A DNA stretch of 64,000 bases from Actinomycetota bacterium. Its GTDB lineage: Bacteria; Actinomycetota; AC-67. Positions 1-64,000 of this stretch are shown here, in pieces (position 1 is the stretch's first letter; the number at the start of each line of letters is the position of its first letter). The notes beneath the pieces were generated by a model. The model made no database searches. It saw only the letters and a list, made by a program, of their open reading frames with translations, and had not been told where the DNA came from. The position numbers and the translations under genes were made by a program. Location of the stretch: assembly GCA_036398095.1 (NCBI GenBank), contig DASWHR010000141.1, positions 1,138 through 65,137 of the forward strand. Reading direction: 5' to 3'.

Positions 1-1002
<1,002 letters not shown>

Positions 1003-2247
1003 TTAGGACCAGGCGGTGACGACGCGGGACAAGCCGTAGGCAAACACGATCAGCGTGACGGCCATGCCGGGCGCGTACAGGTGGTCGATCCATCGGCGCA
1101 GCACCAGACCCGCGGCGGCGAAGACGGCGGCGACCTGCAGGATGCGCGCGCCGCGCGCGAGAAGGCTGAACCAGGCGAATGCCCCGACACCGGTGCCGGC
1201 GTCGTCGGCTTGCAGCGCAAACACCTTGTAGGGGATGCCGCTCCAGGGCTGCGTCAGGATCCCGGCGGCGCCGCTCTGATTCATGCGCTGCACCGCCGAT
1301 GCTTGCATTCGTGCGGTGACGAGCGGCGCATGGTCGAGCATGCCGGCGGCGCCGAGCGCACCGAGGCCGTATGCGGCGAGCCCCCCGCACAGCGAGCCGG
1401 CGATGGCCGCCGCGGCGATGGGCAGGATGCGTCGCGGCGCGGCGAGCACGAGCGTGGCGACGGCGATGTCGGGAACGATCGGCCACGCGATCGCTTCGGC
1501 TGCGCCCCACACGAACGCCAGCGCGAGCGCCGCCCACGACTGCGCGAACACGCGGACGCACGCATGCAGCGTGCGACGCGGCTCGCAGACGGCCTCGGCT
1601 TCGGCTGCCGCGCGCGTCACCGCGGCTTCGGCGCGATCCGTGGTCTTGCGCGGATCCGCGCCGGCCTCGACCTGCATCGGCTCGCCGAAAACCACGGCGA
1701 CGGGGCGGCGACGCGGCAGGCGGCGGCCTTTGCCGAGCACGTCGCGCGTGCCGGCCAGGCCGACCGGCACGATCGTCGCGCCGTCGCGCGCGGCCAGATG
1801 AGCGACACCGGACTTGAACGCGCCGATGCGGCCGTCGGTCGTGCGCGTTCCTTCGGGGAAGAGCAGCACCGAGCGGCCGGCTCGCATCAGCGCATACGCG
1901 CGGTCCAGGCCTTCGCGGCCGCGGCGCGGAAACGGAAACGCGCCGACGATCGCGGTGGTGAGCGCTCCGAAGAAGCGGTTTGCGAAGAAATAGTCGGCTG
2001 CGGCGGCGGGCGCCAGGCGGTCGCGGTGGGGCCGAGGCAGCGCACGGATGATCAGTGGCGTGTCGGCGTGGCCGGCGTGGTTGGCGACGAAGATGACCTG
2101 GCCGTGCGGAACTCGCTCGCGGCCGATGACGCGCCGGCGCGCGCAGAAGACACGCACGAGCGGAAACAACACCAGCGCGCGAAGGATGGGCGTGAGCGGC
2201 GGTGGACGTAGCGCGGGCAGCGCGGGCGCCCCGTATTTGAGCGTCAT
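1003..2247 (-). CDS. 1-acyl-sn-glycerol-3-phosphate acyltransferase (PlsC-like) fused to a C-terminal DedA-like polytopic membrane domain. The ORF-track start at 2811 is an upstream artefact overlapping cdsA.
   Basis: Begins MTLKYGAP. Acyltransferase HxxxxD motif (FVANHAGHADTPLI) and FPEGTR motif. C-terminal about 180 aa hydrophobic with DedA-like motifs (WPIVPDIAVATLVLAA, GIPYKVFALQADDAG). ATGA overlap with the cdsA stop at 2244-2247. Confidence 0.75.
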   Translation of the reverse strand: MTLKYGAPALPALRPPPLTPILRALVLFPLVRVFCARRRVIGRERVPHGQVIFVANHAGHADTPLIIRALPRPHRDRLAPAAAADYFFANRFFGALTTAIVGAFPFPRRGREGLDRAYALMRAGRSVLLFPEGTRTTDGRIGAFKSGVAHLAARDGATIVPVGLAGTRDVLGKGRRLPRRRPVAVVFGEPMQVEAGADPRKTTDRAEAAVTRAAAEAEAVCEPRRTLHACVRVFAQSWAALALAFVWGAAEAIAWPIVPDIAVATLVLAAPRRILPIAAAAIAGSLCGGLAAYGLGALGAAGMLDHAPLVTARMQASAVQRMNQSGAAGILTQPWSGIPYKVFALQADDAGTGVGAFAWFSLLARGARILQVAAVFAAAGLVLRRWIDHLYAPGMAVTLIVFAYGLSRVVTAWS

Positions 2248-3143
2248 CCCCAGATCACCAGAACGGTATAGGTGACGGGCAGGACGACCAGCAGCGAGTC
2301 GATCCGGTCGAGCAGACCGCCGAAACCGGGCAGCCACGTGCCGGCCTCCTTGACGCCGAACTGTCGCTTGATGAGCGACTCGAGCAGGTCGCCCCAGACG
2401 CTGGCCAGCGCGACGGCGAGCGGCAGCGTCCAGCGCACGACCGGGCTGAGCGCCGCGGGGACTGCAAAGCTCATCAGCAGGAAGCCCAGGTATGCGCCGG
2501 CGACGTTGCCGGCGACGCCTTCCCAGGTCTTGTTCGGGCTGAGCCGCGGCGCGAGGCGATGCCGGCCGCAGAGCTTTCCGGCAGTGAACGCACAGACGTC
2601 GCTGGCGGCAACCGACGCGCCGAGCGCCAGCAGGATCGCCGCTCCCCCGTCCACATGCTGCTGGATCAAGATGAAGTAGGCGAGCAGCCACGGGATGTAG
2701 GCAAAGCCCAGCGCCGCGTACGCCAGATGCCGCACGCCGTCTTTGACGTCTTGGCTCAGCAGCGGCGGGATCGTGGCGGCGACCAGAAGGATCGGCGGCA
2801 TGGCTCGCCATATGGTCAGCGAGGTCGCCGCGATGGGCGCGCTTGCGATACCGGCCGCATACATGGCGTAGCGGTATCGCTTCGGAAGGCTCACGATGCG
2901 CGCGTACTCGCGCAGGCCGACGATGGTGAGCGCCTCGACGAACGCGACGGCGGCCCAGCGGCCGCCCATGACGGCGAGCCCGAAGATCGGCGCGGTGATC
3001 GCCCAGGTGCGCCAGCGCACGAACAGCACGCGCCGCGTCATCTCTTTCCAGTGACGTCGCTCGGCGATCGCGATCAGCCCGAGCGTGCCGCCGAGCGCGA
3101 GGCTCATGCGCGTCGCGCCTTCGACCGCGAGCCCGTCAAGCAT
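2244..3143 (-). CDS. cdsA: Phosphatidate cytidylyltransferase (CDP-diglyceride synthetase).
   Basis: SPNKTWEG, GDLLESLIKRQFGVKE and GFGGLLDRIDSLL motifs. The start is probably the ATG at 3143 (MLDGLAVEG), 5 nt after the pgsA stop. Confidence 0.85.
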   Translation of the reverse strand: MLDGLAVEGATRMSLALGGTLGLIAIAERRHWKEMTRRVLFVRWRTWAITAPIFGLAVMGGRWAAVAFVEALTIVGLREYARIVSLPKRYRYAMYAAGIASAPIAATSLTIWRAMPPILLVAATIPPLLSQDVKDGVRHLAYAALGFAYIPWLLAYFILIQQHVDGGAAILLALGASVAASDVCAFTAGKLCGRHRLAPRLSPNKTWEGVAGNVAGAYLGFLLMSFAVPAALSPVVRWTLPLAVALASVWGDLLESLIKRQFGVKEAGTWLPGFGGLLDRIDSLLVVLPVTYTVLVIWG

Positions 3144-3735
3144 CGAGACGTTCCTTGATCCGCACGACGCGCGCGGCCGCGGTGATCGCCGCGCCGGCAC
3201 CGATCGCGATGCAGGCGACCGTCCACGCGGCGGGCTGCGCGGGCGCGATCAGCGCGGCGACGCCGACGACGAGCATCCGGTCGGCTTTGCCCATCGGACC
3301 GCCGTAGTCGCGCTCGCCGGTGGCGGCGTGGGACACGATGCCGGCACACGACGACACTAGCGCCGCGGCGAGCGCGCCCAGCGCGAGCGCCGGATGGACG
3401 ATGAGCGCCAGCGGGGCGACAAAGAGCGTGTCGGCGGCACGGTCGCAGATCTCGTTGAGCGCGGCGCCCCACGGGCGGGCGGTGCCGGTGCGGCGCGCGA
3501 CCGAACCGTCGAGCGCGTTGAGCGCGATGCGGATCAGCGCGAGCGGGGCGACGGCGAGCCACAGCAGCGGCGCGGCCAACGCGGCGCCCGCCCAGATCGC
3601 CAGCGCGGCGACGCCGGCGGCGGCGACCGCCGCGTAGGTGAGCGCGTCGGCGGAGACCCGCATCGTGACGAGCAGATCCTCGGTGCCGCGCAGGCGGCGA
3701 ACGAACCAGGGCTTGATCGCATACAGACCGTTCAT
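3136..3735 (-). CDS. CDP-alcohol phosphatidyltransferase (PgsA-like phosphatidylglycerophosphate synthase).
   Basis: CDP-alcohol phosphatidyltransferase signature DGSVARRTGTARPWGAALNEICDRAAD, and multiple TM helices. Confidence 0.75.
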   Translation of the reverse strand: MNGLYAIKPWFVRRLRGTEDLLVTMRVSADALTYAAVAAAGVAALAIWAGAALAAPLLWLAVAPLALIRIALNALDGSVARRTGTARPWGAALNEICDRAADTLFVAPLALIVHPALALGALAAALVSSCAGIVSHAATGERDYGGPMGKADRMLVVGVAALIAPAQPAAWTVACIAIGAGAAITAAARVVRIKERLDA

Positions 3736-3956
3736 GCCCCGATGATCGGCGCCGGGCGGCGCGGCCGGTAGACGGCTTCGGCCTTATCCGGGATGCGTAC
3801 CCAACTCATTTCGAGTCTGGGTACTTCCGGCAGGCCGACCCGAATGCCGGCCGGAATGCCGAACTCGGCGGCTCTGAGACATTTTGGCAAATTGGCAGAC
3901 TGGCGATTCGCCAACAACTCGGATACGATGACCTCTCGACAAAGGAGCGCGAGACG

Positions 3957-4238
3957 ATGCGACTCGTAAGCATGAGCGACACCGGACGGCTCACCCTCCC
4001 TGCGGAGACCCGGCGGGAGTTGGGGCTCGATGGGGAGGCGGAGTTCGAGGTCGAGGTGGACCGGGAGAACGACGCGCTGATCCTGCGGCCCGCCGTGGTC
4101 CTTCGCCGCGAGGACGCTTGGGCGTACACGGCCAAGCACCGGCGTCTGCTCGCCCGGGCCCACGCCGACTCCCGAGCCGGTCGCGTGGGGAAGCTGACCG
4201 AAGCCCAGCTCGCCGCGCGCACCAAGCGCGGCAGGTAA
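3957..4238 (+). CDS. AbrB/MazE/SpoVT-family antitoxin-like DNA-binding protein.
   Basis: Swapped-hairpin motif RLTLPAETRRELGLDGEAEFEVEV. 93 aa, located 9 nt upstream of the toxin-like ORF. Confidence 0.6.
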   Translation: MRLVSMSDTGRLTLPAETRRELGLDGEAEFEVEVDRENDALILRPAVVLRREDAWAYTAKHRRLLARAHADSRAGRVGKLTEAQLAARTKRGR

Positions 4239-4247
4239 CGAGTTCCG

Positions 4248-4523
4248 ATGGTCTCCGAGTATCGGACCATCGATTTCACGGATACCTTCCTCGTCACATT
4301 CGCCGCCAAGGACCTCAACGCCTCGGACAGAAGCGCGATCCTGAAGGCGCTTCGGCTGCTCGATGAGGACGAGCGCCATCCGTCGCTTCGCGTCCACAAG
4401 CTTGCCGGCGACCGCGCCGGTTCCTGGTCGGCGTCGGCGTCCCGAACGCTTCGCGTGACGTTCGAGCGGCTCGAAGGCGGGGGCAAGCGCATGCTGACCT
4501 ACTCGAAGCACTACGACCGATGA
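4248..4523 (+). CDS. RelE/ParE-superfamily (HigB-like) toxin.
   Basis: HKLAGDRAGSWSASASRTLRVTFE resembles the HigB/RelE core (HKLxGxxxGxWSxxxxxxxRxxF). 91 aa, immediately downstream of the AbrB-type gene. Confidence 0.5.
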   Translation: MVSEYRTIDFTDTFLVTFAAKDLNASDRSAILKALRLLDEDERHPSLRVHKLAGDRAGSWSASASRTLRVTFERLEGGGKRMLTYSKHYDR

Positions 4524-4533
4524 CGTGCCGCCG

Positions 4534-6642
4534 CTACCCGATGCAGCCCAGCGCCGCGACCCAGGGGAACGGCTTGTTGCACGCGCTGTTGGACAACCCT
4601 CCTTGCCCGGCGATGTTCAGCGCCGCGACCCGGTAGGCGTAGTTCTGCAGCACCGTGCGTCCCGAGTCGGTGAAGACCGTCGTCAAACCGACCTGGGCGA
4701 TGAACGTCTCGGGTCCGCCGGCGTCGCTGCGGTAGATCTTGAAGCCGCTGACCGGCGCGCCGCCGTTGCTCGCCGGCAGCGCCCAGTTCAGCCGGATCTG
4801 GCCGACGCCGCCGCCCGGGCTCGCCGTCAGGTTCTGCGGCGGCGACGGCACGTCGAATGTCGTCGCCGACTGCTCGATCGAGGGCGGCCCTTCTCCGGCC
4901 GAGTTGATCGCCGCGATCCGGTAGTAGCGCGTCGCGGCGCTCGGCAAGCCCGCGTGCGTGAACTGCAACGGCGACGGCGCGACCTGCGCGAGCGGCGTCG
5001 TGGAGCCCCCCGGCGCCTCGCCGACGTAGATCCGGTAGCCGGTCAGCGGCAGCCCGCCGGTCGAGGCCGGCGGCGTCCACGACAGCCGGATCTGCCCGGC
5101 TCCGGGCCCGGCGGTCGCGGATAGCGACGCCGGCGCGGACGGAACCGACTGCGTGGTCGCCGAGCGCACCGGCGCCGGCTCGCCTTCACCGTTCGCATTG
5201 AGCGCGCTCACCTTGTAGAACCGCGTCACGCCGCTGGCCAACCCCGACTCGGTGTAGGCAAGCGTCGACGCGGGCACGGTCGCGATCACGGCAAGCGAAC
5301 CCGACGTGGGTCCGCCGTAGACGCGATACGACGCCACCGGCGAGCCGCCGTCGGACACCGGCGGTCCCCAATCGAGCGTGATCGACGATGCGCCCGGCGT
5401 CAGCGTGAACGAGGTCGGCGGGCCCGGCAGGATGCTGGTCGTGGCGCTCGCCTCGTTGGATTGCGGCCCTTCGCCGCTGGCGTTGACCGCGCTCACCGCG
5501 TAGAAGCGCGTGACCCCGCTGCCCAGGCCCGACTCGGTGTCGGTGAGCGTCGTGCCGGACACGGTCGCGATCACGGCGAGCGAACCGGATGAGGATCCGC
5601 CGAAGACGCGATACGAGGTGACCGGCGAGCCGCCGGAAGACGCCGGCGCTTGCCAGTCCAGCCGGATCTGCCCGGACTGGCCGGTCGCGATCAAGTTCTG
5701 CGGCGCCGACGGCGGCGTCGGCGGATCGCTCAGCTCGACCACGACGTTGGGGCGCGACAGCATCGTCGTGCCCGGCGAGCGAATTCGCATGCCGAACGTT
5801 TCGGTTGGCTCGGGCATGCCGTCATCGATCAGCGTCACCGCGATCGACTCGGTCGTCTCCCCGGGGTCGAAGCTCAAGGTGCCCGTGGCGGCGACGTAGT
5901 CGGACCCTGCCTGGGCCGTGCCGTCGACGGTCGAATAGCCGATCGTGTCGCTGCCCGACGTGTTGGTCCGCGTCACCGTGACCGTGACCGTCCCGTCGTT
6001 CTCCAGCGCCGGGTACACGGTCGCGTCGAACCCGGCTGAGCCGCACCCGCAGCTCCCGTTCACGCGCGCGTTGTTGCGCGGAGCGGGCGCGGCGAAGAAG
6101 AAGTCGGCTGCCGAATTGTTGGTGTCGTCGGGCTGGTCGAGCACGGATGGGTTGCCGCGCGCGATGGTTCGCTTCATGGCAGACGAGTCGATCAACCCTT
6201 CCGATGCGTTGAACGGTGTCCCGGCGTCGCCGCCGCCGTAGGAGCCCCACGACACGCAGTCGATCGTCCCCGCGAAACAGACCTTGCCGCCGGCCTTCGG
6301 AATCACCGGGGTCATCGCCAGGTCGGCGGACACGCCGAACAGCGTCTGCGCGTCGGCGGTCGCGACCAGGATCGTGTCTTGGTTGACGCCGTTCAAAACG
6401 TTGGAACCGAACGTGAACGTTCCGACCACGCTACCGTTCTCGTCGGAGACCTCGACGCTTTGACCGCTCACGAAATTCTGCGAACCCGACCACATTTGCA
6501 GCATGATGTACTGCGCGTCGGGGTCGGCTGCCGTTCCGGCGAACACCTCCCGGATCATCATCAGATGAAACGAGGCCTTCGCGGGCGTCGCTACCCCCGC
6601 CAGCACCAAAGCAACCGTCGCCGCAACCGTGGCTCTCCGCAT
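4534..6642 (-). CDS. Secreted multidomain protein with an N-terminal lamin-tail-like domain, a Calx-beta domain and four fibronectin type III repeats.
   Basis: Signal peptide MRRATVAATVALVLAGVATPAKA. Calx-beta motif (SDYVAATGTLSFDPGETTESIAVTLIDD). Four FN3 repeats (PSAPQNL..GQIRLDW..P...GGSPVTSYRV). Confidence 0.8.
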   Translation of the reverse strand: MRRATVAATVALVLAGVATPAKASFHLMMIREVFAGTAADPDAQYIMLQMWSGSQNFVSGQSVEVSDENGSVVGTFTFGSNVLNGVNQDTILVATADAQTLFGVSADLAMTPVIPKAGGKVCFAGTIDCVSWGSYGGGDAGTPFNASEGLIDSSAMKRTIARGNPSVLDQPDDTNNSAADFFFAAPAPRNNARVNGSCGCGSAGFDATVYPALENDGTVTVTVTRTNTSGSDTIGYSTVDGTAQAGSDYVAATGTLSFDPGETTESIAVTLIDDGMPEPTETFGMRIRSPGTTMLSRPNVVVELSDPPTPPSAPQNLIATGQSGQIRLDWQAPASSGGSPVTSYRVFGGSSSGSLAVIATVSGTTLTDTESGLGSGVTRFYAVSAVNASGEGPQSNEASATTSILPGPPTSFTLTPGASSITLDWGPPVSDGGSPVASYRVYGGPTSGSLAVIATVPASTLAYTESGLASGVTRFYKVSALNANGEGEPAPVRSATTQSVPSAPASLSATAGPGAGQIRLSWTPPASTGGLPLTGYRIYVGEAPGGSTTPLAQVAPSPLQFTHAGLPSAATRYYRIAAINSAGEGPPSIEQSATTFDVPSPPQNLTASPGGGVGQIRLNWALPASNGGAPVSGFKIYRSDAGGPETFIAQVGLTTVFTDSGRTVLQNYAYRVAALNIAGQGGLSNSACNKPFPWVAALGCIG

Positions 6643-6700
6643 GTCTCCCCCTGATCCTTGGAGGAATGCTTCGCCGGAGATGCCCCGCTTCCCTGCTCCG

Positions 6701-7567
6701 CTACTGCGGGCAGCCGGTTTCGTCGGGGAGCAGGGGACGAAGAATCAGTTCGTATTGACGGCCTTCGCTCGTCCACGGCGTCCGCGCGTTGGACTCTTTG
6801 AACGCGGGCAACGCCCGGTCCAGTTCGGCGCCCTCGATCACGCCGCAGCGGTAGCGGTCGCCGTAGGCGGCACCCCAGGATGCGACCGGGGTATCAAGCG
6901 GCCATGCTTTCGGCGGTTGCGTGAGACCGTCGTCGGATTGGGTGTAGCCGCTCGCGTAGACGCGGAGCCGTTCGACCTCGGCGGGCTTGTCCTCGCCGAA
7001 CGATCCGTTCGGGAGCCACGAGGACACGTCCGAGAGCTTGTCGCGCAGCTTCGCAAGCTTTGTCCGCGCCTCGCGCTCATCGGCCGTTTGACCGGGCGGG
7101 GCGTTGCCGCCTTCGGCCTCGAAGCCGAGCGCGTAGGCGCGGATCGTGTGGGTCTTGCCGTCGTCGTCGACGAAGGTGAAGACGGTGGTGCCGGCGTCGG
7201 CGACCAAGTCGTAGCGATACTCCTTGTCGGGTCCGTCCAAGCCGGCGGCCTTCGCTTCGGCAATGATCGCGTCGATCCCGTCCGATTCGATCGGGCGGAC
7301 GAGCAGCGGCGGCATCGCGGGCCCGGGATAGATCGCGATCTGCGCGCCGAGCGTGAACACGCGCCCGTCGCCCGTCAACGTGAATTCGGGGATCCGCTGC
7401 AGCGTGTATTCCTGCGGGATGAAGCCGCCTTCGGTGGACATGCGAAGGATCAGCGAGTTCGGCTCGCGAGCGCCGCCGGTTCCGGGTGAGTTCACGTCCG
7501 CCTTTCCACACGAGAGCGCAACCATCGCCAGCGCAACCAGTCCGGCCGCCATCTTCAACCGTGTCAT
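6701..7567 (-). CDS. Putative lipoprotein or secreted protein of unknown function.
   Basis: N-terminal signal with Cys (LVALAMVALSCGK). ATGA overlap with the upstream response-regulator stop at 7564-7567. Confidence 0.6.
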   Translation of the reverse strand: MTRLKMAAGLVALAMVALSCGKADVNSPGTGGAREPNSLILRMSTEGGFIPQEYTLQRIPEFTLTGDGRVFTLGAQIAIYPGPAMPPLLVRPIESDGIDAIIAEAKAAGLDGPDKEYRYDLVADAGTTVFTFVDDDGKTHTIRAYALGFEAEGGNAPPGQTADEREARTKLAKLRDKLSDVSSWLPNGSFGEDKPAEVERLRVYASGYTQSDDGLTQPPKAWPLDTPVASWGAAYGDRYRCGVIEGAELDRALPAFKESNARTPWTSEGRQYELILRPLLPDETGCPQ

Positions 7568-8223
7568 GTCTTGTCGAGGCCCTTGCGGATGGCGTAGCGC
7601 ATCAGGTCATAGCGGCCCGACAAGTGCAGCTTGGACAGGATGTTCTGAACGTGGTTCTGGACGGTCTTGACGCTGATGAAGAGCTTTTCGGCGATGTCCT
7701 TATAGACGTAGCCCTTGGCGACGTAGGTGAGGACTTCGGTTTCGCGCGGGGTCAGGCCGGGCTCGCCGCCGGCGGAGGCCGCACCGCCCGAGGCCATGCG
7801 GCGGAACTCGCCGAGCACGAGACCGGCCAGCGAAGCGGTGAAGACTGGCTCGCCTTCGGCGATACGGCGGATCGCTTCGCGGAGCTCGTCGCCGGTTGCG
7901 CTCTTGAGCAGATAGCCGCCCGCGCCGGCTTTGACGGCCTCGAGGACATCGGCTTCTTCGCCGCTGGCGCTCAGGATCAGCACGCGCACGTGCGGAGAGT
8001 CTGCGTGGATGATGCGGGTCGCTTCGGCGCCGCCCGTGACGGGCATGTTGAGATCCATCAGCACGACATCGGGCATGGTCTCGCGCACGACGTCCACGGC
8101 CTCGCCACCGTCACCGGCCTGGCCGACGACCTCGATCGCCGGGTCTTTGGACAGGTCCGCGGCGACGCCGTCGCGCCAGACGGGATGGTCGTCGGCGACG
8201 ACGACGCGGATGGGCTCGCTCAA
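7564..8223 (-). CDS. NarL/LuxR-family response regulator. The ORF-track start at 9318 is an artefact.
   Basis: MSEPIRVVVADDHPV receiver domain with a C-terminal LuxR HTH (LTPRETEVLTYVAKGYVYKDIAEKLFISVKTVQNHV). ATGA overlap with the kinase stop. Confidence 0.85.
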   Translation of the reverse strand: MSEPIRVVVADDHPVWRDGVAADLSKDPAIEVVGQAGDGGEAVDVVRETMPDVVLMDLNMPVTGGAEATRIIHADSPHVRVLILSASGEEADVLEAVKAGAGGYLLKSATGDELREAIRRIAEGEPVFTASLAGLVLGEFRRMASGGAASAGGEPGLTPRETEVLTYVAKGYVYKDIAEKLFISVKTVQNHVQNILSKLHLSGRYDLMRYAIRKGLDKT

Positions 8224-9410
8224 CGGGGCACGCTCATCTCGATCTCGGTTCCGCGGCCGGGTGCGGTGGTGATGGTGAACCGGCCTCCCAGGTCTTCGAT
8301 CCGGCCGCGCATGCTGCGCAGACCGTATCCGCTCGCCGCGGCGATGTCGAAGCCGGCACCGTCGTCGCGGACGGTGATCTCGGTCGCGTCGGTGCGCTCG
8401 TCGACGAAGACGGTGACGCGCGCGGCCGGGCCGGCATGCTCGACGGCGTTGTCCACCGCCTGCTTGGCGGCGGCGACGATCTCGTCCACGGTCACGCGCG
8501 GCAGATAGGCGGCGCCGGCGCTGGAGACGTTGACCGCGATGGTCCCCGCGTACGAAAGGCCGAGCGCCTCCAGATGATCGCGAAGGCTGGCGGTGCCGTG
8601 CGGCGGTTCGACGTCGGCGCGAACGATGAGCGAACGCAGCGCCTGCTCTTGCGCGCCGGCCAGATCGGCAAGCCGAGCGACTTCGGTCGCCTCGACCGGG
8701 CCGGATTGCGCCAGCTCTTTGCCGCGCTTGTGAACCATCGCGAGCGACTGCAGCACGCTGTCGTGGATCTGCCGTCCGAGCGCTTCGCGTTCGGCGAGGC
8801 GCGCGGCGCGCTGGGCTTCGCGCATCCGCTCTTCGAGCGCGACTTTCAATTCGCTGCGCGCCCGGTCGATCAGGCGCGAGACGAGTCCGACGGCGCCGCC
8901 GGCGAGCACGTAGGTGACGATGCCGTTCGCGAGCGTCTGCCACTGCGCGGTGGTGAGGCCCGAGAGCGCGATGCCGTTCGCGGGGCGGCTCGCGATCAGC
9001 GCGAGGCCGGCGGCGGCGCCGGCCGTCAGGCCGGCGCCGAGGCCGTGCGCGACGGCCCAGGAAAGAACCGCCGCGGCCGGGTAGGCGGTGGCGAAGAACG
9101 GCCGTCCCTCGACGACGGCGCCGACTGGCACGACCGCGCCGGACAGCACGATCAGCGCCAGCGACAGGCCGAGGTCGAACCACATCGTCGCGCGGTCGGG
9201 CTCGCGCAACACGCGCGCGGAGACGATCGCGGTCCAGGCGACGGCCGCGCCGAAGGCGAGCCAGGCGAGAGCGGGTCGCCGGAATTCGTTCGCGGTCGCG
9301 GCGAGCGTGCCCATCCACGCGAGGGCGGCCCAGCGGAATGCGAGCACGCCGAGCGGAAGCGTTGCGCGCGCCCGCTCGGCTTCGTCTATCCGCGCTTCGC
9401 TTCGTTCCAC
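8220..9410 (-). CDS. Sensor histidine kinase (HisKA_3 type, NarL partner) with an N-terminal membrane domain.
   Basis: TM helices. H-box QIHDSVLQSL. HATPase_c motifs (NAVEHAG, DDGAGF, GYGLRSMRGRIEDLGG). Confidence 0.85.
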   Translation of the reverse strand: MERSEARIDEAERARATLPLGVLAFRWAALAWMGTLAATANEFRRPALAWLAFGAAVAWTAIVSARVLREPDRATMWFDLGLSLALIVLSGAVVPVGAVVEGRPFFATAYPAAAVLSWAVAHGLGAGLTAGAAAGLALIASRPANGIALSGLTTAQWQTLANGIVTYVLAGGAVGLVSRLIDRARSELKVALEERMREAQRAARLAEREALGRQIHDSVLQSLAMVHKRGKELAQSGPVEATEVARLADLAGAQEQALRSLIVRADVEPPHGTASLRDHLEALGLSYAGTIAVNVSSAGAAYLPRVTVDEIVAAAKQAVDNAVEHAGPAARVTVFVDERTDATEITVRDDGAGFDIAAASGYGLRSMRGRIEDLGGRFTITTAPGRGTEIEMSVPR

Positions 9411-10549
9411 AGCGCGATCAGCTCCTGCTCGGAGAGGTCTCGAAGCGTGACGCCGCGGGCTTTGGCGGCGTCTTCGATGTGGCCGACGCGACCTTTGAAG
9501 CGGCGAGCGGCGCGACGCAACGCGGATTCGGCGTCGACGTCGATGTGGCGGCTGAGCGCGACGACGGCGAGGAGCAGGTCCCCGAGCTCGTGCTCTTTCT
9601 CGTCGTCGGTGATCGCGTTTTCAAGCTCGCGCAGTTCTTCTTCGACTTTCGCCAGTGGCCCGGTTGCGTCGTCCCAGTCGAAGCCGGCTTTGCCGGCGCG
9701 GCGCTGCAGCTTCGCGGCCCAGGCGAGCGCCGGAAGCGACTCGGGGATGTCGTCGTGCACGCCGTCGCGTTGCTTTTCTTTCTCTTTGATCGCGTCCCAG
9801 TTGGCGACGACCTCATCGGCGCCTTCGACGGTGACGTCCCCGAAGACATGCGGGTGCCGGTTGACGAGCTTCTTGATGAGCGCGTCGGCCACGTCGTCGA
9901 CGTCGAACGTGGCCGCGTCGGCTGCCATCTGCGCGTGGAAGACGACCTGGAGCAGAACGTCGCCGAGCTCTTCGGCGATGTCGGCGGACGTGCCTTCTTC
10001 GATGGCGTGCAGCAGTTCATAGGCTTCGTCGAGAAGATGCTTGGCCAGCGTCTGATGCGTCTGCTGCGCGTCCCAGGGGCAACCGCCGGGGGCGCGGAGG
10101 CGGGCCATCACGCGGACCAGGTCGAGCAGGCGGTGACCGCGTGGGGCGCGGCCGATCACGACTTCGATTTCGAGACCGCCGCCTTGCAAGGCGCGTTCCA
10201 TCACGGCGCGCACGACCGGGTCCGAGTCGGCGGGCAGGATGAAGGCGATCTCGCCCTCTTCCGCGTCGGTCGCTGCGGCGGCTAGACGGTCGGCGAGGGC
10301 GGCCAGGCGCGGGTCGGCGGCTTCGTGCGCGTGCGTGATCAGCGCCAGGCGGGGCATGCGGTGCGTGGACGCCGGTTCCGGGGCCGGTTGGGGGATCTCG
10401 GCGACCGGCAGGCCCTCGGCGGCCAGGCGGGCGCCGAACGGGTCGCCGGCCTCGCACAGAACCGGCCGGCCGGTCACGGCCTGCCAGACCTCCAACGAGC
10501 ACATCTCGGGAGCGCCGGATCCGGGCTGAACGAGCAGGATTCGAGCCAT
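9386..10549 (-). CDS. mazG: Nucleoside triphosphate pyrophosphohydrolase MazG, 388 aa, with an N-terminal methylase-like domain. The track ORF is extended upstream; the start taken here is MARILLV.
   Basis: Tandem MazG EExxE-type motifs (EEAYELLHAIEEG, EELGDVLLQVV, EELRELENAI, ELGDLLLAVV). Confidence 0.8.
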   Translation of the reverse strand: MARILLVQPGSGAPEMCSLEVWQAVTGRPVLCEAGDPFGARLAAEGLPVAEIPQPAPEPASTHRMPRLALITHAHEAADPRLAALADRLAAAATDAEEGEIAFILPADSDPVVRAVMERALQGGGLEIEVVIGRAPRGHRLLDLVRVMARLRAPGGCPWDAQQTHQTLAKHLLDEAYELLHAIEEGTSADIAEELGDVLLQVVFHAQMAADAATFDVDDVADALIKKLVNRHPHVFGDVTVEGADEVVANWDAIKEKEKQRDGVHDDIPESLPALAWAAKLQRRAGKAGFDWDDATGPLAKVEEELRELENAITDDEKEHELGDLLLAVVALSRHIDVDAESALRRAARRFKGRVGHIEDAAKARGVTLRDLSEQELIALWNEAKRG

Positions 10550-10592
10550 CGGCCTGCAGCGTACCGCGCGGGTATCCCTTGCCCTTCCCACA

Positions 10593-10740
10593 CTCCTGTG
10601 CAACCAAGTTGCAAGAGGATGCCGCCGGGGCCGGCGCGGGGCCGGCGCGGGGCCGGCGCGGGGGCGGCGCAAGCCTCTGCAACTTGGTTGCACAGGAGTC
10701 TCAGAGGGTTTTGGGTTGCACAGGAGTCTCAGAGGGTTCA
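10593..10740. repeat. Composite repeat region upstream of mazG. A roughly 25-bp inverted repeat (ctcctgtgcaaccaagttgcaagagg / cctctgcaacttggttgcacaggag) flanks 3.5 copies of the 12-mer ggggccggcgcg. It is followed by two tandem 27-bp direct repeats (gg)ttgcacaggagtctcagagggtt.
   Basis: Read directly from the sequence. Arm 2 overlaps the first direct repeat. Confidence 0.7.
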
Positions 10741-11047
10741 GGACATCGAATCGGTCGGTGTGGCGGCAAAAGGAAAACTTCTCGTAAACGCTGCCGGCGG
10801 CGGGGCGAAGTTGCATGACAGATCCGCCGGGCCGTGCCACACTGTGCCTACGCGAGAGAGGAGGTGGTCCAAACTTGCCGTTACCGCATAGGACCCGCGA
10901 GGTGGCTGAACGCTAACGGGTGAACCTCGGGAACCGCCGCGCAACTCGCTAGCGGAAACCCGTCAGTCCACCGAGCCGCGGGATGTCCGGAGTGGTCCAC
11001 CGGGCCGCCTCCATGTACCGCAGTAATCCCGCGGAGGTATTCGAGGG

Positions 11048-11071
11048 GAGAGCCGAAGGGCTCTCCCCTCT
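11048..11071 (-). terminator. GC-rich hairpin (ggggagagcc-gaag-ggctctcccc) 19 nt downstream of the thioesterase stop. Possible intrinsic terminator without a U-tract.
   Basis: Perfect 10-bp stem with a 4-nt loop seen in the sequence. The lack of a T-tract lowers confidence. Confidence 0.35.
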
Positions 11072-11089
11072 TCCTATTGGCGCCTCGGG

Positions 11090-11524
11090 TTAGGCGAAGG
11101 GAGACCGGGGCAGGTTCTCGGGCTCGACGGCCATGAACGTCGCGGTCGCCGTGGCGAGCAGCCGCCCGTCCTCGGTCTGAAGCGTGCCCTCCCCGTGGCC
11201 GGCGCGGCGGCCGGCATGCAGCGACCGACCGCGGGCGACGATGGTCCCCTCGCTGGCCATTCCGATGTACTGGATGCTCATGCTCAGCGTCACGTGCGGC
11301 GACCCCAGCGGCCGCTCCGACCGCAACGCCAAACCGATGACGGCGTCGAGCATGGTGGCGATCACGCCACCGTGAATGATTCCTCCCGGATTGAGATGAT
11401 GCGGCTGCAGGTCCAGACGCATCTCGCACTCGCCGCCGGCGGCGGACACGAAACGCATCCCGAACCAGTTCGCGAACGCCGACGCACCGATACGTTCCCG
11501 GATCGCTTTTTCGACCTCGCTCAT
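11090..11524 (-). CDS. PaaI/hotdog-fold thioesterase.
   Basis: MSEVEKAIRERIGASAFANWFGMRF...HGGVIATMLDAVIG, the PaaI-family signature. Confidence 0.75.
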   Translation of the reverse strand: MSEVEKAIRERIGASAFANWFGMRFVSAAGGECEMRLDLQPHHLNPGGIIHGGVIATMLDAVIGLALRSERPLGSPHVTLSMSIQYIGMASEGTIVARGRSLHAGRRAGHGEGTLQTEDGRLLATATATFMAVEPENLPRSPFA

Positions 11525-11749
11525 GGTGCCGCGAGGATACCCGCTCGCGTCACCGATCGGAGGGCCGCGCGTTAGATCGGCGGAGGGTCCGCATCCTCCG
11601 ACGGGTGTGCGAGAGGGTGTGATCCACCGCGAGCGCAGCCGCCGCACCTTGCGGCCCAGCCGCTTGCGGGGTGATGGAGCTTCGGAAAGACCTGGACCAC
11701 AAGTCCGGGTCTTTTCGCTTTCCCAGTCTTTTCGCTTTCCCCTGGGGGA

Positions 11750-12955
11750 TCAGGCGGCCGAGTTGATGAACCGCTTGATCTTGCGGTGCGTGGCGGCGGG
11801 ATACTCGAACTGCGGCACGTGGCCGCAATCGGTGAGCACCTCGACGGTCGCGTTCGGCAGGGCCTCCGCGACATGGCTCGAGTAGAACGCCGGCACGAGC
11901 GGGTCGGCGTCACCCCACAGGAACAGGCTCGGCGCCTCGACGCTCGCGAGTCGCGTCCAGAAGCCGGCGTCACCGCGCGGCTCGTCGGTGACGATGTGCC
12001 GCAGCGCGTCGAACAACGCGTATCGAGCCTGACGGTCGCGGTAGACGCGCAGGAACTCGTCGGCGGCCGCGTCGTACCAGGATCGGCGCAGGCGGTCCGG
12101 CGAAACGAAAAGACTTCGGATCCCCGCGACGACGGCGCGATGCGGCAGGGGCTGCGGCAGGAACGCGAGTTCGGGACGCATGCGGCGCATGATCGCCGGC
12201 ATCCAGCGGCGATTCAGGAACGCGACGGCCGGACACAGCAGCGACAGGCTGCGCACGCGGCTCGGGTCGGTCATCGCCACCTCGAGCGAGATGCGTCCGC
12301 CGAGCGAGTTGCCGATCAGATGCGCGCGCTCGATCTGCATCGAGTCCATCAAGTCCAGCACGAACCGGGCGAAGGTGTCGGCCGAGTAGCGCACGCGCGG
12401 CTTCGCGGAGTCTCCGTGGCCGAGCAGATCCGGCACGATCACGCGATGCGACGGTGCGAGCGCGAGCATCGTCGGCACGAACGATACCTTCGTCGCGCCG
12501 AGCCCGTGCAGCAGGATCACCGGATCGCCCTTGCCGGCTTCGACGACCGAAACCTCGTGGCCGCCGGCAACGACGACATGATCGCGCGGCGCGGTGACCG
12601 GGCGGCGCACGAGCGGATCGAACAGCGACTCGGCACGGAGCGCCAGGTTCAAGTTGCCCCGGACGCTGATGAGCCCGTCGAGGAACGCGCCGGCGCCGCT
12701 GATCGCGCCGGACTGGATGCCGACGAGCGTCGCGGTGTCGGCGCGAACGTAGGTGTCGGCGCGCGCGGGGGCGCCGGCGCCGACGGTCATGCGGCCGCCG
12801 CGGAAATGCATCGTCCAGATCTCGTCGGGACTCTCGAGCACGACGACGGCGTCCAGGCCGCGGATCCGCTCGGGGATCACGCGTCCGGTCAGCTCAAGCA
12901 GAATCGCTCCGAGGTCGCTACTCACCTGGCTCCTAGAGGTCCCGTGGCTCGCCAT
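11750..12955 (-). CDS. SCP2 sterol-binding-like domain fused to an alpha/beta-fold hydrolase.
   Basis: The N-terminal about 110 aa is SCP2-like. Then an HGxG oxyanion motif (ILLHGLGAT), a nucleophile elbow GNSLGG, and a C-terminal catalytic His (DCGHVPQFE). Confidence 0.75.
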   Translation of the reverse strand: MASHGTSRSQVSSDLGAILLELTGRVIPERIRGLDAVVVLESPDEIWTMHFRGGRMTVGAGAPARADTYVRADTATLVGIQSGAISGAGAFLDGLISVRGNLNLALRAESLFDPLVRRPVTAPRDHVVVAGGHEVSVVEAGKGDPVILLHGLGATKVSFVPTMLALAPSHRVIVPDLLGHGDSAKPRVRYSADTFARFVLDLMDSMQIERAHLIGNSLGGRISLEVAMTDPSRVRSLSLLCPAVAFLNRRWMPAIMRRMRPELAFLPQPLPHRAVVAGIRSLFVSPDRLRRSWYDAAADEFLRVYRDRQARYALFDALRHIVTDEPRGDAGFWTRLASVEAPSLFLWGDADPLVPAFYSSHVAEALPNATVEVLTDCGHVPQFEYPAATHRKIKRFINSAA

Positions 12956-13082
12956 ACCCGCAAGTTCGCCGGAGCAAGCAGGCGTCCTGCGAGACGTTCC
13001 GCTTGTTCCACCTTAGAACAACGATACGGCGGGCCGTGGGATTCGCGAAGGCCCGATGGCGGGCGTTCGCTCGCTCGGGGCG

Positions 13083-13484
13083 CTATTCCCGGGTGGGGAC
13101 TTTGACGCCCGCGCGGGCCAGGTCCCGCAGGGACACGATCCCGACGAGCCGCTGGTCGTCGTCGACGACGGGAAGGTGGCGGAAGCCGTGCTCAAGCATC
13201 GTCTGCGTGGCTTCTTCGATGGTCATGTCCGCGCCGGCCGACACGGGATTGGGCGTCATGTAGTCGCGCACGTGGGCGACTTCGGAGTCGGCGCCGTCGG
13301 CGACGGCCGTCACGATGTCGCGCTCGGTCATGATCCCGACGAGCCGGTCCTTTTCGGTCACCGCCAACGAGGAGATCTTGCGCTCGCGCATCGACTGCGC
13401 GGCCTCTTGTAGCGTTGCGGCCATTTCGACCTCGAGCACGTCGGTGCGCATGATCTCGCGAATCGTCGTCATGGTCCCTCCCAT
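13083..13484 (-). CDS. CBS-domain pair protein.
   Basis: Two CBS motifs (IMTERDIVTAV, VGIVSLRDLARAG). Confidence 0.7.
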   Translation of the reverse strand: MGGTMTTIREIMRTDVLEVEMAATLQEAAQSMRERKISSLAVTEKDRLVGIMTERDIVTAVADGADSEVAHVRDYMTPNPVSAGADMTIEEATQTMLEHGFRHLPVVDDDQRLVGIVSLRDLARAGVKVPTRE

Positions 13485-13590
13485 TCATGGTAAGCCTGGA
13501 GATCATCGAGGAGGAGGCGCCCCGAGCGCAAGCCCGTCCGGTTCGTATACTTCCGACCGACATGTGCGCCGCAGTGAGAACGATAGTCGC

Positions 13591-14310
13591 ATGACCGGCC
13601 GGGTGATCGCACTCTTAGGATCCGGCGAGTATCTGCCGTGGGCCGGTGAGGTGGACCGTTGGATGCTCGAGCGCGCGAGCGGCGACGGCAGCGTCGCGTT
13701 GCTTGCGACGGCGGCTGCACCTGAAGGCGACGCGATGGCCGACAAGTGGTCGGCAATGGGCTTGGAGCATTACCGGTCGCTGGGCGTGCCGGCGCGCGTC
13801 GTGCCGCTGAGCACGCGCGAGGACGCGGCGTCCGGCGAGATCGTCGCGGCGATCGAGAGCGTATCGATGGTGTTCTTTTCGGGCGGCAACCCGGCGTATC
13901 TGGCGGCGACGCTTCGCGACACGCCGTTTTGGACGCGGCTGATGCAGCGCGTGGACGGAGGCATGGCCGTCGCGGGATGCAGCGCCGGCGCGTGCATCTT
14001 CGGCGAGGTCGCTCCCGACCCGACGCGCATGGATTCGATGGAAGCGGCGTTCTCCCCCGCCGGGCTCGCCGTGTTTCCCGGCGTGGTGTTCGGCGCGCAC
14101 TGGGACGTGCTCGACACCTACGCGCCGGATCTGCGCGGGACCTCGATCCGTGCGATGCCGCCCGGATGCCACATGGTCGGCATCGACGAGAACACCGCGA
14201 TGGCCTCAGGCGACGACGTCTGGACGGTGTTCGGGTCCGGCGGCGTGCACGTGTATCAGACCGAGACCGCCGTCACCTACACGGCCGGACAGACGCTGCG
14301 TCTGCCATGA
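13591..14310 (+). CDS. Peptidase S51 / cyanophycinase-like (class I glutamine amidotransferase-like) protein.
   Basis: MTGRVIALLGSGEY...VFFSGGNPAYL...AGCSAGACIFGE, an S51 catalytic Ser context. Confidence 0.65.
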   Translation: MTGRVIALLGSGEYLPWAGEVDRWMLERASGDGSVALLATAAAPEGDAMADKWSAMGLEHYRSLGVPARVVPLSTREDAASGEIVAAIESVSMVFFSGGNPAYLAATLRDTPFWTRLMQRVDGGMAVAGCSAGACIFGEVAPDPTRMDSMEAAFSPAGLAVFPGVVFGAHWDVLDTYAPDLRGTSIRAMPPGCHMVGIDENTAMASGDDVWTVFGSGGVHVYQTETAVTYTAGQTLRLP

Positions 14311-14747
14311 TCGTGATCCGTCCGGCGGCGCCGGGCGATGCGGCGACGCTGACCGCGCTGGCGATGCGCTCGAAGGCGCACTGGGGATACGACGACGCGT
14401 TCATGGAAGCCTGCCGTCCTTCGCTGGCGATCCACGCGACGTGCGTGCAGCCAACGTTCGTCGCGACCGACGGCGGCACGGTCGCCGGGTTCTACCAGTT
14501 GGACGGCAACGAGGTCGGAGCGTTCTTCGTGGATCCGCCGTTCATCGGACGCGGTGTCGGCCGTGCGTTATGGGAGCACGTGCTGTCCGAAGCGCGAACG
14601 CGGGGACTGTCATCGGTCGAGGTCCTGTCGGATCCGAACGCAGAAGGCTTCTATCTGGCGATGGGGGCCGAGCGCGTCGGCGAGGCGCCATCCGACGTGT
14701 TCGGCCCCGATCGCATGCTGCCGCTGCTGCGCGCGACTATCGGATGA
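14307..14747 (+). CDS. GNAT-family N-acetyltransferase.
   Basis: FFVDPPFIGRGVGRALWEHV acetyl-CoA binding motif. ATGA overlap with the upstream stop. Confidence 0.75.
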   Translation: MIVIRPAAPGDAATLTALAMRSKAHWGYDDAFMEACRPSLAIHATCVQPTFVATDGGTVAGFYQLDGNEVGAFFVDPPFIGRGVGRALWEHVLSEARTRGLSSVEVLSDPNAEGFYLAMGAERVGEAPSDVFGPDRMLPLLRATIG

Positions 14748-17088
14748 GGATCGAGTGCTCGCCGGCGGCGGGCAGCTCGATCGTAAGCGTCACGCCGTCG
14801 TAGGACGCGAGCGTCGCACCTTCGACCGTGGGCGGGTGCGTCCAGGTTCCGGTCAGCCGCAGCGTCGTCGCGCCGTCCGTGATGAGCGTCGCACCGATCG
14901 GCTGCAACGTGGACAGGCTCATCCGCGCCAGATCCAGCCGTGCGCCGGACAGGTTCGACAGCGATCCCGAGAACACGTTGGCGTGTCCGAGCGTGCCGTT
15001 GTCGAGCCAGCGCTGACCGTGCATCGTGTACGGGCCGAAGACGCCCGCGCCCGCTTCGGGGATCAGAATCCGCTGCGGAAGATCGCGGCCCGAGGTGGTG
15101 ACGTCGATCGTGCCGATATTGGCCGGCTCGATGCCGGGCGCGCGGACCGTCAAGTCGCTCGCCCAGTAGGCGCTGTTGAACTCGAATCCCAGATCGACTC
15201 CGTCGGGAACGCTGACCGTGCTGATCGCATGGTTGAGCGCGGGCGAAACCTTGTAGGTGACGCGCTCGGGGTTGCGGTCGCGACGGTGCGACCACATGTA
15301 GGACTGCATCTCGCGCCAGTCGTCCCAGATCGGCGCGGAGTAATGCTCGTAGGCGTGATACAGGTAGGTGCGGTACCGGAAGCCGAGGTCGTGCAGACGC
15401 TGGCCGGCCGCGATGGCGCCGGTGACGGGGACGAGCTCGTCGGCGGTGCCGTGCAGGATCGCGTACGGAAGGTTGCGCGCGTTCTCGAGCAGCGGATAGA
15501 GGAACTCGGCTTCGATGTCGGCGCCCTCCTGCGAACCGGTCGGATCACCCGCGCCCGTCCACAAGCCGGGGACGAGCAGTCCGTCCTGCGGGTTGGAGGC
15601 AGCCCACCGATCGGGGAAGACAAGGCCGAGCAGCCACGACGCCCAACCGCCCATCGAATGGCCGCCGAGATACGTGCGGTCCTCGTCGATCGCCCATCGC
15701 GCGTGCGCGTCATTCCAAGCGTCGAGGTAGTCGACCATGCCGCGGCCGGTGTACCAGGACGACTCGCCGCGCGCGCTGGGCGTGACCACGATCGCGTCGC
15801 CGCCGTCGCCGAAGTCGCGCAGGATGCCCGGCTCCCACGCGGCTGCGTCGTGCGCGTGACCGCCGCGGTAGTGCATCCAGAACATCGCCGGATGGATGTT
15901 GCCGTCCCGATAGGACTTCGGAAGGAAGATGCCGTAGTGCTGATAAGGCCCTTGGAAGTAGGAGTTGATGGTCTCTTCCCGGTTGACCGGCGAGCCGTCG
16001 TTGACGTAGATCGCCTCGTAGTAGCCGGGCCGCATCGTGAACGTCTCGGTCGCGCCGGCCTGGAGTTTGTTCAGGTCGATCTGGGCCTTGAACTGATCGA
16101 TGTTTCCGTCGCGCAGCGCGAACGCTTGCCGTTCGTCCATCCAGATGCGCGCCGGTTCGCTGCGGAACGCGACGTTGATCAGCCCGGATTTCGCGTCACC
16201 CGGGCCGTTGTCGATGAACGGCGGGCCGTCCCCGCCCGAGTCGCCGGTGGCGACCGCGAGCCCGATGATGGCGGGAAGCGCGGGCGTGAACAGGTCGCGG
16301 CGCAGCCCGATCTCGAACACGTTGTCGAACCCGGACGGGCCGGTCGCGACGAAGACGCATTCGGGTACACACGGCTGCGGCGAGCCGAGGAAGTCGCCAC
16401 GGTAGTAGCGAGCACTCAGATCGTTCGGGCCGAAGAGCAGCGCCCACTCGGCTCCGGTGGTCAGGCCGCCGGCCGAACCGGGAAGCGTGTAGGACCCGCC
16501 CGGCTCCGAATCGATCAAGATCAACACAGCGGTGCGCGGCGTCGCGGTCATCGCGAGTGTGCGGACCATGAAGTACACGTGATCGGCGTCGGCGGCGACG
16601 CGCACTTCTTCGATGTCGGCTTGTTCGCGGACGCCGGACGGTGCGGTGGTGTCGCCGTAGTGAAGTTCCGCGCCCGCGGGGCGGTCGGCGCCGAACTGCG
16701 CGCCGGCGGCTTGCTGCAACGCGTCGATGCGGTAGGTGCGCGGCTCGATCGCCTTGACGCCGTCGAGCGTCGCCTTGCGGTCGGCGTCGAAGCCGTCGTC
16801 GGCGCCCCACGCGTCGCCCAGATAGTCCTGATACACGTACTCGCCCCGCGAATAGATCGCCGTGCCGCCGAGGCGCGTCGACTCTCCGCTCCAGTCGCTC
16901 GCGTCACCGTCGACGACCTTGGGCGTCGGCGCCTGGTTGCGTGCGCCGGACGTCACGATCGAGCCGGTGACGGTTTCCTCGCCCAGAACTGGGGTGCGCG
17001 GCGTGGCAGGCGGGACGGCCGCGTGGCCGGCGGCGGCCACAGCCGAGCAGACGGCGACGAGGAGTGCGGCGAGCTTGTGTGCGGTCAC
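14737..17088 (-). CDS. Secreted S9/prolyl-oligopeptidase-like alpha/beta hydrolase, 783 aa, with a large N-terminal non-catalytic domain.
   Basis: Signal peptide. Nucleophile elbow GGHSMGG. C-terminal Asp/His region (HGTADELVP, HAYEHY). Confidence 0.7.
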   Translation of the reverse strand: MTAHKLAALLVAVCSAVAAAGHAAVPPATPRTPVLGEETVTGSIVTSGARNQAPTPKVVDGDASDWSGESTRLGGTAIYSRGEYVYQDYLGDAWGADDGFDADRKATLDGVKAIEPRTYRIDALQQAAGAQFGADRPAGAELHYGDTTAPSGVREQADIEEVRVAADADHVYFMVRTLAMTATPRTAVLILIDSEPGGSYTLPGSAGGLTTGAEWALLFGPNDLSARYYRGDFLGSPQPCVPECVFVATGPSGFDNVFEIGLRRDLFTPALPAIIGLAVATGDSGGDGPPFIDNGPGDAKSGLINVAFRSEPARIWMDERQAFALRDGNIDQFKAQIDLNKLQAGATETFTMRPGYYEAIYVNDGSPVNREETINSYFQGPYQHYGIFLPKSYRDGNIHPAMFWMHYRGGHAHDAAAWEPGILRDFGDGGDAIVVTPSARGESSWYTGRGMVDYLDAWNDAHARWAIDEDRTYLGGHSMGGWASWLLGLVFPDRWAASNPQDGLLVPGLWTGAGDPTGSQEGADIEAEFLYPLLENARNLPYAILHGTADELVPVTGAIAAGQRLHDLGFRYRTYLYHAYEHYSAPIWDDWREMQSYMWSHRRDRNPERVTYKVSPALNHAISTVSVPDGVDLGFEFNSAYWASDLTVRAPGIEPANIGTIDVTTSGRDLPQRILIPEAGAGVFGPYTMHGQRWLDNGTLGHANVFSGSLSNLSGARLDLARMSLSTLQPIGATLITDGATTLRLTGTWTHPPTVEGATLASYDGVTLTIELPAAGEHSILIR

Positions 17089-17190
17089 GGTTCCTCCCTG
17101 GACGAGACGCGGCGAGACGCTTCGGCACGCTTCCCGAGCACCTTTCGAGGCGCGATTCGCGAATTCCTGCCGGAAGGTCGGAATCGCGGC

Positions 17191-18369
17191 TCAGAGCAAG
17201 TGGCGGCGGATCTTGCCGCCGGGCGTGCGCGGGATCCGGGGAACGGCCACGACCTGGCGGGGCGCCGCGTAGCGCGGCAGGTGCGCGGCGACGAACTCGC
17301 GAATCTCGTCCAGCGTCGGCGCGTCGCCATCGCCGACGACGAACGCGACGGCTTTGGAGCCGAACCGCTCGTCGGGACGCGCGGCGACGGCGACGTCGGC
17401 GATTCCCGGATGGCGCAGCAGGATGTCTTCGACCTGCGCCGGGAAGATCTTCTCGCCGCCGCTGACGATCACGTCGCCGGCTCGCTCGGCGCGGATCAGG
17501 CGGCCGTCTTCGATCACCGCCTGGTCGCCGGTTCGCAGCCAGCCGTCGGCGGTGAACGGCTGCTCGCCGCCCGGGAGATAGCCACGCATGATCGTCGGGC
17601 CGGCGAGTTCGAGCATGCCGTCGCCGGTGAGCCGCATGCGGGTGCCATCGAGCGGAACGCCGTCGTAGACGACGCCGCCGCACGATTCGGTCTGGCCGTA
17701 GGTTTCGACGATCGGCGCACCGGCTTCGCGCGCGCGATCGCGGAGCGGCTGCGGCAGCGCCTGACCGCCGATCAGGATGCCTTTGAAGTGCGCCAGATCC
17801 GCGTCGGCGTCGAGCAGGCGCGCGAGCATCGCGGGAACGAGCGAGGTGAACGTTGCATCCGTGGCGGCCACGGCGGGCGGATCGAAGGCGGCGTGGATAG
17901 TGACCGGCGCGTCGAGCAGCACCGCGCGCAGCGCGACGAGCAATCCGCCGATGTGGCCGAACGGCAGGCAGGCAAGCCAGCGGTCTGCCGGTTCGGCACC
18001 CAGGCGCGCCACGCTTGCGGTGACGGCGGCGCGGACGGCGTCGTGGGTCAGGACCGCGACGCGGGGGTTGCGACTCATGCCGCCGGTGGTTCCACCGGTG
18101 GCGACCGCGACGGCCGCGTCCTCGCCGGCCGGACTCGACTCGGACCGGGGCCACCAGGATCCGTCAAAGATCGCGGCCGGCCGGGCGAGCGCGAGCAACC
18201 GCTGCACCGCTGCGGGCGGCAGCCGGTGATCGACCGGCAGCACGGCCGCGCCGGCGTCCCAGACCAGGCGGAGAAGGTCGGGCCAGATCGGGCCGGGCGC
18301 AACGGCGATCGCCGCCAGATCGCCCGGCCTCAGCACGGGCCGGCGACGGGATTTTCCCGGCGTTTCCAC
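17191..18369 (-). CDS. menE: o-Succinylbenzoate-CoA ligase (short actinobacterial-type AMP-dependent ligase).
   Basis: AMP-binding motifs (TGGTTGG, YGQTE, GWLRTGD, PRTPGGKIRR). Short length (392 aa) and placement in the men cluster. Confidence 0.7.
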   Translation of the reverse strand: METPGKSRRRPVLRPGDLAAIAVAPGPIWPDLLRLVWDAGAAVLPVDHRLPPAAVQRLLALARPAAIFDGSWWPRSESSPAGEDAAVAVATGGTTGGMSRNPRVAVLTHDAVRAAVTASVARLGAEPADRWLACLPFGHIGGLLVALRAVLLDAPVTIHAAFDPPAVAATDATFTSLVPAMLARLLDADADLAHFKGILIGGQALPQPLRDRAREAGAPIVETYGQTESCGGVVYDGVPLDGTRMRLTGDGMLELAGPTIMRGYLPGGEQPFTADGWLRTGDQAVIEDGRLIRAERAGDVIVSGGEKIFPAQVEDILLRHPGIADVAVAARPDERFGSKAVAFVVGDGDAPTLDEIREFVAAHLPRYAAPRQVVAVPRIPRTPGGKIRRHLL

Positions 18370-18420
18370 GTCGGATAGGCTAGCCGAAGGTACGAGTAAA
18401 CGCTCTAGGAGTCACTGCTT

Positions 18421-19245
18421 ATGGAGTCGAGCATGGATTGGGTTCGCTCGGGGGACTACGAAGACATCGGCTACGAGACCGTGGACGGGATCGCCAAGAT
18501 CACGATCCGCCGTCCGGAGGTCCGAAACGCGTTCCGTCCGCAGACGCTGTTCGAGTTGCGGCATGCCTTCGACGTTGCGCGCGACGACGCCACCATCGGC
18601 GCGATCATCCTGACCGGACAGGGCCCGGACGCGTTTTGCTCGGGCGGCGATCAGCGCGTCCGCGGCGACGACGGCTACGTGGACGCGAAAGGCGTCGGCC
18701 GGCTGAACGTGCTCGACCTGCAGGTGCAGATCCGCCGTCTGCCCAAGCCGGTGATCGCGATGGTCGCCGGCTACGCGATCGGCGGCGGCCACGTGCTGCA
18801 CTTGGTGTGCGACATGACGATCGCGGCCGACAACGCGCGCTTCGGCCAGACCGGACCCAAGGTCGGCTCGTTCGACGGCGGATACGGCGCGGGGCTGCTG
18901 GCGCGCACGATCGGGCTGAAGCGCGCCAAGGAAGTCTGGTTTCTGTGCGAGGAGTACGACGCCGAGACCGCGCTGCAATGGGGTTTGGTCAACCGTGTCG
19001 TGCCGCTCGACGATCTGGAAGTCGCAACGGTCGCGATCTGCCGGCGCATCCTTGAGATGAGTCCGCTGGCGCTGCGCATGATCAAGGCCGGATTCAACGC
19101 CGACACCGACGGGCTGGCCGGAATCCAGCAACTGGCCGGCGATGCGACGCTGCTCTTCTACATGAGCGAAGAAGCCCAAGAGGGCCGCGACGCGTTCGTG
19201 CAGAAACGTAAACCGGACTTCTCGAAGTTTCCGAAGCGGCCGTGA
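18421..19245 (+). CDS. menB: 1,4-dihydroxy-2-naphthoyl-CoA synthase.
   Basis: Crotonase fold with MenB-specific motifs ([60 protein letters not shown]). Confidence 0.9.
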
Positions 19246-20159
19246 GCGATGCCCTGCACGAGGCGCCGGCCGGCGTGCGGCTGTGGGTGGCGGGTGCGCG
19301 GCCGCGAACGCTGGGCGCGTCGGTCGCGCCGGTGATGGCCGGCGTCGCGGCGGCGCCGGCGATCACCTGGTGGCGCGCGCTGGGCGCGCTGATCGTTGCG
19401 GTCGCCTTCCAGGTCGGCGTCAACTATGCGAACGACTATTCCGACGGAGTGCGGGGCGTGGACGCGCGCCGCGTCGGGCCGCTGCGACTGACGGCATCGG
19501 GCCTCGCGGCGCCGCGCGCGGTTCGGGCCGCTGCGATCGCATCATTCACCGTCGCGGGGCTCGCGGGCTTGGCGCTCGCGATTTCGGTCGATCTGCGTTT
19601 GCTGATCGTCGGTGCGGCCGCCTTGGGTGCGGCGTCGCTGTATTCGGGCGGACCGAAGCCGTACGCGGGGCTGGGCCTGGGAGAGGTGTTCGTGTTCGTG
19701 TTCTTCGGGCCGGTGGCCGTCGCGGGAACGACATACGTGACGTGGGGCGCGGGCGTCCTGGGCGCGATCCCGCCGGTCGCGTGGTGGGCGGGCGCGGCGA
19801 TCGGATTGCTCGCGGTCGCGATCCTGCTCGCCAACAACATTCGCGACATCCCGACCGACGCGGCCGCCGGCAAGCGAACGCTGGCGGTGCGACTGGGCGA
19901 TGCGGAATCGCGCGCGCTGTTTCGCGGCATCGTCGCGTCGTCCTTCGCGGTGATGATCGTCGCCGTCGCGCTGAGTGATGCACCGCGGTGGACGCTGCTG
20001 TGTCTGGCGGCGCTGCCGGTCGCGATCCGCCCGATGCGCGCGGTCGGATCGGCGCGAGGCCCGGCGATGGTGCCGGTCCTGCTGGGCACGGCGACGCTGA
20101 ACCTGATCTTCGGCGCGCTGCTCGCCGCCGGACTCACGATCGAGCGGGTGACGGCGTGA
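19242..20159 (+). CDS. menA: 1,4-dihydroxy-2-naphthoate polyprenyltransferase (UbiA family).
   Basis: NDYSD and NNIRDIPTD motifs, polytopic membrane protein. GTG start overlapping the menB stop. Confidence 0.85.
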
Positions 20160-21838
20160 CCGGCAACGCCGAGATCGCGCTGGCCTGCGCATCGCTGCTG
20201 GCCGACGAACTTGCCCGCGGCGGCGTCGAAGACGTATGCGTTTCGCCCGGCGCGCGATCCACGCCGCTGGCGCTGGCGGTCGCGCGCCATCCGCGATTGC
20301 GCGTCCACGTGATCTTGGACGAACGGTCGGCGGCGTTCTTCGGCTTGGGGATCGCGAAGGCGACGCGCCGCGCCGTCGCGCTGGTGTGCACGTCGGGGAC
20401 GGCGGCGGTGAACTGGCATCCGGCGATCGTCGAGGCGCGCTATTCGCAGACGCCGCTGATCGCGCTTTCGGCCGACCGGCCACCCGAACTGCACGACACC
20501 GGCGCGAACCAGACGATCGATCAGCGCGGACTGTTCGCATCGGCGCCGCTGTGGTTCTTCGAGATGCCGGTCCCCGCGATCGAAGACGACAGCGAGCGCG
20601 TCTGGCGATCGGTCGCGGCGCGCGCCGTCGCGGTCGCGGCGGGACCGCCGGCCGGGCCGGTGCATCTGAATCTTCCATTCCGCGAGCCGCTGGCGCCCTC
20701 GGCCGAGATCCCGGATCTCGGCTCGGGCCGCGAAGGCGGTGCGCCGTGGGAGCGTCACTCCCCCGCCGCGCTCGCGGCCGATGCGCACCCGATCGAAGAC
20801 CTGGCCCGGTTGATCGAAGCGGCCCGGGACGGACTGATCGTGTGCGGCGGACTCGAAGACGACGCGCCATCGATCCTGGACCTTGCCGAGCGGATCGCGT
20901 GGCCGCTCGTCGCGGAGCCGCAATCGGGCCTTCGCCGGGACGGCGCGCTGTCGGCGCCGCAATTGATCCTTGACCGGATCGACCCGTCGGTCGTGCTGTC
21001 TGTCGGCGCGCCGCCGACGTCGCGCGCGACGCGCGCGTTGCTCGGCCGCGCCGGCCGCGTCGTGACGGTGGATCCCTCGCGATGGAACGACCCGGATCGC
21101 CGCTCGTCGTGGACGCTTCGCGCCGACGCGGCGCTGCTCGCCGACGCGCTGATCGCCACGATCAAGCCGCGCGAGGATCGCGCGTGGATCGAGCGATGGC
21201 GCGCGGCGGATGCGGCCGCGCGTGATGCGGCCGACACGCTGATGGACTCGTGGGACGAGCCGTTCGAAGGGCGCGTGGCGCGCGACGTCGCGCGGGCGGT
21301 GCCGGCCGGCGGGCTGCTGGCAATCGGATCGTCGTTGCCGGTGCGCGACTTGGATACGTTCATGGCCCCGCGCGAGGACGTGTGGGTGATCGGCAATCGC
21401 GGCGCGAGCGGCATCGACGGGTTCGTGTCAACGGTCCTGGGGATCGCGCAGACGGGCGAGCCGACGGTCGGGCTGATGGGCGACCTGACCTTCCTGCACG
21501 ACGCCGGATCGCTCGCCTGGCTCGCCTCGCGCGCGAAGCCGGCGGTGCTGGTGGTCGAAGACAACGGCGGAGGCGCGATCTTCGACCTGCTGCCGCAAGG
21601 ATCGATCCGCGAAGCCGACGATCTGTTCGTCACGCCGCACGAGCTTTCCATCGAAGCGATCGCGCGCGCCGCCGGGTGCCGCACCCGCCGCGTCACGCGC
21701 GCCGCCGACGTCGCCGAGGCGGTCGCCGAGGCGGTGGCGGCCGGCGAGACGACCGTCGTGCACGTCGAGTGCGCCCGCACGGCCGGCCCGCCCCGCCGCG
21801 CGGAGATCGCCGCAGCCGTCGCACACGTGACGAAGTAG
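20156..21838 (+). CDS. menD: 2-succinyl-5-enolpyruvyl-6-hydroxy-3-cyclohexene-1-carboxylate synthase (thiamine-PP enzyme).
   Basis: Three-domain TPP enzyme (GDLTFLHD TPP motif). GTGA overlap with the menA stop. The track ORF start at 19988 is an upstream extension. Confidence 0.85.
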   Translation: MTGNAEIALACASLLADELARGGVEDVCVSPGARSTPLALAVARHPRLRVHVILDERSAAFFGLGIAKATRRAVALVCTSGTAAVNWHPAIVEARYSQTPLIALSADRPPELHDTGANQTIDQRGLFASAPLWFFEMPVPAIEDDSERVWRSVAARAVAVAAGPPAGPVHLNLPFREPLAPSAEIPDLGSGREGGAPWERHSPAALAADAHPIEDLARLIEAARDGLIVCGGLEDDAPSILDLAERIAWPLVAEPQSGLRRDGALSAPQLILDRIDPSVVLSVGAPPTSRATRALLGRAGRVVTVDPSRWNDPDRRSSWTLRADAALLADALIATIKPREDRAWIERWRAADAAARDAADTLMDSWDEPFEGRVARDVARAVPAGGLLAIGSSLPVRDLDTFMAPREDVWVIGNRGASGIDGFVSTVLGIAQTGEPTVGLMGDLTFLHDAGSLAWLASRAKPAVLVVEDNGGGAIFDLLPQGSIREADDLFVTPHELSIEAIARAAGCRTRRVTRAADVAEAVAEAVAAGETTVVHVECARTAGPPRRAEIAAAVAHVTK

Positions 21839-21851
21839 CCGAGCCGGACAG

Positions 21852-22220
21852 TTGCGCAACAAGTTTGTTGCGCGCTATGCTCTCCCTATGCCCGATCCCA
21901 TTCAGCGAAAGATCAAGGCCTTGGTGGATTCGCTCGGCGGTTCCGTGGTCGCAGAACTGCTCGGGGTCGATCGTTCGCAACCCTCGCGCTGGAAGAGTGG
22001 CAAGAGCCAGCCGTCGGCCCAGATGCGCGGGCGGATCCTCGACCTCGAATACGTGCTCTCTCGGCTGGAGGAGATCTTCGAACCGGCGGTCGCGGTGGAC
22101 TGGCTCTACGGGATCAACGCGTTTCTCGGGCATCAGCGACCGATTGACGTGATGCGCATCCGGGGGGTCACGGAAGTCATCGGAGCCGTCGACGCCGAAG
22201 CAGGTTTGGCGTTTGCCTGA
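21852..22220 (+). CDS. Xre-family HTH antitoxin of a RES-Xre (MbcA/ParS-like) module.
   Basis: N-terminal HTH (LVDSLGGSVVAELLGVDRSQPSRW) and a C-terminal DUF2384-like toxin-binding domain (GRILDLEYVLSRLEEIF...AVDWLY). Confidence 0.65.
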   Translation: MRNKFVARYALPMPDPIQRKIKALVDSLGGSVVAELLGVDRSQPSRWKSGKSQPSAQMRGRILDLEYVLSRLEEIFEPAVAVDWLYGINAFLGHQRPIDVMRIRGVTEVIGAVDAEAGLAFA

Positions 22221-22770
22221 TCTCTACCGCGTCTTTCCCTATGATCCGGACGCGGCCCCACACGAGCCGGGCGGGGCGCTCCATGCTCCCCGAGATCGTC
22301 AGGGCAACGGACGCGCGGACAACCCAGGCCGCTACAGCGTCGTGTACTTCGCTGCGACACCTGCCGCAGCGGCCGCAGAACGCTTTCAATCCTTTGCCGG
22401 ACGCCGCGTGACGCCTGCCCACCTGCGTGGCGGCCGATCGGGACTGCCCTTGGCACTAGCGAACGTCTCAGTTCGACGCGACGACGCTCGCAATCTGGAC
22501 GACCCGGCTGCGCTCCAAGAACACGCCTTGATTCCCTCGGACGTCGCGACGCGCGATCGCCATGTCACGCAGGCCTGGGCATTGCGCTTGTGGGAGGCGG
22601 GCTTCCCCGGTGTGCGCTACTGGTCGGCCATCGAGGCCAAGTGGCCGGTGATCGCGCGGTGGTCGCTCGATGACGTGCGCGTGGAGCAGGTCGAGCCGCT
22701 CACCGTCTTCCACGCCGCGCTGCGGGAAGCGGCGGCCCTGCTCGGCATCGAGATCGGACGCAGTCGCTAG
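22213..22770 (+). CDS. RES-domain toxin (MbcT/ParT-like NAD+-targeting toxin).
   Basis: RES-domain layout with a conserved Arg context (GRYSVVYFAATP) and later Glu/Ser residues. 8-nt overlap with the Xre gene. Confidence 0.6.
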   Translation: MPDLYRVFPYDPDAAPHEPGGALHAPRDRQGNGRADNPGRYSVVYFAATPAAAAAERFQSFAGRRVTPAHLRGGRSGLPLALANVSVRRDDARNLDDPAALQEHALIPSDVATRDRHVTQAWALRLWEAGFPGVRYWSAIEAKWPVIARWSLDDVRVEQVEPLTVFHAALREAAALLGIEIGRSR

Positions 22771-22880
22771 GAGGGTGCTGAAAAAGACCGACCCGTGCCT
22801 GGTCGGACTTCAATCAGCCCAGGTCGGAGGGTTAACGTCGGGCGGGCATGCATGCAGACACTCACTTTTTCAGCACCCTC

Positions 22881-22884
<4 letters not shown>
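22767..22884. mobile_element. 118-bp MITE-like element, copy 1, with 20-bp terminal inverted repeats (CTAGGAGGGTGCTGAAAAAG ... CTTTTTCAGCACCCTCCTAG).
   Basis: Near-identical copy at 45805..45922. The terminal CTAG supplies the TAG stop of the RES toxin (+) and of menF (-). Internal palindromes (gcatgcatgc, gttaac). Confidence 0.65.
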
Positions 22885-24091
<1,207 letters not shown>

Positions 24092-24095
<4 letters not shown>

Positions 24096-24793
24096 GCGCG
24101 CGTTCCGATCAAGATCTGGACGATGCCGCCGCCGGGAGTGAGGCGGCCGACGTCGCGGAAGCCGGCGCGCACGAGCATGGCGAGCATCTCGTCGGGCGTG
24201 GGAAGGTAGGCGACCGAACGCGGCAGATACGCATACGCCGCGCGGTTCGACAGCAGCCCGCCGATCATCGGCACGATCCTCTTGAAGTAGACGGCATGTC
24301 CGGCGCGCAACACCGGATTGCGCGGCTCCGCGGTCTCGAGGATCGCGACGCGTCCGCCGGGGCGAAGCGCGCGCGCCATCTCGGCGAACAGCACCGACAG
24401 ATCCGAGACGTTGCGCAGCGCGAATCCGCACGTGATCCCGGCGGCCGCGCCGTCGCGGACGGGAAGGCGAAGCGCGTCGGCTTGAGCGAGCCGCGTCAGG
24501 CCACGCTCCTTCGCGCGGACGAGCATCTCGCCGGCGAAATCCATGCCGATCGCGTGCCATCCGCGGCGCTGGACCTCGAAACAGAAATCGCCGGTTCCGC
24601 AGGCGAGGTCGAGCACGACCGCGCCGGGCTCGACACCGAGCGTGCCGGCGGCGCGGCGGCGCCAGCCGCGATCCATCCCGAAAGTCATCACGCGATTGAC
24701 GGTGTCGTAGCGCGCGGCGATCGCGTCGAACATGGCTCGCACCGCGCGGGCTTTTTCTTCGCCGGCCGGCAGCGGCGCTACTCGGCGGGCCAT
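24092..24793 (-). CDS. menG: Demethylmenaquinone methyltransferase (UbiE/MenG).
   Basis: MFDAIAARYDTVNRVMTFGMDRGWRR, the UbiE signature. SAM motif I VLDLACGTGD. ATGA overlap with the menF start. Confidence 0.85.
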
Positions 24794-25566
24794 GCCGCCT
24801 CCAGATATCCGGCGGGGCGGCGGCGCGCCTGCTCGCGCGTGGCGGCGATCTCGGCCGCGTCGCCGGTTCGCTCGATGTGCTCTTCCGCGACTTGCAGCAG
24901 CACGCGGCGGAAATGCTGTGCGACCAGCGCCGTTACGGCCGGGAGCAGATCGCCGAATGCGGCGACGAGCTTTGCGGCGGCTTCTTCGTCGGAGGACGCG
25001 GCGCGTTTGATCGGGGTACGCACGTATTCGTCGAACAGGCGGACCGCTTCTTCGGCGATGGATCGGGTCGCGTCGTGCTGCGCGCGGGCGAGCGCGATCA
25101 GCTCGCCAAGCGGCAGGCCGGCCGACAGCAGCCGCAAGCCGGTGCGAACCAGTTCGGCGTCGGAGGCCGCGTAGCGCGTTTGGCCGTCGATCGAGCGGCC
25201 GATCGGCAGGCCTTCCCGTTCGATCGAGGCGAGCAGCGGCGCCGGGACGCCCGATCGCTCGGCCAGCTCGTCGAGCGTGATGAACTCTTCGGGGTCGCCG
25301 TCGGTCTGCGCCGACGCGACGGCGGCGGCCAGATCCTGATCGGGTTTGGCGAGCCGGCCGGAGACCACTCGCGCCACGGCCTGCAAGGTCAAGCCCTTCC
25401 CCTGCAGGGCGCGGATGCGCCGGATCCGCTCGGCGTGATCCTTGGAGTACAGGGCGACGCGGCCGCTGCGACGCGGCGGCGGCAACAACCCTTTCGCCTG
25501 GTAGAAGCGGATCGTGTCGACACTCACGTCGCACGCCGCCGCCAGTTGCTCGACCCGATACTCCAC
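24778..25566 (-). CDS. MerR-family transcriptional regulator.
   Basis: N-terminal MerR HTH (YRVEQLAAACDVSVDTIRFYQAKGLL). Confidence 0.75.
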   Translation of the reverse strand: MEYRVEQLAAACDVSVDTIRFYQAKGLLPPPRRSGRVALYSKDHAERIRRIRALQGKGLTLQAVARVVSGRLAKPDQDLAAAVASAQTDGDPEEFITLDELAERSGVPAPLLASIEREGLPIGRSIDGQTRYAASDAELVRTGLRLLSAGLPLGELIALARAQHDATRSIAEEAVRLFDEYVRTPIKRAASSDEEAAAKLVAAFGDLLPAVTALVAQHFRRVLLQVAEEHIERTGDAAEIAATREQARRRPAGYLEAAWPAE

Positions 25567-25621
25567 GACCAGGGACTCTACGAGTAATCACTCACAGCGT
25601 CCACTCGCTGCGAGGAGAGTC

Positions 25622-26449
25622 CTAGAGGGCGGCGATCTCGCTCATCGCGGTTTCGACGAACTCGTCCAAACGGGGCTTGCCTTCGCTGGGCCAGCCGACC
25701 GTGAGATACGTGAAGCCGGCTTCGGCTTTGGCGGCCGCGTCGTGGCGGATTTCGTCCATGGTCTGCGACAGGCTCAGCGCGGTGGACCGCGCGATCGACG
25801 ACGGGTCGCGGCCGGCGGCGCGGGCGGCGTCGTCCACGATCCCGCTGCGCCGCTTCAGATCGTCGGGATTGCCGAAGGTGTGCCACACGTCGGCAGTACG
25901 GCCGACGAGCGCCAGCATCCGCGGACCGTGCCCGCCGACCCAGATCGGCGGATGCGGTCGCTGCACCGGCTTCGGGCTGTAGCCGCCTTCGAGGCGGTAG
26001 TGAGTTCCTTCGAAGCGCGGATCGTCTTGCGTCATCAGCGCGCGTATCACCCCGATCGCTTCCTCGAGCCGTTCGATGCGGTCGCCCGCGCGGGGGAAGT
26101 CGATGCCGAGGCGGCGATGCTCGGGCTCGTGCCAGGCCGCGCCGACGGCAAGCTCGAGCCGGCCGCCCGAGATGTGATCGACCGTGACGGCTTCAGTCGC
26201 CAGCATCGACGGGTGACGGTAGGTGATGCCGGTCACGAGCGTGCCGAGCCGGATCCGCGTCGTGATCGCGGCGAGGCCGGCCAAAAGCGTCCACCCTTCC
26301 AGGCACGGCCCGGCCGGATCGCCGTAGAGCGCCGTGAAATGATCGAAGACCCACGCGCCGTCGAAGCCGGCATCTTCCGCGTAGCGCGTCCGATCGACGA
26401 TCTCGTTCCAGGTGAGCTGATGCTGCGACACGTCCAGTCCGAGCTTCAT
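25622..26449 (-). CDS. LLM-class (luciferase-like) F420-dependent oxidoreductase.
   Basis: Luciferase-like monooxygenase fold (GFDGAWVFDHF, RLELAVGAAW). Confidence 0.8.
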   Translation of the reverse strand: MKLGLDVSQHQLTWNEIVDRTRYAEDAGFDGAWVFDHFTALYGDPAGPCLEGWTLLAGLAAITTRIRLGTLVTGITYRHPSMLATEAVTVDHISGGRLELAVGAAWHEPEHRRLGIDFPRAGDRIERLEEAIGVIRALMTQDDPRFEGTHYRLEGGYSPKPVQRPHPPIWVGGHGPRMLALVGRTADVWHTFGNPDDLKRRSGIVDDAARAAGRDPSSIARSTALSLSQTMDEIRHDAAAKAEAGFTYLTVGWPSEGKPRLDEFVETAMSEIAAL

Positions 26450-27213
26450 GGGATCCTCCGGCAGGTGTAGAGGTGCGTCAGATACGGAAGGACGATCACG
26501 TCCCGGCCGCGCGTGAGCGGGTCATCGTCGATGACGGCTTGCGTGTCGGCGACCACGCGTGCGCGTTCGTCGCCGGACAAGGTGGCGATGAACGATACCG
26601 ACAGGACGCGGTCGATCACGCCGGCGCGAGTGAGCGTGTGCTCGTAGCGGAACTCGTCGCGCTGCAGCGCGGTGAACGCATCGGTTCGTTCGAACGCGGC
26701 GCGCCACTCACCGCGCCAGAAGCGCATCACGTCGCCTTCGTACCGGTTGAAAATGTCGTTGAGGCGATCCACCCAGGCGACCGTCGTGTCCCGAAGGTTC
26801 CAGATCATCGTGAGCGGACCGCCGGGGCGCAAGATGCGGTGGATCTCGGCGAGCGCCGCGTCGCCGTCGAACCAGTGGAACGCCTGCGCGACGACGACGG
26901 CGTCGAATGACGCCGTCGCGAAGCACAGATGCTCGGCGGTGGACTCGGCCACGGGCACGCCGGGGGCCGCCCGGCGCAATTCCCGCACCATCGCATCGAC
27001 CGGATCGGCGCCGACGATCGTGGCGCCGCGTCCGGTCAGCGCGCGCGTCAGCTTTCCGGTTCCGCACGCCAAGTCGAGCACGCGCGCGCCCGGCGCGATG
27101 CCGCACACCTCGGCGATGCGCGCCACGGCACCGGCCGGATACCCCGGCCGCGCTCGCTCGTACTCCGCGGCCGCCGACTGAAAGCCTTCCGCGGCCGCAC
27201 CGTGGACCCGCAT
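26446..27213 (-). CDS. Class I SAM-dependent methyltransferase; start taken at MRVHGAAAEG.
   Basis: SAM motif I VLDLACGTGKLT. ATGA overlap with the downstream LLM gene. Confidence 0.75.
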   Translation of the reverse strand: MRVHGAAAEGFQSAAAEYERARPGYPAGAVARIAEVCGIAPGARVLDLACGTGKLTRALTGRGATIVGADPVDAMVRELRRAAPGVPVAESTAEHLCFATASFDAVVVAQAFHWFDGDAALAEIHRILRPGGPLTMIWNLRDTTVAWVDRLNDIFNRYEGDVMRFWRGEWRAAFERTDAFTALQRDEFRYEHTLTRAGVIDRVLSVSFIATLSGDERARVVADTQAVIDDDPLTRGRDVIVLPYLTHLYTCRRIP

Positions 27214-27376
27214 GCCCCAAGGATGGGCCAACAGATCCGGGAAGGCAAAGGAAAGGCGGAGCGGCCGAGATTGCCGATCCGATGCGATCGCCGTATTACA
27301 ATGCCGGACCGGCGCGCCTCGGACCCACCCGTCGGCATCCTGCCTGGGCGAGGCGCGGCCGTAAGGGGGAGATACC

Positions 27377-28534
27377 GTGAGGATTCGCAGCGCGATCGTC
27401 GCCGTCGTCGCCTTGACGCTTCTGGGAGCCGCGTGCTCCACGAAGCAAACCGGCGGCGAGGGCGGCGACAAGCAAGCCACCTACACCGTTCAGGTGGACG
27501 CACACACGCAAGGTGGCGAGTTCGGGTTCTACGCCTCGAAGTACTTTCCGGACGAGCTACAGGTTCATCCCGGCGACACGCTCGACTTCAAGCTGAACTG
27601 GTCGGGTGAGCCGCACTCGGTGACGTTCGGCACGCTCGTGGACGCAGGCGCGGCATCGCTCGATCCGTCGGCCGAGGAGGAACCGGCCGAGTGGCAGAAG
27701 ATTCCTCCGATGCTGCCCGAAGGACCGGGAGACGCGGTCCAGGCCTCCGTGAATCCCTGCTACGTCGAGACGGGCGAGCCGCCGAAAGAAGCCGCGTGCG
27801 AGAACCGCACCCAGCCGGCGACCTTCACCGGCGCCTACGCGCTCTACAGCAGCGGGTTCATGCCGGACGGCACGACGTTCAGCGTTACCTTGGATCCCGG
27901 CATCACGCCCGGCACGTACAACTACTTCTGCACGCTCCACCGCGGGATCATGACCGGCAAGGTCGAGGTCGTCGCCGCTTCCGGAACCGTGGCCGACGCG
28001 GCCGCGGTCGCCAAGAAAGCGGCCGACGAGATCGCCGGGATCGGGAGCACCCTCAAAGGCGCCTTCGACCAGTCCAAGAACGGCATGGGTCCGGGAACGC
28101 TGTTCGCGGGAACGACCAAGCCGGACCTGATCGAAGGCGGCACCGACGCCGGCGTGACCGAGTTTTTGCCCAAGCAAGCGACCGCCAAAGTCGGCGAGCC
28201 GGTCAAGTTCCTGCCCGTCGGCGCGCACACGGTCACGTTCAACGCCCCGCAGGACGCCGTCGAGTTCCTCACCAAAGCCCCCGACGGCACCTGGCACTTG
28301 AATCCCAAGGCGGCCGGCCCCGCCGGGTCTCCGCCCACCGGTCCTCCCGGCGACAAGCCGGTCGTCACGGACGCGGGAACCTGGAACGGCGAGGGATTCC
28401 TGAACTCGGGCATCCTGCTCGGGTTCGGCCCCCCCGGCGCGATCACCTGGCAGGTCACGTTCGGCACGGCCGGCTCGTACGAGTACCGCTGCCTGGTCCA
28501 TCCCGACATGGAAGGCTCGATCACCGTCGCGTAA
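27377..28534 (+). CDS. Two-domain cupredoxin (plastocyanin/azurin-like blue copper) lipoprotein.
   Basis: Signal with Cys (LLGAACS). Two type-1 Cu sites (HSVTF...YNYFCTLHRGIM and HTVTFN...YEYRCLVHPDM). GTG start. Confidence 0.75.
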   Translation: MRIRSAIVAVVALTLLGAACSTKQTGGEGGDKQATYTVQVDAHTQGGEFGFYASKYFPDELQVHPGDTLDFKLNWSGEPHSVTFGTLVDAGAASLDPSAEEEPAEWQKIPPMLPEGPGDAVQASVNPCYVETGEPPKEAACENRTQPATFTGAYALYSSGFMPDGTTFSVTLDPGITPGTYNYFCTLHRGIMTGKVEVVAASGTVADAAAVAKKAADEIAGIGSTLKGAFDQSKNGMGPGTLFAGTTKPDLIEGGTDAGVTEFLPKQATAKVGEPVKFLPVGAHTVTFNAPQDAVEFLTKAPDGTWHLNPKAAGPAGSPPTGPPGDKPVVTDAGTWNGEGFLNSGILLGFGPPGAITWQVTFGTAGSYEYRCLVHPDMEGSITVA

Positions 28535-28538
28535 GGCC

Positions 28539-31500
28539 ATGCGCGTAAGCGCGCGTCCCCCTCGGCGCGTCCGAGGGGGACGGCGTTTCGCGGCCGTCCT
28601 CGCGGTCGTCGCCGCGAGCGTGCCGGCGTGGACCGCAGCCGGCGGCCCGGACACGACGAAAGGCGATCGGGCAGTCGGTGCGCACGACCACGATTCGCAC
28701 GCGCACTCCCACACCGACGCCGGGCATGAGCAATCGGAAGGCTTCACGCTCGCGGCGCAGGCGGGGACGACCCCAGCCGGCAGCGCATGCAAGCCATCGA
28801 TGCCGCGGCGTGAGATCGCCCTCAGCGCGATCGCGGTCGACGTCACGCTGAATCGGTTCGGCGACCACGACCCACGCGGCCGCATGTTCGCGTTCACCGA
28901 CCTGACGGACGAGATCCGGGCGGAGGAGAAGCGCAACGCCGACGCGCGCACCGGCCGAGGCGACTACGCCGTCACGCCCGGCTTGCAGGGCGACGCGATC
29001 CAGCCGCCCGTCGTGCGAGCCCGTCCGGGCGAATGCCTTCGCCTCACGGTGCGAAACGACCTCGACGAGCCGGCGAGCCTTCACGTGCACGGCGGCGCGC
29101 TCATGGTCGGCGCCGCGCCCGCGGTCGCGACGAACCCGACGGCCACGGCCGCGCCGGGCGCGACCGTGACCTACACGTGGGCAATCCCGGCCGGCGAGCG
29201 CGAAGGGACCCACTACTTCCATTCGCACGGCGACGAGCGCGCACAAACCTCGCACGGAATGTTCGGCGCGATCGTGATCGAGCCGTCCGGCTCGCGCTGG
29301 ACCGACCCACGGACCGGCGAGGACGCCCGCGGCTGGGACGCGGTGATCACGCCTCCCGACGGCAGGGCCTTCCGCGAGTTCGCGTTGTTCTATCACGAGG
29401 TGGGCGACGAGCAGTACCAGTTGAGAGCCGCCGACGACAGCCTCGTTCCGCTCGTCGATCCGCTCCTGTCCGCGTACCGCCCCGGATCGCGGGCCATCAA
29501 CTTCCGCAGCGAGCCGTTCATGAACCGGATGCGTCTGCAGCAACGACTGACCGGCCGCTTCGACGAGTCGCTTGCATATTCGTCCTATGCCTTCGGCGAT
29601 CCGGCGACCCCGATTCTGCGCGCCTACCTGGGCGAACCGGTGAAGCAGCGGCTCGTGCACGGCGGCAGCGAGGTCTTCCACGTGCACCACGTCCACGGCG
29701 GATCGATCCGCTGGCGTCGCCAGCCCGACGCCGATTCCTCTCCGGTCAACGCGGGCCTGGACAAGCGTCCGCCGCTTACGCCCGTCGCCTCGGAGCGCAC
29801 CGACTCGCAGTCGATCGGGCCGTCGGAGACCTTCGACATCGCCGGCGACTGCGGCGCCGGCGGCTGTCAGCAATCCGCGGGCGACTTCTTGGTTCATTGC
29901 CACGTCGCCCATCACTATTTCGCAGGCATGTGGGGCATCTGGCGCGTCTACAACACGCTCCAGGACGGCTCCGCCTCGACCGACGCGCTGCCGCCGCTGC
30001 CGCCACTGCGCGCCGGCACCGTGGTTGCGGCGGTAACGTCTTCGGCGCTGGCCGGCCGGAGCGTGACCTTCGCCGGACGCGCGCGCACCGTCGCCGATGC
30101 ATCGGAATGGGCGGCGATGCAGCTGCCGCCGGCCGGCCCGCCCGGCGAATACGACGCGTCGGTCTGGGATTGGCGCGTCGAGGGCGGGATCGTGGTGGGC
30201 GAGCCCGAGGACGCGCGCCGATGGCCGGGACATGCCCCGGCCGCGCCCGGCCGCAGGCCCCCGATCTTGTTCGATCCGCAGACCGGGCTGCTTGCCTATC
30301 CGTTCCTGCGGCCGCAGCTCGGCCGGCGGCCGCCGTTCGCGCCCGGCCACGCCCCCTCGCCGTTCCTGGACCCCGGCCTGGGGCCCGATCCGCCCGCGCC
30401 CGGAGCCTCCGGCCCTGCGAGCCTGTGCCCGGCGGGCACGACGATCCGCACGTTCTTCGTCAACGCCGTCTCGCTGGCGGTCCCGCTCAATCGCCGTGCC
30501 GGCCTGACCGATCCGAGCGGGCAGCTCTACGTGCTCGCCGAGGACGAAGCGGCCGCGCGCGCGAACCCGGCGCTCCGCGGTCCGCTTGCGATCCGCGCCA
30601 ACGCCTCCGAGGATTGCGTGGACGTGGTGCTCGCATCCTCGATCCCGGACGGACCGATCAACCACAGATTCTCGAAGGTGAATCTTCACATTCACTTCGT
30701 CCAGTTCGACGTCCAAGCCTCCGACGGTGTCGTCAACGGCTTCAACTACGAGCAGTCGGTCCGTCCCTACACGGCTGATCCGGTGACGGCACGCGCCGCG
30801 GCCGCGGGCGCGCCCGGCGTCACCGTGTCGGCCGCCGGCCGCTTCCGTCCGGGGATCGTCGTGGGGATCGGTCTGGGCACCGACCGCTTCGAAGCGCGAC
30901 GCATCTCCCGGATCGAGGGCACCCGGCTGATCTTGGACGCACCGCTCGCGCGCTCGCATCCCGACGGCGAGATCGTCTCCACCGAGTTCGTTCGCTACCG
31001 CTGGTACCCGGACGTACAGTCGGGGACGGCATACTTCCACGACCACGTCAACGCGATCGCATCGTGGCGACACGGATTGTTCGGCGCGCTCGTCGTCGAA
31101 CCGCCCGGATCCACCTATCACGATCCCGCGAGCGGCACACAGATCCGCAGCGGCGCGATCGCCGACATCGTCACTAACGCGCGCGTTTCGGCCGACGTCA
31201 CCGGATCGTTCCGCGAGGCGGTGCTGTTCTTGCAGGACGACCAGCCGATCGGACACGAAGGCCGGTCGAGCGGCAGCGCCATCAACCAGCGAATCGAGCC
31301 GCTTCGCGGCCGCGATCCCCCGCCCCGCGCATTCGCCAGCACCCGCGGCGATCCCGAGACGCCGCTGATCCGGGCGCACCTGGGCGATCCCGTCGTGGTA
31401 CGCACGCTCGTGGCCGGCACCAACGACATCCACACGATCCACGTGGACGGCCACTGGTTCCGGCTCGAGCCGTGGAGCCGCTCGTCGCGACCGGTTTCGA

Positions 31501-32828
31501 CGGCGCGAATCGGGATCTCGGAGCGAATGGACCTCGTGTTGCCGGCCGCCGGCGGCCCGCAACGCATGCCGGGCGACTATCTGTATACCAACGGCCGCGC
31601 GTTCAAGATTCGCGAAGGATCGTGGGGTCTGCTTCGCGTGCTCGACCCGAGCGACGAGTCGATCCGCGCGCTCCCCGGACGCGAACCGGCGACGCCGGCG
31701 ACGAGCGTGTGTCCCCCCGGCGCGCCGACGCGGCGGTTCCGTGCGGCCGCGGTTCCCGCGACGATCCCATCCCTGGGAGGCGAGGCCGCGGCATTCGTCG
31801 CCGAAAGCGCGCGCAGCGCCGTCGAAGCCGGCGGCCTTCCGGAGCCGTTCGTGCTTCGCGCATCGGTCGGCGACTGCATCGAGGTCTCGCTGGCCAACGC
31901 GACCGGCGCGCCCGTGTCGCTGCATGCCGATTTGCTCGCCTACGACCCATCGTCCTCGGCCGGGGTGGCCGCGGGGAGCGAGCCCGTGCAGGCGGCCGCG
32001 CCCGGGACCTCGCGCACCTACACGTTCTTCGCATCACCGGAGATCGGCGAGACGGTCGCCATGCTGCGCGACGGCGCCGATCTCGCGGGCGGCTCGCGGC
32101 GCGGCTTGCACGGCGCCGTGGTCGTCGGTCCCCCCGGGACCGTCTATCGCGATCCTCGGACCGGCGCCGAGACATCGTCAGGGTGGCTGACGGACGCGGT
32201 CGTACCCGGCCGCACGGCGTGGCGGGACGCGGTGCTGCTGTGGATCGATGACGACGCCGGCTTGGGAACCCACCGGATGCCGTACTCCACGGCGGTCGGG
32301 GGCGCGGTTGCGGTCAACGGCCGAACCGAGCCGCTGCGCGAACGACGCGCCACCGACTCAAAGACCGCGCGCGCCTACGATCCCGCCACGCACGGCGATC
32401 CGGCGACTCCGCTGATCCGTGCGGAGGCCGGCGATGCGATCCGCATCGCGGTCCTGGTCCCGTCGGGCGAGCAGGTGCAGGTCTTCTCCGTCGAAGGCCA
32501 CCGCTGGCCTATCGAGCCGGGGATGCGCGGGAGCGCTCTGGTGTCTTCGGCGGCGGTCGGCGGCTTGGACGCGATGGTGGCGAGGTTCCGGGCCGGCGCG
32601 CCTGCCGATTATCTTTGGGTCAACCACCGCATCCCGTATCTGGAGGCGGGAATGTGGGGACTGCTGCGCGTTCGCGACTGCGGCGCCGCCGGGATCGATC
32701 ACCTGCCCGGGTCGCCGTGCGACGGAATCGGGATCGGCGTCGCCGGGATCGCGGCCGCGGCGCTGGCCGCCGGGCTCGGCGCCTATGCGGTGCATCGTCG
32801 TCGCCGCGGCCGGCGCGCAACCGCTTAA
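28539..32828 (+). CDS. Giant (1429 aa) secreted multicopper oxidase built from three tandem two-cupredoxin units, with a C-terminal hydrophobic anchor and Arg-rich tail.
   Basis: Unit 1 carries the full ligand set (LHVHGG, HYFHSHG, FHVHHVHGG, HCHVAHHYFAGMWGIWRV). Units 2 and 3 end in GSWGLLRV / AGMWGLLRV and keep HxH motifs but lack the HCH cysteine. C-terminus GIGIGVAGIAAAALAAGLGAYAVHRRRRGRR. Confidence 0.8.
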   Translation: MRVSARPPRRVRGGRRFAAVLAVVAASVPAWTAAGGPDTTKGDRAVGAHDHDSHAHSHTDAGHEQSEGFTLAAQAGTTPAGSACKPSMPRREIALSAIAVDVTLNRFGDHDPRGRMFAFTDLTDEIRAEEKRNADARTGRGDYAVTPGLQGDAIQPPVVRARPGECLRLTVRNDLDEPASLHVHGGALMVGAAPAVATNPTATAAPGATVTYTWAIPAGEREGTHYFHSHGDERAQTSHGMFGAIVIEPSGSRWTDPRTGEDARGWDAVITPPDGRAFREFALFYHEVGDEQYQLRAADDSLVPLVDPLLSAYRPGSRAINFRSEPFMNRMRLQQRLTGRFDESLAYSSYAFGDPATPILRAYLGEPVKQRLVHGGSEVFHVHHVHGGSIRWRRQPDADSSPVNAGLDKRPPLTPVASERTDSQSIGPSETFDIAGDCGAGGCQQSAGDFLVHCHVAHHYFAGMWGIWRVYNTLQDGSASTDALPPLPPLRAGTVVAAVTSSALAGRSVTFAGRARTVADASEWAAMQLPPAGPPGEYDASVWDWRVEGGIVVGEPEDARRWPGHAPAAPGRRPPILFDPQTGLLAYPFLRPQLGRRPPFAPGHAPSPFLDPGLGPDPPAPGASGPASLCPAGTTIRTFFVNAVSLAVPLNRRAGLTDPSGQLYVLAEDEAAARANPALRGPLAIRANASEDCVDVVLASSIPDGPINHRFSKVNLHIHFVQFDVQASDGVVNGFNYEQSVRPYTADPVTARAAAAGAPGVTVSAAGRFRPGIVVGIGLGTDRFEARRISRIEGTRLILDAPLARSHPDGEIVSTEFVRYRWYPDVQSGTAYFHDHVNAIASWRHGLFGALVVEPPGSTYHDPASGTQIRSGAIADIVTNARVSADVTGSFREAVLFLQDDQPIGHEGRSSGSAINQRIEPLRGRDPPPRAFASTRGDPETPLIRAHLGDPVVVRTLVAGTNDIHTIHVDGHWFRLEPWSRSSRPVSTARIGISERMDLVLPAAGGPQRMPGDYLYTNGRAFKIREGSWGLLRVLDPSDESIRALPGREPATPATSVCPPGAPTRRFRAAAVPATIPSLGGEAAAFVAESARSAVEAGGLPEPFVLRASVGDCIEVSLANATGAPVSLHADLLAYDPSSSAGVAAGSEPVQAAAPGTSRTYTFFASPEIGETVAMLRDGADLAGGSRRGLHGAVVVGPPGTVYRDPRTGAETSSGWLTDAVVPGRTAWRDAVLLWIDDDAGLGTHRMPYSTAVGGAVAVNGRTEPLRERRATDSKTARAYDPATHGDPATPLIRAEAGDAIRIAVLVPSGEQVQVFSVEGHRWPIEPGMRGSALVSSAAVGGLDAMVARFRAGAPADYLWVNHRIPYLEAGMWGLLRVRDCGAAGIDHLPGSPCDGIGIGVAGIAAAALAAGLGAYAVHRRRRGRRATA

Positions 32829-34165
32829 CCGAGCAGGTCGGTGGCGACCGCTTCCCATAGGTCGGTCGTCATCGCGAGCGACTCGACGTCGATGCGCTCG
32901 TCGTCGCCGTGGAACATCGCGCCGAACTCGGCGAACGACAACCGGTTCGAATACAGGCCGAAGCCGTAGCAGACGGTGTCGAGCGTGCGAAAGAACCGCG
33001 AGTCGGTCGCGCCGGCGAGCAGCATCGGGATCGTCCGGGCGCCCGGCACCATCCGCGCGGTCGCCGCGCGCAGCGACTCCCAGAGCGGCGTCTGCTCCGG
33101 CGAGGACGTCGCGCGGCCCGAGATGGTGATCTCGACCTCGGCGTCGCCGGCCAGATCCCCCAGCGCCTCGCGCACGATCCGGTCGATGTCCTCGGGTCCT
33201 TCGCCCGGCAGCACGCGCACGTCGGCCTCGATCTCGGCGAAATCCGGAATCACGTTGGTCTTGACGCCCGCGTGGAGCATCGTCGGGGCGATCGTGGTGT
33301 GGGTGCAGGCGTTGAGGAGCCGCTGCAGCGCGGGATCGGGGATCAGCGTCGTCATCTGCTCGACGGCGTCCGGATCCTTCAGCGCCGCGGCCACGTCGTC
33401 CGGCAGACCAAGGCCGTCGACGAACGAGCCCCACACGCCGCCGGTTCGGGCGCGCGGGCTGAACTCGGCCAGCCGCTGCACGGCCGTCGAGGCTTTCACG
33501 AGCGCGTTGTCGGTGCCGAGCGGCAGGCTCGCATGGCCGGGCGTGCCGCGAAAGCGGATCTTGACCCAGTTCGCGCCCTTCTCGGCCACGGCGACGGGAA
33601 AAGTGGGCCGGTCGGGCGGCGCGGTCGGCACGCGCATGCCCCCGAATTCGGTGAGCAGATAGTCGGTTCGGATCGCGTCGGGCTCGTGCTCGACGAGCCA
33701 CTTCGCGCCGGCCTCGCCGCCGGTCTCCTCGTCGGCGACCGCGATGTAGAGCAGATCGCCGCGCGGCCGGAAACCCTGCCGCGCGAGACGTTTGAACGCG
33801 ATCGCCATCGACGAGGTCAGGTTGAGCATGTCGACCGCTCCCCTGCCCCACACCTCGCCGTCGATCAGCTCGCCTCCGAACGGGTCGCGGCGCCACCGGT
33901 CTTCACTGACCGGCACCACGTCGGCGTGCGCCATCAGCGCGAGCGACGGTGCCTTCGGATCCGAGCCGCTCAGGCGAGCAACCAGATTCGCGCGGCCCGG
34001 GAACGGCTCGAAGCGTTCGATGTCGATGCCGTCGCCCGCGATCACCGACTCGAGCAGATCGATGTTGCGCGCCTCGCCGCCGGAGGTGATGGCGCCGTCG
34101 TTGACGCACGCGTTGCGGATCAGCCCTTGGAGCAGATCGACGACGTCGGCCTCGGACTCAGTCAC
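32825..34165 (-). CDS. M20-family metallopeptidase (ArgE/DapE/CPG2-like); GTG start. The track ORF start at 34510 is an extension.
   Basis: M20 metal-binding motifs (LMAHADVVPV, AVADEETGG). Confidence 0.75.
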   Translation of the reverse strand: MTESEADVVDLLQGLIRNACVNDGAITSGGEARNIDLLESVIAGDGIDIERFEPFPGRANLVARLSGSDPKAPSLALMAHADVVPVSEDRWRRDPFGGELIDGEVWGRGAVDMLNLTSSMAIAFKRLARQGFRPRGDLLYIAVADEETGGEAGAKWLVEHEPDAIRTDYLLTEFGGMRVPTAPPDRPTFPVAVAEKGANWVKIRFRGTPGHASLPLGTDNALVKASTAVQRLAEFSPRARTGGVWGSFVDGLGLPDDVAAALKDPDAVEQMTTLIPDPALQRLLNACTHTTIAPTMLHAGVKTNVIPDFAEIEADVRVLPGEGPEDIDRIVREALGDLAGDAEVEITISGRATSSPEQTPLWESLRAATARMVPGARTIPMLLAGATDSRFFRTLDTVCYGFGLYSNRLSFAEFGAMFHGDDERIDVESLAMTTDLWEAVATDLLG

Positions 34166-35010
34166 GGCTCGCGACGATAGTCGCGCTGCGCGGCACGGGC
34201 AAACGCCTCGTCGAACCCCTCGTAGTGGGGAATACCCGGCGGCGCGATCTCGCCTCGGATCTGCGGCACGAGCGCCGCCGCGACGGCGCGGCCGATCTCC
34301 TCGTGCGTCTCGAACGGCCAATGGATGCCGTCCGCGTTGAGCTTTTCGACCCACGGCTCGACCAGCGGCCACGATTCCACGAACGGAAAACCGTGGCGTG
34401 CGGCGATGGTGCGTTGCATCGCGGTCCGCGCGGTGTGCTGCGGATGCAGGTGTCCGTAATACCCGCTGCGGTGGCTGGTCGGTCCCACGACGACGCCCGG
34501 CGCGCCCCATGTCAGCGCGCGGACCTCGTGAAGGATCCGATCGAACAGGCGCTCGAACTCCCCTGCCGGGACGCGCGCGAAGCGGCCGCGGGTCAGCCGG
34601 ACGCCCGCCGGGTGGACCGCGCGAAGGAGCGCCCGATACCGGCGGCGGAGTGCCGCCGGACGCACAAAGGGAATCATCGCCTCGAGCGGCGGCGGCACAC
34701 CGACCGGCGCGTGGTCGAAGGATCCGAGCCCGAGCACAACCCCGTCGGCGCGCATCAGAACCTCGAACATGATGTGGCGGTTCTTGGTGACGTCATAGTG
34801 CGTGCCCCGCACCCCGGTTCCCGGATGAGCCACGACCCCAACGATCACGCGGCGGCCGATCGCATCCTCGATCGCGCGCGCCGCGACGTTCGGGTACAGG
34901 GCCGGATCGTCGGGGAGCAGCGGTCCGGCCGGACCGGTGAACGCGGTCGAGTCGGCGATCACCGCAAGGCGAAGCGGTCCGTCCGGATCGGCGTACAACG
35001 GGCTCCCCAT
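34162..35010 (-). CDS. SGNH/GDSL-like hydrolase family protein.
   Basis: N-terminal LRLAVIADSTA (GDS-like block) and a C-terminal His region. GTGA overlap with the downstream M20 gene. Confidence 0.55.
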   Translation of the reverse strand: MGSPLYADPDGPLRLAVIADSTAFTGPAGPLLPDDPALYPNVAARAIEDAIGRRVIVGVVAHPGTGVRGTHYDVTKNRHIMFEVLMRADGVVLGLGSFDHAPVGVPPPLEAMIPFVRPAALRRRYRALLRAVHPAGVRLTRGRFARVPAGEFERLFDRILHEVRALTWGAPGVVVGPTSHRSGYYGHLHPQHTARTAMQRTIAARHGFPFVESWPLVEPWVEKLNADGIHWPFETHEEIGRAVAAALVPQIRGEIAPPGIPHYEGFDEAFARAAQRDYRREP

Positions 35011-35202
35011 GACGGCGGCGATGGTATCGCGACCCGCGGCCTCTGCGTCGTTTTGCTTAGCAGGCTAGGAAAAAAGAGTCACGCCCCGCCGTCATTTCGC
35101 CCGGGTTCGCTCCTTGGAGCGGCATACGCGAAAGTTATGGAAACGTGCGGTCCTGCCGACACTACAGCGGGGGGAACGAGGACGAAGGTCGGGAGCGCAT
35201 TG

Positions 35203-36204
35203 ATGCCGAACCAGATCGTTTCCCGCGCGTACGCGCCATCCCAGAGGGCGGCCGACACGCGCGCACGCACCGTTTCACGCCACGCGGCCGTCGGATTGCG
35301 GCTCGCCGCGGCCGGCGCAGCCTCGCTCGCCATCGCAGCGACCGGCGCGACCGCCTCGCCGCTGATCCCGATCGGCGTCGCGATCGCTGCCGTTTGCGGG
35401 CTTCAAGGCGGCATCGTCGCCGGCGCGATCTGCGGCGCGCTGGTGGTCACGGCGTCGCTGCCCCACCTGGCCGGAGAGACCGGCGCCGGATTCCAAGCGC
35501 TCAACCACGCGGCGACGTGGGCGGTGCTGTTTCCCTTGACGGGAACGACGGCCGGCCTGGTCCATGCGCTTCGCGCGCGTCCCGATGCGTCCGGTGAGCG
35601 ACGCCGGCTCGCGGCCGACCTGCACGACGGTGTCGCGCAAACGCTCGCTCATCTTCGGCTCGAACTGGACATGCTCGCCCACCCCGACCTCGGGCGCGTA
35701 AGCGACCCGGAGCGGCTGGCACGCCTTGCGCGCGTCGCCGACCGCACCCTCACCGACGTTCGCGCGCTCATCAGCGACCTTGCCGCCCCGATGCCGCCCG
35801 GCGGCCTGCCGGACGCGCTCCGCGAGCACGTTCATGCCGTGCAAGGATCCTTGGGCCCTTCGATCACGCTGGACGCGCCGGAGCCGACACGGGCAGGCGC
35901 ACTCGTCGAAGGACAACTGCTTCGCATCGCCCAGGAGGCCATCTCCAACGCCGTGCGACACTCGGGGGGGACGGCCGTGCACGTGCGGCTCGCGCCTGAT
36001 CCGGACGGCGCGACCCGCATGACGATCGACGACGACGGGTGCGGCCTCGCGCCCGGCGCCGCTCGTGACGGCGGCCTGGGCTTGGACACGATGCGCGAAC
36101 GCGCGCACGCCATCGGCGCGACGATCGCGATCGGCGTCCGTGAGGGCGGCGGAACACGCGTCGAGGTCCTCGCCCCCGCGACGCGCATGTCGAGGACCGC
36201 ATGA
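35203..36204 (+). CDS. Membrane sensor histidine kinase (HisKA_3 type).
   Basis: TM helices. H-box LAADLHDGVAQTLAHL. HATPase_c motifs (NAVRHSGG, DDDGCGL, GLGLDTMRERAHAIGA). Confidence 0.75.
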   Translation: MPNQIVSRAYAPSQRAADTRARTVSRHAAVGLRLAAAGAASLAIAATGATASPLIPIGVAIAAVCGLQGGIVAGAICGALVVTASLPHLAGETGAGFQALNHAATWAVLFPLTGTTAGLVHALRARPDASGERRRLAADLHDGVAQTLAHLRLELDMLAHPDLGRVSDPERLARLARVADRTLTDVRALISDLAAPMPPGGLPDALREHVHAVQGSLGPSITLDAPEPTRAGALVEGQLLRIAQEAISNAVRHSGGTAVHVRLAPDPDGATRMTIDDDGCGLAPGAARDGGLGLDTMRERAHAIGATIAIGVREGGGTRVEVLAPATRMSRTA

Positions 36205-36893
36205 GCACTGCGATCGAGGCCGGGGTCGGGGCCGGGGTCGGGGCCGGGGTCGAGGCCGGAACCGTCCGCGTCGTCCTGATCGACGACCATACGCTGGTGC
36301 GTCAAAGCGTCGGATTGATCGTCGGCGCGGCCGGTGGCTTCACCGTCGTCGCCGAAGCAGGCTCGGCCGAGGCCGGCCTTGCCGCCGTCGCGCTGCATCG
36401 TCCCGACATGGTCGTGCTGGACGTCGGCCTGCCCGGCCGAAGCGGGATCGAGATCGCGCAGGCGCTCAAGGCCGCGCATCCGGCAATGCGAATCATGTTC
36501 TTGACGATGCACGAAGACGAGGCGACGATCGCGAGCGCCGTCGCGCTCGGCGCCGACGGCTATGTGCTCAAGTCCGCCTCGACCGACGAACTGCTGATGG
36601 CGCTTCGCGCGATCGCGGCCGGCGCATCATTTCTGAGTCCCACCGTCGCGCGAAGCGTGATTCATCGCTCCCAGCCACGCTCGACCACCGTCGAGCTGAC
36701 CGATCGAGAGCTGGAAATCGTCCGTATGCTTGCCGAAGGCGCGCGGCCGGCTCAGATCGCAAAGACGCTGACGCTCTCGTTGCGGACGGTTCGCAACCAT
36801 CTGGCCAACGTCTACGCGAAGCTGGGCGTTCAAAGCGCCGCCCAAGCCGTCGCCGAGGCATACCGCCGCGGCTTCGTCGCCCGCTCGCTATAA
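36201..36893 (+). CDS. NarL/LuxR-family response regulator with an N-terminal GVGAGVGAGV low-complexity repeat.
   Basis: Receiver domain (VVLIDDH...DMVVLDVGLPGRSG) and LuxR HTH (LTDRELEIVRMLAEGARPAQIAKTLTLSLRTVRNHL). ATGA overlap with the kinase gene. Confidence 0.85.
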   Translation: MSTAIEAGVGAGVGAGVEAGTVRVVLIDDHTLVRQSVGLIVGAAGGFTVVAEAGSAEAGLAAVALHRPDMVVLDVGLPGRSGIEIAQALKAAHPAMRIMFLTMHEDEATIASAVALGADGYVLKSASTDELLMALRAIAAGASFLSPTVARSVIHRSQPRSTTVELTDRELEIVRMLAEGARPAQIAKTLTLSLRTVRNHLANVYAKLGVQSAAQAVAEAYRRGFVARSL

Positions 36894-37057
36894 CGATTAG
36901 GTCATTCGACTCAGGCCGCTAGATCGAAGCGGCATCCCACATCGCGTCACGCGTCTCTGATCCCCCTGCATCCTCCCGCCGATCAATCAAACGGGAAACG
37001 AACGCATCCGCGGCCCTCCGGAGGGGAGACGCCGGGAGCGGGAGGAGGAGGTATCGC

Positions 37058-37279
37058 ATGTCGGGTCTCGTCGGTTTCACTCGCACCTTCGCGAAGTACT
37101 GCGTCGCGCGCATGAACCTGCGCAGCGAGCGAGGTGCAACCGCAGTGGAGTACGGCCTCATGGTGGCGCTGATCGCCGCCGTCATCATCGCGGCCGTCGC
37201 GCTGCTGGGCAACAACACCAAGGACACGTTCCAGTGCACGGCCGACTCGGTCGCCGCGCGCGCGGACAACTGCCCGTAG
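37058..37279 (+). CDS. flp: Flp-family type IVb pilin 1. The true start may be the internal ATG near 37115 (MNLRSERGATAVEYGL).
   Basis: Flp motif GATAVEYGLMVALIAAVIIAAV, the prepilin cleavage context. Confidence 0.7.
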   Translation: MSGLVGFTRTFAKYCVARMNLRSERGATAVEYGLMVALIAAVIIAAVALLGNNTKDTFQCTADSVAARADNCP

Positions 37280-37381
37280 GCACCACCCACCCACGGCCGC
37301 AGGTCGCCCGGGACGGGTCACTCCCGTCCCGGGCGTCCGGGCCGAGAAGCGTCTTGCACCACCCCTCTGGGAGGAGAGGTC

Positions 37382-37564
37382 ATGCGCATTGCCCGCTCCA
37401 TCCGCCGGCGCGACCAGCGCGGCGCCACCGCCGTCGAATACAGCCTTCTGGCCGCGCTGATCGCCGCCGTCGTGCTCCTGGCCGTCCTCGTGCTGGGCTC
37501 GAACTCAAGCGATCTCTACGAATGCACGGGCAGCTCGATGGCTTCGCAGGTGACGCAATGCTGA
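37382..37564 (+). CDS. flp: Flp-family type IVb pilin 2.
   Basis: RGATAVEYSLLAALIAAVVLLAVLVL. Confidence 0.7.
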   Translation: MRIARSIRRRDQRGATAVEYSLLAALIAAVVLLAVLVLGSNSSDLYECTGSSMASQVTQC

Positions 37565-38007
37565 GGCTCCCACTCACGAGAGGATCGCGCGGACGTGACC
37601 AGCGGGGCGCCAGCGCCGTCGAGTTCGCGATCGTCATGACCGTGCTGTTCATGCTGCTGTTCGGCGTGGTGCAGTTCGGCATCGCATACAACCGCGCACA
37701 AGGCCTGGAAGCCGCCGCGCGCGAAGGCGCGCGATCCGCGTCCATCGGCTCGACCTACACGCAGATCCTCGCGCGGGTCCGGGAAGCCCAGTCGATGTTC
37801 ACGCCGGCCGACGTGGGGATCGTGACCACGCCGGCGACGAGCGGAACCCAGCGGCCGTGCCAGATCGCCGGCGTCGGCGGCACCGTGACGGTGCAGGCGA
37901 TCGTGCCCGAAAACAGCGCGTATGCGATCGCGATTCCCTTGTGGGGCAAGCGGCAGATCCGCTACACGGCGCTCGGCGTGTTTCGATGCGAACGGGGAAC
38001 CCCATGA
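37558..38007 (+). CDS. tadE: TadE-like minor pilin / pseudopilin.
   Basis: N-terminal RGASAVEFAIVMTVLFMLLFGVVQFG TadE motif. Start overlaps the flp2 stop. Confidence 0.7.
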   Translation: MLRLPLTRGSRGRDQRGASAVEFAIVMTVLFMLLFGVVQFGIAYNRAQGLEAAAREGARSASIGSTYTQILARVREAQSMFTPADVGIVTTPATSGTQRPCQIAGVGGTVTVQAIVPENSAYAIAIPLWGKRQIRYTALGVFRCERGTP

Positions 38008-39170
38008 TCCGGCGCGACGAGAGAGGCGCGACCGCGGTTATCGTCGCCGTGTCGCTGACGGCCGTCCTGGGCGCGGCGGTCCTGTCCATCGACTCGGGCA
38101 GCGTCTGGCGCACGCGCCGCAACCTGATCACCGACACCGACGCGGCCGCGCTTGCCGCCGCCCGGTATCTGGATGCGCAAGGCGCGCGCGCGTGCGACGC
38201 GACCGCGATCACCGACGCCCGCAGCGAAGCGTCCGGCATTGTCGCGGCGAACGACGCGCAGTCCACGCTGGACGGTTTCACGGTCACACCCACCGGCGGG
38301 GATTGTGCGGCCGAGTCGGGCCGCGTCCGCGTGGACGGTCGCTTGACCGCGCAGCTCAGCTTCGCCGGAATCTTCGGCATCGGATCGGTGCCGGTTGCGT
38401 CGTCTTCGATCGCGCAATGGGGACCGCTGTCGGCCGCGACCGGAATGCGGCCCATCGGCATCTGCGACAAGAGCGAGCACTTTCAGGAATGGAGCCGGTA
38501 CCTGCGCGGCGACGACACCGGATGGGGCGCGCCGGGAACGGGCCACCCGTCGTATCCGAACGCCGTCGTGCATCGAATCTACGTGCAACGCGGCGCGTCG
38601 GGATGCGGCGACGCGGCCGGCAACTGGGACTGGCTCGACTTCAACGGGGAGAGCCCGCCCAACGGCGTCACGGCGCTGCGCGAATGGTTCTACAACGGCT
38701 ACCAAGGCGTCGTATCGCTCGGCGATGAGGCGACCGGCAGCGTCAAGGACTGCGATCCGGAGCAGGCCGGTGCACAGGACGGCTGCGCGCCGCAGACCGG
38801 CAGCACCGGCGGCTCGCTGCTCGATTCGCTCGAGTACCTGCGCGACAACCGGATCACGTTCCCGATCATCGTCTACGACAAGGTCGTGGACGACCGGGAC
38901 CCGGCGAGCTGCCAGGCGCCGCCGCCGTGGACGGGATCCGGCACCAACGCCCGCTACTGCCACGTCGCGTTCCTGCTCGTGCGCGTGTACGGCTGGGATC
39001 GGATCACCGGGCAATTGCTCGACAACTCATTCGTCGATCTGGAGTTCGTGGACGAATGGTGGGTCGGCTCGATCGGACAGAACCCAAGCGGCGGCCGCGA
39101 GACGGTGCACGGCGTGTCGCTGTGCGGCGGCGGCTACGGAACGAACATCGATCAATCCTGCGACGTGTAA
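38004..39170 (+). CDS. TadG-like Flp pilus assembly protein (large pseudopilin).
   Basis: N-terminal ERGATAVIVAVSLTAVLGAAVLSID Tad pseudopilin-type segment. ATGA overlap with tadE. Confidence 0.6.
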   Translation: MIRRDERGATAVIVAVSLTAVLGAAVLSIDSGSVWRTRRNLITDTDAAALAAARYLDAQGARACDATAITDARSEASGIVAANDAQSTLDGFTVTPTGGDCAAESGRVRVDGRLTAQLSFAGIFGIGSVPVASSSIAQWGPLSAATGMRPIGICDKSEHFQEWSRYLRGDDTGWGAPGTGHPSYPNAVVHRIYVQRGASGCGDAAGNWDWLDFNGESPPNGVTALREWFYNGYQGVVSLGDEATGSVKDCDPEQAGAQDGCAPQTGSTGGSLLDSLEYLRDNRITFPIIVYDKVVDDRDPASCQAPPPWTGSGTNARYCHVAFLLVRVYGWDRITGQLLDNSFVDLEFVDEWWVGSIGQNPSGGRETVHGVSLCGGGYGTNIDQSCDV

Positions 39171-39204
39171 CAACGACCGAACAGATTCACGGGAGGAGTG
39201 ACCA

Positions 39205-39963
39205 ATGAGTATCGGAACGATGTCCCGGCGAGGAGTGAGCCTCGTCGTCGCGCTGCTGCTGGCCGCGCTGGCGACGGGTGCGTGGGTCTCCTACGTTCGC
39301 TCCATCGAGCGACGCGCGGTCGACGGCAACGCCACCCTGCAGATCTACATCGCCGGCGACGTGATCCCCGCCGGCACGACGGCCGAGCAGGCCGACGGCA
39401 ACAAGCTGCTCGTCAAGACCGGCGTCCCCAAGCGGCTCGTCGCCGAAGGCGCGGTCACCGAGCTGCCGCAGCTTCGCGGCACCGTCGCCTCGGTCACGAT
39501 CCAGAAAGGCGAGCAGATCCTTCGCACGCGCTTTACCTCGCCCGAGCAGGCCGCGCGGTTGCTGCAGATTCCGCCGGGTCTTCATGCGATGAGCGTCGAG
39601 GTGGCCGCCCCGCCGGGCGTCGGCGGATTCGTGCAACCTCACGATCGCGTGTCGGTGATCGCGAAGGTCTCGCCCGAGAACACCGATCCGGTCGTGCGCT
39701 TCCTGTTGCAGGACGTCGAGGTGCTCGCCGTCGGCTCGCGGACGAGCGCCGCCGCGCCGGCGTCGGGATCCCGGGAAGCCGCGCGCGAGAGCGCCGAACC
39801 GGTTCCGACCGATCGGATGCTGCTCACGCTCGCGGTCTCGCCGTTCCAGGCCGAGCAGCTCGCATTCGCGGTGCTGGAAGGCCAGGTGTACTTCACGCTG
39901 CTTCCGCCGGGCACGAAAGCAACCGGCACGCCGGGCCGGACGGCCGGAAACGTGTTCGGGTGA
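39205..39963 (+). CDS. cpaB: Flp pilus assembly protein CpaB/RcpC (SAF domain).
   Basis: N-terminal TM helix plus SAF-like and RcpC-like regions. Position between tadG and cpaE. Confidence 0.7.
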   Translation: MSIGTMSRRGVSLVVALLLAALATGAWVSYVRSIERRAVDGNATLQIYIAGDVIPAGTTAEQADGNKLLVKTGVPKRLVAEGAVTELPQLRGTVASVTIQKGEQILRTRFTSPEQAARLLQIPPGLHAMSVEVAAPPGVGGFVQPHDRVSVIAKVSPENTDPVVRFLLQDVEVLAVGSRTSAAAPASGSREAARESAEPVPTDRMLLTLAVSPFQAEQLAFAVLEGQVYFTLLPPGTKATGTPGRTAGNVFG

Positions 39964-39968
39964 TTTCG

Positions 39969-41159
39969 ATGATCGCGTTGATCGAGGCCGATCCCAACTT
40001 CCAAGCCCGCATCTCAAACGAGCTGGGATCACGGACGGAGCCGCTGCAGGTCCTGGGCTTGTCCGACGTCGAGCGGTTGACGTCGGGCGAGCCGGACCTG
40101 CCGGACGTTCTGATCCTGGGCCCGTCGGTTGGCGCACCCGACGCGCTCACCATCGCCGAACGGCTGCGCGCCGGCGCACCGGAGGTGAGCGTCGTGCTGA
40201 TCACCGACGCGCTCACGAGCGACCTGCTGCAAGCGGCGTTGCGCGCGGGCGTTCGCGACGTGCTCGGCTCGTCGTTCACCGGCGCCCAGCTGCAAGATGC
40301 GATCGAGCGGGCCGAGCAGGTCTCGCACGGCGTGCGGGACCGCGGCATTCCGCACGACGATCGCGAGCCGTCCGCTCCGTGCCGCGTCGTCACCGTGTTC
40401 TCCGCCAAGGGCGGCGTCGGCAAGTCATTCATCGCCGCGAACCTGGCGGTCCTGCTGGCGCAGCGTCACACTCGCGTCGCGCTGGTCGATCTGGACCTGC
40501 AGTTCGGGGATCAGGCGATCATGATGCAACTGTTCCCCGGCCGGACGATGTCCGAGGCTGCGGCCAACGTCGAGCGGCTCGATGTGGAATCGCTCCCCGG
40601 GTACATGACGCCGCACAAGTCCGGGCTGCACCTGCTGGCCGCGCCGCTCGAGCCCGGCCTGGCCGAGACGATCCAGCCGTCGGCGACGCAGCGAATCCTG
40701 CGGCTGCTTCGCCAGTCGTTCGACATCGTCGTGATCGACACGCCGGCGCTGTTCACCGAACACGTGCTTGCCGCGCTCGACGAATCCGACGAGTGCATCT
40801 TCATGACCAGCCTCGACGTTCCCAGCATCAAGAACACGAAGCTGGCATTGCAGACGCTCGAGATGCTGGGCGTCGGCAAGGAACGCATTCGACTGCTGCT
40901 CAACCGCGCCGACGCGCAGGTGGGGCTGCGCGTGCAAGAGGTCGAACGGATGCTCGGCGCGCGCGTCACGACCCAGATCCCGTCGTCGCGGGAAGTTCCG
41001 CTGTCCATCAACCAAGGCACGCCGCTTGCGCTGGCTGATCCGCGTTCGGGCGTTACGGTCGCACTCCGCGAGCTGGCCGAATCGGTCGGCCGCGGCGCGC
41101 CCGTCCACGAGCCCGACGCCAAAGGCGGCCGGTTCCGTTTGAAGAGGAAGGTGTCATGA
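39969..41159 (+). CDS. cpaE: CpaE/TadZ: receiver-like N-domain fused to a ParA/MinD-type ATPase.
   Basis: Deviant Walker A VFSAKGGVGKSFIAANLA. Confidence 0.8.
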   Translation: MIALIEADPNFQARISNELGSRTEPLQVLGLSDVERLTSGEPDLPDVLILGPSVGAPDALTIAERLRAGAPEVSVVLITDALTSDLLQAALRAGVRDVLGSSFTGAQLQDAIERAEQVSHGVRDRGIPHDDREPSAPCRVVTVFSAKGGVGKSFIAANLAVLLAQRHTRVALVDLDLQFGDQAIMMQLFPGRTMSEAAANVERLDVESLPGYMTPHKSGLHLLAAPLEPGLAETIQPSATQRILRLLRQSFDIVVIDTPALFTEHVLAALDESDECIFMTSLDVPSIKNTKLALQTLEMLGVGKERIRLLLNRADAQVGLRVQEVERMLGARVTTQIPSSREVPLSINQGTPLALADPRSGVTVALRELAESVGRGAPVHEPDAKGGRFRLKRKVS

Positions 41160-42532
41160 GCCTGTACGAACGACTCTCGAAGGCGCGCGACGTGGCGCCG
41201 GCCGGCAACGGCGGCTCCGTCGCCGAGCTTCGCATCGCCGATCCGTTCGCCGAACTCAAACGCGGCATCCATCAGGCGCTCGTCGCGGCGCTCGGACCGA
41301 AGCTCTACGACAAGACGATGACGGCCGAGCAGCTCGAGGCGCACGTCCGGGAACAACTCGGCGACGTGCTCGCCGGCACCGAGACGCCGCTGTCGGGCGC
41401 CGACCGGCAGCGCCTGTCCCGCGAGATCGCCGACGACATCCTCGGCCACGGTCCGATCGAGCCCTACCTTCAGGATCCGACCGTGACCGAGGTCATGGTC
41501 AACGGTCCCTACACCGTCTACATCGAGCGCGAAGGCAAGATCGTGCGCACGCCGGCCCAGTTTCTCGATGAGGCGCATCTCCGGCACACGATCGACAAGA
41601 TCGTCGGTCGCGTCGGCCGGCGCATCGATGAGGCCTCGCCGTACGTGGACGCACGCCTGCCCGACGGCAGCCGCGTCAACGCGGCGATCCCGCCGATCAT
41701 GCTCGACGGGCCGGTGCTTACGATTCGAAAGTTCAGCCGCGAGCCGTTCAAGGCGCAGGATCTGGTGGCGTTCGGAACCATGAGCGCGAAGCTGTCGTCG
41801 TTCCTGGAGGCGAGCGTTCGCGGCAAGATCAACATCATCATCTCCGGCGGGACCGGGGCCGGGAAGACGAGCACGCTCAACGTGGTCTCGTCGTTCATCC
41901 CGGAAAACGAACGGATCATCACGATCGAGGACTCGGCCGAGCTTCGGCTGAACCAGCCGCACGTGGTTCGCGCCGAGTCGCGACCGCCGAACATCGAAGG
42001 ACGCGGGCAGGTCTCGATCCGCGACCTGGTCCGCAACTCGCTCCGCATGCGGCCCGACCGGATCGTGGTCGGCGAGGTTCGCGGCGGCGAAGCGCTTGAC
42101 ATGCTCCAGGCTATGAACACCGGTCATGACGGCTCGATCTCGACCGCGCACGCCAACACGCCCCGGGACGCATTGTCCAGGCTGGAGACGATGTGCCTGA
42201 TGGCCGGCATGGATCTGCCGGTTCGCGCGATCCGCGAGCAGATCGCTTCGGCGGTTCAACTGATCGTGCACCAGTCGCGCCTCAAGGACGGGACGCGCCG
42301 CATCACACACGTCACCGAAGTCGTCGGCATGGAAGGCGACGTGATCACGCTGCAAGACCTGTTCCTGTTCGACTTCGGGATGGGCCTGGACGATGCCGGC
42401 AAGTTCCGCGGACACATCAAGCCGACCGGCATCCGCCCGAAGTTCGCCGAGCATCTCAAAGACGTCGGCGTGCCGCTTCCGGCCGACATGTTCGAGCCCG
42501 AGCCGTTCGCGCGAGAGGAGGCGTGGGCATGA
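41156..42532 (+). CDS. cpaF: CpaF/TadA type II/IV secretion ATPase.
   Basis: Walker A GGTGAGKTS, Asp box, Walker B and His box (IVVGEVRGGEA...TGHDGSISTAHAN). Confidence 0.9.
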   Translation: MSLYERLSKARDVAPAGNGGSVAELRIADPFAELKRGIHQALVAALGPKLYDKTMTAEQLEAHVREQLGDVLAGTETPLSGADRQRLSREIADDILGHGPIEPYLQDPTVTEVMVNGPYTVYIEREGKIVRTPAQFLDEAHLRHTIDKIVGRVGRRIDEASPYVDARLPDGSRVNAAIPPIMLDGPVLTIRKFSREPFKAQDLVAFGTMSAKLSSFLEASVRGKINIIISGGTGAGKTSTLNVVSSFIPENERIITIEDSAELRLNQPHVVRAESRPPNIEGRGQVSIRDLVRNSLRMRPDRIVVGEVRGGEALDMLQAMNTGHDGSISTAHANTPRDALSRLETMCLMAGMDLPVRAIREQIASAVQLIVHQSRLKDGTRRITHVTEVVGMEGDVITLQDLFLFDFGMGLDDAGKFRGHIKPTGIRPKFAEHLKDVGVPLPADMFEPEPFAREEAWA

Positions 42533-43506
42533 CGCCGCTGCTGCAGGCATCGCTCGTGTCGTTCGCCGCGCTGGCGATCATCTTCGGGATCATCCTGACC
42601 GGCCGGCGCGACCGCGGCGCCGTCAAACGCATCGAGCGACGGATCAAGCTGTATTCCATCGGCTCCGGCGGGAAGCGCACGCGCACGAAAGGCGTGCTTG
42701 CCGAATCGCCGGTCGCGCGTCGCGCGGTGGATCTGGTGGACAAGCTGCCGCGCAGCCCCAAGAAGGACAAGGCGCTGGCCGCCCAGTTGGAGCGCGCCGG
42801 CTGGCCGCTGCGGCCCGCGGAGATGCTCGCCATTCGCCTTGCGGCCGGCGCCGGCGCCGGGGTGGCGCTGGCGATCCTGCTCGGCAAACCGCTCGCCGGT
42901 CCGATCGTCGCGGTCGTCGCCTACCTCGTCCCCAAGACGGCGCTCGACCGGGCCGTCGCCAAGCGCACGAACAAGTTCCTCGGACAGCTTCCCGACACGC
43001 TGCAGCTTCTGTCGGGTTCGCTGAAAGCCGGCTACGGGCTGGTGCAGGCCGTCGATACGCTTGTGAAGGAAACGCCGGCGCCGACATCGACGGAATTTTC
43101 GCGCGTGCTCGCCGAGACGCGCCTGGGCATGCCGCTGGAGGATTCGCTGCACCAGATGGCCGAGCGCATCGGCAGCGAGGACTTCGCCTGGGTCGTCATG
43201 GCGATCTCGATCCAACGGCAAGTCGGCGGAAATCTCGCCGAGCTGCTCTCGACCGTCGCGACCACGCTGCGCGACCGCGAAGCCGTGCGGCGCCAGGTCA
43301 AGGTTCTGTCCGCCGAAGGACGCCTGTCGGCATACATCCTGATCGGCTTGCCGTTCGCGATCGCCGGCTACGTCGCGATGGTCAATCCCGAGTTCTTGGA
43401 GCAACTGACCGGCGAGCGCGTCGGCCAGATCATGATCGCCGGATCGCTCGTGTTGATGGGCATCGGCGCGGCCTGGATGCGCAAGATCATCCGGATCGAC
43501 GTGTAA
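42529..43506 (+). CDS. tadB: TadB (T2SS-F family inner-membrane platform protein).
   Basis: T2SSF-type domain. ATGA overlap with cpaF. Confidence 0.8.
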   Translation: MTPLLQASLVSFAALAIIFGIILTGRRDRGAVKRIERRIKLYSIGSGGKRTRTKGVLAESPVARRAVDLVDKLPRSPKKDKALAAQLERAGWPLRPAEMLAIRLAAGAGAGVALAILLGKPLAGPIVAVVAYLVPKTALDRAVAKRTNKFLGQLPDTLQLLSGSLKAGYGLVQAVDTLVKETPAPTSTEFSRVLAETRLGMPLEDSLHQMAERIGSEDFAWVVMAISIQRQVGGNLAELLSTVATTLRDREAVRRQVKVLSAEGRLSAYILIGLPFAIAGYVAMVNPEFLEQLTGERVGQIMIAGSLVLMGIGAAWMRKIIRIDV

Positions 43507-43521
43507 AGGAGTGACGACGCG

Positions 43522-44457
43522 ATGATCATCGGAACAACCGTCGCCGCCGCCGTCTTCTTCGCCGGCTGCGCGCTCGCATTCGTCACGATTGAAGGAGTCG
43601 TGGTCGAACGCGCCCGCGTCAACCGAAACATGCGGCGCCTGAAGAACATCGACTTGAAAGCGACCGATCTTCGCCGCAAGGAGCTGGCCAAGCCGTTCGC
43701 CGGCCGCGTGGCCTGGCCGCTGCTGCGATTCGTCGGCCGCTTCGCGAAGAAGTTCACGCCGGCCGGCGTGGTCGAGCGCCTGGCACACGATCTCGTCTAC
43801 GCGGGCAGCCCGGTCGCGTGGGACGCCGAACGGATTCTGGCGACAAAGCTGGTCGCCGCGGCCGGCGGCTTTCTGGTGCCGTCGCTCGGCGGGCCGCTGC
43901 TCGGGATGGCGCCGGTCCGCGGCATCGTCGGCGGCGTGGTCTTCGCAATCCTCGGCTACTACGCGCCCGAGTGGGCGCTGCGGTCGCGGGCCGGCACGCG
44001 GCAGGCCGCGATTCAGCGGGCGCTGCCGGATGCGATGGATCTGCTCTCGATCACCGTCGAGGCCGGACTGGGATTCGACGCGGCCGTCAAACGCGTCGCC
44101 GGACAGGCGCGCGGACCTTTGGGCGAGGAATTGCATCGCGTGCTTCAAGAGATGCAGATCGGAAAGCCGCGCGCCCAGGCGCTGCGTTCGCTCGCCGACC
44201 GGACGTCGGTTCCCGAATTGCAATCGTTCGTGCTGGCGATGGTGCAGGCCGACTCGTTCGGCATCGCCATCGGGCAGGTGCTGCACGTGCAGGCCCGGGA
44301 GATGCGTTTGAAGCGGCGGCAGCGCGCGGAGGAACGCGCACAGAAGATTCCGGTGAAGATCCTGATGCCGCTGTTGGGGTGCGTGTTCCCGTCGCTGTTC
44401 GTGGTCATTCTGGGGCCGGCCGGCATCCAGATCTACCGGAGCATGCTGAGCAACTAG
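43522..44457 (+). CDS. tadC: TadC (T2SS-F family inner-membrane platform protein).
   Basis: T2SSF-type domain (LPDAMDLLSITVEAGLGFDAAV). Confidence 0.8.
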   Translation: MIIGTTVAAAVFFAGCALAFVTIEGVVVERARVNRNMRRLKNIDLKATDLRRKELAKPFAGRVAWPLLRFVGRFAKKFTPAGVVERLAHDLVYAGSPVAWDAERILATKLVAAAGGFLVPSLGGPLLGMAPVRGIVGGVVFAILGYYAPEWALRSRAGTRQAAIQRALPDAMDLLSITVEAGLGFDAAVKRVAGQARGPLGEELHRVLQEMQIGKPRAQALRSLADRTSVPELQSFVLAMVQADSFGIAIGQVLHVQAREMRLKRRQRAEERAQKIPVKILMPLLGCVFPSLFVVILGPAGIQIYRSMLSN

Positions 44458-44458
44458 C

Positions 44459-45808
44459 ATGAGGATCCTCGCGTTCACCACAGATGCCTCGCTCGAGGTG
44501 GCTCTTGCCTCGCTCGACGAGCGGTTCGAAATCGTCGCCGCCCGCGATCCGGAAGGGGCGCTCGCCGAGGCGTGCCGGTCGGATCTTGCGCTCGTCGCGC
44601 TGGGCACGACCGATCGCGGCCGCAGCGCGGTCGAAGCGCTGCACCGGCTGCGCGTCGGCATCCCGTGCCTGATCGTCGGCGACGTCGTTCCCGGCGACGA
44701 CGGAGCCGTCCCTGTGCTCGTGCGCCCGTTCTCGCTCGGCGACCTGACCGAGGCGATGGTGCGTGCCGTGCAGCGCCCGTCAGTCCCGGAGTCTCAGCCG
44801 GAGCCCGAGCCGGAGGCCGCCGAACCCTTCATTGACCTGCCTCCCCCGGTCGCCACAGCGGCGCAGCCGGAGCCGGAACCACAGCCGGAACCGGAGCCGG
44901 AACCGCAGCCGGACGAGGTACCGGACGAGGTACCGGCGGCGTTTCCCGATCACGAGACGGTCGAAGAATTGCTTCGGCAATTGGAGGAGGCCGCGGCCGC
45001 CGTGCCGCCCGCCGCCGCAACACCGTCCAGGGATCCGGTGTCGTGGGCGCTGGACGCGCTGCACGAGATCGGCGACGCCCCCGCGCCCGAACCGCGAGCG
45101 CGGCCGCTTCCGGCCGGCGCCGCGCCCGAGCAAGAAGCCACCGCCGCGCGCATCGTGCGTCATGCCGCCGCCGCTCCCCGCAGCGGCGACTGGCTCGCCG
45201 ACCGCGGCGGCGAACGAAGCGGGCTCCATCGCCTGCGTCGCCGCCGGCGTGCGATCCCGGTGGCCGGCTCGCCGCGCGCATCGATCATGCGCCGCGTCCG
45301 CTCGGCGCTGGAAGGCGCGCGCGAACTGGAGGCGCTGCTCGAAGAGATCCCGTCCCTGTCGGACCCGCATGCGATGGCGCGCGCGCTGGTGCGCGAAGCC
45401 GTCGAGCTGCTCGGCTCCGAGACGGCGGCGCTGTACTCCGCCGACCCCGACGGGTATCGCATCGCCGCGGCGCACGGCTTGTCCCCCGTCGAGCAGTCGA
45501 TTGTGGTTCCGCGCGAGCAGCCGTTGTTCGGCGACGTCGCCGGCCGCTTGGAAGCGGTTCTGGTCGCGCCGGTCGATCTGGTTCGGGGGCTCGTCGCAGG
45601 CATCGGCGGCACAACCACCGAGGCACTGATGCTCGCGCCGCTGGACGTGGACGGGCGATGCGCCGGCATTCTGCTCGCCGGCCGTTCGCGCTTCGGAGAC
45701 GAAGACTTGGAACGTCTGTGGCATCTCGCCGAGGAAGCAGCGCCGGGCTTCGCAGCCGCGCGACTGATCGAGCGGATCCGCCGGCGCGACCTTCCCGTCG
45801 CGCTCTAG
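44459..45808 (+). CDS. Regulatory protein made of a receiver-like N-domain, a Pro/Glu-rich (PEPEPQ) repeat linker and a C-terminal GAF domain.
   Basis: The N-terminus resembles a degenerate REC domain. Tandem PEPEPQ coding repeats at about 44790-44935. The C-terminal about 170 aa is GAF-like. Confidence 0.6.
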   Translation: MRILAFTTDASLEVALASLDERFEIVAARDPEGALAEACRSDLALVALGTTDRGRSAVEALHRLRVGIPCLIVGDVVPGDDGAVPVLVRPFSLGDLTEAMVRAVQRPSVPESQPEPEPEAAEPFIDLPPPVATAAQPEPEPQPEPEPEPQPDEVPDEVPAAFPDHETVEELLRQLEEAAAAVPPAAATPSRDPVSWALDALHEIGDAPAPEPRARPLPAGAAPEQEATAARIVRHAAAAPRSGDWLADRGGERSGLHRLRRRRRAIPVAGSPRASIMRRVRSALEGARELEALLEEIPSLSDPHAMARALVREAVELLGSETAALYSADPDGYRIAAAHGLSPVEQSIVVPREQPLFGDVAGRLEAVLVAPVDLVRGLVAGIGGTTTEALMLAPLDVDGRCAGILLAGRSRFGDEDLERLWHLAEEAAPGFAAARLIERIRRRDLPVAL

Positions 45809-45922
45809 GAGGGTGCTGAAAAAGACCGACCTGTGCTTGGTCGGACTTCAATCAGCCCATGCCGGAGAGTTAACATCGGGCGGGCTTGCATGCAGACACT
45901 CACTTTTTCAGCACCCTCCTAG
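45805..45922. mobile_element. 118-bp MITE-like element, copy 2, with the same 20-bp terminal inverted repeats as copy 1.
   Basis: About 93% identical to 22767..22884. Its left CTAG supplies the TAG stop of the REC-GAF gene. Confidence 0.65.
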
Positions 45923-45947
45923 CAGGATCCGGGTACGCTAACGCGCC

Positions 45948-46436
45948 ATGCGCACCCGAACGGCGGGCATGATCGCCTCGCGCGTCCTCGCGATCTATAT
46001 CGCCTTCACGTCGATCATCTTTTCCGGCGAGTTGATTCACGCGCTCATCGAAGGTCGCCCGGCCGGCGTCGTCGCCGAATCGGCCCTGCCGGCCGGCGTC
46101 GCGCTCGGACTGGCGCTGCTTCTTTGGGTCGCCGCGCCGGCCGTCGCCGATCGTCTGGCCGGCAGCGCGAGCGGCGGCGCGGGCGAAGAAGACTCGCCGG
46201 CCCGCGCCGCGGACATCGCGGCGATTGCATTCACCGTCGCCGGGCTGTTCATCGCCGCCCAGGCGTTGCCTCTGGTCGCGCACGCGCTGACGCGACTCGC
46301 GATCGGCGAAGGCACCGGGCGCGACATCGCGGCGGATCTCGCCTCGGCCATCGCTCGCACCACCATCGGAGCGGCGCTGGCCGCGACCGCCCGGTCGCTT
46401 GCCAAGCGCTTGTTTGCGCCCGAAAGCACCCGGTAG
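45948..46436 (+). CDS. Hypothetical polytopic membrane protein.
   Basis: Four or more hydrophobic helices. More plausible than the Arg-rich antisense ORF 45900..47135. Confidence 0.45.
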   Translation: MRTRTAGMIASRVLAIYIAFTSIIFSGELIHALIEGRPAGVVAESALPAGVALGLALLLWVAAPAVADRLAGSASGGAGEEDSPARAADIAAIAFTVAGLFIAAQALPLVAHALTRLAIGEGTGRDIAADLASAIARTTIGAALAATARSLAKRLFAPESTR

Positions 46437-46517
46437 CTCCCGCCCTTCAGATCGCGGGGAAAGTCTGCCCGATCGGACATGTTCGGATGCCGGCGATCTG
46501 GGGCAGGATTGAAAGTC

Positions 46518-47198
46518 ATGCGTCCGGTCGCCGTTCCCACGAGTGTCGTTTCGGCGCTGGCCGTTGCGATCGCGGCACTGCTGACGGCCGGCACCCCGAT
46601 CGCGATCCGCCACGCATCGACGAACGCCGCCGGGGGGTCGGACATCGTCCCGAGCGCTCGAGACGGCATCGAGGTCGTGATCGCGCCACGCTCCGCGGGT
46701 TCGCGAAGCGACCGCGCCGAAACCCGCCGGCCCGCCGAGGCAGTTGCCGGTCCCGCCGTGACCGACCCCGCCACAACTCCGATGGCCGCGACCGCGGCGC
46801 CCTTCACACTCGAGCTTCCGGACGGCTGGTCGGGCGGAGAGATCGGCGCCTTCGACGACGACGCGAAACGCTCGTTCCGCTACACCGACGAGGCCGGCCG
46901 GTATTTTGTGGTCAACATCGATCCGGCCGGAAGCGAGTTCGACGCCGACGAAGTCTGGCGCTATCGCGTGGAAGACCACGAACGCTTCGTCGTGACCCGT
47001 CAGGAGCGCTGCGTTCCGAGCGAACCGATGTGCTCGCTCGGCGACGGCGCCCAGACGATCTACGCGCTCTGGGACGAGGGCGGCTCGGCCAGGGTCGGTG
47101 GCCACGCCTACTACTTCCGCTTCGGCGATGAGCACAACGAGATCGGCGGGACCCGCGTGTTCCGGCAGATTCTCGAAAGCATTCGCGCCCGGGCGTAA
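46518..47198 (+). CDS. Hypothetical secreted protein.
   Basis: Signal peptide MRPVAVPTSVVSALAVAIAALLTAG. No recognisable domain. Confidence 0.5.
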   Translation: MRPVAVPTSVVSALAVAIAALLTAGTPIAIRHASTNAAGGSDIVPSARDGIEVVIAPRSAGSRSDRAETRRPAEAVAGPAVTDPATTPMAATAAPFTLELPDGWSGGEIGAFDDDAKRSFRYTDEAGRYFVVNIDPAGSEFDADEVWRYRVEDHERFVVTRQERCVPSEPMCSLGDGAQTIYALWDEGGSARVGGHAYYFRFGDEHNEIGGTRVFRQILESIRARA

Positions 47199-47369
47199 AC
47201 GACCGGCTCACCACGGAAGGTTCTTCCGCCTTCGCAGGAGATATCCCCCGCCGCGGCGAACCCTGCGCCCAACGACCGACTCGGAGTGTGTCGTTTTGCG
47301 CAGACCGGAGTGGGGGCTCCGGCGCACACTCGAACCTATCGGATCGTCACCGGATCGAGGAGGAATCTC

Positions 47370-47852
47370 ATGTCGCTTCGCCGCATCGCCGCACCCATGA
47401 TCGCCGTCGCCGCTCTGGGCGCCGGACTGCTCGTCCCGTCCGCCGCGTCGGCCGTCGAATGCGGTCGCGGAACGACCTTCGCCAAGTTCGTTCAGCCCGA
47501 AGGCGGGCAATTGTCGGCGAACACGCACCTTGGCGGCATCGCCTACACCGCGCCGGCAGCGGCCGTGCCGTCGGTCATGCTCTCCACGACCGGCCAGATC
47601 GAGGTCAAGATCGAGCACAAGTGCCTGCAGGCGATGCGCCTGACCGTCTACAAGGATGGCGTCGACGCGCCGATCCACACCAACACGTGGGATCCGCTGT
47701 CGTGCGAGGAAGCCGTCACGACCGACACCGTCAACATCGGATTGGACGGCGGCACCTACAAGTTCGTGCTCGACGGCCTCGGATGCGAAGGCGTTCCGCT
47801 GACCCCGACCGAGCATGGCGGACTCGTGGGCGACCCGCCGCTGGGCTTGTAG
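47370..47852 (+). CDS. Small secreted Cys-containing hypothetical protein.
   Basis: Signal peptide, four Cys, and a GAGGAGG RBS 7 nt upstream of the ATG. Confidence 0.5.
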   Translation: MSLRRIAAPMIAVAALGAGLLVPSAASAVECGRGTTFAKFVQPEGGQLSANTHLGGIAYTAPAAAVPSVMLSTTGQIEVKIEHKCLQAMRLTVYKDGVDAPIHTNTWDPLSCEEAVTTDTVNIGLDGGTYKFVLDGLGCEGVPLTPTEHGGLVGDPPLGL

Positions 47853-47953
47853 AAGCACCGACACCACCAGGGGGCCCCGGGCATCGTCCCGGGGCCTTCG
47901 CATCGTTCCCTTCTTCCGGGGAATGGGCGCCCGCCGCGGCTAGCATCGGGGCG

Positions 47954-48985
47954 ATGCCCCGCGCGCTCGCCGCGGCGCTCGTCGCCGCGCTCATCGGTGC
48001 GGCCGCCGCTTCGCCGGCGGCGGCATCTTCATCGTCGCTCCCGCCGTTGTCGGCGGCGGCCGCGGCGTCCTACGACGTGGTCGGACAACGATTCGTGCGG
48101 CAAGTCAACGCCGACGTTCGCATGGCGCCCGCCAGCCTTGCCAAGATGCTGGTCGCGCTGATCGTCGCCGAGCATCTCGCACCCGACGAGCAAGTCATGA
48201 TCTCGCACCGCGCCGCATCGACCAAGCCCGACAACATCCGCTGGCCGGAAGGAGCGATCTACACGGCCGATCAACTGCTTCACGCGATGATGATGGAATC
48301 ATCCAACGGAGCGGCGGTCGCGTTCGCCGACCACCTCGCCGGGTCGGTCGCCACGTTCTCGGAGATGATGGATGCGAAAGCGGCTGCGCTGGGCGCGCGC
48401 GACACGCATATCGTCGAGCCGAGCGGACTCGACGCCGAGGGCCAGTACTCGACGGCGCACGACATGGCGCTGATCGCGGCCGCGGTGGTCCGCCAGCCCT
48501 GGCCGGCCTCGGTGGTAGGCACCAGGAGGCACGTGATCCCCTGGACGAACGGCGGCACGTACACGCTTCACACGCTCAACGGGTGGATCGTGCGGTTCGA
48601 CGGAGCGCTCGGCGTCAAGAACGGCTACACGACGAAGGCGGGGAACTGCCTTGCCGCCGCGGCGACGAGACACGGCCGGACCGTCGTCACGGTCGTCCTC
48701 AACGATCGCCGCTGGTATGCCGACAGCGCGGCGCTCATGCTCGACGCGTTCCCTCGCGCGGTGGCGGGCGAGGTCAAGCCGCTTCCCGCACCGGCGAGCG
48801 CGGCCGCCGCCGACCTGCGCGCGGCCGCTGCCACGGCGCCGGCCGCCGGGCCGTCGAAGCTGACGGCGACGGCGCTGGCGTTCGCGGTCGCGGCGCTTAC
48901 GGTCGCGGCCCGCCGGCGGCAAGTGGTGCGGCGCCGGCGTGCCCGCGCGCTGGCGCGTCGCTCGCATCTTCCCCGGTTGCCGTAG
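47954..48985 (+). CDS. D-alanyl-D-alanine carboxypeptidase (S11, PBP5/DacB-like).
   Basis: SxxK (ASLAKM), SxN (ESSNGA) and a KTG-like motif (KNGYTT). Signal peptide and C-terminal anchor. Confidence 0.75.
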   Translation: MPRALAAALVAALIGAAAASPAAASSSSLPPLSAAAAASYDVVGQRFVRQVNADVRMAPASLAKMLVALIVAEHLAPDEQVMISHRAASTKPDNIRWPEGAIYTADQLLHAMMMESSNGAAVAFADHLAGSVATFSEMMDAKAAALGARDTHIVEPSGLDAEGQYSTAHDMALIAAAVVRQPWPASVVGTRRHVIPWTNGGTYTLHTLNGWIVRFDGALGVKNGYTTKAGNCLAAAATRHGRTVVTVVLNDRRWYADSAALMLDAFPRAVAGEVKPLPAPASAAAADLRAAAATAPAAGPSKLTATALAFAVAALTVAARRRQVVRRRRARALARRSHLPRLP

Positions 48986-50372
48986 CCTCGTCGCGCAACA
49001 GCACGCAGAAACGCGCGCCCCCGCCCGGACGATTCTCAACCCACGCGCGACCTTCGTGCATCTCGGCGAAGCGACGCACGAGCGACAAGCCGATGCCGGT
49101 GCCTGGCGCATGCGATGTCGAAGTGTCGCCGCGTCGGAACACGTCGAACACCGCCGTCTTCAGATGATCGGGAACGCCGGGCCCGTCGTCTTCGACGACG
49201 ATCACGAATCCGTCCGGCGCTTCGGCGAGGCGCACCCAGATCGTGGCGCCTTCGGGCGTGTGCCGCGCGCAGTTGACCGCCAGGTTCTCCACGATGCGCT
49301 CGACCTTCGGTCCATCGACGTTGGCGACGAACGAGCCGGTTGGAGGGTGCAGGCGGCGGCCGCCCAGGTCGACCCCGGCGACGGCCGATCGAATGATCTC
49401 GAGCACGTCAACCGGGCGGCGCGAGGGCCGGATCGTGCGCCGATATAGGCGATCCAAGTCGAGCAAGTCGCGCAGCAGCCGGTCGAGCTTGCGGGCGTTC
49501 ACGACCAGCCGGTCCATGATCATGTCCGCCTCGGACTCGGCGAGCGAATCCTTGTGCTCCTGCAGTGTCAACGCGAATCCGAGCACGGCGGCGAGCGGCG
49601 TGCGCAACTCGTGCGAGACGGCTTCCAGGAACGAGTTCTTCATGTCGTTGAGCGAGCGGAGGCGTTCGGCGGCTTCGCGTTCGCGTTCGAACGAAACGCG
49701 GATCGCGTCTTCGGCGCGCGAGCGCGAGATCGCTTCGCCGACGAGGTTGGCGATCGACTGGAGGAAGGCGGCGTCGTGGGTCGAGAATGCGCCGGGCGCG
49801 CGTGCATGCGCGCCAAGAATCCCGAACCGGCCGCTAGAGCCCAGGATCACTACGCCGCAGAGGCTCCGGATGTCGTGGGACGTCAGGATCGGCGGACGCT
49901 CAAAGCGGGTTTCGGTCGCCAGATCTTCTACGACCACCGGTTCGGCCGACTCGAGGATGTAGCCGGCGGCGCTTCCCGGGACCGAGGGCACCGACGATCC
50001 CACGATGCCGTCCCGCCAGCCGCGGCCGGCGCGAAACAGCAGCCGGTCGCGTTCGGGGAGCGCTTCCAGAATGCCGACGCAATCAACGCGCAAGGTGTCG
50101 ATAACGACGCGGATCGCGTCGTCGAGCAGCATGTCGACGGGCATGCCCGACAGCGCTCGAAGCCCGAGATCCGCGATCGCCTTCTGCTGCCGAACCCGGT
50201 CGGCAAGCTCGTCCTCGGCGGAACGGCGCTCGAGTTGAATGAATGGAACGTCCCTCGCCACAGGTCGATGCTTCCAGAGCATGGTTGGTGCGGCAATGGC
50301 CCGAACGAACCACATTGACCGATCCCGGGCCGCCCAAGAGTCCGACTCGTCCTGATCGGGCCAATCATGCAA
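48897..50372 (-). CDS. Cytoplasmic GAF-domain sensor histidine kinase.
   Basis: GAF domain, then HisKA (SHELRTPL) and HATPase_c (DDGPGVPD, GTGIGLSLV). Confidence 0.8.
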   Translation of the reverse strand: MHDWPDQDESDSWAARDRSMWFVRAIAAPTMLWKHRPVARDVPFIQLERRSAEDELADRVRQQKAIADLGLRALSGMPVDMLLDDAIRVVIDTLRVDCVGILEALPERDRLLFRAGRGWRDGIVGSSVPSVPGSAAGYILESAEPVVVEDLATETRFERPPILTSHDIRSLCGVVILGSSGRFGILGAHARAPGAFSTHDAAFLQSIANLVGEAISRSRAEDAIRVSFEREREAAERLRSLNDMKNSFLEAVSHELRTPLAAVLGFALTLQEHKDSLAESEADMIMDRLVVNARKLDRLLRDLLDLDRLYRRTIRPSRRPVDVLEIIRSAVAGVDLGGRRLHPPTGSFVANVDGPKVERIVENLAVNCARHTPEGATIWVRLAEAPDGFVIVVEDDGPGVPDHLKTAVFDVFRRGDTSTSHAPGTGIGLSLVRRFAEMHEGRAWVENRPGGGARFCVLLRDEATATGEDASDAPARGHAGAAPLAAGGPRP

Positions 50373-50449
50373 GCGGTTTCTCGGAAAACCCGCCGATCTT
50401 CCAGAAATCTCCTGGTGCTGGTGGTGCTATTGAGCCATAGTGCGCCCCC

Positions 50450-51886
50450 ATGCGCCGCCTTCCCCGACGTGGCGCGGCACTGACGCTCGGTGTCGTGGTC
50501 GCGCTCGCCCTCTTGCCGGCCCCCGCGGCCGATGCGTCGGGGGCGGCGAGTTCGATCACCGTCTGGGGTCGCGGGTTCGGCCACGGCCGCGGACTCAGCC
50601 AGTGGGGCGCACGCGGGCTCGCGTCCACCGGCTCGTCGTGGCAGGCGATTCTGGCGCACTACTATCGCGGCACCGCGCTCGCCCGCCGCCCGCCGGGAGA
50701 ACGAATCCGCGTCCTGGTTGAATCCTCGCCGGCGGTCGTCGCGACCAGCGCCCGGCGGTTCACGATCCGGTGGCGAGACGGCCGAATGATCGGGCTCAAC
50801 GACAGCAGCCGCCGCTTCGTGCGGGTGCGATACGCCGGCGGCCGGTATCGCGTCGACAAGGGCACGACCCCGTGGGGCCCGTGGAGGGCGATGACTCACG
50901 GGAAGATGCCCGTCGTTTTCGTGCGCGGCGCCTCGCCGATCGAGATCGTGTCCTCGTCGGGATCCTCGCGCGCGTACCGGCAGACGATCGAGGTGCGCCG
51001 TCGCGGGTCACGTATCGACGCGATCAACCATGTCCCGCTCGAGGAGTATCTGATGGGAGTCGTTCCGCGCGAGATGCCCTCGACGTGGCCGGCCAATGCG
51101 TTGCGTGCGCAGGCGGTGGCGGCGCGAAGCTACGCCGTGGCGGTGATGGAACGCTGGCGCGACCGTTCGTATCACATTTGCGACACAACCGCGTGCCAGG
51201 TCTACGGCGGGCTTGCGACGCGCCGCGCCCAGGGCTCGAAGCCGGTAACGGCCGAGCGCGGCTCCACCACGGCGGCCGTGCTGGGAACGGCGCGCCTCGT
51301 GGTCACGCACGCGGGGAGAACCGTCTTAGCCGAGTATTCGTCCTCGAGCGGAGGACGCACCGCGAACGGCGGCCGGCCCTACCTTCGATCCGTTGACGAT
51401 CCGTCCGACCGGATCTCACCGCACCATCGATGGTCGGTACGACTCGATTCCGGCCGCATCGAACGCGAATGGCCGAGCGTCGGGCGGCTTCGGTCGGTCG
51501 TGGTGCGCGGGCGCGACGGCGGCGGTCCGTGGGGCGGGCGCGTTCGCAGCGTCCGCATCACCGGCACGCGAGGCCGCGTCGACGTGCCGGGCGGCACGTT
51601 CGCGTCGCGGATGAATCTTCGAAGCCGCCTGTATGCGATCGCGCCGCCGCCGGCGGCCGGATATCGGTTCACGACCGACATGGGAATCGGGGCGACCGGT
51701 CGCGCCGTGCGCGAGCTGCAACATCGGCTGCATCGCGCCGGCGCCTATCCGGCGGGAAAGGTCACCGGCACGTTCGGTCCGCTCACGCGGGATGCGTTGC
51801 GCCGCTACCAGCGGTCGCGCGGGATCCGCCCGACCGGCTACCTGGGCCCCCAGACGCGCGCGAAGCTCAACGCCGAAGCCCGCTGA
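50450..51886 (+). CDS. SpoIID/LytB-domain protein with a C-terminal peptidoglycan-binding (PG_binding_1) domain.
   Basis: Signal peptide. SpoIID motifs (GHGRGLSQWGA, EYLMGVVPREMP, ALRAQAVAARSYA). C-terminal GATGRAVRELQHRL...LTRDALRRYQ. Confidence 0.8.
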   Translation: MRRLPRRGAALTLGVVVALALLPAPAADASGAASSITVWGRGFGHGRGLSQWGARGLASTGSSWQAILAHYYRGTALARRPPGERIRVLVESSPAVVATSARRFTIRWRDGRMIGLNDSSRRFVRVRYAGGRYRVDKGTTPWGPWRAMTHGKMPVVFVRGASPIEIVSSSGSSRAYRQTIEVRRRGSRIDAINHVPLEEYLMGVVPREMPSTWPANALRAQAVAARSYAVAVMERWRDRSYHICDTTACQVYGGLATRRAQGSKPVTAERGSTTAAVLGTARLVVTHAGRTVLAEYSSSSGGRTANGGRPYLRSVDDPSDRISPHHRWSVRLDSGRIEREWPSVGRLRSVVVRGRDGGGPWGGRVRSVRITGTRGRVDVPGGTFASRMNLRSRLYAIAPPPAAGYRFTTDMGIGATGRAVRELQHRLHRAGAYPAGKVTGTFGPLTRDALRRYQRSRGIRPTGYLGPQTRAKLNAEAR

Positions 51887-52185
51887 CCGGGCGGGGCGGG
51901 CCATTCGACCGGGACCCGAATGGACTAGAAGAACCATCCGGACGGGGGGCGAGGAATCGACGCCGGAGAACCGATCTGTACCACGACGCAATTCGGCACG
52001 ACGCATTCGGCGATCGATCGGAGGCTCGGCATGGCATTCGTAGTCGTGATGACGATGGCACTCGTCACCGCTCTGGTGTTGGTCCCCTGCGCCACGACCC
52101 TGATCGTCAAAAGCAGCCGCAGCGGCCTGAGCACGCGCCGCAGCAGAGAGGCCGCGACCCGCGCGAGGATGGCCGAGATCTTCGG

Positions 52186-54627
52186 CTATGACACGATCAC
52201 GTTGGTGACGTCCTCACCGGCGAACACGACGCGCGCCGTGCGCGCGCCGGTCATGCAGTACGCAAACTCATTCGTCTGCCGCGAAGCGGGCTGACCCAGC
52301 GTCCGAAGCACCTGCTCCGGGTTCATCCCCGCCGTCACGTTCGCGACCTGCGCGTCGGTCAGGTCGTCCACATCGTTGCGACACGCGTTGGGCGCGATGC
52401 CCACGGCACGCTCCCACATCTGCAAGTAGGCCTCGGGTCCCTTCTCCATGTCTTCCAGGATCGTGTCGCCGGCGATCTTGCGCAGATCCTGAAGCCAGTC
52501 CGGATACAGACCGTAATGTGCGACGCCGTCGGTGTTGACGTCGTAGACACGCTCACCGCTTCGCTGCTTGTCCACGGTGACGCCACCGAAGCCGGTGAAC
52601 GGGTAGGTCACCTTGTTGGGGTTGCCTGCTCCGCGCGGTGGGCCTTGGGCACCGAAGCCGTTCACGTCAGAGCCATAGCCGAGCGCGAAACCGAACGTGT
52701 CGATGTCGGCCCAGCCTTTCGTCTTGTTCCAATCGTTGACGAACCCGGCTGACGAGCCGGCGTAGGGCGTGACGACCCCGCCCATCTCGATCACGCGGCG
52801 GTAGGTCGAGTCGTCGGCCCAACTGTGGCTGGAGACCACGCCCGGATAGCCGGCGGCTTCGATGTAGTCCATCGCCTCGCTGCGGGCTTTCGCGCTCATG
52901 TGGTCGGGATCGAAGATCATGCCGCGGCTCATCATCGCGTCGAGCATGTGCCGGCCGAGGTCGGTCAGGCCTCGCGTGTTGCAATGCGGACCGGCCGGGT
53001 AGGCGGGCACACCGTTCGAGGCCGCCAGGCTGAGCACGCCGGCGAAGACCGAGTCGCGTCCGGTGAACTCGCTCTTGGTGGCGTCGTCGTGGACGTTGAT
53101 CTGCGGCTTGTCGTGCTCGTGGCCGTCTTCGCAGGTCTGCATCTGCCAGTAGCTGCCGGTCTCGCTCATGTTGCCTTGGTTCACCACGACGCCGGTCGAG
53201 CCCCCGTCGCCGGTGACGCCCGACAGCGCGTTGTCGAACTTGTTGACCAGCTCCATCTGCCGGACGCCGAGGTCGTAGACGGCCTGCATCTCGCGGTCGA
53301 TCTTCGCCTGATCGCAGGTCGGAATGTCGCGGACCAGGCCGCAGTCGAGCGGCGTGGAGACTTCGATGCCCAACACGACGGCCAGCTTCCCGCCGTTGAT
53401 GAGGCGCCGCGCTTGGAAGGGGTCGGTCGCGATCCGGAACCAGCCTTCGCCGGGCCCGCCTTCCTGCGCGTCGATGTAGCGCTCGAGTTCGCGAATGCGC
53501 TCTGCCTGCAGGCGCACCCCGTCCATCTCGTTGCAACTGTTCTGCCGGTACGGGTAGATCTTGCACAGCGCCGCGTTGTCGACGAGCAAGTTGACGAACA
53601 GGCGCAGCCCGCCGCGCCAGGCGCGCTCAAGCCACTTGTAGTAGAGCTGCTCGTGCGTGAGCGAGTTGTATCGCGGCCAGAAGCCGAACGTCGGCCAGCC
53701 GACGGTGTCGTGGCTGGCCGGACTGCCCAACACCGTCTCCAGCACGGCGCCGCGACCGCCGGGCTCGTGATCGGGACAGTCGATGAGAGCTTGCGTAACG
53801 CCGTAGCGGTGCCAGGGGCGGCCGCAGCGGCTGCGGCCGCCGATGAACTCGTAGGCCATCATGTGCACGTGCGCGTCGAGGTAGCCGCGCACCTCCGCGA
53901 TCGCGGTATCGCCGGTCGCAACCGGGCCGTCGATGTTGATCTGGACTTCGGGGAACTCGGTGCAGCCGGTGGTGAGCTGCAGCGCGAAATCGGTGGCGAC
54001 GTCGGTGAGCGCGAGCGCGCCGCCCGGTCCGGTCACAAGACCCTGCTCGGTCGCGGGAAGCGTGAAGGAGAACGTGCCGGGACCGGTTTGCTCGACGGTC
54101 CAGTCGGCCAGATCCGATGCGATCGCCGCGCCGACGAGGGCCGAGCCGCGGCCGGTCGCGTCGCCCAGCGCGCTTGCCGCAACGGCCTTCGCGGCGTCCT
54201 CCGACGCGCCGCCCGACAGGCCGTCGGCATAGCCGCCGGGCGTGGATCGGTGGACTTCGTCGGCCAGATCGCCGACAAGGCCGGCGTCGGCGGCCAGATG
54301 CGACTCGGCGGTGTCGAACAGCAGATAGCTTCCCAGATCCGTCGCCTTGAAGAAGAACGGCTCTGCTTCGCCGAGCGAGGCGCCGGTGGCGGCGTAGGAG
54401 CCGCCGGACCGCTGCACCCAGCCGCCGGCTGCGACCGAGCGCACGCCGTAGCAGCCGCCGGCCATCGCGTAGCGGTCTTCGGGGACCGGCAGCCTGGTCG
54501 CCGAGCTCGCCCGCTGGGACATCGTCGCGGGAAGGATCGTCGACAGCAGCGCGAGCGCCAGGCCGCCGGCCATGCGCGGCGAAAGCCGCCTCGACGTGCG
54601 GGTTCGTTGTGCCGGTGCATTGTTCAC
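52186..54627 (-). CDS. Large (813 aa) secreted M19 (renal/membrane dipeptidase)-like amidohydrolase with an N-terminal extension and a Tat-like signal.
   Basis: M19-like blocks (DAHVHMMAYEF, ELVNKFDNALSG, IFDPDHMSAKA, VVSSHSWADDSTYRR). N-terminus SRRLSPRMAGGLALALL. Confidence 0.6.
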   Translation of the reverse strand: MNNAPAQRTRTSRRLSPRMAGGLALALLSTILPATMSQRASSATRLPVPEDRYAMAGGCYGVRSVAAGGWVQRSGGSYAATGASLGEAEPFFFKATDLGSYLLFDTAESHLAADAGLVGDLADEVHRSTPGGYADGLSGGASEDAAKAVAASALGDATGRGSALVGAAIASDLADWTVEQTGPGTFSFTLPATEQGLVTGPGGALALTDVATDFALQLTTGCTEFPEVQINIDGPVATGDTAIAEVRGYLDAHVHMMAYEFIGGRSRCGRPWHRYGVTQALIDCPDHEPGGRGAVLETVLGSPASHDTVGWPTFGFWPRYNSLTHEQLYYKWLERAWRGGLRLFVNLLVDNAALCKIYPYRQNSCNEMDGVRLQAERIRELERYIDAQEGGPGEGWFRIATDPFQARRLINGGKLAVVLGIEVSTPLDCGLVRDIPTCDQAKIDREMQAVYDLGVRQMELVNKFDNALSGVTGDGGSTGVVVNQGNMSETGSYWQMQTCEDGHEHDKPQINVHDDATKSEFTGRDSVFAGVLSLAASNGVPAYPAGPHCNTRGLTDLGRHMLDAMMSRGMIFDPDHMSAKARSEAMDYIEAAGYPGVVSSHSWADDSTYRRVIEMGGVVTPYAGSSAGFVNDWNKTKGWADIDTFGFALGYGSDVNGFGAQGPPRGAGNPNKVTYPFTGFGGVTVDKQRSGERVYDVNTDGVAHYGLYPDWLQDLRKIAGDTILEDMEKGPEAYLQMWERAVGIAPNACRNDVDDLTDAQVANVTAGMNPEQVLRTLGQPASRQTNEFAYCMTGARTARVVFAGEDVTNVIVS

Positions 54628-54793
54628 GCAAAGCCCCCTGTTCGTTGTTCAGATCGTTTCGTGCGGTGGCCGCCAAGAAAAGGGGCCTTCCACGGATTCT
54701 CCCTGGGGACGGCGAACTCCTGCCTCAATTTTCTTTCGGAGCCGGATTCGGTAGCGTGGCCGGGCAGGCCGCCGACTCCGAGGGGGATGTCCC

Positions 54794-56173
54794 GTGAATC
54801 TTGACACCAGTGCCGCGATCGATTCGCTCGGCTCCGCATTGAACGGATCTCTCGTGCGTCCCGACGACGGCCGCTACGAAGAGTTGCGCGCGGTCTGGAA
54901 CGCGATGATCGATCGCCGGCCGGCCGCGATCGCGCGCCCCGCGAACGTCGAGGACGTCGTCGCGGTCGTGAACACGGCTCACGAACACGACCTGTTGCTG
55001 GCGGTTCGAAACGGCGGCCACAGCATGCCGGGCTTTTCCACGTGCGACGACGGACTCGTGCTCGACCTTCGCGACCTGAACGCGGTGACGGTCGACCCGG
55101 CAGCGCAAACCGCGTCCGTGCAAGGCGGCGCGCTGATCTCGGACTTGGACCGCGCAACGCAAGAGCACGGGCTGGCCGTCCCGATGGGAACGGTGGCGCA
55201 CACCGGCGTCGCCGGTTTGACGCTCGGCGGCGGCCTTGGGCGCTTGACGCGCATGCACGGCCTGTCGATCGACGCGCTCGTCGGCGTCCAAGTCGTCACT
55301 GCGGACGGCACGGTCGTCGAAGCCTCCGACGCGGAGAACCCGGACTTGCTGTGGGCCATGCGCGGCGCCGGCCCGAACTTCGGTGTGGCGACCAGACTGG
55401 ACTTCCGCGCGTTTCCGATCGGCAAAGACATGGGCGCAGGGTTGGCCGTCTACGAGTTGGAGCATGCTCGCGACGCGCTCTCGGCGCTCGGCGAGTACGA
55501 GCGAGTCGCGGCCGAGCACTTGGTCATCGTCGCATCGCTCAAGACGATTCCGGCGGGGCCGCCCTTCCCGCCCGCGCTGCACGGCCGGCGGGCGCTGTTC
55601 GTCGGTGCGAACAGCTTCGGTCCCCCCGATCAGGCCGAAAAAGAGGCGCGCGACGTCGCCCAGTTCGCGCCGGCGGCGTTCAGCGCGCAGGTTCGGGTGC
55701 CGTACCTGGCGGCGCAGCAGATGAACGACGAATACTTCGCGTGGGGCCAGCGCAACTACGTGAAAGGCGCCTTGCTGCCGGCGTTGACTCCGGAGACGGC
55801 CGACGCCGCGCTGGCCGCGTTCGAGTCGGCGCCCGGCGATCACGCCGAGATCGACTTCATCATGATCGGCGGGGCCGCATCGCGGGTCGCCGAGAGTGCG
55901 ACGGCCTACAGCGGCCGCGAAGCGCGCTTCTTTAACGGCATCCAATCCACCTGGCAGGACCCGTCGCAGGACGCAGCGCAGCGCGGCTGGTGCCGGTCCA
56001 CGTGCGAGGCGCTCTCGCGGTTCCATATGAGCGCGAACTACGTCAACGCGCTCGAGGAGACCGACCCGGTCGAGGTCGCCTACGGCCCCGAGAAATACGC
56101 CCGGCTGGTCGAGTTGAAGCGACGCTACGATCCGCAGAACCTGTTCCGGCTCAACAACAACATTCGGCCGTAG
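54794..56173 (+). CDS. FAD-linked oxidase (PCMH/BBE-like).
   Basis: FAD-binding domain (LAVRNGGHSMPG) and a C-terminal BBE-like tail (YVNALEE...YGPEKYARLVELKRRYDPQNLFRLNNNIRP). Confidence 0.8.
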   Translation: MNLDTSAAIDSLGSALNGSLVRPDDGRYEELRAVWNAMIDRRPAAIARPANVEDVVAVVNTAHEHDLLLAVRNGGHSMPGFSTCDDGLVLDLRDLNAVTVDPAAQTASVQGGALISDLDRATQEHGLAVPMGTVAHTGVAGLTLGGGLGRLTRMHGLSIDALVGVQVVTADGTVVEASDAENPDLLWAMRGAGPNFGVATRLDFRAFPIGKDMGAGLAVYELEHARDALSALGEYERVAAEHLVIVASLKTIPAGPPFPPALHGRRALFVGANSFGPPDQAEKEARDVAQFAPAAFSAQVRVPYLAAQQMNDEYFAWGQRNYVKGALLPALTPETADAALAAFESAPGDHAEIDFIMIGGAASRVAESATAYSGREARFFNGIQSTWQDPSQDAAQRGWCRSTCEALSRFHMSANYVNALEETDPVEVAYGPEKYARLVELKRRYDPQNLFRLNNNIRP

Positions 56174-56213
56174 CGCGACGCGCAATGCGTCCGGCACCGG
56201 TACGCTGACGCCG

Positions 56214-57329
56214 GTGTCCGGCCTTCGCTTCCGCCTCGCAGGCATTCCGGTTCGAGTCGAGCCGGTCTTCTTCCTGATCATCGTGCTGATCGGGGGGCTG
56301 GACCGGCCCGGCATCTTGATCCTTTCCTTCGCCGCGACCGCGTTCGTGTCGATCCTGTTCCACGAATTCGCGCATGCGGTTGCGTTCCGCGCCTTCGGAC
56401 GCTCGCCCAGCATCGTGCTGCACGCGTTCGGCGGATTGACCGGAGCGCCGGGCGCGCCACTGTCTCGGACGCGCGACATCGTCGTGTCGGCCGCCGGGCC
56501 GCTCAGCCAGATCATCGTGCTGGGCGTCCCCGCGCTGATGCTGCGGCTGCCGATCGCTCGCGCGTTTCGCTCGATCAACTGGTACATCGCGCTCACCGAC
56601 GCGGCCTGGATCAACATCGGATGGGGCGTGCTCAACCTGATGCCGGTGCTGCCGCTGGACGGCGGACGGATCGCCGCCGGACTCTTGGGCGGCGCGCGTC
56701 ACGGGATGCGGGTCGCGCACGGGTTGGGCGTGGTGGTCGCGTCGGCCGGCGCCGTGTGGGGCTTGATGAATCAACGCATCTTCCTGGCGATGTTCGGCGG
56801 GATGTTCGCCGCCATCAACGTCGCCGGCTTTCGCGACCAGCGCAGAGCGCCGCACGTCGCGCGCATTCGCGAAGGCCACCGGCTGATCGATGCGGGCGAT
56901 CCGGCGAGCGCGCTGCTTCCGGCGACCGAGGTGTTCCACGCGCCGGTCGCGCCGCCGGGAATCCGCGTGGAAGCCGCCGAGCTGGCCGCGTGGGCACATC
57001 TGGCCCGCGATGATGCCGACGCGGCCGCAGGCGCGCTGCGCCTGCTGCCGCAAGGCGCGGAGCGATCGCCGTACCTGGCCGCGTACACGGCGCTGGCCGG
57101 CGGTGATCGCGATGCGGCGCTCATCGTCGCGGCACGCGCGTTCGCCTCCGATGCCGGCGCGCCGCCGAACCGTCTGCTGGCGGCGCGACTGGTGCGCGAG
57201 CGCATGGTCGAGCCGCTGGCGGCGATCCTTCGTGACGCCGGCGACGAAGGCCGCGGGCTCGGCGAGCTGTCACAAGCGCTACGCGACGCCGGCTTCGGCG
57301 ACGAGGCTGCGCGGCTGCCGGGATCCTGA
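56214..57329 (+). CDS. Site-2 protease family (M50) membrane metalloprotease with a C-terminal soluble domain.
   Basis: HEFAH zinc motif and LNLMPVLPLDGG. Confidence 0.7.
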   Translation: MSGLRFRLAGIPVRVEPVFFLIIVLIGGLDRPGILILSFAATAFVSILFHEFAHAVAFRAFGRSPSIVLHAFGGLTGAPGAPLSRTRDIVVSAAGPLSQIIVLGVPALMLRLPIARAFRSINWYIALTDAAWINIGWGVLNLMPVLPLDGGRIAAGLLGGARHGMRVAHGLGVVVASAGAVWGLMNQRIFLAMFGGMFAAINVAGFRDQRRAPHVARIREGHRLIDAGDPASALLPATEVFHAPVAPPGIRVEAAELAAWAHLARDDADAAAGALRLLPQGAERSPYLAAYTALAGGDRDAALIVAARAFASDAGAPPNRLLAARLVRERMVEPLAAILRDAGDEGRGLGELSQALRDAGFGDEAARLPGS

Positions 57330-57353
57330 CCCCCACAGCCGCTTTCCGACGCG

Positions 57354-58013
57354 TCAGCCGAGGTTCTTGCGGAAGAACTCGAGCGTGCGACCCCGCGCGT
57401 CCTGCGAGGCGCCGCGGTCGTAGACATCGGAGCGCGTTTCGTTCGTGAACGCGTGGTGCGTGCCCGGATAGACATGGAACTCGTGGTCGATGCCGTGCTT
57501 CGACAACTCGGCGGAGAGCACATCCCGAACCTGTTGCGTGACGAAGTCGTCGTGCTCGGCGAACAGCCCCAGCACCGGTGCGTTCATCTTCGAGTAGTCG
57601 GGCGTGAGGGCCGGATGGATGCCGTACATGTCCACGACCGCGCCGACATGCTCGGGGGCAACCGTGCCGGCGAGCAGCGCGAGCTGGCCGCCCATGCAGA
57701 AGCCGATCACCCCGACGCGCCCGCCCGTCTGGCCGGCAAGGAACGCGGCCGCCCCGCGCGCGTCGGCCGCCGTCCGGTCGATGTCGAGCGCCATCATCAG
57801 CTTGCCGGCCTCATCGGGTTCGGTCGCGAGAGAGCCGTGGTAGAAGTCCGGAGCGAGCGCGGTGAAGCCTTCGGCCGCGAAGTCGTCGCACACGCCTTTA
57901 ATCTGATCGTTGAGCCCCCACCATTCCTGGATCACCACGATCCCCGGACCGTCGCCCGCCAGATAGCCCTGCGCGGTCCCTCCATTGCTCTCAAAGCTCA
58001 CCATCTCACCCAT
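57354..58013 (-). CDS. Dienelactone hydrolase family protein; start taken at MGEMVSF.
   Basis: DLH nucleophile context GFCMGGQLAL and a C-terminal His (PGTHHAF). Confidence 0.75.
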   Translation of the reverse strand: MGEMVSFESNGGTAQGYLAGDGPGIVVIQEWWGLNDQIKGVCDDFAAEGFTALAPDFYHGSLATEPDEAGKLMMALDIDRTAADARGAAAFLAGQTGGRVGVIGFCMGGQLALLAGTVAPEHVGAVVDMYGIHPALTPDYSKMNAPVLGLFAEHDDFVTQQVRDVLSAELSKHGIDHEFHVYPGTHHAFTNETRSDVYDRGASQDARGRTLEFFRKNLG

Positions 58014-59193
58014 GCATACCCTCCTTCGGAAACGAGCCGAACTCGAAGTGCATCGCGTCGGGGGTGGTCCAGGTGCCGCCCCAGATGAATCCCCAGCGCT
58101 GCATGATCTGCACGAGCCGCATGTCCTGCGTCGACGCGGCGCCGTAGCCGTTCGCGGCCGCGTTGATGTCGACCGCGACACCGAACGCGTGGCGCGAGAT
58201 GGCCTCGCTGTTGCCGACCTGCATGCGAGGGTTGTAGCAGCCGTCGTTGGTTCGCACCAGTCCGGCCAGGCCGCGCTGCTGCAACTCGAGCATGACGCGT
58301 CGGAGCTGCGGGATGATCAATCGGTGGCACCGCACCGTCCCCAGCACCGGCACCGACGCCTCGACGATGTTGGCCGCCGACCATGCGGGATCGATCGCGA
58401 TGGCGCGTCCGGCCCGCTCGCGATACCAGAACTCGCCGAAGAGCGTCTTCAACTCGCCGAGCGAGAGTAGCCGCCGCTGGGTTCCCGGCGCGGCCGGGGC
58501 TTGCGGTCCGGCTGCGGGCGTGCCGGCGCGGATGCGCGCGGGGAAGGTTCCGACGGCTCGCGTAAGCGCGGCCTCGGCTTCCACGCCGCGCTCGGGTTCG
58601 ACGACGACGACGATGCCATTCGCACGACCCAGATCCAGCGCGTCGGCGGTGGCCGGCGGGATCACGATCTCGGAGCGGAACCAGCGGTCGTCGGGGACGA
58701 CCGCGCCGATGCGCACGCGCGCGCGACGACGCCCGTTTCCGATGTCGAGCGCATCGCCCGCCTCGACACCGCGGAGCGCCGCAACGCTTCGAGGGACGAC
58801 CGCCTCGCCGCGTCGCAGCGCGGCGGCCGCGTCGGCGAAACGTTCGTAGGCGCCGAGCACGTTCGCGTCTTGCATCTCGACCGAGATCGGAAGGATCGAG
58901 CCGGCCGGCCGGCCCGCGAGCGGCTTGGTTCCGCCGACGACGCCGAGCAAGTTCAGCGTTCCGCTGCGCCGCGCCGCGACGGCCATGACGCCGGGAACCT
59001 TCGCAGCCGCGGACGCGATCGCCGGCGGCAACTGCTTCGACGACCAGATCGTGATCCGAACCGGCTGATCGGGCTCGGCCGGCTCGACGACGAGATCTTC
59101 GCCGGCCGCGAGGTCGTTTGACGGCGGTGCGGCGGGCACCGTGCACGACGCGAGCACGCCGAGCAGAGCGAGGGCGACCAGACGGCGAGACAT
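58006..59193 (-). CDS. M15B (VanY-like) D,D-carboxypeptidase lipoprotein; start taken at MSRRLVALALLGVLASC.
   Basis: Lipobox LASC. M15 motifs SRHAFGVAVDIN and DAMHFE. Confidence 0.7.
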   Translation of the reverse strand: MSRRLVALALLGVLASCTVPAAPPSNDLAAGEDLVVEPAEPDQPVRITIWSSKQLPPAIASAAAKVPGVMAVAARRSGTLNLLGVVGGTKPLAGRPAGSILPISVEMQDANVLGAYERFADAAAALRRGEAVVPRSVAALRGVEAGDALDIGNGRRRARVRIGAVVPDDRWFRSEIVIPPATADALDLGRANGIVVVVEPERGVEAEAALTRAVGTFPARIRAGTPAAGPQAPAAPGTQRRLLSLGELKTLFGEFWYRERAGRAIAIDPAWSAANIVEASVPVLGTVRCHRLIIPQLRRVMLELQQRGLAGLVRTNDGCYNPRMQVGNSEAISRHAFGVAVDINAAANGYGAASTQDMRLVQIMQRWGFIWGGTWTTPDAMHFEFGSFPKEGMHG

Positions 59194-59237
59194 GTGGACC
59201 CAGTGTGCCACTCCGGGCGCCGTGGCGCCCGCGGTTC

Positions 59238-60134
59238 TCAGCCGAGATGCTCGCCGAACCATTGCAAGACGAGTTGATACGCCTGAGCGGCCGCAGCGGC
59301 GTTGTATCGTTCACCGGTGTCGTTAAAGAACGCGTGATTGGCCCCGGGAAACGTTTCGATTCGATGCGTGAGACCCGCTTGCTTGAGCGCGGACTCTGCG
59401 GCGGACCGTGTCGCGTTCACGCGATCGTCCAACGCCGCATAGACACCCAGGACCGCTGCGGTGGATCCTGAGAAGTCCGGCTCGTCCGGCGTTGGACCGT
59501 AGAAAGGAGCGGCCGCGGCCAGGCGCGGCTCGCCCGCGTCGAGCAGCGTCCAAACCATCCCGCCTCCGAAGCAGAAGCCCATCGCGCCGATCTTGCGTCC
59601 GGGAACGCGCCGTTCGATCTCGCTCACACCGGCCTTCAAATCGGCGATGAACCGCTCGTCGGAGACGCGCCCGAGCGCTGCCGTGGCGTTGGCGGAATCT
59701 CCTTCCGCCGCGGTCCCGCCCTCATCCGAGAGCAGATCGATCGCGAGGGCCGAATAGCCGCTGCCGGCGAGCCGTCCGGCGACCGAGCGGATGTGATCGG
59801 TGAGTCCGCGGTTCTCGTGGACGACCAGCACGCCACCACGCGGATCGCTCGCGTCGGCCCACGCGCCCATCAGGGTGCGCCCGCCGGGTCCTGCAAACGT
59901 GATGGCGGTCGTGGCGACCGGTGTCGTTCCGGCCGGAGACGGCGACGGCGAGGGAACGGGCGACGTCGCGGTCGGGACGGGCGTGTCGGCGGCGCAGGCC
60001 GCGAGCAGAGACGATGCGGCCGCGACCGAAAAGCCCATCAACGCAAGCCGGCGAAGCGCTTCGCGCCGAGAGATCAGTCCGTCGGCGTGATCGACTGCGA
60101 CTTCTTCCGCGAGGTACCGCTGCAACGGGGTCAT
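59238..60134 (-). CDS. Tat-exported dienelactone hydrolase-family lipoprotein.
   Basis: Twin-arginine signal SRREALRRLALMGFSVAAASSLLAAC. DLH nucleophile GFCFGGGMVW and C-terminal His (GANHAF). Confidence 0.75.
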   Translation of the reverse strand: MTPLQRYLAEEVAVDHADGLISRREALRRLALMGFSVAAASSLLAACAADTPVPTATSPVPSPSPSPAGTTPVATTAITFAGPGGRTLMGAWADASDPRGGVLVVHENRGLTDHIRSVAGRLAGSGYSALAIDLLSDEGGTAAEGDSANATAALGRVSDERFIADLKAGVSEIERRVPGRKIGAMGFCFGGGMVWTLLDAGEPRLAAAAPFYGPTPDEPDFSGSTAAVLGVYAALDDRVNATRSAAESALKQAGLTHRIETFPGANHAFFNDTGERYNAAAAAQAYQLVLQWFGEHLG

Positions 60135-60221
60135 CAGACCACCTCCCGCAGTGAGTTACCCGCTTCGGACGCCTCAGGATTCACCCGAGCAGAAATAACA
60201 GATGTGTAATTGCGAATCCGC

Positions 60222-60581
60222 TCAGCGCAAATCCTGCACGAACAGCGTTCCGTCGCGGTCGGTGACGGTTCCGCGTCCGAGCGGGAGAGCGACGGTGGCG
60301 GCCTTGAGCGCGGGCTCGAGACCTGGGATCTTCGCGTAGATACCCTGCGGGCCAAGCACCATCCGGCCGGTTTCGACGTCGTATTTCGCTCCGTGGCGGG
60401 GACACACCACGTATCCATCGGTATCGATGGAACCGCCGGCCAGGTCGGCGACCATGTGGCGGCACCGGCGCGTCACCGCAAACGTCTTCCCGCCGTCGTT
60501 GCCGACGGCCCACCGACCGGCCCCGACCACGCATCCCGGCGGAAGATCCGCTGTGCGGCATACCTCGATCTCTTTCGACAT
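60222..60581 (-). CDS. Rieske [2Fe-2S] domain protein.
   Basis: CRHM...CPRHG, the CxH-x(n)-CxxH Rieske ligand pattern. Confidence 0.7.
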   Translation of the reverse strand: MSKEIEVCRTADLPPGCVVGAGRWAVGNDGGKTFAVTRRCRHMVADLAGGSIDTDGYVVCPRHGAKYDVETGRMVLGPQGIYAKIPGLEPALKAATVALPLGRGTVTDRDGTLFVQDLR

Positions 60582-60584
60582 GTT

Positions 60585-61367
60585 CTACTCCGCGTCGCTC
60601 TTGTGCGGACCCACGACGGGCTCCGCCTTGGGATCGGACGTCGCCGTGCGCCGCTTCATCACGTCGCGCAGGTGCGGCACGACCTCGTTCGGATCGTCGC
60701 ACACACGAAAGATATCGAGATCCTCCGGCGCGATCATGCCAAGGTCCAGCGTTCGCGCCTTCAACCAATCGATCAGCCCGCTCCAGTAGTCGCTGCCGAC
60801 CAGAACCACAGGGAAGTCGAGCACCTTTCCGGTTTGGATCAGCGTCAGCGCCTCGAACAACTCGTCGAACGTGCCGAAGCCGCCGGGAAAGACGACGAAC
60901 CCTTCCGCATACTTGACGAACATGGTCTTGCGAACGAAGAAGTAGCGAAAGTCGATGCCGAGATCCACGTACGCATTCGTGCCCTGCTCGAAGGGAAGCT
61001 CGATGTTGCATCCGATCGAGAGGCCGCCGGCCTCTTTGCAGCCGCGATTCGCGGCCTCCATCACGCCGGGGCCGCCGCCGGTGATGACCGCCAATCCGGC
61101 GTCCGCGATCGCCGCGCCGACCACGCGCGCGCCGTCGTAGACCGGATCGCCTTCGCGCACGCGGGCCGAGCCGAACACGCTGATCGCCGGCGGGATCGCA
61201 GACAGCGCATCGAAGCCGTCGACGAACTCGCTCAGGATTCGCAGCGCGCGCCACGATTCTTCGCCGCGCTGCGGGCCGTGGCGTTCCAGCAGGTCGAGAT
61301 CTTCGGTGTGCCCGGAGCCGTCGGGAAAGACGACGCGGCCGCGACGACGGGACCGTTGTTCGCTCAT
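60585..61367 (-). CDS. LOG-family protein (TIGR00730-type cytokinin riboside 5'-monophosphate phosphoribohydrolase-like).
   Basis: TGGGPGVMEAANRG and PGGFGTFDELFEALT motifs. Confidence 0.8.
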   Translation of the reverse strand: MSEQRSRRRGRVVFPDGSGHTEDLDLLERHGPQRGEESWRALRILSEFVDGFDALSAIPPAISVFGSARVREGDPVYDGARVVGAAIADAGLAVITGGGPGVMEAANRGCKEAGGLSIGCNIELPFEQGTNAYVDLGIDFRYFFVRKTMFVKYAEGFVVFPGGFGTFDELFEALTLIQTGKVLDFPVVLVGSDYWSGLIDWLKARTLDLGMIAPEDLDIFRVCDDPNEVVPHLRDVMKRRTATSDPKAEPVVGPHKSDAE

Positions 61368-61397
61368 AGCGATGACCCTACCGCAGCCGCGACCGGG

Positions 61398-62183
61398 CTA
61401 ACCGCGGGCCGGCGGTCGCGGTGACTCGTCGCGGGCGCCGGCGGCGAACCGCTGCAAGCCGGCGAGCATCTCTTCGCTCAGCAGCGTCGGACGCACAACG
61501 CGCGCCTCCAGCACGAGCGCGTCGTCGAGATCCATCGCGAACCCTCGGAGCGCCGCTTCGCGGTCGGCGCGGATTCCCGGCTGATTCGGATACGAGGCGA
61601 TCTGCTCGGCGAGCGCGAGGGCGCGGCCGAGTGCTCCGCCGGCCGGAACGACTTCTTGCACGAAGCCCATCTCGAAAGCGCGCCGCGCATCGATCCGCGC
61701 GCCGGTCGCGAGCATGTATAGCGCATTGCCCATCCCCATGATCCGCGAGAAGCGCTGCGTCCCCCCGTCGGTGTAGGGCACGCCCCACCGGCGCGACAGG
61801 CATCCGAACTCGGCGTTGTCCGCGGCGATGCGGATGTCGCACCAGGCGGCCAGCTCGAAGCCGCCGGCAAAGCAGAAGCCGTTGATCGCCGCGATCGTCG
61901 GCTTGCCGGGATCCAGCCGCGCGAAGCCCATCGGCCCGGCGCTGTCGACGTATTCGTGATCCAACAAGGTCTGCGCGTTCTTCAAGTCGGCGCCCGCGCA
62001 GAACGACACGTCGCCCTCACCGGTGACGACCAGCACGCGCGCGGCGGCGTCGTCGGCAAATGCTTCGATCACGCGGCCGAGCCCGACGGCCGTGTCTCCG
62101 TCGACGCAGTTGCGGACCTCCGGCCGGTTGATCCGCACGATCCGCACCTCGCCGCGATCCTCGACGGCCACCTTCTGCGTCAT
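61398..62183 (-). CDS. Enoyl-CoA hydratase/isomerase family protein; start taken at MTQKVAVEDRG.
   Basis: Crotonase motifs (VRIVRINRPEVRN, FCAGADL, INGFCFAGGFELA). Confidence 0.8.
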   Translation of the reverse strand: MTQKVAVEDRGEVRIVRINRPEVRNCVDGDTAVGLGRVIEAFADDAAARVLVVTGEGDVSFCAGADLKNAQTLLDHEYVDSAGPMGFARLDPGKPTIAAINGFCFAGGFELAAWCDIRIAADNAEFGCLSRRWGVPYTDGGTQRFSRIMGMGNALYMLATGARIDARRAFEMGFVQEVVPAGGALGRALALAEQIASYPNQPGIRADREAALRGFAMDLDDALVLEARVVRPTLLSEEMLAGLQRFAAGARDESPRPPARG

Positions 62184-62237
62184 CGCTGCCCCCCTCGCTT
62201 CGCCGATTTCGCCAATGCTACGCGTACCCTTGACGGT

Positions 62238-62804
62238 ATGCCGTTCCTGAGCGAGCTGGTCATCACCGAGGCCGGCGACAACAACTGGAAGCTGACCGCG
62301 CCGCTTCGCTACACCGCCGCCTACCAGTCGTTCGAGATTCCCACGAAGGCCGAGACCGACTTCGCCTCTGTGCCGGTGCTGTTCCAGTGGCTCATCCCGC
62401 GGTCGGGCCGGTACACGAAGGCGGCGGTGCTGCACGACTTCTTGTGGCGCACGCCGGTGGACGGCGTGAGTCGCGGAGACGCCGACGGCATCTTCCGCCG
62501 ATCCATGCGCGAGTTGGGCGTCCCGTTTCTGCGTCGCTGGCTGATGTGGGCCGGCGTCCGCGTGGCATCGCTGTGGAAGTCGAAGTTTCGCGATCGGCTG
62601 CGAGATCTTCCTCGTGTGGTGCTGGTGTTCCTGTTTCCCGGCCTCTTCGTCCTTGCCGGCGGGGTGGTCGTCGTCGCACTGCTGCTCGGGTTCTACCTGC
62701 TCGAGTTGATCGCCGCAGCGATCCTGATGGTGGTCCGTTCGATCCCGAGTGTGCAACGACGAACCAACCCCGTTCGCGCACCGACGATGCGCTGGCCGGC
62801 GTAA
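62238..62804 (+). CDS. Hypothetical protein with a C-terminal TM helix (possibly DUF1353-like).
   Basis: Soluble N-domain plus a hydrophobic C-terminal segment. No catalytic motif recognised. Confidence 0.5.
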   Translation: MPFLSELVITEAGDNNWKLTAPLRYTAAYQSFEIPTKAETDFASVPVLFQWLIPRSGRYTKAAVLHDFLWRTPVDGVSRGDADGIFRRSMRELGVPFLRRWLMWAGVRVASLWKSKFRDRLRDLPRVVLVFLFPGLFVLAGGVVVVALLLGFYLLELIAAAILMVVRSIPSVQRRTNPVRAPTMRWPA

Positions 62805-62814
62805 AAAGCAGCCG

Positions 62815-63003
62815 CTACGCCGCCTTCGGCGGACGCTTCGCCGGGCGGTGCCGAGCCGCGAACTTCTTGCGACCGTCCTTGGCCAGCTTCGTCATGCGCT
62901 TGCCGGCGGTCTCCATCACACCGAATGCGGCGTTGACGGCTTTGGTCCCGAAGCGCTCCGCGATCTTCTTCGCATCGCGACCGGTGGTCGTCGTCGTCAT
63001 CAC
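62815..63003 (-). CDS. Small (62 aa) highly basic hypothetical protein.
   Basis: Lys/Arg-rich. Third-position GC bias consistent with coding. Confidence 0.35.
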   Translation of the reverse strand: MMTTTTTGRDAKKIAERFGTKAVNAAFGVMETAGKRMTKLAKDGRKKFAARHRPAKRPPKAA

Positions 63004-63162
63004 TCCTCCTTTCCCGCGCGGTCATCGTCGCCGAGCACAGCCGCGCGCGGCAGGGCCCGCCGGCCCGGAACGTTCGGGACCCGCGACAGGACCCGATCGC
63101 CCCGGGACGGTCGGCCCTGGTGCGCGCCGGCCGCCGGCGCCTACCCTTGGGTGGAGGTTCGG

Positions 63163-63570
63163 ATGCGCTGCGTTCTCGCAGGAGCAGCAGCCGCGGTGTC
63201 CGGCGTCGTCGCGCTGATTGTCGGTTGGTACACCGCAATGGCCGCCGGTGTCGGCGATGCCTACGGGGCTGAGAACCGCGCAGTCGTTGCGGCCGTGGGG
63301 CTGAGTTGGATGATCGCGGGCGCAACCGCAATCATCGCGGCGAGCGCCGGCGTTCGATACCGGGGACCTGCGGCTGCCGCCGAAGCCGGATCCGCCATCG
63401 TCATCGTCGCGGTCGCGGTCGCGGCCGGCGCCCCGCTCGGCTTGATCCCGGCGGGGATCCTGCTGGCGGCATCCGCAGCGACCTTCGCCGGGCCGGCAGG
63501 GCCTGCGGCCGAGGCGCCCGCGTCCTCCCGCCCGCCCCGCCGCACCACGACGGGCCGTCGCGCCGCGTAG
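63163..63570 (+). CDS. Hypothetical membrane protein.
   Basis: Hydrophobic helices. Internal ATG within a longer track ORF. Confidence 0.3.
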   Translation: MRCVLAGAAAAVSGVVALIVGWYTAMAAGVGDAYGAENRAVVAAVGLSWMIAGATAIIAASAGVRYRGPAAAAEAGSAIVIVAVAVAAGAPLGLIPAGILLAASAATFAGPAGPAAEAPASSRPPRRTTTGRRAA

Positions 63571-63759
63571 TCACGCGCGCCTGCCCCGACGCCACTCCAG
63601 TGCGCAAGAGGACACGCAACGAGTGCCCAGAAATCAGCGGAGCGCCCGACCGGAAAGCCCCGATGCTGTCGGCACGCCCGCAAAAGGCAGGAAAACGTCC
63701 CGAGCGTGGCGAACCAGTCGAAAGGACCCGCGGGGTTCCTTGGGGGTTTAGGGGGGATC

Positions 63760-64000
63760 ATGATGAGACGTTTTATGCTGCTATGCGCGCTGGCCGGGAT
63801 CGGCCTTGCTCCGATCGGATCGGGCGCCGCGCCGACACCGGTCGTGGCGGCCGAAGCGGCGGATGCGGCCGGTGTCGGCCGTGACGCACGCGCCGTCGCC
63901 GAACAATTTCGCGACGACTCGAGCGCCGCCGCGAACCTGAGCCGCGCCGCCGGCATCGCCGGCCACGAAGCCCGGATCGAGGATGCAACCACCTTCGACT
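63760..64000 (+). CDS. Secreted protein, N-terminal part; it continues beyond the window end.
   Basis: ATG preceded by a G-rich RBS. Signal-peptide-like MMRRFMLLCALAGIGLAPIGSGAA. Open to the window end, so it is absent from the ORF track. Confidence 0.4.
   Translation, partial: MMRRFMLLCALAGIGLAPIGSGAAPTPVVAAEAADAAGVGRDARAVAEQFRDDSSAAANLSRAAGIAGHEARIEDATTFD

Follow-up and report, generated by a model that had tools for sequence, protein, structure and literature searches.

Three overlapping genes on the minus strand (3735..1003) of the window, which is the whole stretch of 64,000 nucleotides from an Actinomycetota bacterium that was analysed, encode a CDP-alcohol phosphatidyltransferase, CdsA and a 414-aa fusion protein, in which an acyltransferase is joined to a membrane domain (Table 1). 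The cdsA reading frame reaches upstream to a GTG at 3200, and the in-frame ATG at 3143 gives the 299-aa protein, which matches PF01148 (CTP_transf_1) over its full length and above threshold (E 4e-54, 184.6 bits, profile positions 2-263 of 264). The gene calls overlap at the junction of gene 1 and cdsA in the homologous cassettes too. At the second junction the TGA of cdsA and the ATG of the fusion gene share an ATGA (2247..2244) exactly as described in the initial annotation of this DNA, and its reading of a phospholipid operon is supported, the overlapping genes being translationally coupled. The length of 415 aa given there for the fusion protein becomes 414 aa plus the stop codon.

Table 1. 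Features of the three-gene locus, with positions in the window.
Feature	Position	Strand	Description or basis
Gene 1	3136..3735	-	divergent CDP-alcohol phosphatidyltransferase, 199 aa; PIP-synthase-like, not canonical PgsA
Variant signature motif N73-x2-D76-G77-x2-A80-R81-x8-G90-x3-N94-E95-x2-D98	3442..3519	-	alignment to M. jannaschii PssA 7POW
Gene 1/cdsA start/stop overlap (ATGCTTGA)	3136..3143	-	8 nt; read directly from sequence
Gene 2, cdsA (phosphatidate cytidylyltransferase)	2244..3143	-	299 aa from ATG 3143; PF01148
cdsA/fusion gene stop/start overlap (ATGA)	2244..2247	-	4 nt; read directly from sequence
Gene 3, fusion (acyltransferase + YqaA-like DedA-superfamily domain)	1003..2247	-	414 aa; stop codon 1005..1003
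LPLAT/PlsC-type acyltransferase domain	1654..2193	-	residues about 19-198, including N-terminal hydrophobic helix 19-34; PF01553, 5KYM
Predicted catalytic HX4D motif H57-A-G-H-A-D62	2062..2079	-	conservation in 41 homologues
Charged helical linker	1570..1653	-	residues 199-226; AF2 helix 199-220, high pLDDT
YqaA-like DedA-superfamily membrane domain	1006..1569	-	residues 227-414 (about 187 aa); hhalign, PF09335 in relatives, BFVD, AF2
E251, acidic residue just before first-hairpin tip (AEAxxWP)	1495..1497	-	150/150 family sequences
K341, second-hairpin lysine (GIPYK)	1225..1227	-	147/150 family sequences
R365 + R368 (ARGxR), helix after second hairpin	1144..1155	-	each 149/150 family sequences

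Gene 1 had been named pgsA, and this name is not supported. Its product stays below threshold against PF01066 (CDP-OH_P_transf; E 0.009, 16.9 bits versus a cutoff of 22), and its top NCBIfam models, both also below cutoff, are archaetidylinositol-phosphate (AIP) synthase (NF040950, 1.2e-17) and PIP synthase (NF045883, 2.4e-11). The best match of the gene 1 family profile (A4) in the PDB is the mycobacterial PIP synthase PgsA1 (6H53, E 2.2e-17), aligned over the full length, and there is no PgsA model or structure among the matches listed for gene 1 in NCBIfam and the PDB. In its signature motif the canonical D1 and D3 are replaced by Asn (N73 and N94), that is, two of the four signature aspartates at metal-binding positions. 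In 10 cassette homologues the D3 residue is always Asn, and the D1/D3 pair reads N/N in 20 of the 21 parsable metagenome cassette copies. An assignment to PgsA proper (CDP-DAG:glycerol-3-phosphate phosphatidyltransferase) was rejected, because PIP and AIP synthases are closest and the D-x2-DG-x2-AR-x8-G-x3-D-x3-D signature is incomplete. Gene 1 resembles mycobacterial PgsA1 (6H53, 6WM5, 5D91) in its profile and in protein size, and differs from it in the two Asn residues and in falling below the Pfam and NCBIfam thresholds. The mycobacterial pgsA1 operon consists of pgsA1, a PIM acyltransferase gene and pimA, and the genomic partners of gene 1 differ from these. An enzyme that lacks two canonical aspartates may be inactive or may perform different chemistry.

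The fusion protein is genuine and not the result of a frameshift or sequencing error, a doubt that accompanied its first description. Its reading frame is uninterrupted, an identical 414-aa protein from an Actinomycetota MAG (NCBI HEX9697588.1) exists in independent NCBI, ENA and JGI records, and more than 100 fusion homologues of 380-440 aa, from independent assemblies and with 33-99% identity, cover about 90-100% of the query. In the AF2 model (mean pLDDT 94, pTM 0.85) the linker and both domains have pLDDT values above 90. The linker has a hydropathy of -0.56 and contains four K/R and four D/E residues.

The acyltransferase half is PlsC-like, as had been claimed. Residues 38-163 match PF01553 (Acyltransferase; E 3.4e-22, 79.1 bits versus a cutoff of 23), and T. 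maritima PlsC (5KYM) is the best PDB match by sequence (residues about 40-216, E 2.5e-11) and the top match by fold (Foldseek E 6e-8, target-normalised TM-score 0.64-0.66). The HX4D and FPEGTR motifs are shared with that enzyme, the latter in positions 130-135, and H57, H60, D62, P131, E132, G133, T134 and R135 are each kept in at least 90% of 41 homologues. Two differences from T. maritima PlsC are highlighted: the N-terminal membrane-binding region of the fusion is shorter (the alignment begins at query residue 40 versus residue 66 of 5KYM), and a polytopic C-terminal domain of 187 aa is added. The acyltransferase lies below the cutoff of the 1-acylglycerol-3-phosphate O-acyltransferase model TIGR00530 (60.2 versus 102.95 bits) and matches Aas-type NCBIfam models weakly (NF006386, 6e-12), and its closest non-fusion relatives include PP-binding + acyltransferase proteins with 47-49% identity.

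The extra polytopic domain, first estimated at about 180 aa, is confirmed as a hydrophobic, helical region of roughly 187 aa with an AF2 pLDDT of 95. The model predicts a helix-Pro-helix hairpin (238-253/259-269), a TM helix (271-297), an amphipathic helix (312-336), a second hairpin around QPWSGIPYKV (333-342) and two further TM helices (354-382 and 387-413), a pattern compatible with the two-hairpin DedA topology. The PF09335 match anticipated for residues about 236-415 was not obtained: neither Pfam, including PF09335, nor NCBIfam matched the C-terminal domain at E<=10, whether the whole protein or the isolated domain was searched. The profile of the 150-sequence family aligned with E. coli YqaA in hhalign with a probability of 93.9% and E 1.5e-7 (125 columns of 142 residues), and 22 negative controls, made up of ten unrelated membrane proteins, ten shuffled versions and the sequence in reverse, never fell below E 0.14. 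The other E. coli DedA paralogues gave E values of 0.047 (YqjA), 0.21 (YdjX) and 0.13 (YdjZ); YqjA-type (COG0586) and YdjX/YdjZ-type (COG0398) assignments were rejected, as the profile matches YqaA alone. Among the standalone relatives 14 of 60 match PF09335 at E<=0.1 (best 1.9e-7), all five matches with listed scores lying below the 33.9-bit cutoff, and no other Pfam family recurs. In a BFVD fold search the top two of 49 matches were viral proteins named 'SNARE associated Golgi protein' (probability 0.99 and 0.80, TM 0.53 and 0.47), with non-significant E values of 0.19 and 0.48. Profile comparison, the weak PF09335 matches of the relatives and the fold similarity place the domain in a divergent YqaA-like (COG1238) branch of the DedA superfamily. 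Of the DedA-like character proposed initially, the superfamily membership stands and the detectability by PF09335 does not, the profile-profile comparison pointing specifically to a YqaA-like domain.

Aligned with E. coli YqaA, the domain shows the same predicted helix-Pro-helix first hairpin with an acidic residue, the same GS/GG-rich TM helix, a predicted second hairpin and, in the helix after it, the motif K/R-x2-R, and the JGI COG annotation labels some family members 'YqaA with SNARE-associated domain'. It differs in escaping PF09335, in exceeding YqaA by about 45 residues, to which an additional TM helix at the C-terminal end and a helix at the N-terminal end belong, and in its near-invariant K341, since COG1238 proteins are almost without positive residues in the second hairpin (PMC10127716). 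A further difference is its fusion to enzymes of lipid synthesis or its clustering with them, as 99% of COG1238 proteins consist of a single domain; Actinobacteria rarely have members of this subfamily, and no substrate is known for YqaA-type DedA proteins (PMC10127716).

Several columns of the C-terminal domain are invariant across 41 fusion homologues and 150 family members, and the charged residues E251, K341, R365 and R368 are essentially invariant (Table 1). In the hhalign alignment R365 and R368 coincide with the K and R of 'GKALRY' in YqaA. The DedA-type charge pattern, acidic in the first hairpin and basic at or after the second, is present in the domain. Acidic and basic residues have been described as essential in the COG0586 DedA flippases (PMC10127716), and the invariant E, K, R and R parallel them.

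Whether relatives carry the fusion or separate genes was a question raised at the outset, and both forms were found. The four components, namely the LPLAT acyltransferase, CdsA, the CDP-alcohol phosphatidyltransferase and the YqaA-like protein, co-occur in several arrangements, fused in Actinomycetota and split or divergent in Acidobacteriota. The fused cassette is present in the window and at loci L001, L003, L008-L010, L012 and L014, Candidatus Sulfotelmatobacter and Terriglobales have it in split form, and in one Actinomycetota MAG (L013) the cassette is split and divergent. Among 80 metagenome loci six are fused, 33 have separate neighbouring acyltransferase, cdsA and CDP-OH genes in three other gene orders, and six are clearly without them. 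Of 16 loci flanked by 3 kb or more on either side, six showed no lipid genes, and none were seen near the family members at L017 and L020. CPR-type (Candidate Phyla Radiation) and other standalone relatives adjoin plsY-cdsA or cdsA, and at L011 and L021 the YqaA-like domain follows cdsA with no acyltransferase. Acyltransferase, CdsA and CDP-OH transferase are the dominant partners, in four gene orders and at least two phyla. The fused locus L003 has a second PF01553 gene 5 kb away. As a separate observation, the family member P0258 is joined to a UbiA prenyltransferase, a fusion that comes from one cluster, on a contig of 1.7 kb, and at L016 a member lies directly after a UbiA gene.

Considering the architecture, the homology of each of its parts, the conservation of the fusion and of the module, and the invariant charged residues, we propose, with a probability somewhat short of even (roughly 0.45), that the conserved PlsC-type/YqaA-like fusion in its four-component module couples lipid synthesis to the transbilayer movement of an anionic lipid. 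A coupling of phosphatidate synthesis to lipid translocation had been suggested from this locus alone; we infer it as well, and the conserved gene linkage strengthens it. As to substrates, transport activity, direction and the lipid moved, the following course may be imagined. The fusion would be an inner-membrane protein, whose cytoplasm-facing acyltransferase is tied by the charged helix to the YqaA-like domain. In the cytoplasmic leaflet the three enzymes would convert lysophosphatidate to phosphatidate, CDP-diacylglycerol and finally a head-group-bearing anionic phospholipid, probably of the inositol-phosphate type. The YqaA-like domain, with its two predicted re-entrant hairpins and E251, K341, R365 and R368, would move this final lipid or an anionic intermediate between the leaflets. 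If three enzymes build the lipid and the domain moves it, synthesis and transbilayer distribution would be physically coupled. Considering that the putative translocator is joined to the enzyme that opens the pathway and not to the one that completes it, delivery of substrate would suit the arrangement no less than export of product.

The YqaA-like domain could instead have no transport role and serve as an anchor, scaffold or lipid-presenting module, phosphatidate being passed on within one leaflet, which we consider unlikely. The tight four-way gene linkage fits a complex of PlsC, CdsA and CDP-OH transferase, the pTM of the model would suggest a fixed inter-domain geometry, and owing to the shorter N-terminal membrane-binding region of the acyltransferase the C-terminal domain could supply the anchoring. 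A simple anchor, however, would not keep an invariant buried Glu, Lys and two Arg across 150 sequences of 25-60% identity, nor would it survive as a gene of its own in the split arrangements. Moreover, the DedA proteins studied so far have been linked to lipid flipping or scrambling (PMC10127716; and, citing PetA, PMC11804483).

Salvage of lysophospholipids is judged quite unlikely. Here the domain would flip lysophospholipid or lysophosphatidate inward from the outer leaflet or the environment, and the fused acyltransferase would re-acylate it. The direct fusion of a translocator with an acyltransferase would then resemble that of LplT with Aas, which some bacteria have (PMC11416262), and the Aas-type match and the PP-binding relatives of the acyltransferase agree with such a role. 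The same can be said of the standalone relatives in CPR bacteria. These bacteria are thought to depend on host lipids. However, lysolipid repair needs neither CdsA nor a CDP-alcohol transferase, and their recurrent presence points to a de novo pathway instead; at L011 and L021 the acyltransferase is missing altogether, and the fusion has no acyl-ACP synthetase domain.

It is improbable that the domain moves something outside the pathway, such as polyprenyl phosphate, an ion or proton, or another lipid, the linkage to phospholipid genes being then indirect. Undecaprenyl phosphate is flipped by COG0586 DedA proteins (PMC10127716), UbiA occurs as fusion partner and neighbour, and some loci have no lipid genes nearby; but the profile matches YqaA and not the UndP-flippase-type YqjA, the enzymes of phospholipid synthesis dominate as partners across gene orders and phyla, and the UbiA fusion is that one short-contig cluster. 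Finally, an artefact in which a frameshift or assembly error merged plsC with a separate membrane-protein gene could appeal to the split versions of both genes in other lineages and is effectively refuted by the uninterrupted frame, the independent records, the full-length homologues from many assemblies and the continuous model confidence described above.

A broader form of the coupling proposal, which we regard as doubtful, makes the hitherto unrecognised YqaA-like clade a dedicated glycerophospholipid translocator (scramblase or flippase) and the integral fourth component of a lipid-synthesis module that is complete in itself, conserved from Actinomycetota to Acidobacteriota and with relatives beside plsY-cdsA in CPR. 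If true, a bacterial DedA-type protein would for the first time be shown to be built firmly into de novo phospholipid synthesis, and the YqaA branch, enigmatic so far, would gain a substrate class. Its pairing with UbiA, seen occasionally, hints that the general partners of the clade are enzymes joining hydrocarbon chains to the backbones of lipids. [quoted passage not shown] Two annotation blind spots are also pinpointed: a large DedA-related family, which PF09335 misses and which numbers about 3,000 clusters at 50% identity, and a CDP-alcohol phosphatidyltransferase clade with Asn in two metal-binding aspartate positions. The module belongs to abundant uncultured soil Actinomycetota and Acidobacteriota, and the membrane lipid biology of both is poorly known.

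No characterised example of a fusion of PlsC with DedA was found in the literature, in agreement with the initial annotation. B. subtilis PetA and other DedA proteins share the superfamily and are implicated in transbilayer phospholipid distribution, and earlier work has remarked on DedA genes in the vicinity of lipid-synthesis genes (pgpP; PMC11804483); PetA-type proteins differ in belonging to other DedA branches, in not being fused to an enzyme and in being detected by PF09335. In the LplT-Aas system, encoded by adjacent genes in some bacteria and by a single ORF in others (PMC11416262), a lipid flippase likewise works with an LPLAT-family acyltransferase. LplT, however, is an MFS transporter and not a DedA protein, Aas has an acyl-ACP synthetase domain, and the module of the fusion includes two enzymes that the repair system does not need; Pfam detects no MFS or AMP-binding domain in the fusion protein, and the resemblance is functional only. 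MprF, the aminoacyl-phosphatidylglycerol synthase and flippase/scramblase, differs in the folds of both halves, which are unrelated to those of the fusion, in modifying a finished lipid where the fusion would act at the start of the pathway, and in that its transport has been shown, where that of the fusion is proposed. Nevertheless, MprF combines in one polypeptide a cytoplasmic enzyme that modifies lipid with a membrane domain that translocates it (PMC11980842), which is the arrangement that we propose for the fusion.

The three genes lie co-oriented and overlapping on the minus strand. Gene 1, which encodes a divergent, putative CDP-alcohol (CDP-OH) phosphatidyltransferase, shares an 8-nt overlap with cdsA (ATGCTTGA, 3143..3136), and the ATGA stop/start overlap between cdsA and gene 3 is present at 2247..2244, as initially noted. 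Pfam assigns gene 2 to PF01148 (E 4e-54) and residues 38-163 of gene 3 to PF01553 (E 3.4e-22). Since family matches are strong for the genes on the minus strand, the long plus-strand ORFs over the operon (e.g. 352..2211) were rejected as genes and treated as high-GC artefacts. Overlapping long ORFs in other frames and strands (352-2211 (+), 923-1561 (-), 3732-4511 (-) and others) are typical at ~70% GC, and at that composition it is unsurprising that scans of 700-4300 found no sigma-70 promoter or intrinsic terminator. The Rfam scan of the window gave no match. The operon is directly preceded, on the plus strand, by two small genes (3957-4523) that probably form a toxin-antitoxin pair.

Coordinates of the operon, its surroundings and related features at loci from other assemblies (L001-L021)
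Feature	Position	Strand	Remarks
Gene 1	3735..3136	minus	199 aa
Variant signature motif of gene 1	3442-3519	minus	Asn at first and third signature aspartates
Gene 2 (cdsA)	3143..2244	minus	299 aa from in-frame ATG; ORF extends to GTG 3200
Gene 3 (fusion)	2247..1003	minus	414 aa plus stop
Enolase	1-912	minus	start at 912; 90 nt downstream of gene 3; continues beyond window edge
First gene of small pair	3957-4238	plus	MazE/AbrB-type antitoxin domain, PF04014, E 1e-5
Second gene of small pair	4248-4523	plus	91 aa, no Pfam match
Predicted secreted protein	4534-6642	minus	702 aa; Calx-beta domain and four fibronectin type III repeats
Other Asn-variant CDP-OH transferases	L001:4414-5109, L003:4506-5225, L013:3703-4299		also at metagenome loci
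Standalone PF01553 acyltransferase	L003:764-1507		247 aa; ~5 kb upstream of fused cassette
CDP-OH transferase, cdsA, YqaA-like gene	L011:3346-5540		Actinomycetota MAG
Standalone YqaA-like genes	L015:2446-3207, L016:4827-5585, L018:~4800-5549, L021:430-1011		CPR-type and other low-GC contigs
UbiA prenyltransferase gene	L016:3988-4848		overlaps YqaA-like start
UbiA::YqaA-like fusion P0258	L019:78-1658		weak ChlG/DGGGP-synthase similarity

The initial annotation read gene 3 as PlsC with an extra C-terminal domain, and that this is one real protein is borne out by its homologues. A protein search gave over 100 homologues of 380-440 aa with ~90-100% query coverage and 33-99% identity; numerous independent assemblies contribute to this set, most of them bearing Actinomycetota MAG labels. 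A protein identical over all 414 aa is deposited at NCBI as HEX9697588.1, 'lysophospholipid acyltransferase family protein [Actinomycetota bacterium]', encoded on a 68.6-kb contig, and is also carried by ENA and JGI records. Both halves contain conserved blocks in an alignment of 41 homologues: in the acyltransferase half, 90% or more of the sequences keep H57, H60, D62 and P131-E-G-T-R135, and in the C-terminal half W247, E251, P256, G288, Q333, G337, P339, K341, R365 and R368 do not vary. The AlphaFold2 model of the whole chain, with this alignment as input, has a mean pLDDT of 94 and a pTM of 0.85. A frameshift or assembly artefact is excluded by the homologues, the identical protein found elsewhere and the model.

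The N-terminal domain is an LPLAT acyltransferase of PlsC type, its acceptor left aside. This assignment is based on Thermotoga maritima PlsC (5KYM), which is the only PDB sequence match (E 2.5e-11) and ranks first in Foldseek with the full model (E 6e-8, target-normalised TM-score 0.64-0.66), ahead of GPATs, PatA and LpxM. The match to TIGR00530 is below its cutoff (60 bits vs 103), and Aas-type models match the domain weakly. Its closest non-fusion relatives, P0114, P0117 and P0118 (47-49% identity), are all truncated on contigs of 1.1-1.7 kb, have a PP-binding (carrier protein) domain upstream and are named long-chain acyl-CoA synthetases by JGI. On the 1.24-Mb contig of L003 a second PF01553 gene stands alone, so genomes of this kind may have PlsC-type enzymes besides the fusion.

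For the C-terminal domain, the DedA assignment of the initial annotation stands at the level of the superfamily, whereas a direct match to PF09335 does not: neither the whole protein nor residues ~225-414 match that model at E≤10. With the isolated domain no Pfam or NCBIfam model was matched at E≤10, the PDB sequence-profile search gave chance matches only, and PDB Foldseek with the domain model gave nothing at E below 2. The placement in the DedA superfamily is carried by profile relatives, hhalign, a viral structure search, secondary structure and database labels. With a profile built from 26 of the domains, 3,074 proteins among 1.84 billion cluster representatives scored E≤1e-3. Among the best 142 newly listed, 46 have an acyltransferase domain, 5 are likely fusion fragments, 89 are standalone proteins of ~165-260 aa, one is fused to a UbiA prenyltransferase and one has an unassigned N-terminal extension. 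When 60 standalone members were scanned singly, 14 matched PF09335 (VTT_dom) at E≤0.1 (best 1.9e-7), and no other Pfam family was matched by more than one of them. In hhalign the family profile of 150 sequences aligns with E. coli YqaA along 125 columns (residues 7-134 of its 142), with a probability of 93.9% and E 1.5e-7. YqaA entered as a single sequence, which sufficed for the match; a search seeded with it returned only enterobacterial proteins of 85-96% identity, adding almost no profile diversity. YqjA, YdjX and YdjZ give E 0.047-0.21, on which membership of the YqjA or YdjX type is rejected, and all controls (ten unrelated membrane proteins, reversed YqaA and ten shuffles) give E≥0.14.

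A separate AF2 model of the domain alone has a pLDDT of 95, and with it the top two of 49 BFVD hits are Megaviridae 'SNARE associated Golgi protein' entries (probability 0.99 and 0.80, TM 0.53 and 0.47), with non-significant E values of 0.19 and 0.48. The predicted secondary structure is compatible with the DedA plan. Its first hairpin is helix-Pro-helix (238-253/259-269) and is followed by a TM helix (271-297), a helix of amphipathic character (312-336), a putative second hairpin near QPWSGIPYKV and two further TM helices. Some members carry the independent JGI COG label 'PlsC / membrane protein YqaA with SNARE-associated domain'. Of the 150 family sequences all have E251, 147 have K341, 149 have R365 and likewise 149 have R368; in the alignment these arginines fall on K/R of 'GKALRY' in YqaA. 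The domain differs from canonical YqaA in its length (greater by ~45 residues, with one more TM helix at the C-terminus) and in keeping a lysine in the second hairpin, where COG1238, the YqaA branch, is almost without positive residues (Todor et al., PMC10127716). COG1238 proteins are 99% single-domain and rare in Actinobacteria (PMC10127716).

The identification of gene 1 as pgsA in the initial annotation is rejected. PF01066 is matched only below threshold (E 0.009), and the best NCBIfam models, archaetidylinositol-phosphate synthase (1.2e-17) and PIP synthase (2.4e-11), are both below cutoff. When ten cassette homologues were combined into a profile, the best PDB match was mycobacterial PIP synthase PgsA1 (6H53; E 2.2e-17, full length), with 6WM5 and 5D91 next. 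In the signature D1-x2-D2-G-x2-A-R-x8-G-x3-D3-x3-D4, placed by alignment with 7POW, D1 is N73 and D3 is N94. All ten cassette homologues have Asn at D3, within an invariant N-E, and Asn or Ala at D1; the metagenome copies have N/N in 20 of 21 parsable motifs, Acidobacteriota-type split cassettes included. Judged by its sequence, gene 1 is PIP-synthase-like and not a canonical pgsA.

The order CDP-OH transferase, CdsA, fusion recurs on the long contigs of L001 and L003. L001 has the actinobacterial mazG...eno-divIC-DUF501-ppx synteny; its enolase neighbourhood is as in the window, then divIC, an S1-domain gene, DUF501 and ppx. A GTDB scan, based on an alignment of 6 sequences, gave 12 loci, and local HMM annotation places the fused cassette in L008, L009, L010, L012 (a Mycobacteriales MAG) and L014 (a Jiangellaceae MAG). 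The cassette is split in the Actinomycetota MAG L013, with acyltransferase, CDP-OH transferase and cdsA co-stranded and a standalone YqaA-like gene (193 aa) divergently transcribed, and the cluster in L011 is without an acyltransferase domain. The YqaA-like ORF of L011 has an apparent frameshift near its 3' end. Locus samples were gathered by the short peptide patterns QP[WFL][ST]GIPYK and GIPYKV[FY]A and are biased family subsets. Among 80 further metagenome loci, six have the fusion, 17 have acyltransferase, cdsA or CDP-OH genes standing separately on the same strand no more than 4 kb away, 16 have them divergently at that distance, six lack these lipid genes with flanks of at least 3 kb on both sides, and 35 have flanks too short for judging. 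Exact-sequence look-ups identify two divergent-type loci as Candidatus Sulfotelmatobacter sp. and Terriglobales bacterium, both Acidobacteriota; HKM85189.1 is a standalone homologue from Terriglobales. Overall, the genes of the module come in four or more different orders.

More distant standalone relatives adjoin plsY-cdsA operons in CPR-type loci (Staskawiczbacteria, Saccharibacteria and a 38%-GC MAG, L016), and in L021 the YqaA-like gene directly follows cdsA. Upstream, L015 and L016 have in common two genes for uncharacterised membrane proteins, one of 220-240 aa and one of 118-135 aa. The UbiA gene that overlaps the YqaA-like gene of L016 echoes the fusion P0258, which stays a lead resting on a single cluster, since a search seeded with it returned only P0258 itself. 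Fusion in one lineage, split genes elsewhere and shuffled yet persistent neighbourhoods are classic evidence that the parts of the module are functional partners.

It is proposed that the acyltransferase would make phosphatidate, CdsA would convert it to CDP-diacylglycerol, the PIP-synthase-like enzyme would add the head group, and the YqaA-like domain would carry the anionic end product, or else an anionic intermediate, from one leaflet to the other. Transport is suggested by an acidic residue that is invariant in hairpin 1 and by basic residues located at hairpin 2 or beyond it, which mirror the acidic and basic residues considered essential for substrate and proton coupling in DedA flippases (PMC10127716), and by the implication of DedA proteins in phospholipid and polyprenyl-phosphate transport (PMC11804483). 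By analogy with LplT-Aas (PMC11416262), the fusion of the YqaA-like domain to the first pathway enzyme could also serve lysolipid salvage; however, the constant partners CdsA and CDP-OH transferase would be needless in a repair cycle, and distribution of the product is therefore favoured. The domain could possibly be a scaffold or lipid-hand-off module.

The initial annotation knew of no characterised example, and literature searches likewise found neither a PlsC-DedA fusion nor the four-component module described. What the module adds is a substrate hypothesis, open to testing, for an orphan branch of the DedA proteins, a DedA-related family overlooked by Pfam and an unusual Asn-variant CDP-alcohol transferase. 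Its parts come from known superfamilies and the coupling of enzyme and translocator has precedents, of which MprF, with both in one chain, is the closest in architecture (PMC11980842).

Follow-up and report, generated by a model that had tools for sequence, protein, structure and literature searches.

In Mycobacterium tuberculosis, the toxin MbcT acts as an NAD+ phosphorylase and is paired with an Xre-type antitoxin, its phosphate-dependent cleavage of NAD+ yielding nicotinamide and ADP-ribose-1''-phosphate. ParT has been described as an ADP-ribosyltransferase acting on Prs and not as an NAD+ degrader. Structures have been solved for MbcT-MbcA (Rv1989c-Rv1990c, PDB 6FKG), for ParT-ParS (6D0H/6D0I), NatT-NatR (8QNL) and VPA0770-VPA0769 (8GUG), the last three being RES toxins with Xre/MbcA/ParS or DUF2384 antitoxins, and for the Xre-RES pair of Pseudomonas putida (6GW6; 9R35 on promoter DNA), which has the RES fold in common with them and whose promoter contains an inverted repeat through which the complex exerts repression (PMC12204516). 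We compared with these systems a locus in a 64-kb stretch of DNA from an Actinomycetota host (the window), in which two co-directional ORFs on the + strand, 21852-22220 and 22213-22770, lie between menD and menF and overlap by 8 nt, an overlap that recurs in three related loci (L004, L005 and L007). Judging from sequence comparisons and a structural model, we hold with good confidence that the two genes form an Xre-RES (COG5654/COG5642) toxin-antitoxin operon of type II, nearest to MbcA/MbcT, and that this operon is older than, and independent of, a MITE-like repeat now lying beside it.

Toxin and antitoxin compared with MbcT and MbcA

The downstream gene (22213-22770, + strand) encodes a putative RES-domain toxin of 185 aa and begins with a TTG codon inside the end of the antitoxin gene. 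Its product matched the Pfam RES family (PF08808) at 50.4 bits (E 3.3e-13; gathering score 23.2), and precomputed PF08808 assignments were present in 11/11 of its nearest homologues. The AlphaFold2 model of the toxin was confidently folded (pLDDT 96.8), and a Foldseek search with this model returned MbcT (6fkg) as the best match (E 6.5e-6, TM 0.63-0.64), followed by the P. putida RES toxin, ParT, VPA0770 and NatT, with ParT, P. putida RES and NatT at E values of 2e-4 to 7e-4; RES toxins made up 12 of the 13 best PDB matches, an unrelated cyanophage chain occupying rank 6. At the sequence level, phmmer and an 11-sequence profile gave no real match among solved-structure sequences, and a 115-sequence profile reached MbcT alone, at a modest E of 3.1e-4; no match was obtained in NCBIfam. 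In the profile alignment, R34/Y45/E56 of the toxin were paired with R47/Y58/E69 of MbcT, while R6 and S138 would correspond to MbcT R27 and S126 by position, outside the aligned part. Across the 115 toxin sequences, R6 and R34 were invariant and Y45, E56 and S138 were more than 90% conserved. The roles of the MbcT residues derive from mutagenesis, in which S126 proved dispensable (PMC6436930), so that motif conservation alone is a limited test of toxin activity.

The upstream gene encodes a 110-aa protein (21888-22220, + strand) with a predicted N-terminal Xre/Cro/CII-like helix-turn-helix and a C-terminal MbcA/ParS toxin-binding domain. A single-sequence phmmer search matched MbcA (6fkg_C) directly (E 7.6e-8), and a profile of 14 antitoxin sequences reached it at E 2.5e-11 over residues 20-109; the same profile matched NatR (8qnl_A) at E 1.8e-3 and VPA0769 also weakly, and did not reach ParS or P. 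putida Xre among the solved structures. The antitoxin scored about 23.1-23.5 bits against PF09722 (Xre_MbcA_ParS_C), approximately 1 bit under the cut-off of 24.5, with PF09722 being matched by 14/14 of its homologues and HTH_3 by 11/14; its matches in NCBIfam were all sub-threshold, and PADLOC defence models matched neither protein. By sequence, the antitoxin is a homologue of MbcA along nearly its full length. The first-pass annotation, which had read the two ORFs as an Xre/RES (MbcAT/ParST-like) pair, agrees with the PF08808 and MbcA profile matches and with MbcA/MbcT as the closest solved relatives; of the Pfam domains that it had expected, RES was recovered above threshold in the toxin, whereas the antitoxin fell just short of the PF09722 cut-off.

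MbcT-MbcA was the best solved match for both proteins, and the likeness extends to chain length (186/115 aa for MbcT/MbcA, 185/110 aa in the window), to a gene order with the antitoxin first, and to an Actinomycetota host, although the toxins are just 17-20% identical in the structural alignment and direct phmmer between them found nothing. On these sequence and model comparisons, with MbcT and MbcA as the nearest solved relatives, the toxin would most likely be an NAD+ phosphorylase of the MbcT kind. It is possible, but on balance doubtful, that the toxin is instead ParT-like, ADP-ribosylating a target such as Prs, or a plain NAD+ glycohydrolase like P. putida RES and NatT: all of these share the RES motif and were significant structural matches, yet ParT, NatT and VPA0770 were more distant than MbcTA, the P. 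putida toxin is shorter (about 145 aa) and matched more weakly (TMq 0.44-0.52), and MbcT both headed the structural matches and was the one solved structure within reach of the toxin profile. The antitoxin, being far nearer to MbcA than to NatR or VPA0769, also argues for the MbcT-type assignment, as do the protein lengths.

Promoter-like region and candidate operator

Directly upstream of the pair we identified a promoter-like region on the + strand (21852-21881), composed of a -35-like TTGCGC (21852-21857), an 18-nt spacer and a -10 element TATGCT (21876-21881). An ATG at 21888 begins 6 nt past the -10 element, a distance that suggests a leaderless or near-leaderless mRNA. This ATG is most likely the antitoxin start, rather than the program-made ORF start at 21852, since the same 110-aa length was called in L004 and L005 and since the TTG at 21852 falls in the first promoter/palindrome hexamer; in the genome annotation, the antitoxin start should accordingly be placed at 21888.

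A perfect 20-nt palindrome, GCGCAACAA-GT-TTGTTGCGC (21854-21873), overlaps the -35/-10 pair and is the presumed operator for the antitoxin helix-turn-helix, by analogy with the P. putida complex, in whose promoter the repeat is imperfect. The 64-kb window contained a single copy of the palindrome, against a chance expectation of 0.07 matches. The whole promoter/palindrome block was invariant in L004, L005 and L007 despite proteins just 57-78% identical. Of the 24 family Xre-RES loci that were checked and had upstream sequence shown, at least 21 kept its CGCAAC...GTTGCG arms 5' of the antitoxin gene. The same promoter layout recurred across the family, the -35 element reading TTGACG in several loci. 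A simple sigma-70 consensus scan of 21500-23200 reported no promoter, the proposed -35 matching the consensus at 3/6 positions, and the assignment is based on cross-locus conservation instead of that scan; a terminator scan found no terminator-like site on the + strand. These features suggest that the pair is probably a self-contained operon, autorepressed and near-leaderless.

The menD-menF junction and the adjoining repeat

The left flank of the pair is menD (SEPHCHC synthase; 20156-21838, + strand; TIGR00173, 427 bits vs cut-off 244), whose TAG stop at 21836-21838 lies 13 nt upstream of the toxin-antitoxin promoter; the window MenD has the same start as called in L001, and the protein P0161 is 100% identical to it. 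The right flank is menF (isochorismate synthase; 22881-24095, - strand; TIGR00543, 283 bits vs cut-off 225), which is convergent with the pair and encodes a product of 404 aa, as called in L001. The gene naming of the first-pass annotation (menE-menB-menA-menD and menF-menG-merR) was borne out by NCBIfam, with menB, menA, menD, menF and menG/ubiE exceeding their cut-offs, menE having o-succinylbenzoate-CoA ligase as its top match at a score below the cut-off, and the 'merR' encoding a 262-aa MerR-family protein. The same men gene order was also found in L009, L010 and L011/L012.

In relatives lacking the pair, the stop codons of menD and menF overlapped (TTAA in L009, CTAG in L044 of L044/L045, TTAG in L010) or stood 9-14 nt apart (L011/L012 and L046). 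Compared with the ancestral men cluster, the pair is therefore added DNA, which upholds the earlier view of an insertion into it. As to the effect on menD and menF termination that had been thought possible, no pair-less relative has a called spacer able to hold a terminator, so there would have been none to disrupt. The same junction was occupied in L004 and L005, whose identities to the window were, respectively, 79% and 61% for MenD, 78% and 64% for MenF, 73% and 62% for the antitoxin and 60% and 56% for RES, with the RES proteins at this site being 54-60% identical to one another and the 13 nt from the menD stop to the palindrome being alike in the window and L004. Among relatives with MenD identity of at least 60%, occupancy was patchy (three lineages with the pair, three without), and the synteny comparison suggested earlier did not reveal the pair throughout the clade. 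Taken together, sequence comparison places the pair as an accessory islet in the gap-free junction of convergent menD and menF, carried by part of the lineages of an uncultured Actinomycetota clade and missing from the rest.

The five closest toxin-antitoxin pairs formed one clade with 100% bootstrap support, and the concatenated tree, ((W,L004),L007),L005, agreed with the host order, with poor support inside the clade. The L005 antitoxin was nearest to that of L007 (78%), which lies in a different genomic context; with the inner tree poorly supported as well, strict co-divergence of the pair with its hosts was set aside. The GC3 of the pair was 0.75-0.77 vs 0.85-0.89 for the men genes of the window, and its GC was also lower; in L004, unlike in the window and L005, the GC3 of the pair did not fall below that of the flanks, and these mixed signals gave no date for the insertion. 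A single gain followed by precise losses appeared weaker than at first look, for the relatives without the pair keep the overlapping-stop junction of the outgroup L010, and allelic replacement via the men flanks could give such a junction either way. Three histories are thus possible: a single old gain followed by losses, repeated gains, and recombinational exchange via the men flanks.

Beyond the junction, the other members of the close clade, L006 and L007, lie outside men clusters, as do 30/30 distant family members. In 28/30 distant metagenome loci, sequence similar to the antitoxin lay immediately 5' of the RES gene; the remaining two loci start within 90 nt of the RES match, so that an upstream gene would be out of view. 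At E <= 1e-3, the family comprised 788 clusters at 50% identity.

It is improbable, in our assessment, that the pair is tied to menaquinone synthesis, either because menBAD read-through and menF-menG antisense transcription or collision set its expression, which would couple an NAD+-consuming toxin to respiratory-quinone supply, or because the Xre protein also regulates men genes. Such a tie would fit the occurrence of the pair in three diverged lineages at the same junction and in the same orientation, with 13 nt separating it from menD without a terminator-like site, and convergent transcripts must overlap here, given that the RES and menF stops overlapped or stood 6 nt apart; however, three equally related lineages do without the pair, the family members cited above reside outside men clusters, and the module has a conserved promoter/operator of its own, whose operator sequence is found nowhere else in the window. 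Inserts unrelated to the pair occur at this junction too, L047 having a Sigma70_r4 gene there and L005 an ORF of 176 aa, and a literature search on toxin-antitoxin pairs in men clusters gave generic matches only, with no such link reported. The narrower proposition that the module has been kept at menD-menF since convergent men transcription (menD read-through, menF antisense) tunes toxin and antitoxin expression is marginally less probable again; if it were true, the condition of the respiratory-quinone pathway would be felt by an NAD+-draining toxin.

We likewise give little credence to the idea that the pair is decaying or has been inactivated and no longer works as a toxin-antitoxin system. 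The differences between the window and L001 (99.7% identical) include four SNPs clustered in the RES gene, giving three amino-acid changes, with the antitoxin and MenF unchanged, and the dispensability of MbcT S126 limits what the conserved motif can tell; against this, the two reading frames are preserved in full in the window, L001, L004, L005 and L007 (L013 comprising the 3' part of the RES gene, a 100% match), R6, R34, Y45, E56 and S138 are all kept, the operator and the gene overlap are conserved, and the toxin model is confidently folded.

On the far side of the toxin gene, the repeat noted in the first-pass annotation was confirmed as a MITE-like element of 118 nt (22767-22884) whose 20-nt terminal inverted repeats (CTAGGAGGGTGCTGAAAAAG) are perfect, together with a second copy at 45805-45922 that lies 23 kb away in the same orientation, is likewise flanked by CTAG, differs at six positions and has no toxin-antitoxin pair attached. 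Matches to the terminal inverted repeat numbered four in the window vs 0.03 expected by chance. The CTAG ends of the first copy contain two stop codons, that of the RES gene (22768-22770), which the element abuts, and that of menF (22881-22883, minus strand), and the left CTAG of the second copy is the stop codon source for a GAF-domain ORF (44459-45808); both copies are bounded by CTAG, yet CTAG also extends the inverted repeat. The element contains no ORF and has a strongly folded RNA (-68.8 kcal/mol, z = -6.6); Rfam gave no match on 21500-23200, the element thus not being a known RNA, and no parent transposase with its ends was found within the window. A terminator-like hairpin with a T-run in it (22778-22806, - strand), oriented against transcripts leaving menF, was detected by consensus scan only, and the terminator-like sites (two vs 0.9 +/- 1.1 in shuffles) were within expectation and provide no evidence of function. 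In its 118-nt length, terminal inverted repeats, absence of an ORF, two CTAG-flanked copies and strong hairpin potential, the element resembles MITEs with CTAG or TA target-site duplications, which we take to be non-autonomous derivatives of IS5- or IS630-type elements.

Beside the pair, the element was confined to the species of the window (L001, L013), with one further copy elsewhere in the window, and it was absent at the pair's junction in L004 and L005; the L004 junction lacks it but differs in sequence and is not an exact empty site. We regard the MITE as a separate element that inserted later, probably into a CTAG in which the stop codons of RES and menF overlapped. The earlier suggestion of a recent insertion, implicitly one delivered by or along with the flanking MITE, is very unlikely: the MITE touches the RES stop codon, the GC and GC3 of the pair are below those of the men genes, and the closest relatives without the pair (L009, L044) keep ancestral overlapping stops, but in L004 and L005, with the MenD identities given above, the pair occupies that junction and no MITE is present, RES identity at the site (54-60%) is far from recent, and the element is one-sided, has CTAG flanks of its own and a second copy away from any toxin-antitoxin pair.

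Proposed mode of action and place in the family

As an MbcTA-like operon predating the MITE, the pair would work as follows. The antitoxin, or the toxin-antitoxin complex, would bind the palindrome and repress the promoter, from which transcription would start at or beside the ATG at 21888, and the toxin would be translated by coupling from its TTG start. Free toxin would consume NAD+, most likely by phosphorolysis like MbcT, and the C-terminus of the antitoxin, AEAGLAFA, would block the toxin active site. The MITE would have inserted later into the CTAG shared by the RES and menF stops, regenerating both. What we infer for the pair thus comprises toxicity and its neutralisation, turnover of NAD+ and binding to DNA.

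Collectively, the pair is a real yet ordinary member of the known Xre-RES family and adds little that is new to it. It represents a divergent branch, as yet uncharacterised, which at 50% identity comprises about 790 clusters, most of them from high-GC environmental bacteria, and whose unusually clear operator/promoter signature (CGCAAC...GTTGCG between -35 and -10) could aid annotation and tests of autoregulation. The locus also offers a probable example of a MITE landing in overlapping CTAG stops with neither gene damaged, and an example of an accessory toxin-antitoxin islet persisting long, and patchily, in the gap-free junction of convergent housekeeping genes.

Identity and control of the Xre-RES pair

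Two co-directional genes overlapping by 8 nt lie between the convergent menD and menF genes, namely ORF 1 (21852-22220 in the mechanical ORF list, before correction of its start), encoding the antitoxin, and ORF 2 (22213-22770), encoding a 185-aa RES toxin. The ORFs and their domain matches bore out the Xre/RES module of the first-pass annotation apart from the antitoxin start, and its men gene names held as well, with menB, menA, menD, menF (isochorismate synthase) and MenG/UbiE above NCBIfam cut-offs and menE matching o-succinylbenzoate-CoA ligase best, though below threshold; menG is followed by a MerR-family gene. In profile searches, ORF 2 matched Pfam RES (PF08808) with 50.4 bits (E 3.3e-13; gathering score 23.2), and ORF 1 scored 23.1 bits on PF09722 (Xre_MbcA_ParS_C), slightly below the 24.5 cut-off, with weak NCBIfam matches to 'type II RES/Xre antitoxin'. 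The single antitoxin sequence matched MbcA of the Mycobacterium tuberculosis MbcA/MbcT pair (PDB 6FKG chain C; E 7.6e-8 across 86 residues), a 14-sequence family profile reached MbcA (E 2.5e-11), NatR (1.8e-3) and VPA0769 (0.049), and PF09722 was present in 14 of 14 family members and HTH_3 in 11 of 14.

The RES toxin is more divergent than the antitoxin, and neither phmmer nor an 11-sequence profile found solved relatives for it. A complete HMMER search over 1.84 billion representatives returned 788 clusters at E <= 1e-3 (170 at E <= 1e-30), and a 115-sequence profile reached MbcT (E 3.1e-4), aligning R34/Y45/E56 with MbcT R47/Y58/E69. The essential residues of MbcT are R27, R47 and Y58, with a contribution from E69, whereas S126 can be dispensed with (PMC6436930); the present family shows no variation at R6 and R34 and conserves Y45, E56 and S138 at >90%. 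The AlphaFold2 model was very confident (pLDDT 96.8, pTM 0.91) and had MbcT as its best PDB match (E 6.5e-6, TM 0.63-0.64), followed by the P. putida RES toxin, ParT, VPA0770 and NatT; the sole non-RES match before E > 0.1 was an unrelated cyanophage chain at rank 6. By all testable criteria of sequence and modelled structure the pair belongs to the Xre-RES family, as a genuine, intact predicted toxin-antitoxin operon that is nearest to MbcA/MbcT and has its own conserved putative operator and promoter.

The menD stop (21836-21838) is followed by a 13-nt spacer and then by a putative promoter, TTGCGCAACAAGTTTGTTGCGCGCTATGCT (21852-21881; -35-like TTGCGC, 18-nt spacer, -10 TATGCT), read from the sequence and its conservation. 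Inside it lies a perfect palindrome, GCGCAACAA-GT-TTGTTGCGC (21854-21873), a putative operator found once in the 64-kb window (chance expectation 0.07 matches). This block is near-invariant in L004 and L005, two diverged lineages with the pair at menD/menF, and in L007, a close pair outside men clusters, despite protein identities of only 57-78%. Of the 24 Xre-RES loci checked with upstream sequence shown, at least 21 carry CGCAAC-short spacer-GTTGCG-TAnnnT ahead of the antitoxin gene, several of them with TTGACG as -35. A simple consensus scan did not flag the promoter at 21852-21881, because the -35 fits only 3 of 6 positions; the call relies on conservation. Since the control block precedes ATG 21888, 6 nt downstream of the -10, this codon is most likely the antitoxin start, giving 110 aa, the length also called in L004 and L005. 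TTG 21852, taken as the start by the first-pass annotation and one gene caller, belongs instead to the -35 hexamer. The mRNA looks leaderless or nearly so in the window's subclade, and a GGAGG leader occurs in more distant members. In P. putida, an inverted repeat mediates repression by the Xre-RES complex of its own promoter (PMC12204516); by analogy the present pair is probably autorepressed through its palindrome.

Compared with the 99.7%-identical L001, from the window's own species, the RES gene carries 4 SNPs within 47 nt (22311-22357), around codons 33-49 and near the predicted catalytic R34, with 3 amino-acid changes; the antitoxin and MenF are identical. Because menA (19547-19623) and the stretch near 26243-26318 show SNP clusters of a similar kind, the one in the RES gene may simply reflect microdiversity within the population or a mosaic assembly.

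Age of the insertion at the menD/menF junction

MAGs of other Actinomycetota and of Dormibacteraeota also have the order menE< menB menA menD> <menF menG (merR). Where relatives lack the pair, the stops of menD and menF either overlap in 4 nt (TTAA at ~7680-7683 in L009, CTAG at ~5660-5663 in L044, TTAG at 3719-3722 in L010, and likewise CTAG in L045; TTAA and CTAG are palindromes) or lie 9-14 nt apart (L011/L012, L046), and the pair is thus extra DNA in a gap-free junction, which supports the insertion proposed at first pass. That the insertion was recent did not stand, since L004 (MenD 79%, MenF 78%, antitoxin 73% and RES 60% identical to the window) and L005 (61%, 64%, 62% and 56%, respectively) carry the pair at this very junction and in the window's orientation; the 13 nt from the menD stop to the palindrome are common to the window and L004. 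Synteny with relatives was accordingly split, the pair being absent from some but present in these diverged lineages, and occupancy is patchy: in the MenD tree the pair-bearing window, L004 and L005 are interleaved with the pair-less L009+L044 and L046, and one sample yields both L045 (without the pair) and L004.

The five closest pairs (window, L004, L005, and L006 and L007 in unrelated genomic contexts) form a single clade with 100% bootstrap that is poorly resolved inside; the concatenated pair tree, ((W,L004),L007),L005, where W is the window, is compatible with the host order, and the nearest relative of the L005 antitoxin is that of L007. In the window and L005 the pair has a lower GC3 than its flanks, but in L004 the two are equal. 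The alternative histories are a single old gain followed by losses, several separate gains, and spread and loss by homologous recombination via the conserved men flanks; each of them contradicts a recent insertion. The pair is an accessory, patchy and not recent islet at the menD/menF junction of an uncultured Actinomycetota clade.

Other small inserts were seen at this junction. In L047, which is more distantly related (MenD 57% identical), a 225-aa Sigma70_r4-domain gene (6750-7427) stands where the pair would be, which suggests that small insertions are tolerated at this junction. L005 alone has an extra 176-aa ORF (2896-3426) between the RES gene and menF, which had no Pfam or NCBIfam match and whose N-terminus, read by eye, looks like a signal peptide. 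In L044 (1844-3984; MenD 80% identical), menA directly follows menE with no menB called between, unlike in the window, L009 and L010.

The MITE-like repeat and transcription termination

The 118-nt MITE-like repeat beside the RES gene (copy 1, 22767-22884) has 20-nt terminal inverted repeats that match perfectly (CTAGGAGGGTGCTGAAAAAG), and 6 positions distinguish it from a CTAG-bounded second copy of 118 nt in the same orientation (45805-45922). Its predicted fold is strong (-68.8 kcal/mol, z = -6.6), and no Rfam family matches it. Among 43 loci checked, it is present only in L001 and L013, both of the window's species (99.7-99.9% nucleotide identity). Removing it in silico with one CTAG leaves ...CGC-TAG-TGC..., in which a single CTAG contains the stops of both genes, TAG for RES and, on this strand, CTA for menF; the MITE thus inserted into overlapping stops and regenerated both. 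It postdates the pair and is independent of it, contrary to the implied tie between the module and its flanking repeat. At copy 2, a GAF-domain ORF (44459-45808) takes its stop codon from the left CTAG, and a mechanical minus-strand ORF (45900-47135), without a Pfam match, enters the right end by 20 nt.

Shared menD/menF stops in pair-less relatives leave no intergenic room for terminators, and from these overlapping or near-abutting stops it follows that the pair displaced no terminator and that convergent read-through is the ancestral condition. On the plus strand, a consensus scan detected no terminator-like site downstream of menD or of the RES gene. A terminator-like hairpin and T-run within the MITE (22806-22778, minus strand), a consensus match only, would face transcripts leaving menF; the 2 terminator-like sites counted are within shuffle expectation (0.9 +/- 1.1). 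Read-through from menD or antisense transcription from menF may affect the pair; a reading of low probability builds on this, in which convergent men transcription would tune the module and make an NAD+-draining toxin respond to the state of the respiratory-quinone pathway.

Distribution outside menaquinone clusters

A metagenome scan gave 31 loci, including L013 from the window's own organism. The other 30 (38-47% identity) all lay outside men clusters; in 28, antitoxin similarity immediately precedes the RES gene, and in the remaining two the RES match starts <90 nt from the locus start, leaving the upstream gene invisible. As a literature search also found no report of a toxin-antitoxin/men link, the men association is local to one small clade.

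Away from men genes, the closest pair (L007, 359-1350) has as neighbours a 130-aa ORF and a nucleotidyltransferase (NTP_transf_2/DUF7342) gene, which may together form another toxin-antitoxin-like pair; the lower GC of this contig (63%) hints at a mobile or foreign context. In a distant RES pair (L002, 5077-8564, and L003), a 402-aa antitoxin of unusual architecture, fusing an N-terminal RRM_1 RNA-recognition motif (E 4e-20) to the toxin-binding domain Xre_MbcA_ParS_C, adjoins a 403-aa HEPN_RES_NTD1-RES protein.

Xre-RES is a family already known, to which the pair adds one further member. What can be reused is the operator signature kept throughout the Xre-RES family of the pair, together with the corrected antitoxin start, and the insertion of a MITE into shared CTAG stop codons.

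Follow-up and report, generated by a model that had tools for sequence, protein, structure and literature searches.

The 118-bp sequence that lies between the convergent stop codons of a RES-domain toxin gene and an isochorismate synthase gene is a genuine miniature transposable element (MITE), which exemplifies a known kind of element clearly but is not out of the ordinary. It was found in a 64-kb stretch of an Actinomycetota genome (the window), which is about 70% G+C. The sequence has the anatomy of a transposable repeat, occupies multiple sites while related loci are empty, shares its terminal inverted repeats (TIRs) with insertion sequences (ISs) of the IS1182 family, is flanked by C-TA...TA-G, and is associated with stop codons. 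Very probably, it is a non-autonomous IS1182-family transposon whose core has the two transposase-binding ends and nothing else, and which targets the TA within CTAG, thereby rebuilding TAG stop codons. A striking palindrome between convergent stops would thus have a simple mechanical explanation, with no new kind of system involved.

Anatomy and genetic context of the two copies

The element (copy A) spans 22767-22884 on the plus strand. It consists of a C; a TA at 22768-22769, which is the first half of a duplication; a 112-bp core that begins with GGAGGG and ends with CCCTCC (22770-22881); the second TA at 22882-22883; and a G. The left TIR, CTAGGAGGGTGCTGAAAAAG (22767-22786, + strand), and the right TIR, CTTTTTCAGCACCCTCCTAG (22865-22884, + strand), are 20 nt each and 100% complementary, with 78 nt between them, while the ends of the core itself are GGAGGGTGCTGAAAAAG...CTTTTTCAGCACCCTCC. 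Across the whole window, we find the TIR 20-mer just four times, at the arms of copy A and of a second copy (copy B), and 100 shuffles gave no match. Copy B lies at 45805-45922 (+ strand), is also 118 bp long and has the same orientation; it differs from copy A at 7 of 118 positions (94.1% identity). The similarity between the copies gives sharp limits, as it breaks off precisely at the outer CTAGs, and both copies are delimited by CTAG...CTAG. The 118-bp unit contains no ORF of note. It does contain internal palindromes, GTTAAC (22831-22836) and GCATGCATGC (22846-22855), and an AGGAGG hexamer in each TIR. All of this agrees with a sequence-only reading of this region, which had described perfect 20-bp TIRs, the palindromes, the hexamers, and a second copy, whose identity it put at 93%.

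That reading also proposed that the terminal CTAGs supply the stop codons of the two neighboring genes, and they do. On the left, TAG at 22768-22770 ends the RES-domain toxin gene (22213-22770, + strand; Pfam RES, 50.4 bits), which is called as a 185-aa RES protein on public contigs. On the right, CTA at 22881-22883 is the minus-strand stop of a menF-like isochorismate synthase (22881-24095, - strand; 404 aa; Pfam Chorismate_bind, 256 bits). The menF-like protein is 100% identical to P0017, a 404-aa protein from an NCBI Actinomycetota MAG that is named isochorismate synthase. The men context is confirmed by the adjacent genes: the plus-strand gene for a menD-like TPP enzyme has its end at 21838, and upstream of menF there is a gene for a UbiE-type methyltransferase. 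Just ahead of the RES gene there is an ORF for an Xre/MbcA/ParS-type antitoxin (21852-22220, + strand; Pfam Xre_MbcA_ParS_C, 23.1 bits, which is slightly below the cut-off of 24.5). At copy B, the TAG at 45806-45808 in the left end is the stop of a GAF-domain gene (44459-45808, + strand; 449 aa), and the right end lies 25 nt ahead of the ATG of the next gene.

Insertion at stop codons and empty sites in relatives

We searched JGI metagenome contigs for an exact interior 20-mer and obtained four stretches, which sets a lower bound on the copy number; divergent copies escape such a search. One of them is the site of copy A again (L118), and the other three (L117, L119, and L120) are new: their flanks are absent from the window and their contexts are unrelated. 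The five copies of this subfamily are 91.5-97.5% identical to each other. All 15 of the substituted columns fall within the interior 60 columns and none within the 60 terminal columns (Fisher p = 0.001, five copies), and at the termini the copies differ by nothing but a CT indel in L117. Such constant ends around a varying interior would be expected if the copies descend from masters that were able to transpose. The sequence-only reading had claimed a mobile, MITE-like family, with the proviso that a lack of further copies and of TIR conservation elsewhere would point to a local duplication. With at least five insertion sites, orthologous loci that lack the element, and a TIR that is common to many elements (see below), its claim of a mobile family is borne out.

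All five copies are flanked by TA...TA (in L117, by TCTA...TCTA). When we checked the neighboring genes one by one with Pfam, we found that the target was a TAG stop codon at all five sites. (Left and right refer to the orientation of the element.) In L117, as at copy A, both ends are stop codons: the left end is the stop of Lgt and the right end is the stop of a protein that has no Pfam match but has an HExxH motif. In L119, the right end is the stop of the gene for the N-terminal part of cytochrome b, and the left end lies 9 nt ahead of the ATG of the gene for the C-terminal part. In L120, the right end is the stop of an amino-acid kinase and the left end adjoins the GTG with which an Exo_endo_phos gene starts; this stop and start originally overlapped as TAGTG. 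Altogether, 7 of the 10 ends are stops of long ORFs, of which six have a Pfam match and the seventh encodes the HExxH protein.

Relatives of the GAF gene show what the site of copy B probably looked like before the insertion. Two orthologues (L121 and L122) have 66-69% amino acid identity and share the neighboring genes (T2SSF, T2SSF, GAF, and a small protein). They end with ...GCGCTG-TAG and ...GCGCTC-TAG, with a single TAG and no element, and the spacers after the stop are 20 and 36 nt, versus 139 nt in the window. If 114 nt (the core and one TA) are removed from copy B in silico, then the result is ...gcgctCTAG followed by a 25-nt spacer, which contains CCGGGTACGCT, a motif that is also present in L122. 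As the filled site has a second TAG in addition to the one that the orthologues already have, no less than the TA was duplicated, and the TA is not merely part of the element. We therefore rejected a model with zero duplication, in which the TA belongs to the element.

For copy A, we found no exact empty site among the relatives. In the window, an Xre-RES cassette lies between menD and menF. The cassette is absent from L123-L125, where menF is convergent with menD. In menF relatives L124-L126 (70-77% identity), the menF stop lies within a CTAG, and in L124 and L125 this CTAG doubles as the stop of the convergent menD (...CCCGCTAGCGCG...). Excision of copy A would recreate the same shared-CTAG arrangement between RES and menF. 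These comparisons of empty sites rest on orthologues with 66-78% protein identity, none of which is from a near-identical strain.

We propose that the transposase would be supplied in trans, by a full-length IS1182 element in another part of the genome, and would cut at the ends of the MITE. The core would then integrate at the TA of a (C)TA(G) site, with duplication of this TA. With G as the first base of the core and C as its last base, both junctions would read CTAG again, and a TAG stop on either strand that spans the target TA would be rebuilt, leaving the end of the interrupted gene unaltered. CTAGs are very rare in a genome with 70% G+C, and many of the CTAGs where an insertion does no harm would be TAG stops. 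Surviving insertions would gather at the ends of genes, including at single CTAGs that form the overlapping stops of convergent genes. Copy A probably lies between two convergent stops because a CTAG target, a duplicated TA, and G...C ends regenerate TAG twice. The sequence-only reading had suggested either insertion at a stop codon or capture of one. The former fits all five targets; capture is an unnecessary assumption, as the TA duplication and the G...C ends suffice.

The counts of CTAG in the window are consistent with this proposal. There are 19 CTAGs, versus 180 expected from a zero-order model and 50 from a Markov model, and four of the 19 are the junctions of copies A and B. As CTAG is tenfold under-represented in the genome, the ends of genes would be safe landing sites for the element.

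A probable IS1182 parent and a wider family with the same end

A 1.93-kb unit that is present at three places in one Chloroflexia MAG (L087, L101, and L108) links the MITE to IS1182. This unit starts with TAGGAGGGTGCTGAAAAAC and ends with ...CTTTTTCAGCGCCCTTCTA, and each of its three copies lies in C-TA...TA-G. Over positions 2-18 of its left TIR, copy A agrees base for base with the left end of this unit; the identical end is 17-18 nt long. Its reading frame is broken differently from copy to copy, but a transposase sequence stitched from the frameshifted copies in L087 and L108 scores 312 bits against the NCBIfam model for IS1182 (NF033551, with a cut-off of 270) and also matches DUF772, DDE_Tnp_1, and DDE_Tnp_1_6. 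We found 1585 homologues at E < 1e-30, with intact transposases of 538-541 amino acids; the closest full-length homologue is 93% identical and matches over its full length. The element of one homologue has four copies (L135-L138), each of 1926 bp with the ends TAGATGAACGCTGAAAAAG and ...TTTTTCAGAGCACTTCTA, and all four lie in C-TA...TA-G. The element of another homologue (L140) is about 1.92 kb, has the ends TAGGAGACCACTGAAAAAG, and also sits in C-TA...TA-G. Both elements have TAG...CTGAAAAAG ends. At another IS1182 locus (L139), we found no recognizable ends. The annotated IS1182 elements on three actinomycete plasmids (from Mycobacterium, Mycolicibacterium, and Streptomyces) have TIRs that end in CTAG as well: CTAGGAGACTGCTGAATTA in ISMgi3 from Mycolicibacterium gilvum, CTAGGACGCTGCTGATTTAG in the element from M. 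riyadhense, and CTAGAAGACTCATGAAG in the element from Streptomyces.

Among the matches listed, the only autonomous elements with the end of the MITE are these 1.9-kb ISs of the IS1182 family. The sequence-only reading had suggested a cognate transposase of the IS630/Tc1-like or IS200/IS605 type, but because the autonomous elements with these ends encode IS1182 transposases, the most likely parent is IS1182 (a DDE transposase that is related to IS5). An origin from IS200/IS605 is rejected: such elements (PATE-like) have no TIRs, no target duplication, and subterminal hairpins, which is contradicted by perfect TIRs and TA...TA flanks. Using tblastn with four IS1182 transposases, we found no transposase in the 64-kb window or in 12 related contigs (L115-L126), and the partner would presumably be encoded elsewhere in the MITE's genome. 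Those IS1182 elements whose end is identical to that of the MITE belong to another phylum, the Chloroflexota.

The AGGAGG hexamers, which resemble Shine-Dalgarno (SD) sequences, also recur in several IS1182 ends, as TAGGAG. From its sequence, AGGAGG reads as a transposase-binding site and not as evidence of ribosome binding, because it is part of the IS1182 TIR signature and there is no start codon at a usable spacing: where AGGAGG abuts a GTG, the spacing is zero.

We scanned a genome collection of 596 Gb with the 17-mer end TAGGAGGGTGCTGAAAA and obtained at least 114 stretches. About 70 matches to a 17-mer are expected by chance in a collection of this size, so the evidence comes from a test for paired ends and not from the raw count. 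An inverted partner (with up to 4 mismatches of 17) lies within 420 nt for 85 of the 119 matches listed, which include the window and the subfamily loci, versus about 0.5 by chance. This yields about 80 external elements, among the matches listed, that are roughly 100-300 bp long, have differing interiors, and close with TAGGAGGGTGCTGAAAA. Their lengths from TA to TA cluster at 104-106 nt and 113-117 nt, with a tail to about 300 nt (again among the matches listed). The interiors differ from subfamily to subfamily, and when we compared the 118-mer to the 114 or more genome loci using BLASTN, only the TIRs matched, so the MITE's own genome is not represented among the loci listed.

We sorted the 80 external paired elements among the matches listed by hand, using the titles of the records. 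Acidimicrobiia MAGs, many of which are sponge-associated (including Ca. Spongiisocius), account for 39, and unclassified sponge bins for another 13. The remainder are from Chloroflexota (7), Acidobacteriota (6), Mycobacteriales / Pseudonocardia (5), and others (10, including NC10, Gemmatimonadota, Acetobacteraceae, a "delta proteobacterium", and Nitrospinae). Elements with TAGGAGGGTGCTGAAAA ends span at least six phyla of bacteria, and the sponge-associated Acidimicrobiia have dozens of copies.

The flanks of these elements bear on the length of the target duplication. Among the 85 paired elements in the matches listed, 62 have TA...TA flanks and 32 have identical flanking 4-mers; the base that precedes the TA is C in 64 and the base that follows the TA is G in 54. 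A strict 4-bp duplication of CTAG for the whole family is rejected on these counts. The best fit seems to be a 2-bp duplication of TA in a preferred C-TA-G context; for CTAG/CTAG flanks, duplications of 2 bp and 4 bp predict one and the same empty site. In L079, there are two diverged copies that adjoin each other and have one TA in common; here, the CTAG end of one copy was the insertion site of the other.

The wider family is associated with stop codons as well. An in-frame TAG stop was found at 32 of 163 family ends, versus 12 and 2 in two shifted control frames, and 27 of 78 elements (among the matches listed) have at least one such end. These figures come from a strict test based on GC phase, in which the TAG must terminate, in frame, a coding-like ORF that has 80 codons or more, and which misses true cases, copy B among them. 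We saw no bias in the orientation of the element.

These results flag an unannotated family of repeats, tied to IS1182. In uncultured Actinomycetota, Acidimicrobiia, and Chloroflexota, these repeats cause breaks in assemblies and lead gene callers astray. The element also offers markers for insertion polymorphism.

Alternative explanations and known relatives

The sequence-only reading attributed strong hairpin potential and a bidirectional-terminator-like structure to the element. The whole unit does fold into a very stable hairpin (-59.7 kcal/mol, z = -6.1, on the plus strand; -58.1 kcal/mol, z = -6.4, on the minus strand), but the 78-nt interiors of copies A and B fold no better than shuffles on either strand (z = 0.13, 0.20, -1.07, and -0.79). 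Because the interior folds at the level of shuffles, the hairpin potential is that of the TIR stem alone, and the idea of further internal structure is not upheld. The only terminator-like feature is on the minus strand, at 22778-22806: a 6-bp hairpin, CCGACC/GGTCGG, with 5 G-C pairs, followed by TCTTTTTCAG. (A consensus scan places the stem at 22806-22788, followed by TCTTTTT.) The same scan found no terminator-like hairpin with a T run on the plus strand of the element. As an intrinsic bidirectional terminator has a G+C-rich hairpin and a U run on both strands, "bidirectional" was an overstatement. Nothing in the whole window reaches the gathering score of an Rfam model, and with E up to 10 there are only chance-level matches around the element (E ≥ 0.29).

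Could the element be maintained for its effects on transcripts? One version of this idea is that the TAGGAGGGTGCTGAAAA-ended family is a regulatory module that is addressed to stop codons, spread by IS1182 transposases, and kept at TAG stops. A hairpin after the stop, or the SD-like AGGAGG paired to CCUCCU, would then act on transcripts and might insulate convergent genes, stabilize 3' ends, or uncouple translation within operons. We consider this unlikely. We see nothing that points to a function beyond transposition: the orthologous sites are empty, the interior is unstructured, and the orientation is unbiased. The long hairpin may affect mRNA, but any effect on transcripts, whether from this hairpin or from the terminator-like stem on one strand, would probably be a by-product. 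In another version, which is very unlikely, the host itself selects for a cis-acting element after stop codons (a terminator, an insulator, or a stabilizing RNA hairpin), and the repetition reflects this function. The great stability of the whole unit (z about -6), the minus-strand hairpin with its T run, the location of every subfamily copy directly after a stop codon, and the invariance of the terminal 60 columns amid a variable interior would all fit with such selection. The invariant ends are equally expected from descent from active masters, however, and the same ends are joined to unrelated interiors and to 1.9-kb elements that carry a transposase. Furthermore, the TA...TA flanks and the abutting copies in L079 are marks of transposition, relatives lack the element at orthologous sites, and the interior has chance-level structure and no Rfam match. 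Efficient termination in particular is unlikely because the flanking genes of L119 and L120 seem to be co-transcribed (the two cytochrome b genes, and the pair that overlapped as TAGTG), and between them the terminator-like strand is sense; at copy B, that strand is antisense.

The two remaining explanations concern the origin of the repeats. Within the IS630/Tc1-mariner family, IS630 classically targets a TA within CTAG, and the Tc1 end, CAGTGCTGGCCAAAAAG, is loosely similar to GGAGGGTGCTGAAAAAG. The most consistent duplication at the MITE is also TA, and its preferred context is also CTAG; these two features are not exclusive to IS630. It is nevertheless quite unlikely that the MITE arose from, and is moved by, a transposase of that family. 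All of the autonomous elements that we found with the end of the MITE, or with close variants of it, encode IS1182-family transposases, and the annotated IS1182 elements from Actinomycetota share the CTAG-ended TIR pattern. Conversely, in a listing of the long ORFs at the 114 or more loci, we did not see any IS630-type gene adjoining the TIR matches. Finally, a palindrome that arose by chance, or a segment that was duplicated locally, with no family behind it, would explain why the window has just two copies, but this is extremely improbable, given the three additional sites with unrelated flanks, the exact boundaries at the ends of the TIRs, the lack of any match in the shuffles, and the 85 paired elements listed with this end. 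We favor a non-autonomous element that is mobilized by IS1182.

The IS1182 ISs, including ISMgi3 and the 1.92-kb elements from Chloroflexota MAGs, share the TIR pattern (C)TAG(G/A)AG..(G)CTGA(A) with the MITE. The left end of the Chloroflexia elements equals the end of the MITE over TAGGAGGGTGCTGAAAAA, and both lie in C-TA...TA-G. The ISs differ in being 1.7-1.9 kb long and in encoding a DDE transposase of 530-540 amino acids (DUF772 and DDE_Tnp_1_6), whereas the MITE has a core of 112 bp, is non-coding, and has an unrelated interior. IS5 of E. coli, which targets YTAR-type sites, has the ends GGAAGGTGCGAATAAG and GGAAGGTGCGAACAAG, which match the end of the MITE at about 12 of 16 positions. 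IS5 belongs to another branch of the family, however: it is 1.2 kb long, has a 4-bp duplication, and does not build CTAG from G...C ends. The MITEs of the IS630/Tc1-mariner family duplicate TA, as the window's MITE probably does, but the transposases that are associated with the window's TIR are all of the IS1182 family.

The nearest described element is MITEPsy1 from Pseudomonas syringae pv. phaseolicola, whose 18-nt TIR, GGAAGGTCTGAAAAAGCC, is very similar to GGAGGGTGCTGAAAAAG. MITEPsy1 is 100 nt long and non-coding, targets CTAG or YTAA, and was trapped while transposing in vivo (PMC3189936). It comes from a gammaproteobacterium, and is reported to have a 4-nt duplication and to be derived from ISPsy2, a member of the IS5 family proper (PMC3189936). 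In contrast, the flanks of the window's family favor a 2-nt duplication of TA, its autonomous matches are IS1182 elements, and its interior is unrelated. MITEs that derive from IS1182 have been described in the archaeon Methanosarcina acetivorans as partners of ISMac2: these are non-autonomous, 160-169 bp long, and were assigned to their partner by their shared ends (PMC3852290). They have inverted repeats of 25-26 nt, and their direct repeats are reported as 4 or 0 nt (PMC3852290); we liken them to the window's MITE by description and not by sequence. For ISPse1, which also belongs to the IS1182 family, the listed duplication is 4 bp (PMC3281130). In the open-access literature, we found no paper on the family with the TAGGAGGGTGCTGAAAA TIR or on a preference of IS1182 MITEs for stop codons.

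CTAG sites and the length of the duplication

The tetranucleotide CTAG, which is found at both ends of the MITE, is strongly under-represented in the window: there are 19 occurrences, as compared to an expectation of 180 from composition, or of 50 when a Markov estimate is used. Among the CTAGs that are left, several form the stop codons of long ORFs, for example at 923 (- strand), 10282 (+), 25622 (-), and 44454 (+), which makes them potential future targets for the MITE.

An end of the MITE can itself serve as a target. At L079 (a locus from our scan for TIR ends), two MITEs that belong to one subfamily but have diverged lie head to tail and abut each other at 7175-7400, with one TA common to both (...CCCTCC-TA-GGAGGG...). 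Here, the CTAG end of one MITE is the target for the insertion of another. The copy in the metagenome contig L117 (6198-6316) is flanked by TCTA...TCTA, with CTCTAG on both sides, instead of plain TA...TA. Either the duplication here was 4 bp long or 2 nucleotides changed afterward, so the exact stagger of the transposase's cut is uncertain.

Insertions between neighboring genes

In related genomes, menD and menF are convergent and their stop codons overlap (comparison of contigs L123-L125), and in L124 and L125 a single CTAG serves as the stop of both genes. In the window, an Xre-RES toxin-antitoxin cassette (21839-22770) lies between menD and menF, with a TAG on each side: the menD stop (21836-21838) and the RES stop (22768-22770). 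The antitoxin ORF is called from a TTG at 21852, and its start contains a 9-bp inverted repeat (GCGCAACAA-GT-TTGTTGCGC, 21854-21873) that looks like an operator for this Xre-type antitoxin.

Two of the subfamily's copies in other metagenome contigs also separate neighboring genes. The copy in L119 (3418-3535) lies between the genes for the N-terminal and C-terminal parts of cytochrome b, which appear to form an operon, and is just 9 nt from the downstream ATG. The copy in L120 (2321-2438) lies between the stop codon of an amino-acid kinase and the GTG start codon of an Exo_endo_phos gene. This stop and start originally overlapped, as TAGTG, and the insertion moved the old ribosome-binding region 114 nt off.

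Divergence of the MITEs and of the IS1182 element

In our alignment of the five copies (A2), all 15 substituted columns are interior, with none in the 60 terminal columns (p = 0.001, Fisher test). This suggests that active masters gave rise to the copies while they themselves diverged, as opposed to the copies having decayed where they inserted, or else that correction or constraint acts on the ends.

The three copies of the IS1182 element in a Chloroflexia MAG (L087, L101, and L108) have reading frames that are interrupted at differing places, which could be real decay or could be homopolymer errors in a long-read assembly. Intact homologs of this transposase were found elsewhere (P0138 and P0170).

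Subfamilies in sponge-associated Acidimicrobiia

Several distinct MITE subfamilies with common TAGGAGGGTGCTGAAAA ends (for example, types of 104-106 nt and of 113-117 nt) are present in MAGs of sponge-associated Acidimicrobiia, including Ca. Spongiisocius and sponge bins (among loci L002-L110). Among the matches listed, these MAGs account for 52 of the 80 paired elements from outside the window and its subfamily's loci.

Follow-up and report, generated by a model that had tools for sequence, protein, structure and literature searches.

Which reaction might a 1429-residue multicopper oxidase carry out when its gene lies only four nucleotides downstream of one for a small blue-copper protein, and what would the smaller protein contribute to it? 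This question is raised by two open reading frames in a 64,000-nucleotide stretch of DNA from an Actinomycetota bacterium, referred to here as the window.

The gene pair and its surroundings

ORF A (27377–28534, forward strand, 385 aa) starts with a GTG codon at 27377 and ends with TAA at 28532–28534, and after a gap of 4 nt (GGCC), ORF B (28539–32828, forward strand, 1429 aa) starts with ATG at 28539. An earlier note, made from the letters of this DNA, had described the same two ORFs with the same spacing. The GC3 values of ORF A (0.87) and ORF B (0.86) are like those of real genes in a genome of 70% GC. The operon consists of these two genes only, both on the same strand, and is flanked by a divergent methyltransferase gene and a convergent peptidase gene. 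Its 5' leader (27308–27371, forward strand) contains a 14-nt inverted repeat (27308–27321 and 27349–27362), which is a candidate for a regulatory role, followed by a strong Shine-Dalgarno sequence, AAGGGGGAG, at 27363–27371 ahead of the GTG of ORF A. We looked for a sigma-70 consensus promoter and for an Rfam family, and found neither. Co-transcription, as proposed in the earlier note, is supported here by the same-strand unit with its 4-nt spacing, but the arrangement is not universal, since the cupredoxin gene is convergent in five relatives.

Both products are predicted to be exported and membrane-tethered, in agreement with the extracytoplasmic system that had been suggested. One reading of such a system is copper homeostasis, with ORF B as a CueO/PcoA-like cuprous oxidase that detoxifies Cu(I) and ORF A as a CopI/CopC-like periplasmic partner. 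This would be consistent with a gene for a regulator assigned only to the MerR family 1.8 kb upstream of the operon, with a His-rich stretch past the ORF B signal peptide (H49, H51, H54, H56, H58 and H63; 28683–28727, forward strand), with weak, partial matches of CopA and CueO models to ORF B, and with the position of one solitary di-cupredoxin homologue near a cation-efflux protein and a P-type ATPase. The model matches, however, cover domain 1 only and lie far below their cut-offs (43.9 versus 478.95 bits for TIGR01480, CopA/PcoA; 29.1 versus 525 bits for NF008205, CueO), ORF B has no Met-rich segment, and a comparable His-rich stretch occurs in only 13 of 119 ORF B relatives. No CopA, CopZ or CsoR genes were found near ORFs A and B in the window, as had been noted before, and cop, cus and cso genes were neither present at the locus nor recurrent as neighbours among 80 loci. 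We consider a role in copper detoxification very unlikely, and agree that this is not a canonical copper-resistance locus.

The two copper proteins

ORF A has two blue-copper domains, both containing a complete and conserved type 1 (T1) site, and is predicted to be lipid-anchored. The signal peptide ends in a candidate lipobox (…ALTLLGAAC20; 27377–27436, forward strand), and LLGAAC20 fits the PROSITE-type lipobox pattern, apart from Gly instead of Leu at position -3; most of 40 orthologues likewise show [AG]-C-[GST] after a hydrophobic stretch. Cupredoxin domain 1 (residues ~35–198; 27479–27970, forward strand; from Pfam, conservation and AlphaFold2) carries the T1 ligands H80, C185, H188 and M192 as well as an inserted loop with an invariant Cys pair (C128/C141), which together with the lipobox fits an exported protein. 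A long helix (residues 208–233; 27998–28075, forward strand; pLDDT >90 in the AlphaFold2 model) leads to cupredoxin domain 2 (residues ~241–384; 28097–28528, forward strand; from profile models, conservation and AlphaFold2) with the T1 ligands H284, C372, H375 and M378. The Pfam Copper-bind model (PF00127) matches ORF A with 51.3 bits (gathering score 21.2), and plastocyanin and amicyanin models match both halves. The AlphaFold2 model (pLDDT 92.5, pTM 0.88), in which the helix links two β-sandwiches, was placed by Foldseek on plastocyanin 2gim with a TM of 0.69 relative to target, consistent with a Greek-key β-sandwich fold, and across Pfam, profile models and Foldseek no similarity was detected except to cupredoxins. 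Both ligand sets (His…Cys-x2-His-x(2-4)-Met) are retained in 34–38 of 38 orthologues, and in an alignment of 53 sequences (A1) every ligand is either invariant or conserved to at least 90%, so that the two complete T1 sites claimed in the earlier note are borne out.

ORF B begins with a signal peptide carrying a twin-arginine-like GRRFAAV motif (28539–28640, forward strand); the RR motif occurs in just 12 of 119 relatives, and thus Tat export does not characterise the family. Near the other end, a transmembrane anchor (residues 1396–1418; 32724–32792, forward strand) is followed by an Arg-rich tail, and at least 83 of the 119 relatives have a C-terminal hydrophobic helix. Between these ends, the single chain of ORF B is built from three two-domain units that are homologous to one another, giving six cupredoxin domains. 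The three units align with one another both in BLASTP (E 3e-26, 3e-23 and 2e-32) and in hhalign (probability 100%, E 1e-49 to 1e-59), the first unit is matched by the Pfam models Cu-oxidase_3 and Cu-oxidase_2, and a model of residues 600–1390 (pLDDT 88, pTM 0.90) has structural matches to MnxG, ceruloplasmin and factors V/VIII. Domain annotation, unit alignments and structural model agree on the six domains proposed earlier, and not on fewer.

A long ORF of this kind could also be an assembly or annotation artefact in which three two-domain oxidase genes were wrongly joined, and the gene is indeed broken into two to three ORFs (345/440/367, 835/556 and 1180+165 aa) in a few assemblies that come from one ENA study. 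The break points in these split cases are irregular and lie off the unit boundaries, however, as expected of frameshift errors. Among the 120 listed relatives, drawn from NCBI, JGI, ENA and Logan, 119 have at least 1300 aa, at 56 of 80 genome loci the oxidase is encoded without interruption by one ORF of 1300 aa or more, and the solved structure of MnxG shows one chain with 1227 aa. The long single-ORF relatives, of about 1400 aa, and the single MnxG chain refute the artefact, which we regard as having practically no chance of being correct.

The copper ligands of ORF B are unevenly distributed over its domains (all on the forward strand). Domain 1 (residues ~88–262; 28800–29324; Cu-oxidase_3 at 156–250; Pfam, conservation, ligand map) has four His of the trinuclear type (H182, H184, H228 and H230), 85–100% conserved, without the full set of partners. 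Domain 2 (residues ~263–478; 29325–29972; Cu-oxidase_2 at 348–470; Pfam, conservation, MnxG match) has the only complete T1 site (H381, C454, H459 and M464) together with four trinuclear His (H384, H386, H453 and H455). A conserved connector of ~150 aa (29973–30413; MnxG comparison) leads to domain 3 (residues ~626–865; 30414–31133; MnxG match, conservation, model), with another four trinuclear His (H717, H719, H834 and H836) and a β insertion of ~70 aa (residues 745–815). The last three domains were delimited by conservation, model and ligand map: domain 4 (residues ~866–1040; 31134–31658) has N1018 in place of the T1 Cys and keeps the conserved H965, H968 and H972, domain 5 (residues ~1041–1222; 31659–32204) has a degenerate set of H1129 and D1131 only, and domain 6 (residues ~1223–1385; 32205–32693) has N1362 in place of the T1 Cys and keeps the conserved H1321 and H1363. 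There is a single complete T1 plus trinuclear set among the three units, and none of its 12 ligands varies among 57 sequences from two clades.

A phmmer comparison of ORF B with the MnxG chain 9bxa_A gave an E-value of 1.3e-102 over six stretches across all domains, the strongest in domain 2 (150 bits), and residues 600–1390 match 9bxa with E 3.6e-72. In Foldseek the ORF B model matches 9bxa with E 7e-60, TM 0.72 and 23% identity, the next match being ceruloplasmin with TM 0.54. Judged by these matches, ORF B is a distant homologue of Bacillus MnxG and not a new kind of enzyme, and belongs to the already described bacterial MnxG-like six-domain class. The earlier note was right about the size of the oxidase, but had missed this class, for which 1429 aa is not unusual but expected. 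MnxG from Bacillus sp. PL-12 (MnxE3F3G complex, PDB 9bxa) is, like ORF B, a single chain of six cupredoxin domains in which domain 2 alone bears a T1 copper and the trinuclear cluster sits at domains 2/3, and the T1-site motifs of the two proteins are near-identical (FGDPATPILR…, HCH…GMWG…RV…TLQDG). The same arrangement of T1 site (domain 2) and trinuclear cluster (domains 2/3) has been published for bacterial six-domain oxidases (Vasin et al., 2013, PMC3600357), a class of multicopper blue proteins to which Pseudomonas putida MnxG and the MofA-like proteins of Leptothrix belong. Ceruloplasmin and hephaestin share the six-domain pseudo-threefold fold with ORF B (TM 0.54, 11–14% identity), and hephaestin also has a single C-terminal membrane anchor. 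Ceruloplasmin, however, has a T1 site in each of domains 2, 4 and 6, and its cluster is placed at the junction of domains 1 and 6 (PMC3600357); as ORF B has no T1 site outside domain 2 and no complete cluster except at domains 2/3, we rejected a ceruloplasmin/hephaestin type for it.

Several features set ORF B apart from Bacillus MnxG. It has the additional C-terminal membrane anchor, its connector between domains 2 and 3 is much longer, the domain 3 insertion is present in ORF B only, and domain 1 keeps four His where the aligned MnxG segment has just one. The hosts also differ, being non-sporulating Actinomycetota and Chloroflexota here, whereas MnxG is found on Bacillus spores. The NCBIfam equivalog for Pseudomonas-type MnxG (NF041487) gives ORF B 123.7 bits against a cut-off of 3100, and with a similarity to MnxG as remote as 23% identity, the substrate is not safely transferable to ORF B.

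Distribution of the gene pair

We found more than 100 full-length relatives of ORF B, a family that is common in soil bacteria. The closer clade of the oxidase spans Actinomycetota, Chloroflexota, Dormibacterota and Rokubacteria, and in 24 of its 28 informative loci a di-cupredoxin gene is adjacent (24 to 27 when three boundary artefacts are added). This gene lies upstream on the same strand at 34 loci and downstream at six, of which five are convergent. The gene pair is thus shown to be conserved across at least four phyla, mostly in uncultured bacteria. In the distant clade (Nitrospirales, Proteobacteria), by contrast, a di-cupredoxin gene was adjacent at none of 16 loci, and the genes found there instead encode a Rieske protein and a pair of di-haem proteins of the CCP/MauG-like kind; the related Gram-negative clade (39–44% identity) has CCP/MauG-like cytochromes, Rieske and CarboxypepD_reg neighbours and no cupredoxin. 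In the reverse look-up on long contigs, an oxidase adjoined the di-cupredoxin homologue in four of seven cases. The oxidase nearly always occurs with the cupredoxin, while the converse holds less often, a pattern expected of an enzyme and its carrier. The description of ORF A as a "dedicated" partner is accordingly right as to the strongly conserved pairing, but too strong in view of the three of seven di-cupredoxin homologues that have no adjacent oxidase.

ORF A and ORF B co-diverge only weakly (Mantel r 0.40, rank correlation 0.13). When 200 oxidase sequences of the family were searched with ORF A in BLASTP, there was no match to a fused cupredoxin-oxidase, and a fused enzyme of the MCO4 or three-domain NirK type was rejected on this ground. 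In the searchable literature we found no description of an oxidase paired with a di-cupredoxin protein; the partner is the less expected part of the locus, as the oxidase class itself is already known.

Possible electron donors and substrates

The characterised bacterial six-domain oxidases, MnxG of Bacillus and of Pseudomonas, oxidise Mn(II), and those of eukaryotes act as ferroxidases. The explanation we favour, tentatively, is that the pair forms an extracytoplasmic, O2-reducing metal oxidase with a blue-copper electron-relay partner, Mn(II) being the best guess for the metal. ORFs A and B would then constitute a cell-surface oxidase module on the outer face of the cytoplasmic membrane. ORF B has a single redox chain, from the T1 copper of domain 2 through the Cys-His motif to the trinuclear cluster at the 2/3 interface, where O2 would be reduced to water. 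That ORF A acts as an electron shuttle is a reasonable inference: as the protein redox partner of ORF B, it might pass single electrons across its two T1 centres into the T1 site of the oxidase. The primary reductant would most likely be a metal ion, with Mn(II) suggested by the homology to MnxG and Fe(II) next, and the metal may be oxidised at or near ORF B, possibly via conserved clusters of His that are left where domains 6 and 1 and domains 4 and 5 meet. Counting against the Mn(II) assignment is the remoteness of the similarity between ORF B and MnxG. As to the relay, an oxidase with its own T1 site and trinuclear cluster has no strict need of a protein partner, and the three di-cupredoxin homologues without an adjacent oxidase, the missing fused form and the weak co-divergence also count against it.

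MnxG reportedly requires the copper-binding accessory subunits MnxE and MnxF, for which a structural, stabilising or copper-delivery role has been proposed. The genes mnxE and mnxF are absent from the operon studied here, which holds only ORF A, a cupredoxin by Pfam, and ORF B; the 385-aa di-cupredoxin protein, a predicted lipoprotein, stands in the operon place of MnxE/MnxF in Bacillus. This shared position and the homology of ORF B to MnxG would also fit a self-sufficient Mn(II) oxidase, with ORF A as a structural, stabilising or copper-delivery subunit and no electron relay. Such an accessory role appears unlikely to us, because the two complete Cys-His-His-Met T1 sites, near-universal in the orthologues, are a signature of electron transfer and not of copper trafficking, and because the detected similarity of ORF A is to cupredoxins alone.

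Alternatively, there might be no small-molecule or metal substrate at all, if the di-cupredoxin protein brought electrons from a quinol-oxidising complex, either bc-type or alternative complex III, as with auracyanin in Chloroflexus, and ORF B burned them with O2 in an extra-membrane, non-pumping respiratory branch or as an O2 scavenger. Chloroflexus auracyanins are membrane-anchored blue-copper electron carriers. By description they are, like ORF A, exported, membrane-anchored T1 cupredoxins, and Chloroflexota also carry the gene pair; unlike ORF A, they are single-domain proteins unlinked to a six-domain oxidase. A terminal oxidase of this kind would agree with a membrane-anchored carrier that also occurs apart from the oxidase yet is almost always kept adjacent by it, with the likewise respiratory-type cytochromes and Rieske protein of the distant clade, and with the menaquinone biosynthesis genes that adjoin the operon in the window. 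The menaquinone neighbourhood is not kept at other loci of the oxidase family, however, and the strongly conserved His clusters (6/1 and 4/5) and the high conservation of domain 2 with MnxG suggest a metal chemistry that goes beyond oxidising a protein. We know of no characterised six-domain oxidase that acts on a protein substrate as a terminal oxidase, and consider this possibility unlikely compared with the metal oxidase favoured above.

Lastly, multicopper oxidases are often promiscuous, which together with the abundance of the family in soil bacteria would be compatible with an oxidase of organic or nitrogen compounds (laccase-like on phenolics or humics, or on NH2OH like Nmar_1354), for which the di-cupredoxin protein would be an extra electron entry. 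The top structural match of ORF A is indeed the NH2OH-oxidising, cupredoxin-bearing oxidase of Nitrosopumilus, but the Foldseek TM to 9cck is just 0.19 and reflects shared cupredoxin folds alone; moreover, the closest homologue of ORF B is a metal oxidase, and we judge such a substrate to be quite improbable. Both Nmar_1354 of Nitrosopumilus maritimus (PDB 9cck) and the three-domain NirK of Hyphomicrobium denitrificans (PDB 2dv6) are top or high structural matches for ORF A and ORF B, and have an extra T1 cupredoxin beside a multicopper core. In Nmar_1354 the T1 site of the pendant cupredoxin is 13.5 Å from the oxidase T1 site (PMC11761707), a precedent for the electron relay favoured above, and the tethered cupredoxin of these enzymes would hold a position comparable to that of ORF A. 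In both, the cupredoxin is single and fused and the cores are homotrimeric two-domain enzymes, whereas ORF A is a separate product with two T1 domains and a predicted lipid anchor of its own.

Operon layout and the oxidase family

The window has a G+C content of ~70%, and gene-like codon-position G+C in the region is seen for two ORFs on the plus strand, namely ORF A (27377-28534; GC3 0.87), encoding a 385-aa di-cupredoxin lipoprotein candidate, and, directly 3' of it, ORF B (28539-32828; GC3 0.86), encoding a 1429-aa six-domain multicopper oxidase of the MnxG type. ORF A has a GTG start at 27377, 5 nt past a strong Shine-Dalgarno sequence (AAGGGGGAG). Its TAA stop has its last base at 28534 and ORF B opens with ATG at 28539, so the genes lie 4 nt apart, as the earlier note had put it. 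The gene on the 5' side encodes a UbiE-like methyltransferase and is divergent, and an M20 peptidase gene on the 3' side is convergent and shares 4 nt with the end of ORF B, making ORF A and ORF B a two-gene operon candidate. Scans of the operon revealed no sigma-70 consensus promoter, no Rfam match with E < 0.1, and terminator-like sites no more frequently than expected by chance. The 5' leader contains a 14-nt inverted repeat (27308-27362; 86% complementary, 27-nt spacer) that ends just 5' of the ORF A Shine-Dalgarno sequence and may serve as an operator or form a hairpin in the leader.

The earlier note had also raised the possibility that ORF B is an assembly artefact and that its relatives carry three separate multicopper oxidase genes. 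We reject this explanation: ORF B matches > 1100 proteins in the database, and the best 120 of these, which are 53–77% identical to it except for the window's own protein P0001 (100%), are 1317–1645 aa long with the exception of one partial sequence. As these sequences come from four sources, with relatives encoded as single ORFs of ~1400 aa, the single long ORF is real. In one ENA study (ERZ250395xx), the oxidase is called as two to three ORFs in three assemblies (L081:8211-12444, L085:7886-11656, L086:7786-12100); the irregular break points are more likely to reflect sequencing frameshifts than truly split genes.

A locus scan restricted to one genome per species returned 80 loci. The closer clade of oxidase relatives (50–77% identity) spans Actinomycetota/Acidimicrobiales, Chloroflexota (SAR202, Dehalococcoidia, Caldilineaceae), Dormibacterota/Limnocylindria and Rokubacteria, and the distant clade (39–44% identity) Nitrospirales, Proteobacteria, Planctomycetota and Trueperaceae. 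The database relatives belong to lineages of soil, Antarctic desert, groundwater and the deep ocean, and the lineages carrying the oxidase are abundant and mostly uncultured. Two MAGs assigned to Litorilinea aerophila (L036, L070) encode the oxidase, and at L070 the cupredoxin gene adjoins it.

Domains and copper sites of ORF B

Pfam identifies Cu-oxidase_3 (two stretches) and Cu-oxidase_2 in ORF B, and the NCBIfam MnxG model matches in six stretches with 124 bits, far under its cut-off of 3100. The closest solved relative is MnxG from Bacillus sp. PL-12 (PDB 9bxa, 1227 aa), again matched in six stretches (E 1.3e-102); residues 600–1390 alone give E 3.6e-72. Segments 88–480, 620–1040 and 1040–1385 of ORF B are mutually homologous (BLASTP E 3e-26, 3e-23 and 2e-32), with an hhalign probability of 100% over ~316 columns. 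Each segment is a two-domain unit, and thus ORF B has six cupredoxin domains, the number originally proposed and now borne out by the homology between units together with the MnxG match. An AlphaFold2 model of residues 600–1390 (pLDDT 88.4, pTM 0.90) matches 9bxa best (E 7e-60, TM 0.72), then ceruloplasmin (TM 0.54), followed by factors V/VIII, and cupredoxin-fused NirK enzymes are also among the structural matches. The ceruloplasmin copper layout, however, is not shared by ORF B according to the ligand map. Model scores rejected a CopA/PcoA or CueO identity, in agreement with the earlier view that this is not a canonical copper-resistance locus.

Ligand conservation was scored on 57 aligned full-length oxidases from the two clades. 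The type-1 (T1) copper ligands of ORF B are H381, C454, H459 and M464, and the His residues of the trinuclear cluster are H384, H386, H453 and H455 in domain 2 and H717, H719, H834 and H836 in domain 3; all 12 are invariant in the 57 sequences. The T1 Cys position is occupied by Asn in domains 4 and 6. With ligand positions mapped across units, the domain 4/5 interface retains H965 and H968 (in addition to H972) and H1129/D1131. At the domain 6/1 interface, domain 1 retains all four trinuclear-type His, H182, H184, H228 and H230 (residues 182–230, 29082-29228), which are 85–100% conserved in both clades, and domain 6 contributes only H1363 (32625-32627) and the invariant H1321 (32499-32501). 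In the aligned segment of Bacillus MnxG these domain-1 His are reduced to one, so retention of all four is a family-specific feature of the ORF B relatives, and the cluster may constitute an extra copper or substrate-metal site.

The signal peptide of ORF B contains a twin-arginine-like motif, but Tat export as a family-wide trait was rejected, given that the RR motif occurs in just 12/119 relatives. A His-rich stretch follows the signal peptide (comparable in 13/119 relatives), and the C-terminus consists of a transmembrane helix and an Arg-rich tail, with the helix present in at least 83 of the 119 relatives. Domains 2 and 3 are separated by a conserved connector of ~150 aa, and domain 3 carries an insertion of ~70 aa that is found in both clades and is absent from Bacillus MnxG. 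Because the cupredoxin-less distant clade also has the insertion, we rejected the idea that it is a cupredoxin-specific docking module. Sequence and model show ORF B to be an exported, membrane-anchored oxidase with a single complete electron path from T1 to the trinuclear cluster.

ORF B shows all the tested features by which bacterial MnxG-like six-domain oxidases are defined. Compared to the Mnx complex, on the other hand, ORF B is below the MnxG equivalog threshold, and the locus is without mnxE and mnxF, which encode the accessory subunits of the Bacillus complex. ORF B is predicted to work like an MnxG-class oxidase but, strictly defined, the Mnx complex family does not include it.

The di-cupredoxin and its linkage to the oxidase

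ORF A begins with a signal peptide closing in a lipobox-like LLGAAC20, and a hydrophobic stretch followed by [AG]-C is common to most of 40 orthologues. Pfam Copper-bind scores 51 bits (cut-off 21), and both halves are matched by plastocyanin and amicyanin models and PDB chains. The T1 ligands (H80/C185/H188/M192 in domain 1 and H284/C372/H375/M378 in domain 2) are retained in 34–38 of 38 orthologues from related loci, upholding the earlier assignment of two complete type-1 Cu sites to the upstream protein, and in an alignment of 53 sequences each is either invariant or conserved to at least 90%. A Cys pair in a domain 1 loop, C128/C141, is invariant in that alignment, and a disulfide between the two would fit an exported protein. 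In the AlphaFold2 model (pLDDT 92.5, pTM 0.88), two beta-sandwiches are linked by a 26-residue helix. Foldseek gave good matches to the single domains (e.g., plastocyanin, TM 0.69 relative to target) and found no solved protein with the two-domain arrangement (whole-model TM 0.15–0.23). ORF A is exported and probably lipid-anchored, with two complete T1 centres.

To follow the pair across genomes, closer-clade loci with at least 1.3 kb on both sides were considered informative (n = 28) and searched with ORF A by tblastn. The di-cupredoxin gene adjoins the oxidase in 24 of these 28 loci; among the remainder, three look like ORF-boundary artefacts, and one (L030) is without a di-cupredoxin. In the distant clade, the same type of search found it adjacent in 0/16 informative loci. 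In 34 loci it precedes the oxidase gene in the same orientation, and in 6 it follows it; five of the latter are convergent to the oxidase with a 13-nt overlap. Apart from the cupredoxin, clustering of 507 flanking ORFs gave no recurrent closer-clade neighbour such as SCO1 or CopC chaperones or cytochromes, and a YtkA-like protein is near the oxidase in 4 loci. The distant-clade oxidases have a CarboxypepD_reg-domain protein upstream and two di-haem CCP/MauG-like cytochromes and a Rieske protein downstream (L050, L052-L055, L063, L067 and others, e.g., L053:4693-13589). Between the clades, one set of protein redox partners seems to have been replaced by another. Starting from seven di-cupredoxin homologues on long contigs, reverse look-ups revealed an adjacent oxidase in four and none in three, which together with the adjacency counts indicates that the oxidase nearly always keeps the cupredoxin, but not vice versa. 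Judged by gene order, linkage of the ORF A-ORF B type is conserved across phyla.

No fused cupredoxin-oxidase forms ("Rosetta stone" evidence) were found in the oxidase family. Pairwise identities of the two proteins gave a Mantel r of 0.40, reached by 0/2000 permutations, but the Spearman rank correlation is just 0.13, so that support for co-evolution is weak. The cupredoxin diverges faster than the oxidase (median identity 36% vs. 57%). Two tandem di-cupredoxin copies precede the oxidase at three loci (L005, L015, L016), and longer forms of 632–669 aa are found upstream at L016 and L019. Lastly, a solitary homologue, P0178 (L083:6417-6905), adjoins a gene for a small SoxE/sulfocyanin-like cupredoxin with no oxidase nearby, a context that hints that the di-cupredoxin can serve other blue-copper electron chains.

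Possible function and neighbouring genes

Among the enzymes that form manganese oxides biologically, the bacterial six-domain copper oxidases have been studied most, and the characterised six-domain oxidases are Mn(II) oxidases in bacteria and ferroxidases in eukaryotes. The part of ORF B best conserved with MnxG is the domain-2 region around the T1 site. On these two grounds, our best guess would be that the primary reductant is a metal ion, Mn(II) first. ORF A and ORF B would exchange electrons at the cell surface, with O2 as the presumed final acceptor, and the conserved T1 signature of ORF A argues for electron transfer over copper trafficking. A precedent for such an exchange is the Nitrosopumilus oxidase Nmar_1354, where a pendant cupredoxin T1 is 13.5 Å from the core T1 (PMC11761707). 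The main rival to a metal reductant is that ORF B may simply oxidise reduced cupredoxin, as a respiratory end point. We consider it quite improbable, lastly, that the di-cupredoxin supplies in trans the two T1 centres lost from domains 4 and 6 by docking at the vestigial 4/5 and 6/1 interfaces with their remaining conserved His clusters, giving a ceruloplasmin-like three-T1 machine that couples extracellular Mn(II)/Fe(II) oxidation to O2 reduction or, via the lipid-anchored carrier, to the respiratory chain. Were it true, a metal-based route of energy conservation or large-scale Mn oxide formation would have gone unrecognised in abundant uncultured Actinomycetota, Chloroflexota (including marine SAR202) and Dormibacterota.

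To our knowledge, bacterial six-domain oxidases have been studied biochemically only in Bacillus spores and Pseudomonas. MnxG and MofA homologues in Actinobacteria have already been counted in bioinformatic surveys (bioRxiv 10.1101/2022.11.10.515945), and "MnxG" has been called by HMM in metagenomic studies (PMC13439051), an assignment that in current surveys does not consider the partners. We found no description of a conserved di-cupredoxin partner of the oxidase in the open-access literature. The enzyme class is known; what sets this locus apart is its conserved redox partner, its membrane anchoring and its occurrence in lineages without prior study of such an oxidase. The locus thereby stands for a large uncharacterised branch, in which a membrane-anchored oxidase is almost always accompanied by a two-centre blue-copper protein in place of MnxE/F. 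Should the pair prove to be a metal oxidase, metagenomic surveys would attribute Mn (or Fe) oxidation to more organisms, and the pair would be a simpler, two-protein system for electron entry into a six-domain oxidase. If it is instead a cupredoxin-fed terminal oxidase, it would constitute an extracytoplasmic respiratory branch of a new type.

A menaquinone-biosynthesis-like cluster (17191-24560 and 26446-27480) directly precedes the operon and encodes an AMP-binding enzyme (MenE-like), a member of the enoyl-CoA hydratase family (MenB-like), a UbiA prenyltransferase (MenA-like), a TPP enzyme (MenD-like) and, on the minus strand, a chorismate-binding enzyme (MenF-like) and the UbiE-like methyltransferase. 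A link between these genes and the oxidase operon was rejected, as the neighbourhood is not conserved at other oxidase loci. Within the cluster is a probable toxin-antitoxin pair (21852-22770), with an Xre/MbcA/ParS-like antitoxin at 23.1 bits, just under the cut-off of 24.5, and a RES-domain toxin at 50 bits. A MerR-family regulator with two MerR-type helix-turn-helix stretches (24778-25566, minus strand) is encoded 1.8 kb upstream of ORF A. Downstream, past the M20 peptidase gene, are a histidine kinase (HisKA_3/HATPase_c) and a LuxR-type response regulator (34225-36893). The window also contains Tad/Flp pilus assembly genes (39205-44457) for RcpC/CpaB, a T2SSE ATPase and a T2SSF membrane protein, and a minus-strand gene (4534-6642) for a large surface-type protein in which four fibronectin type III stretches and a Calx-beta domain were recognised.
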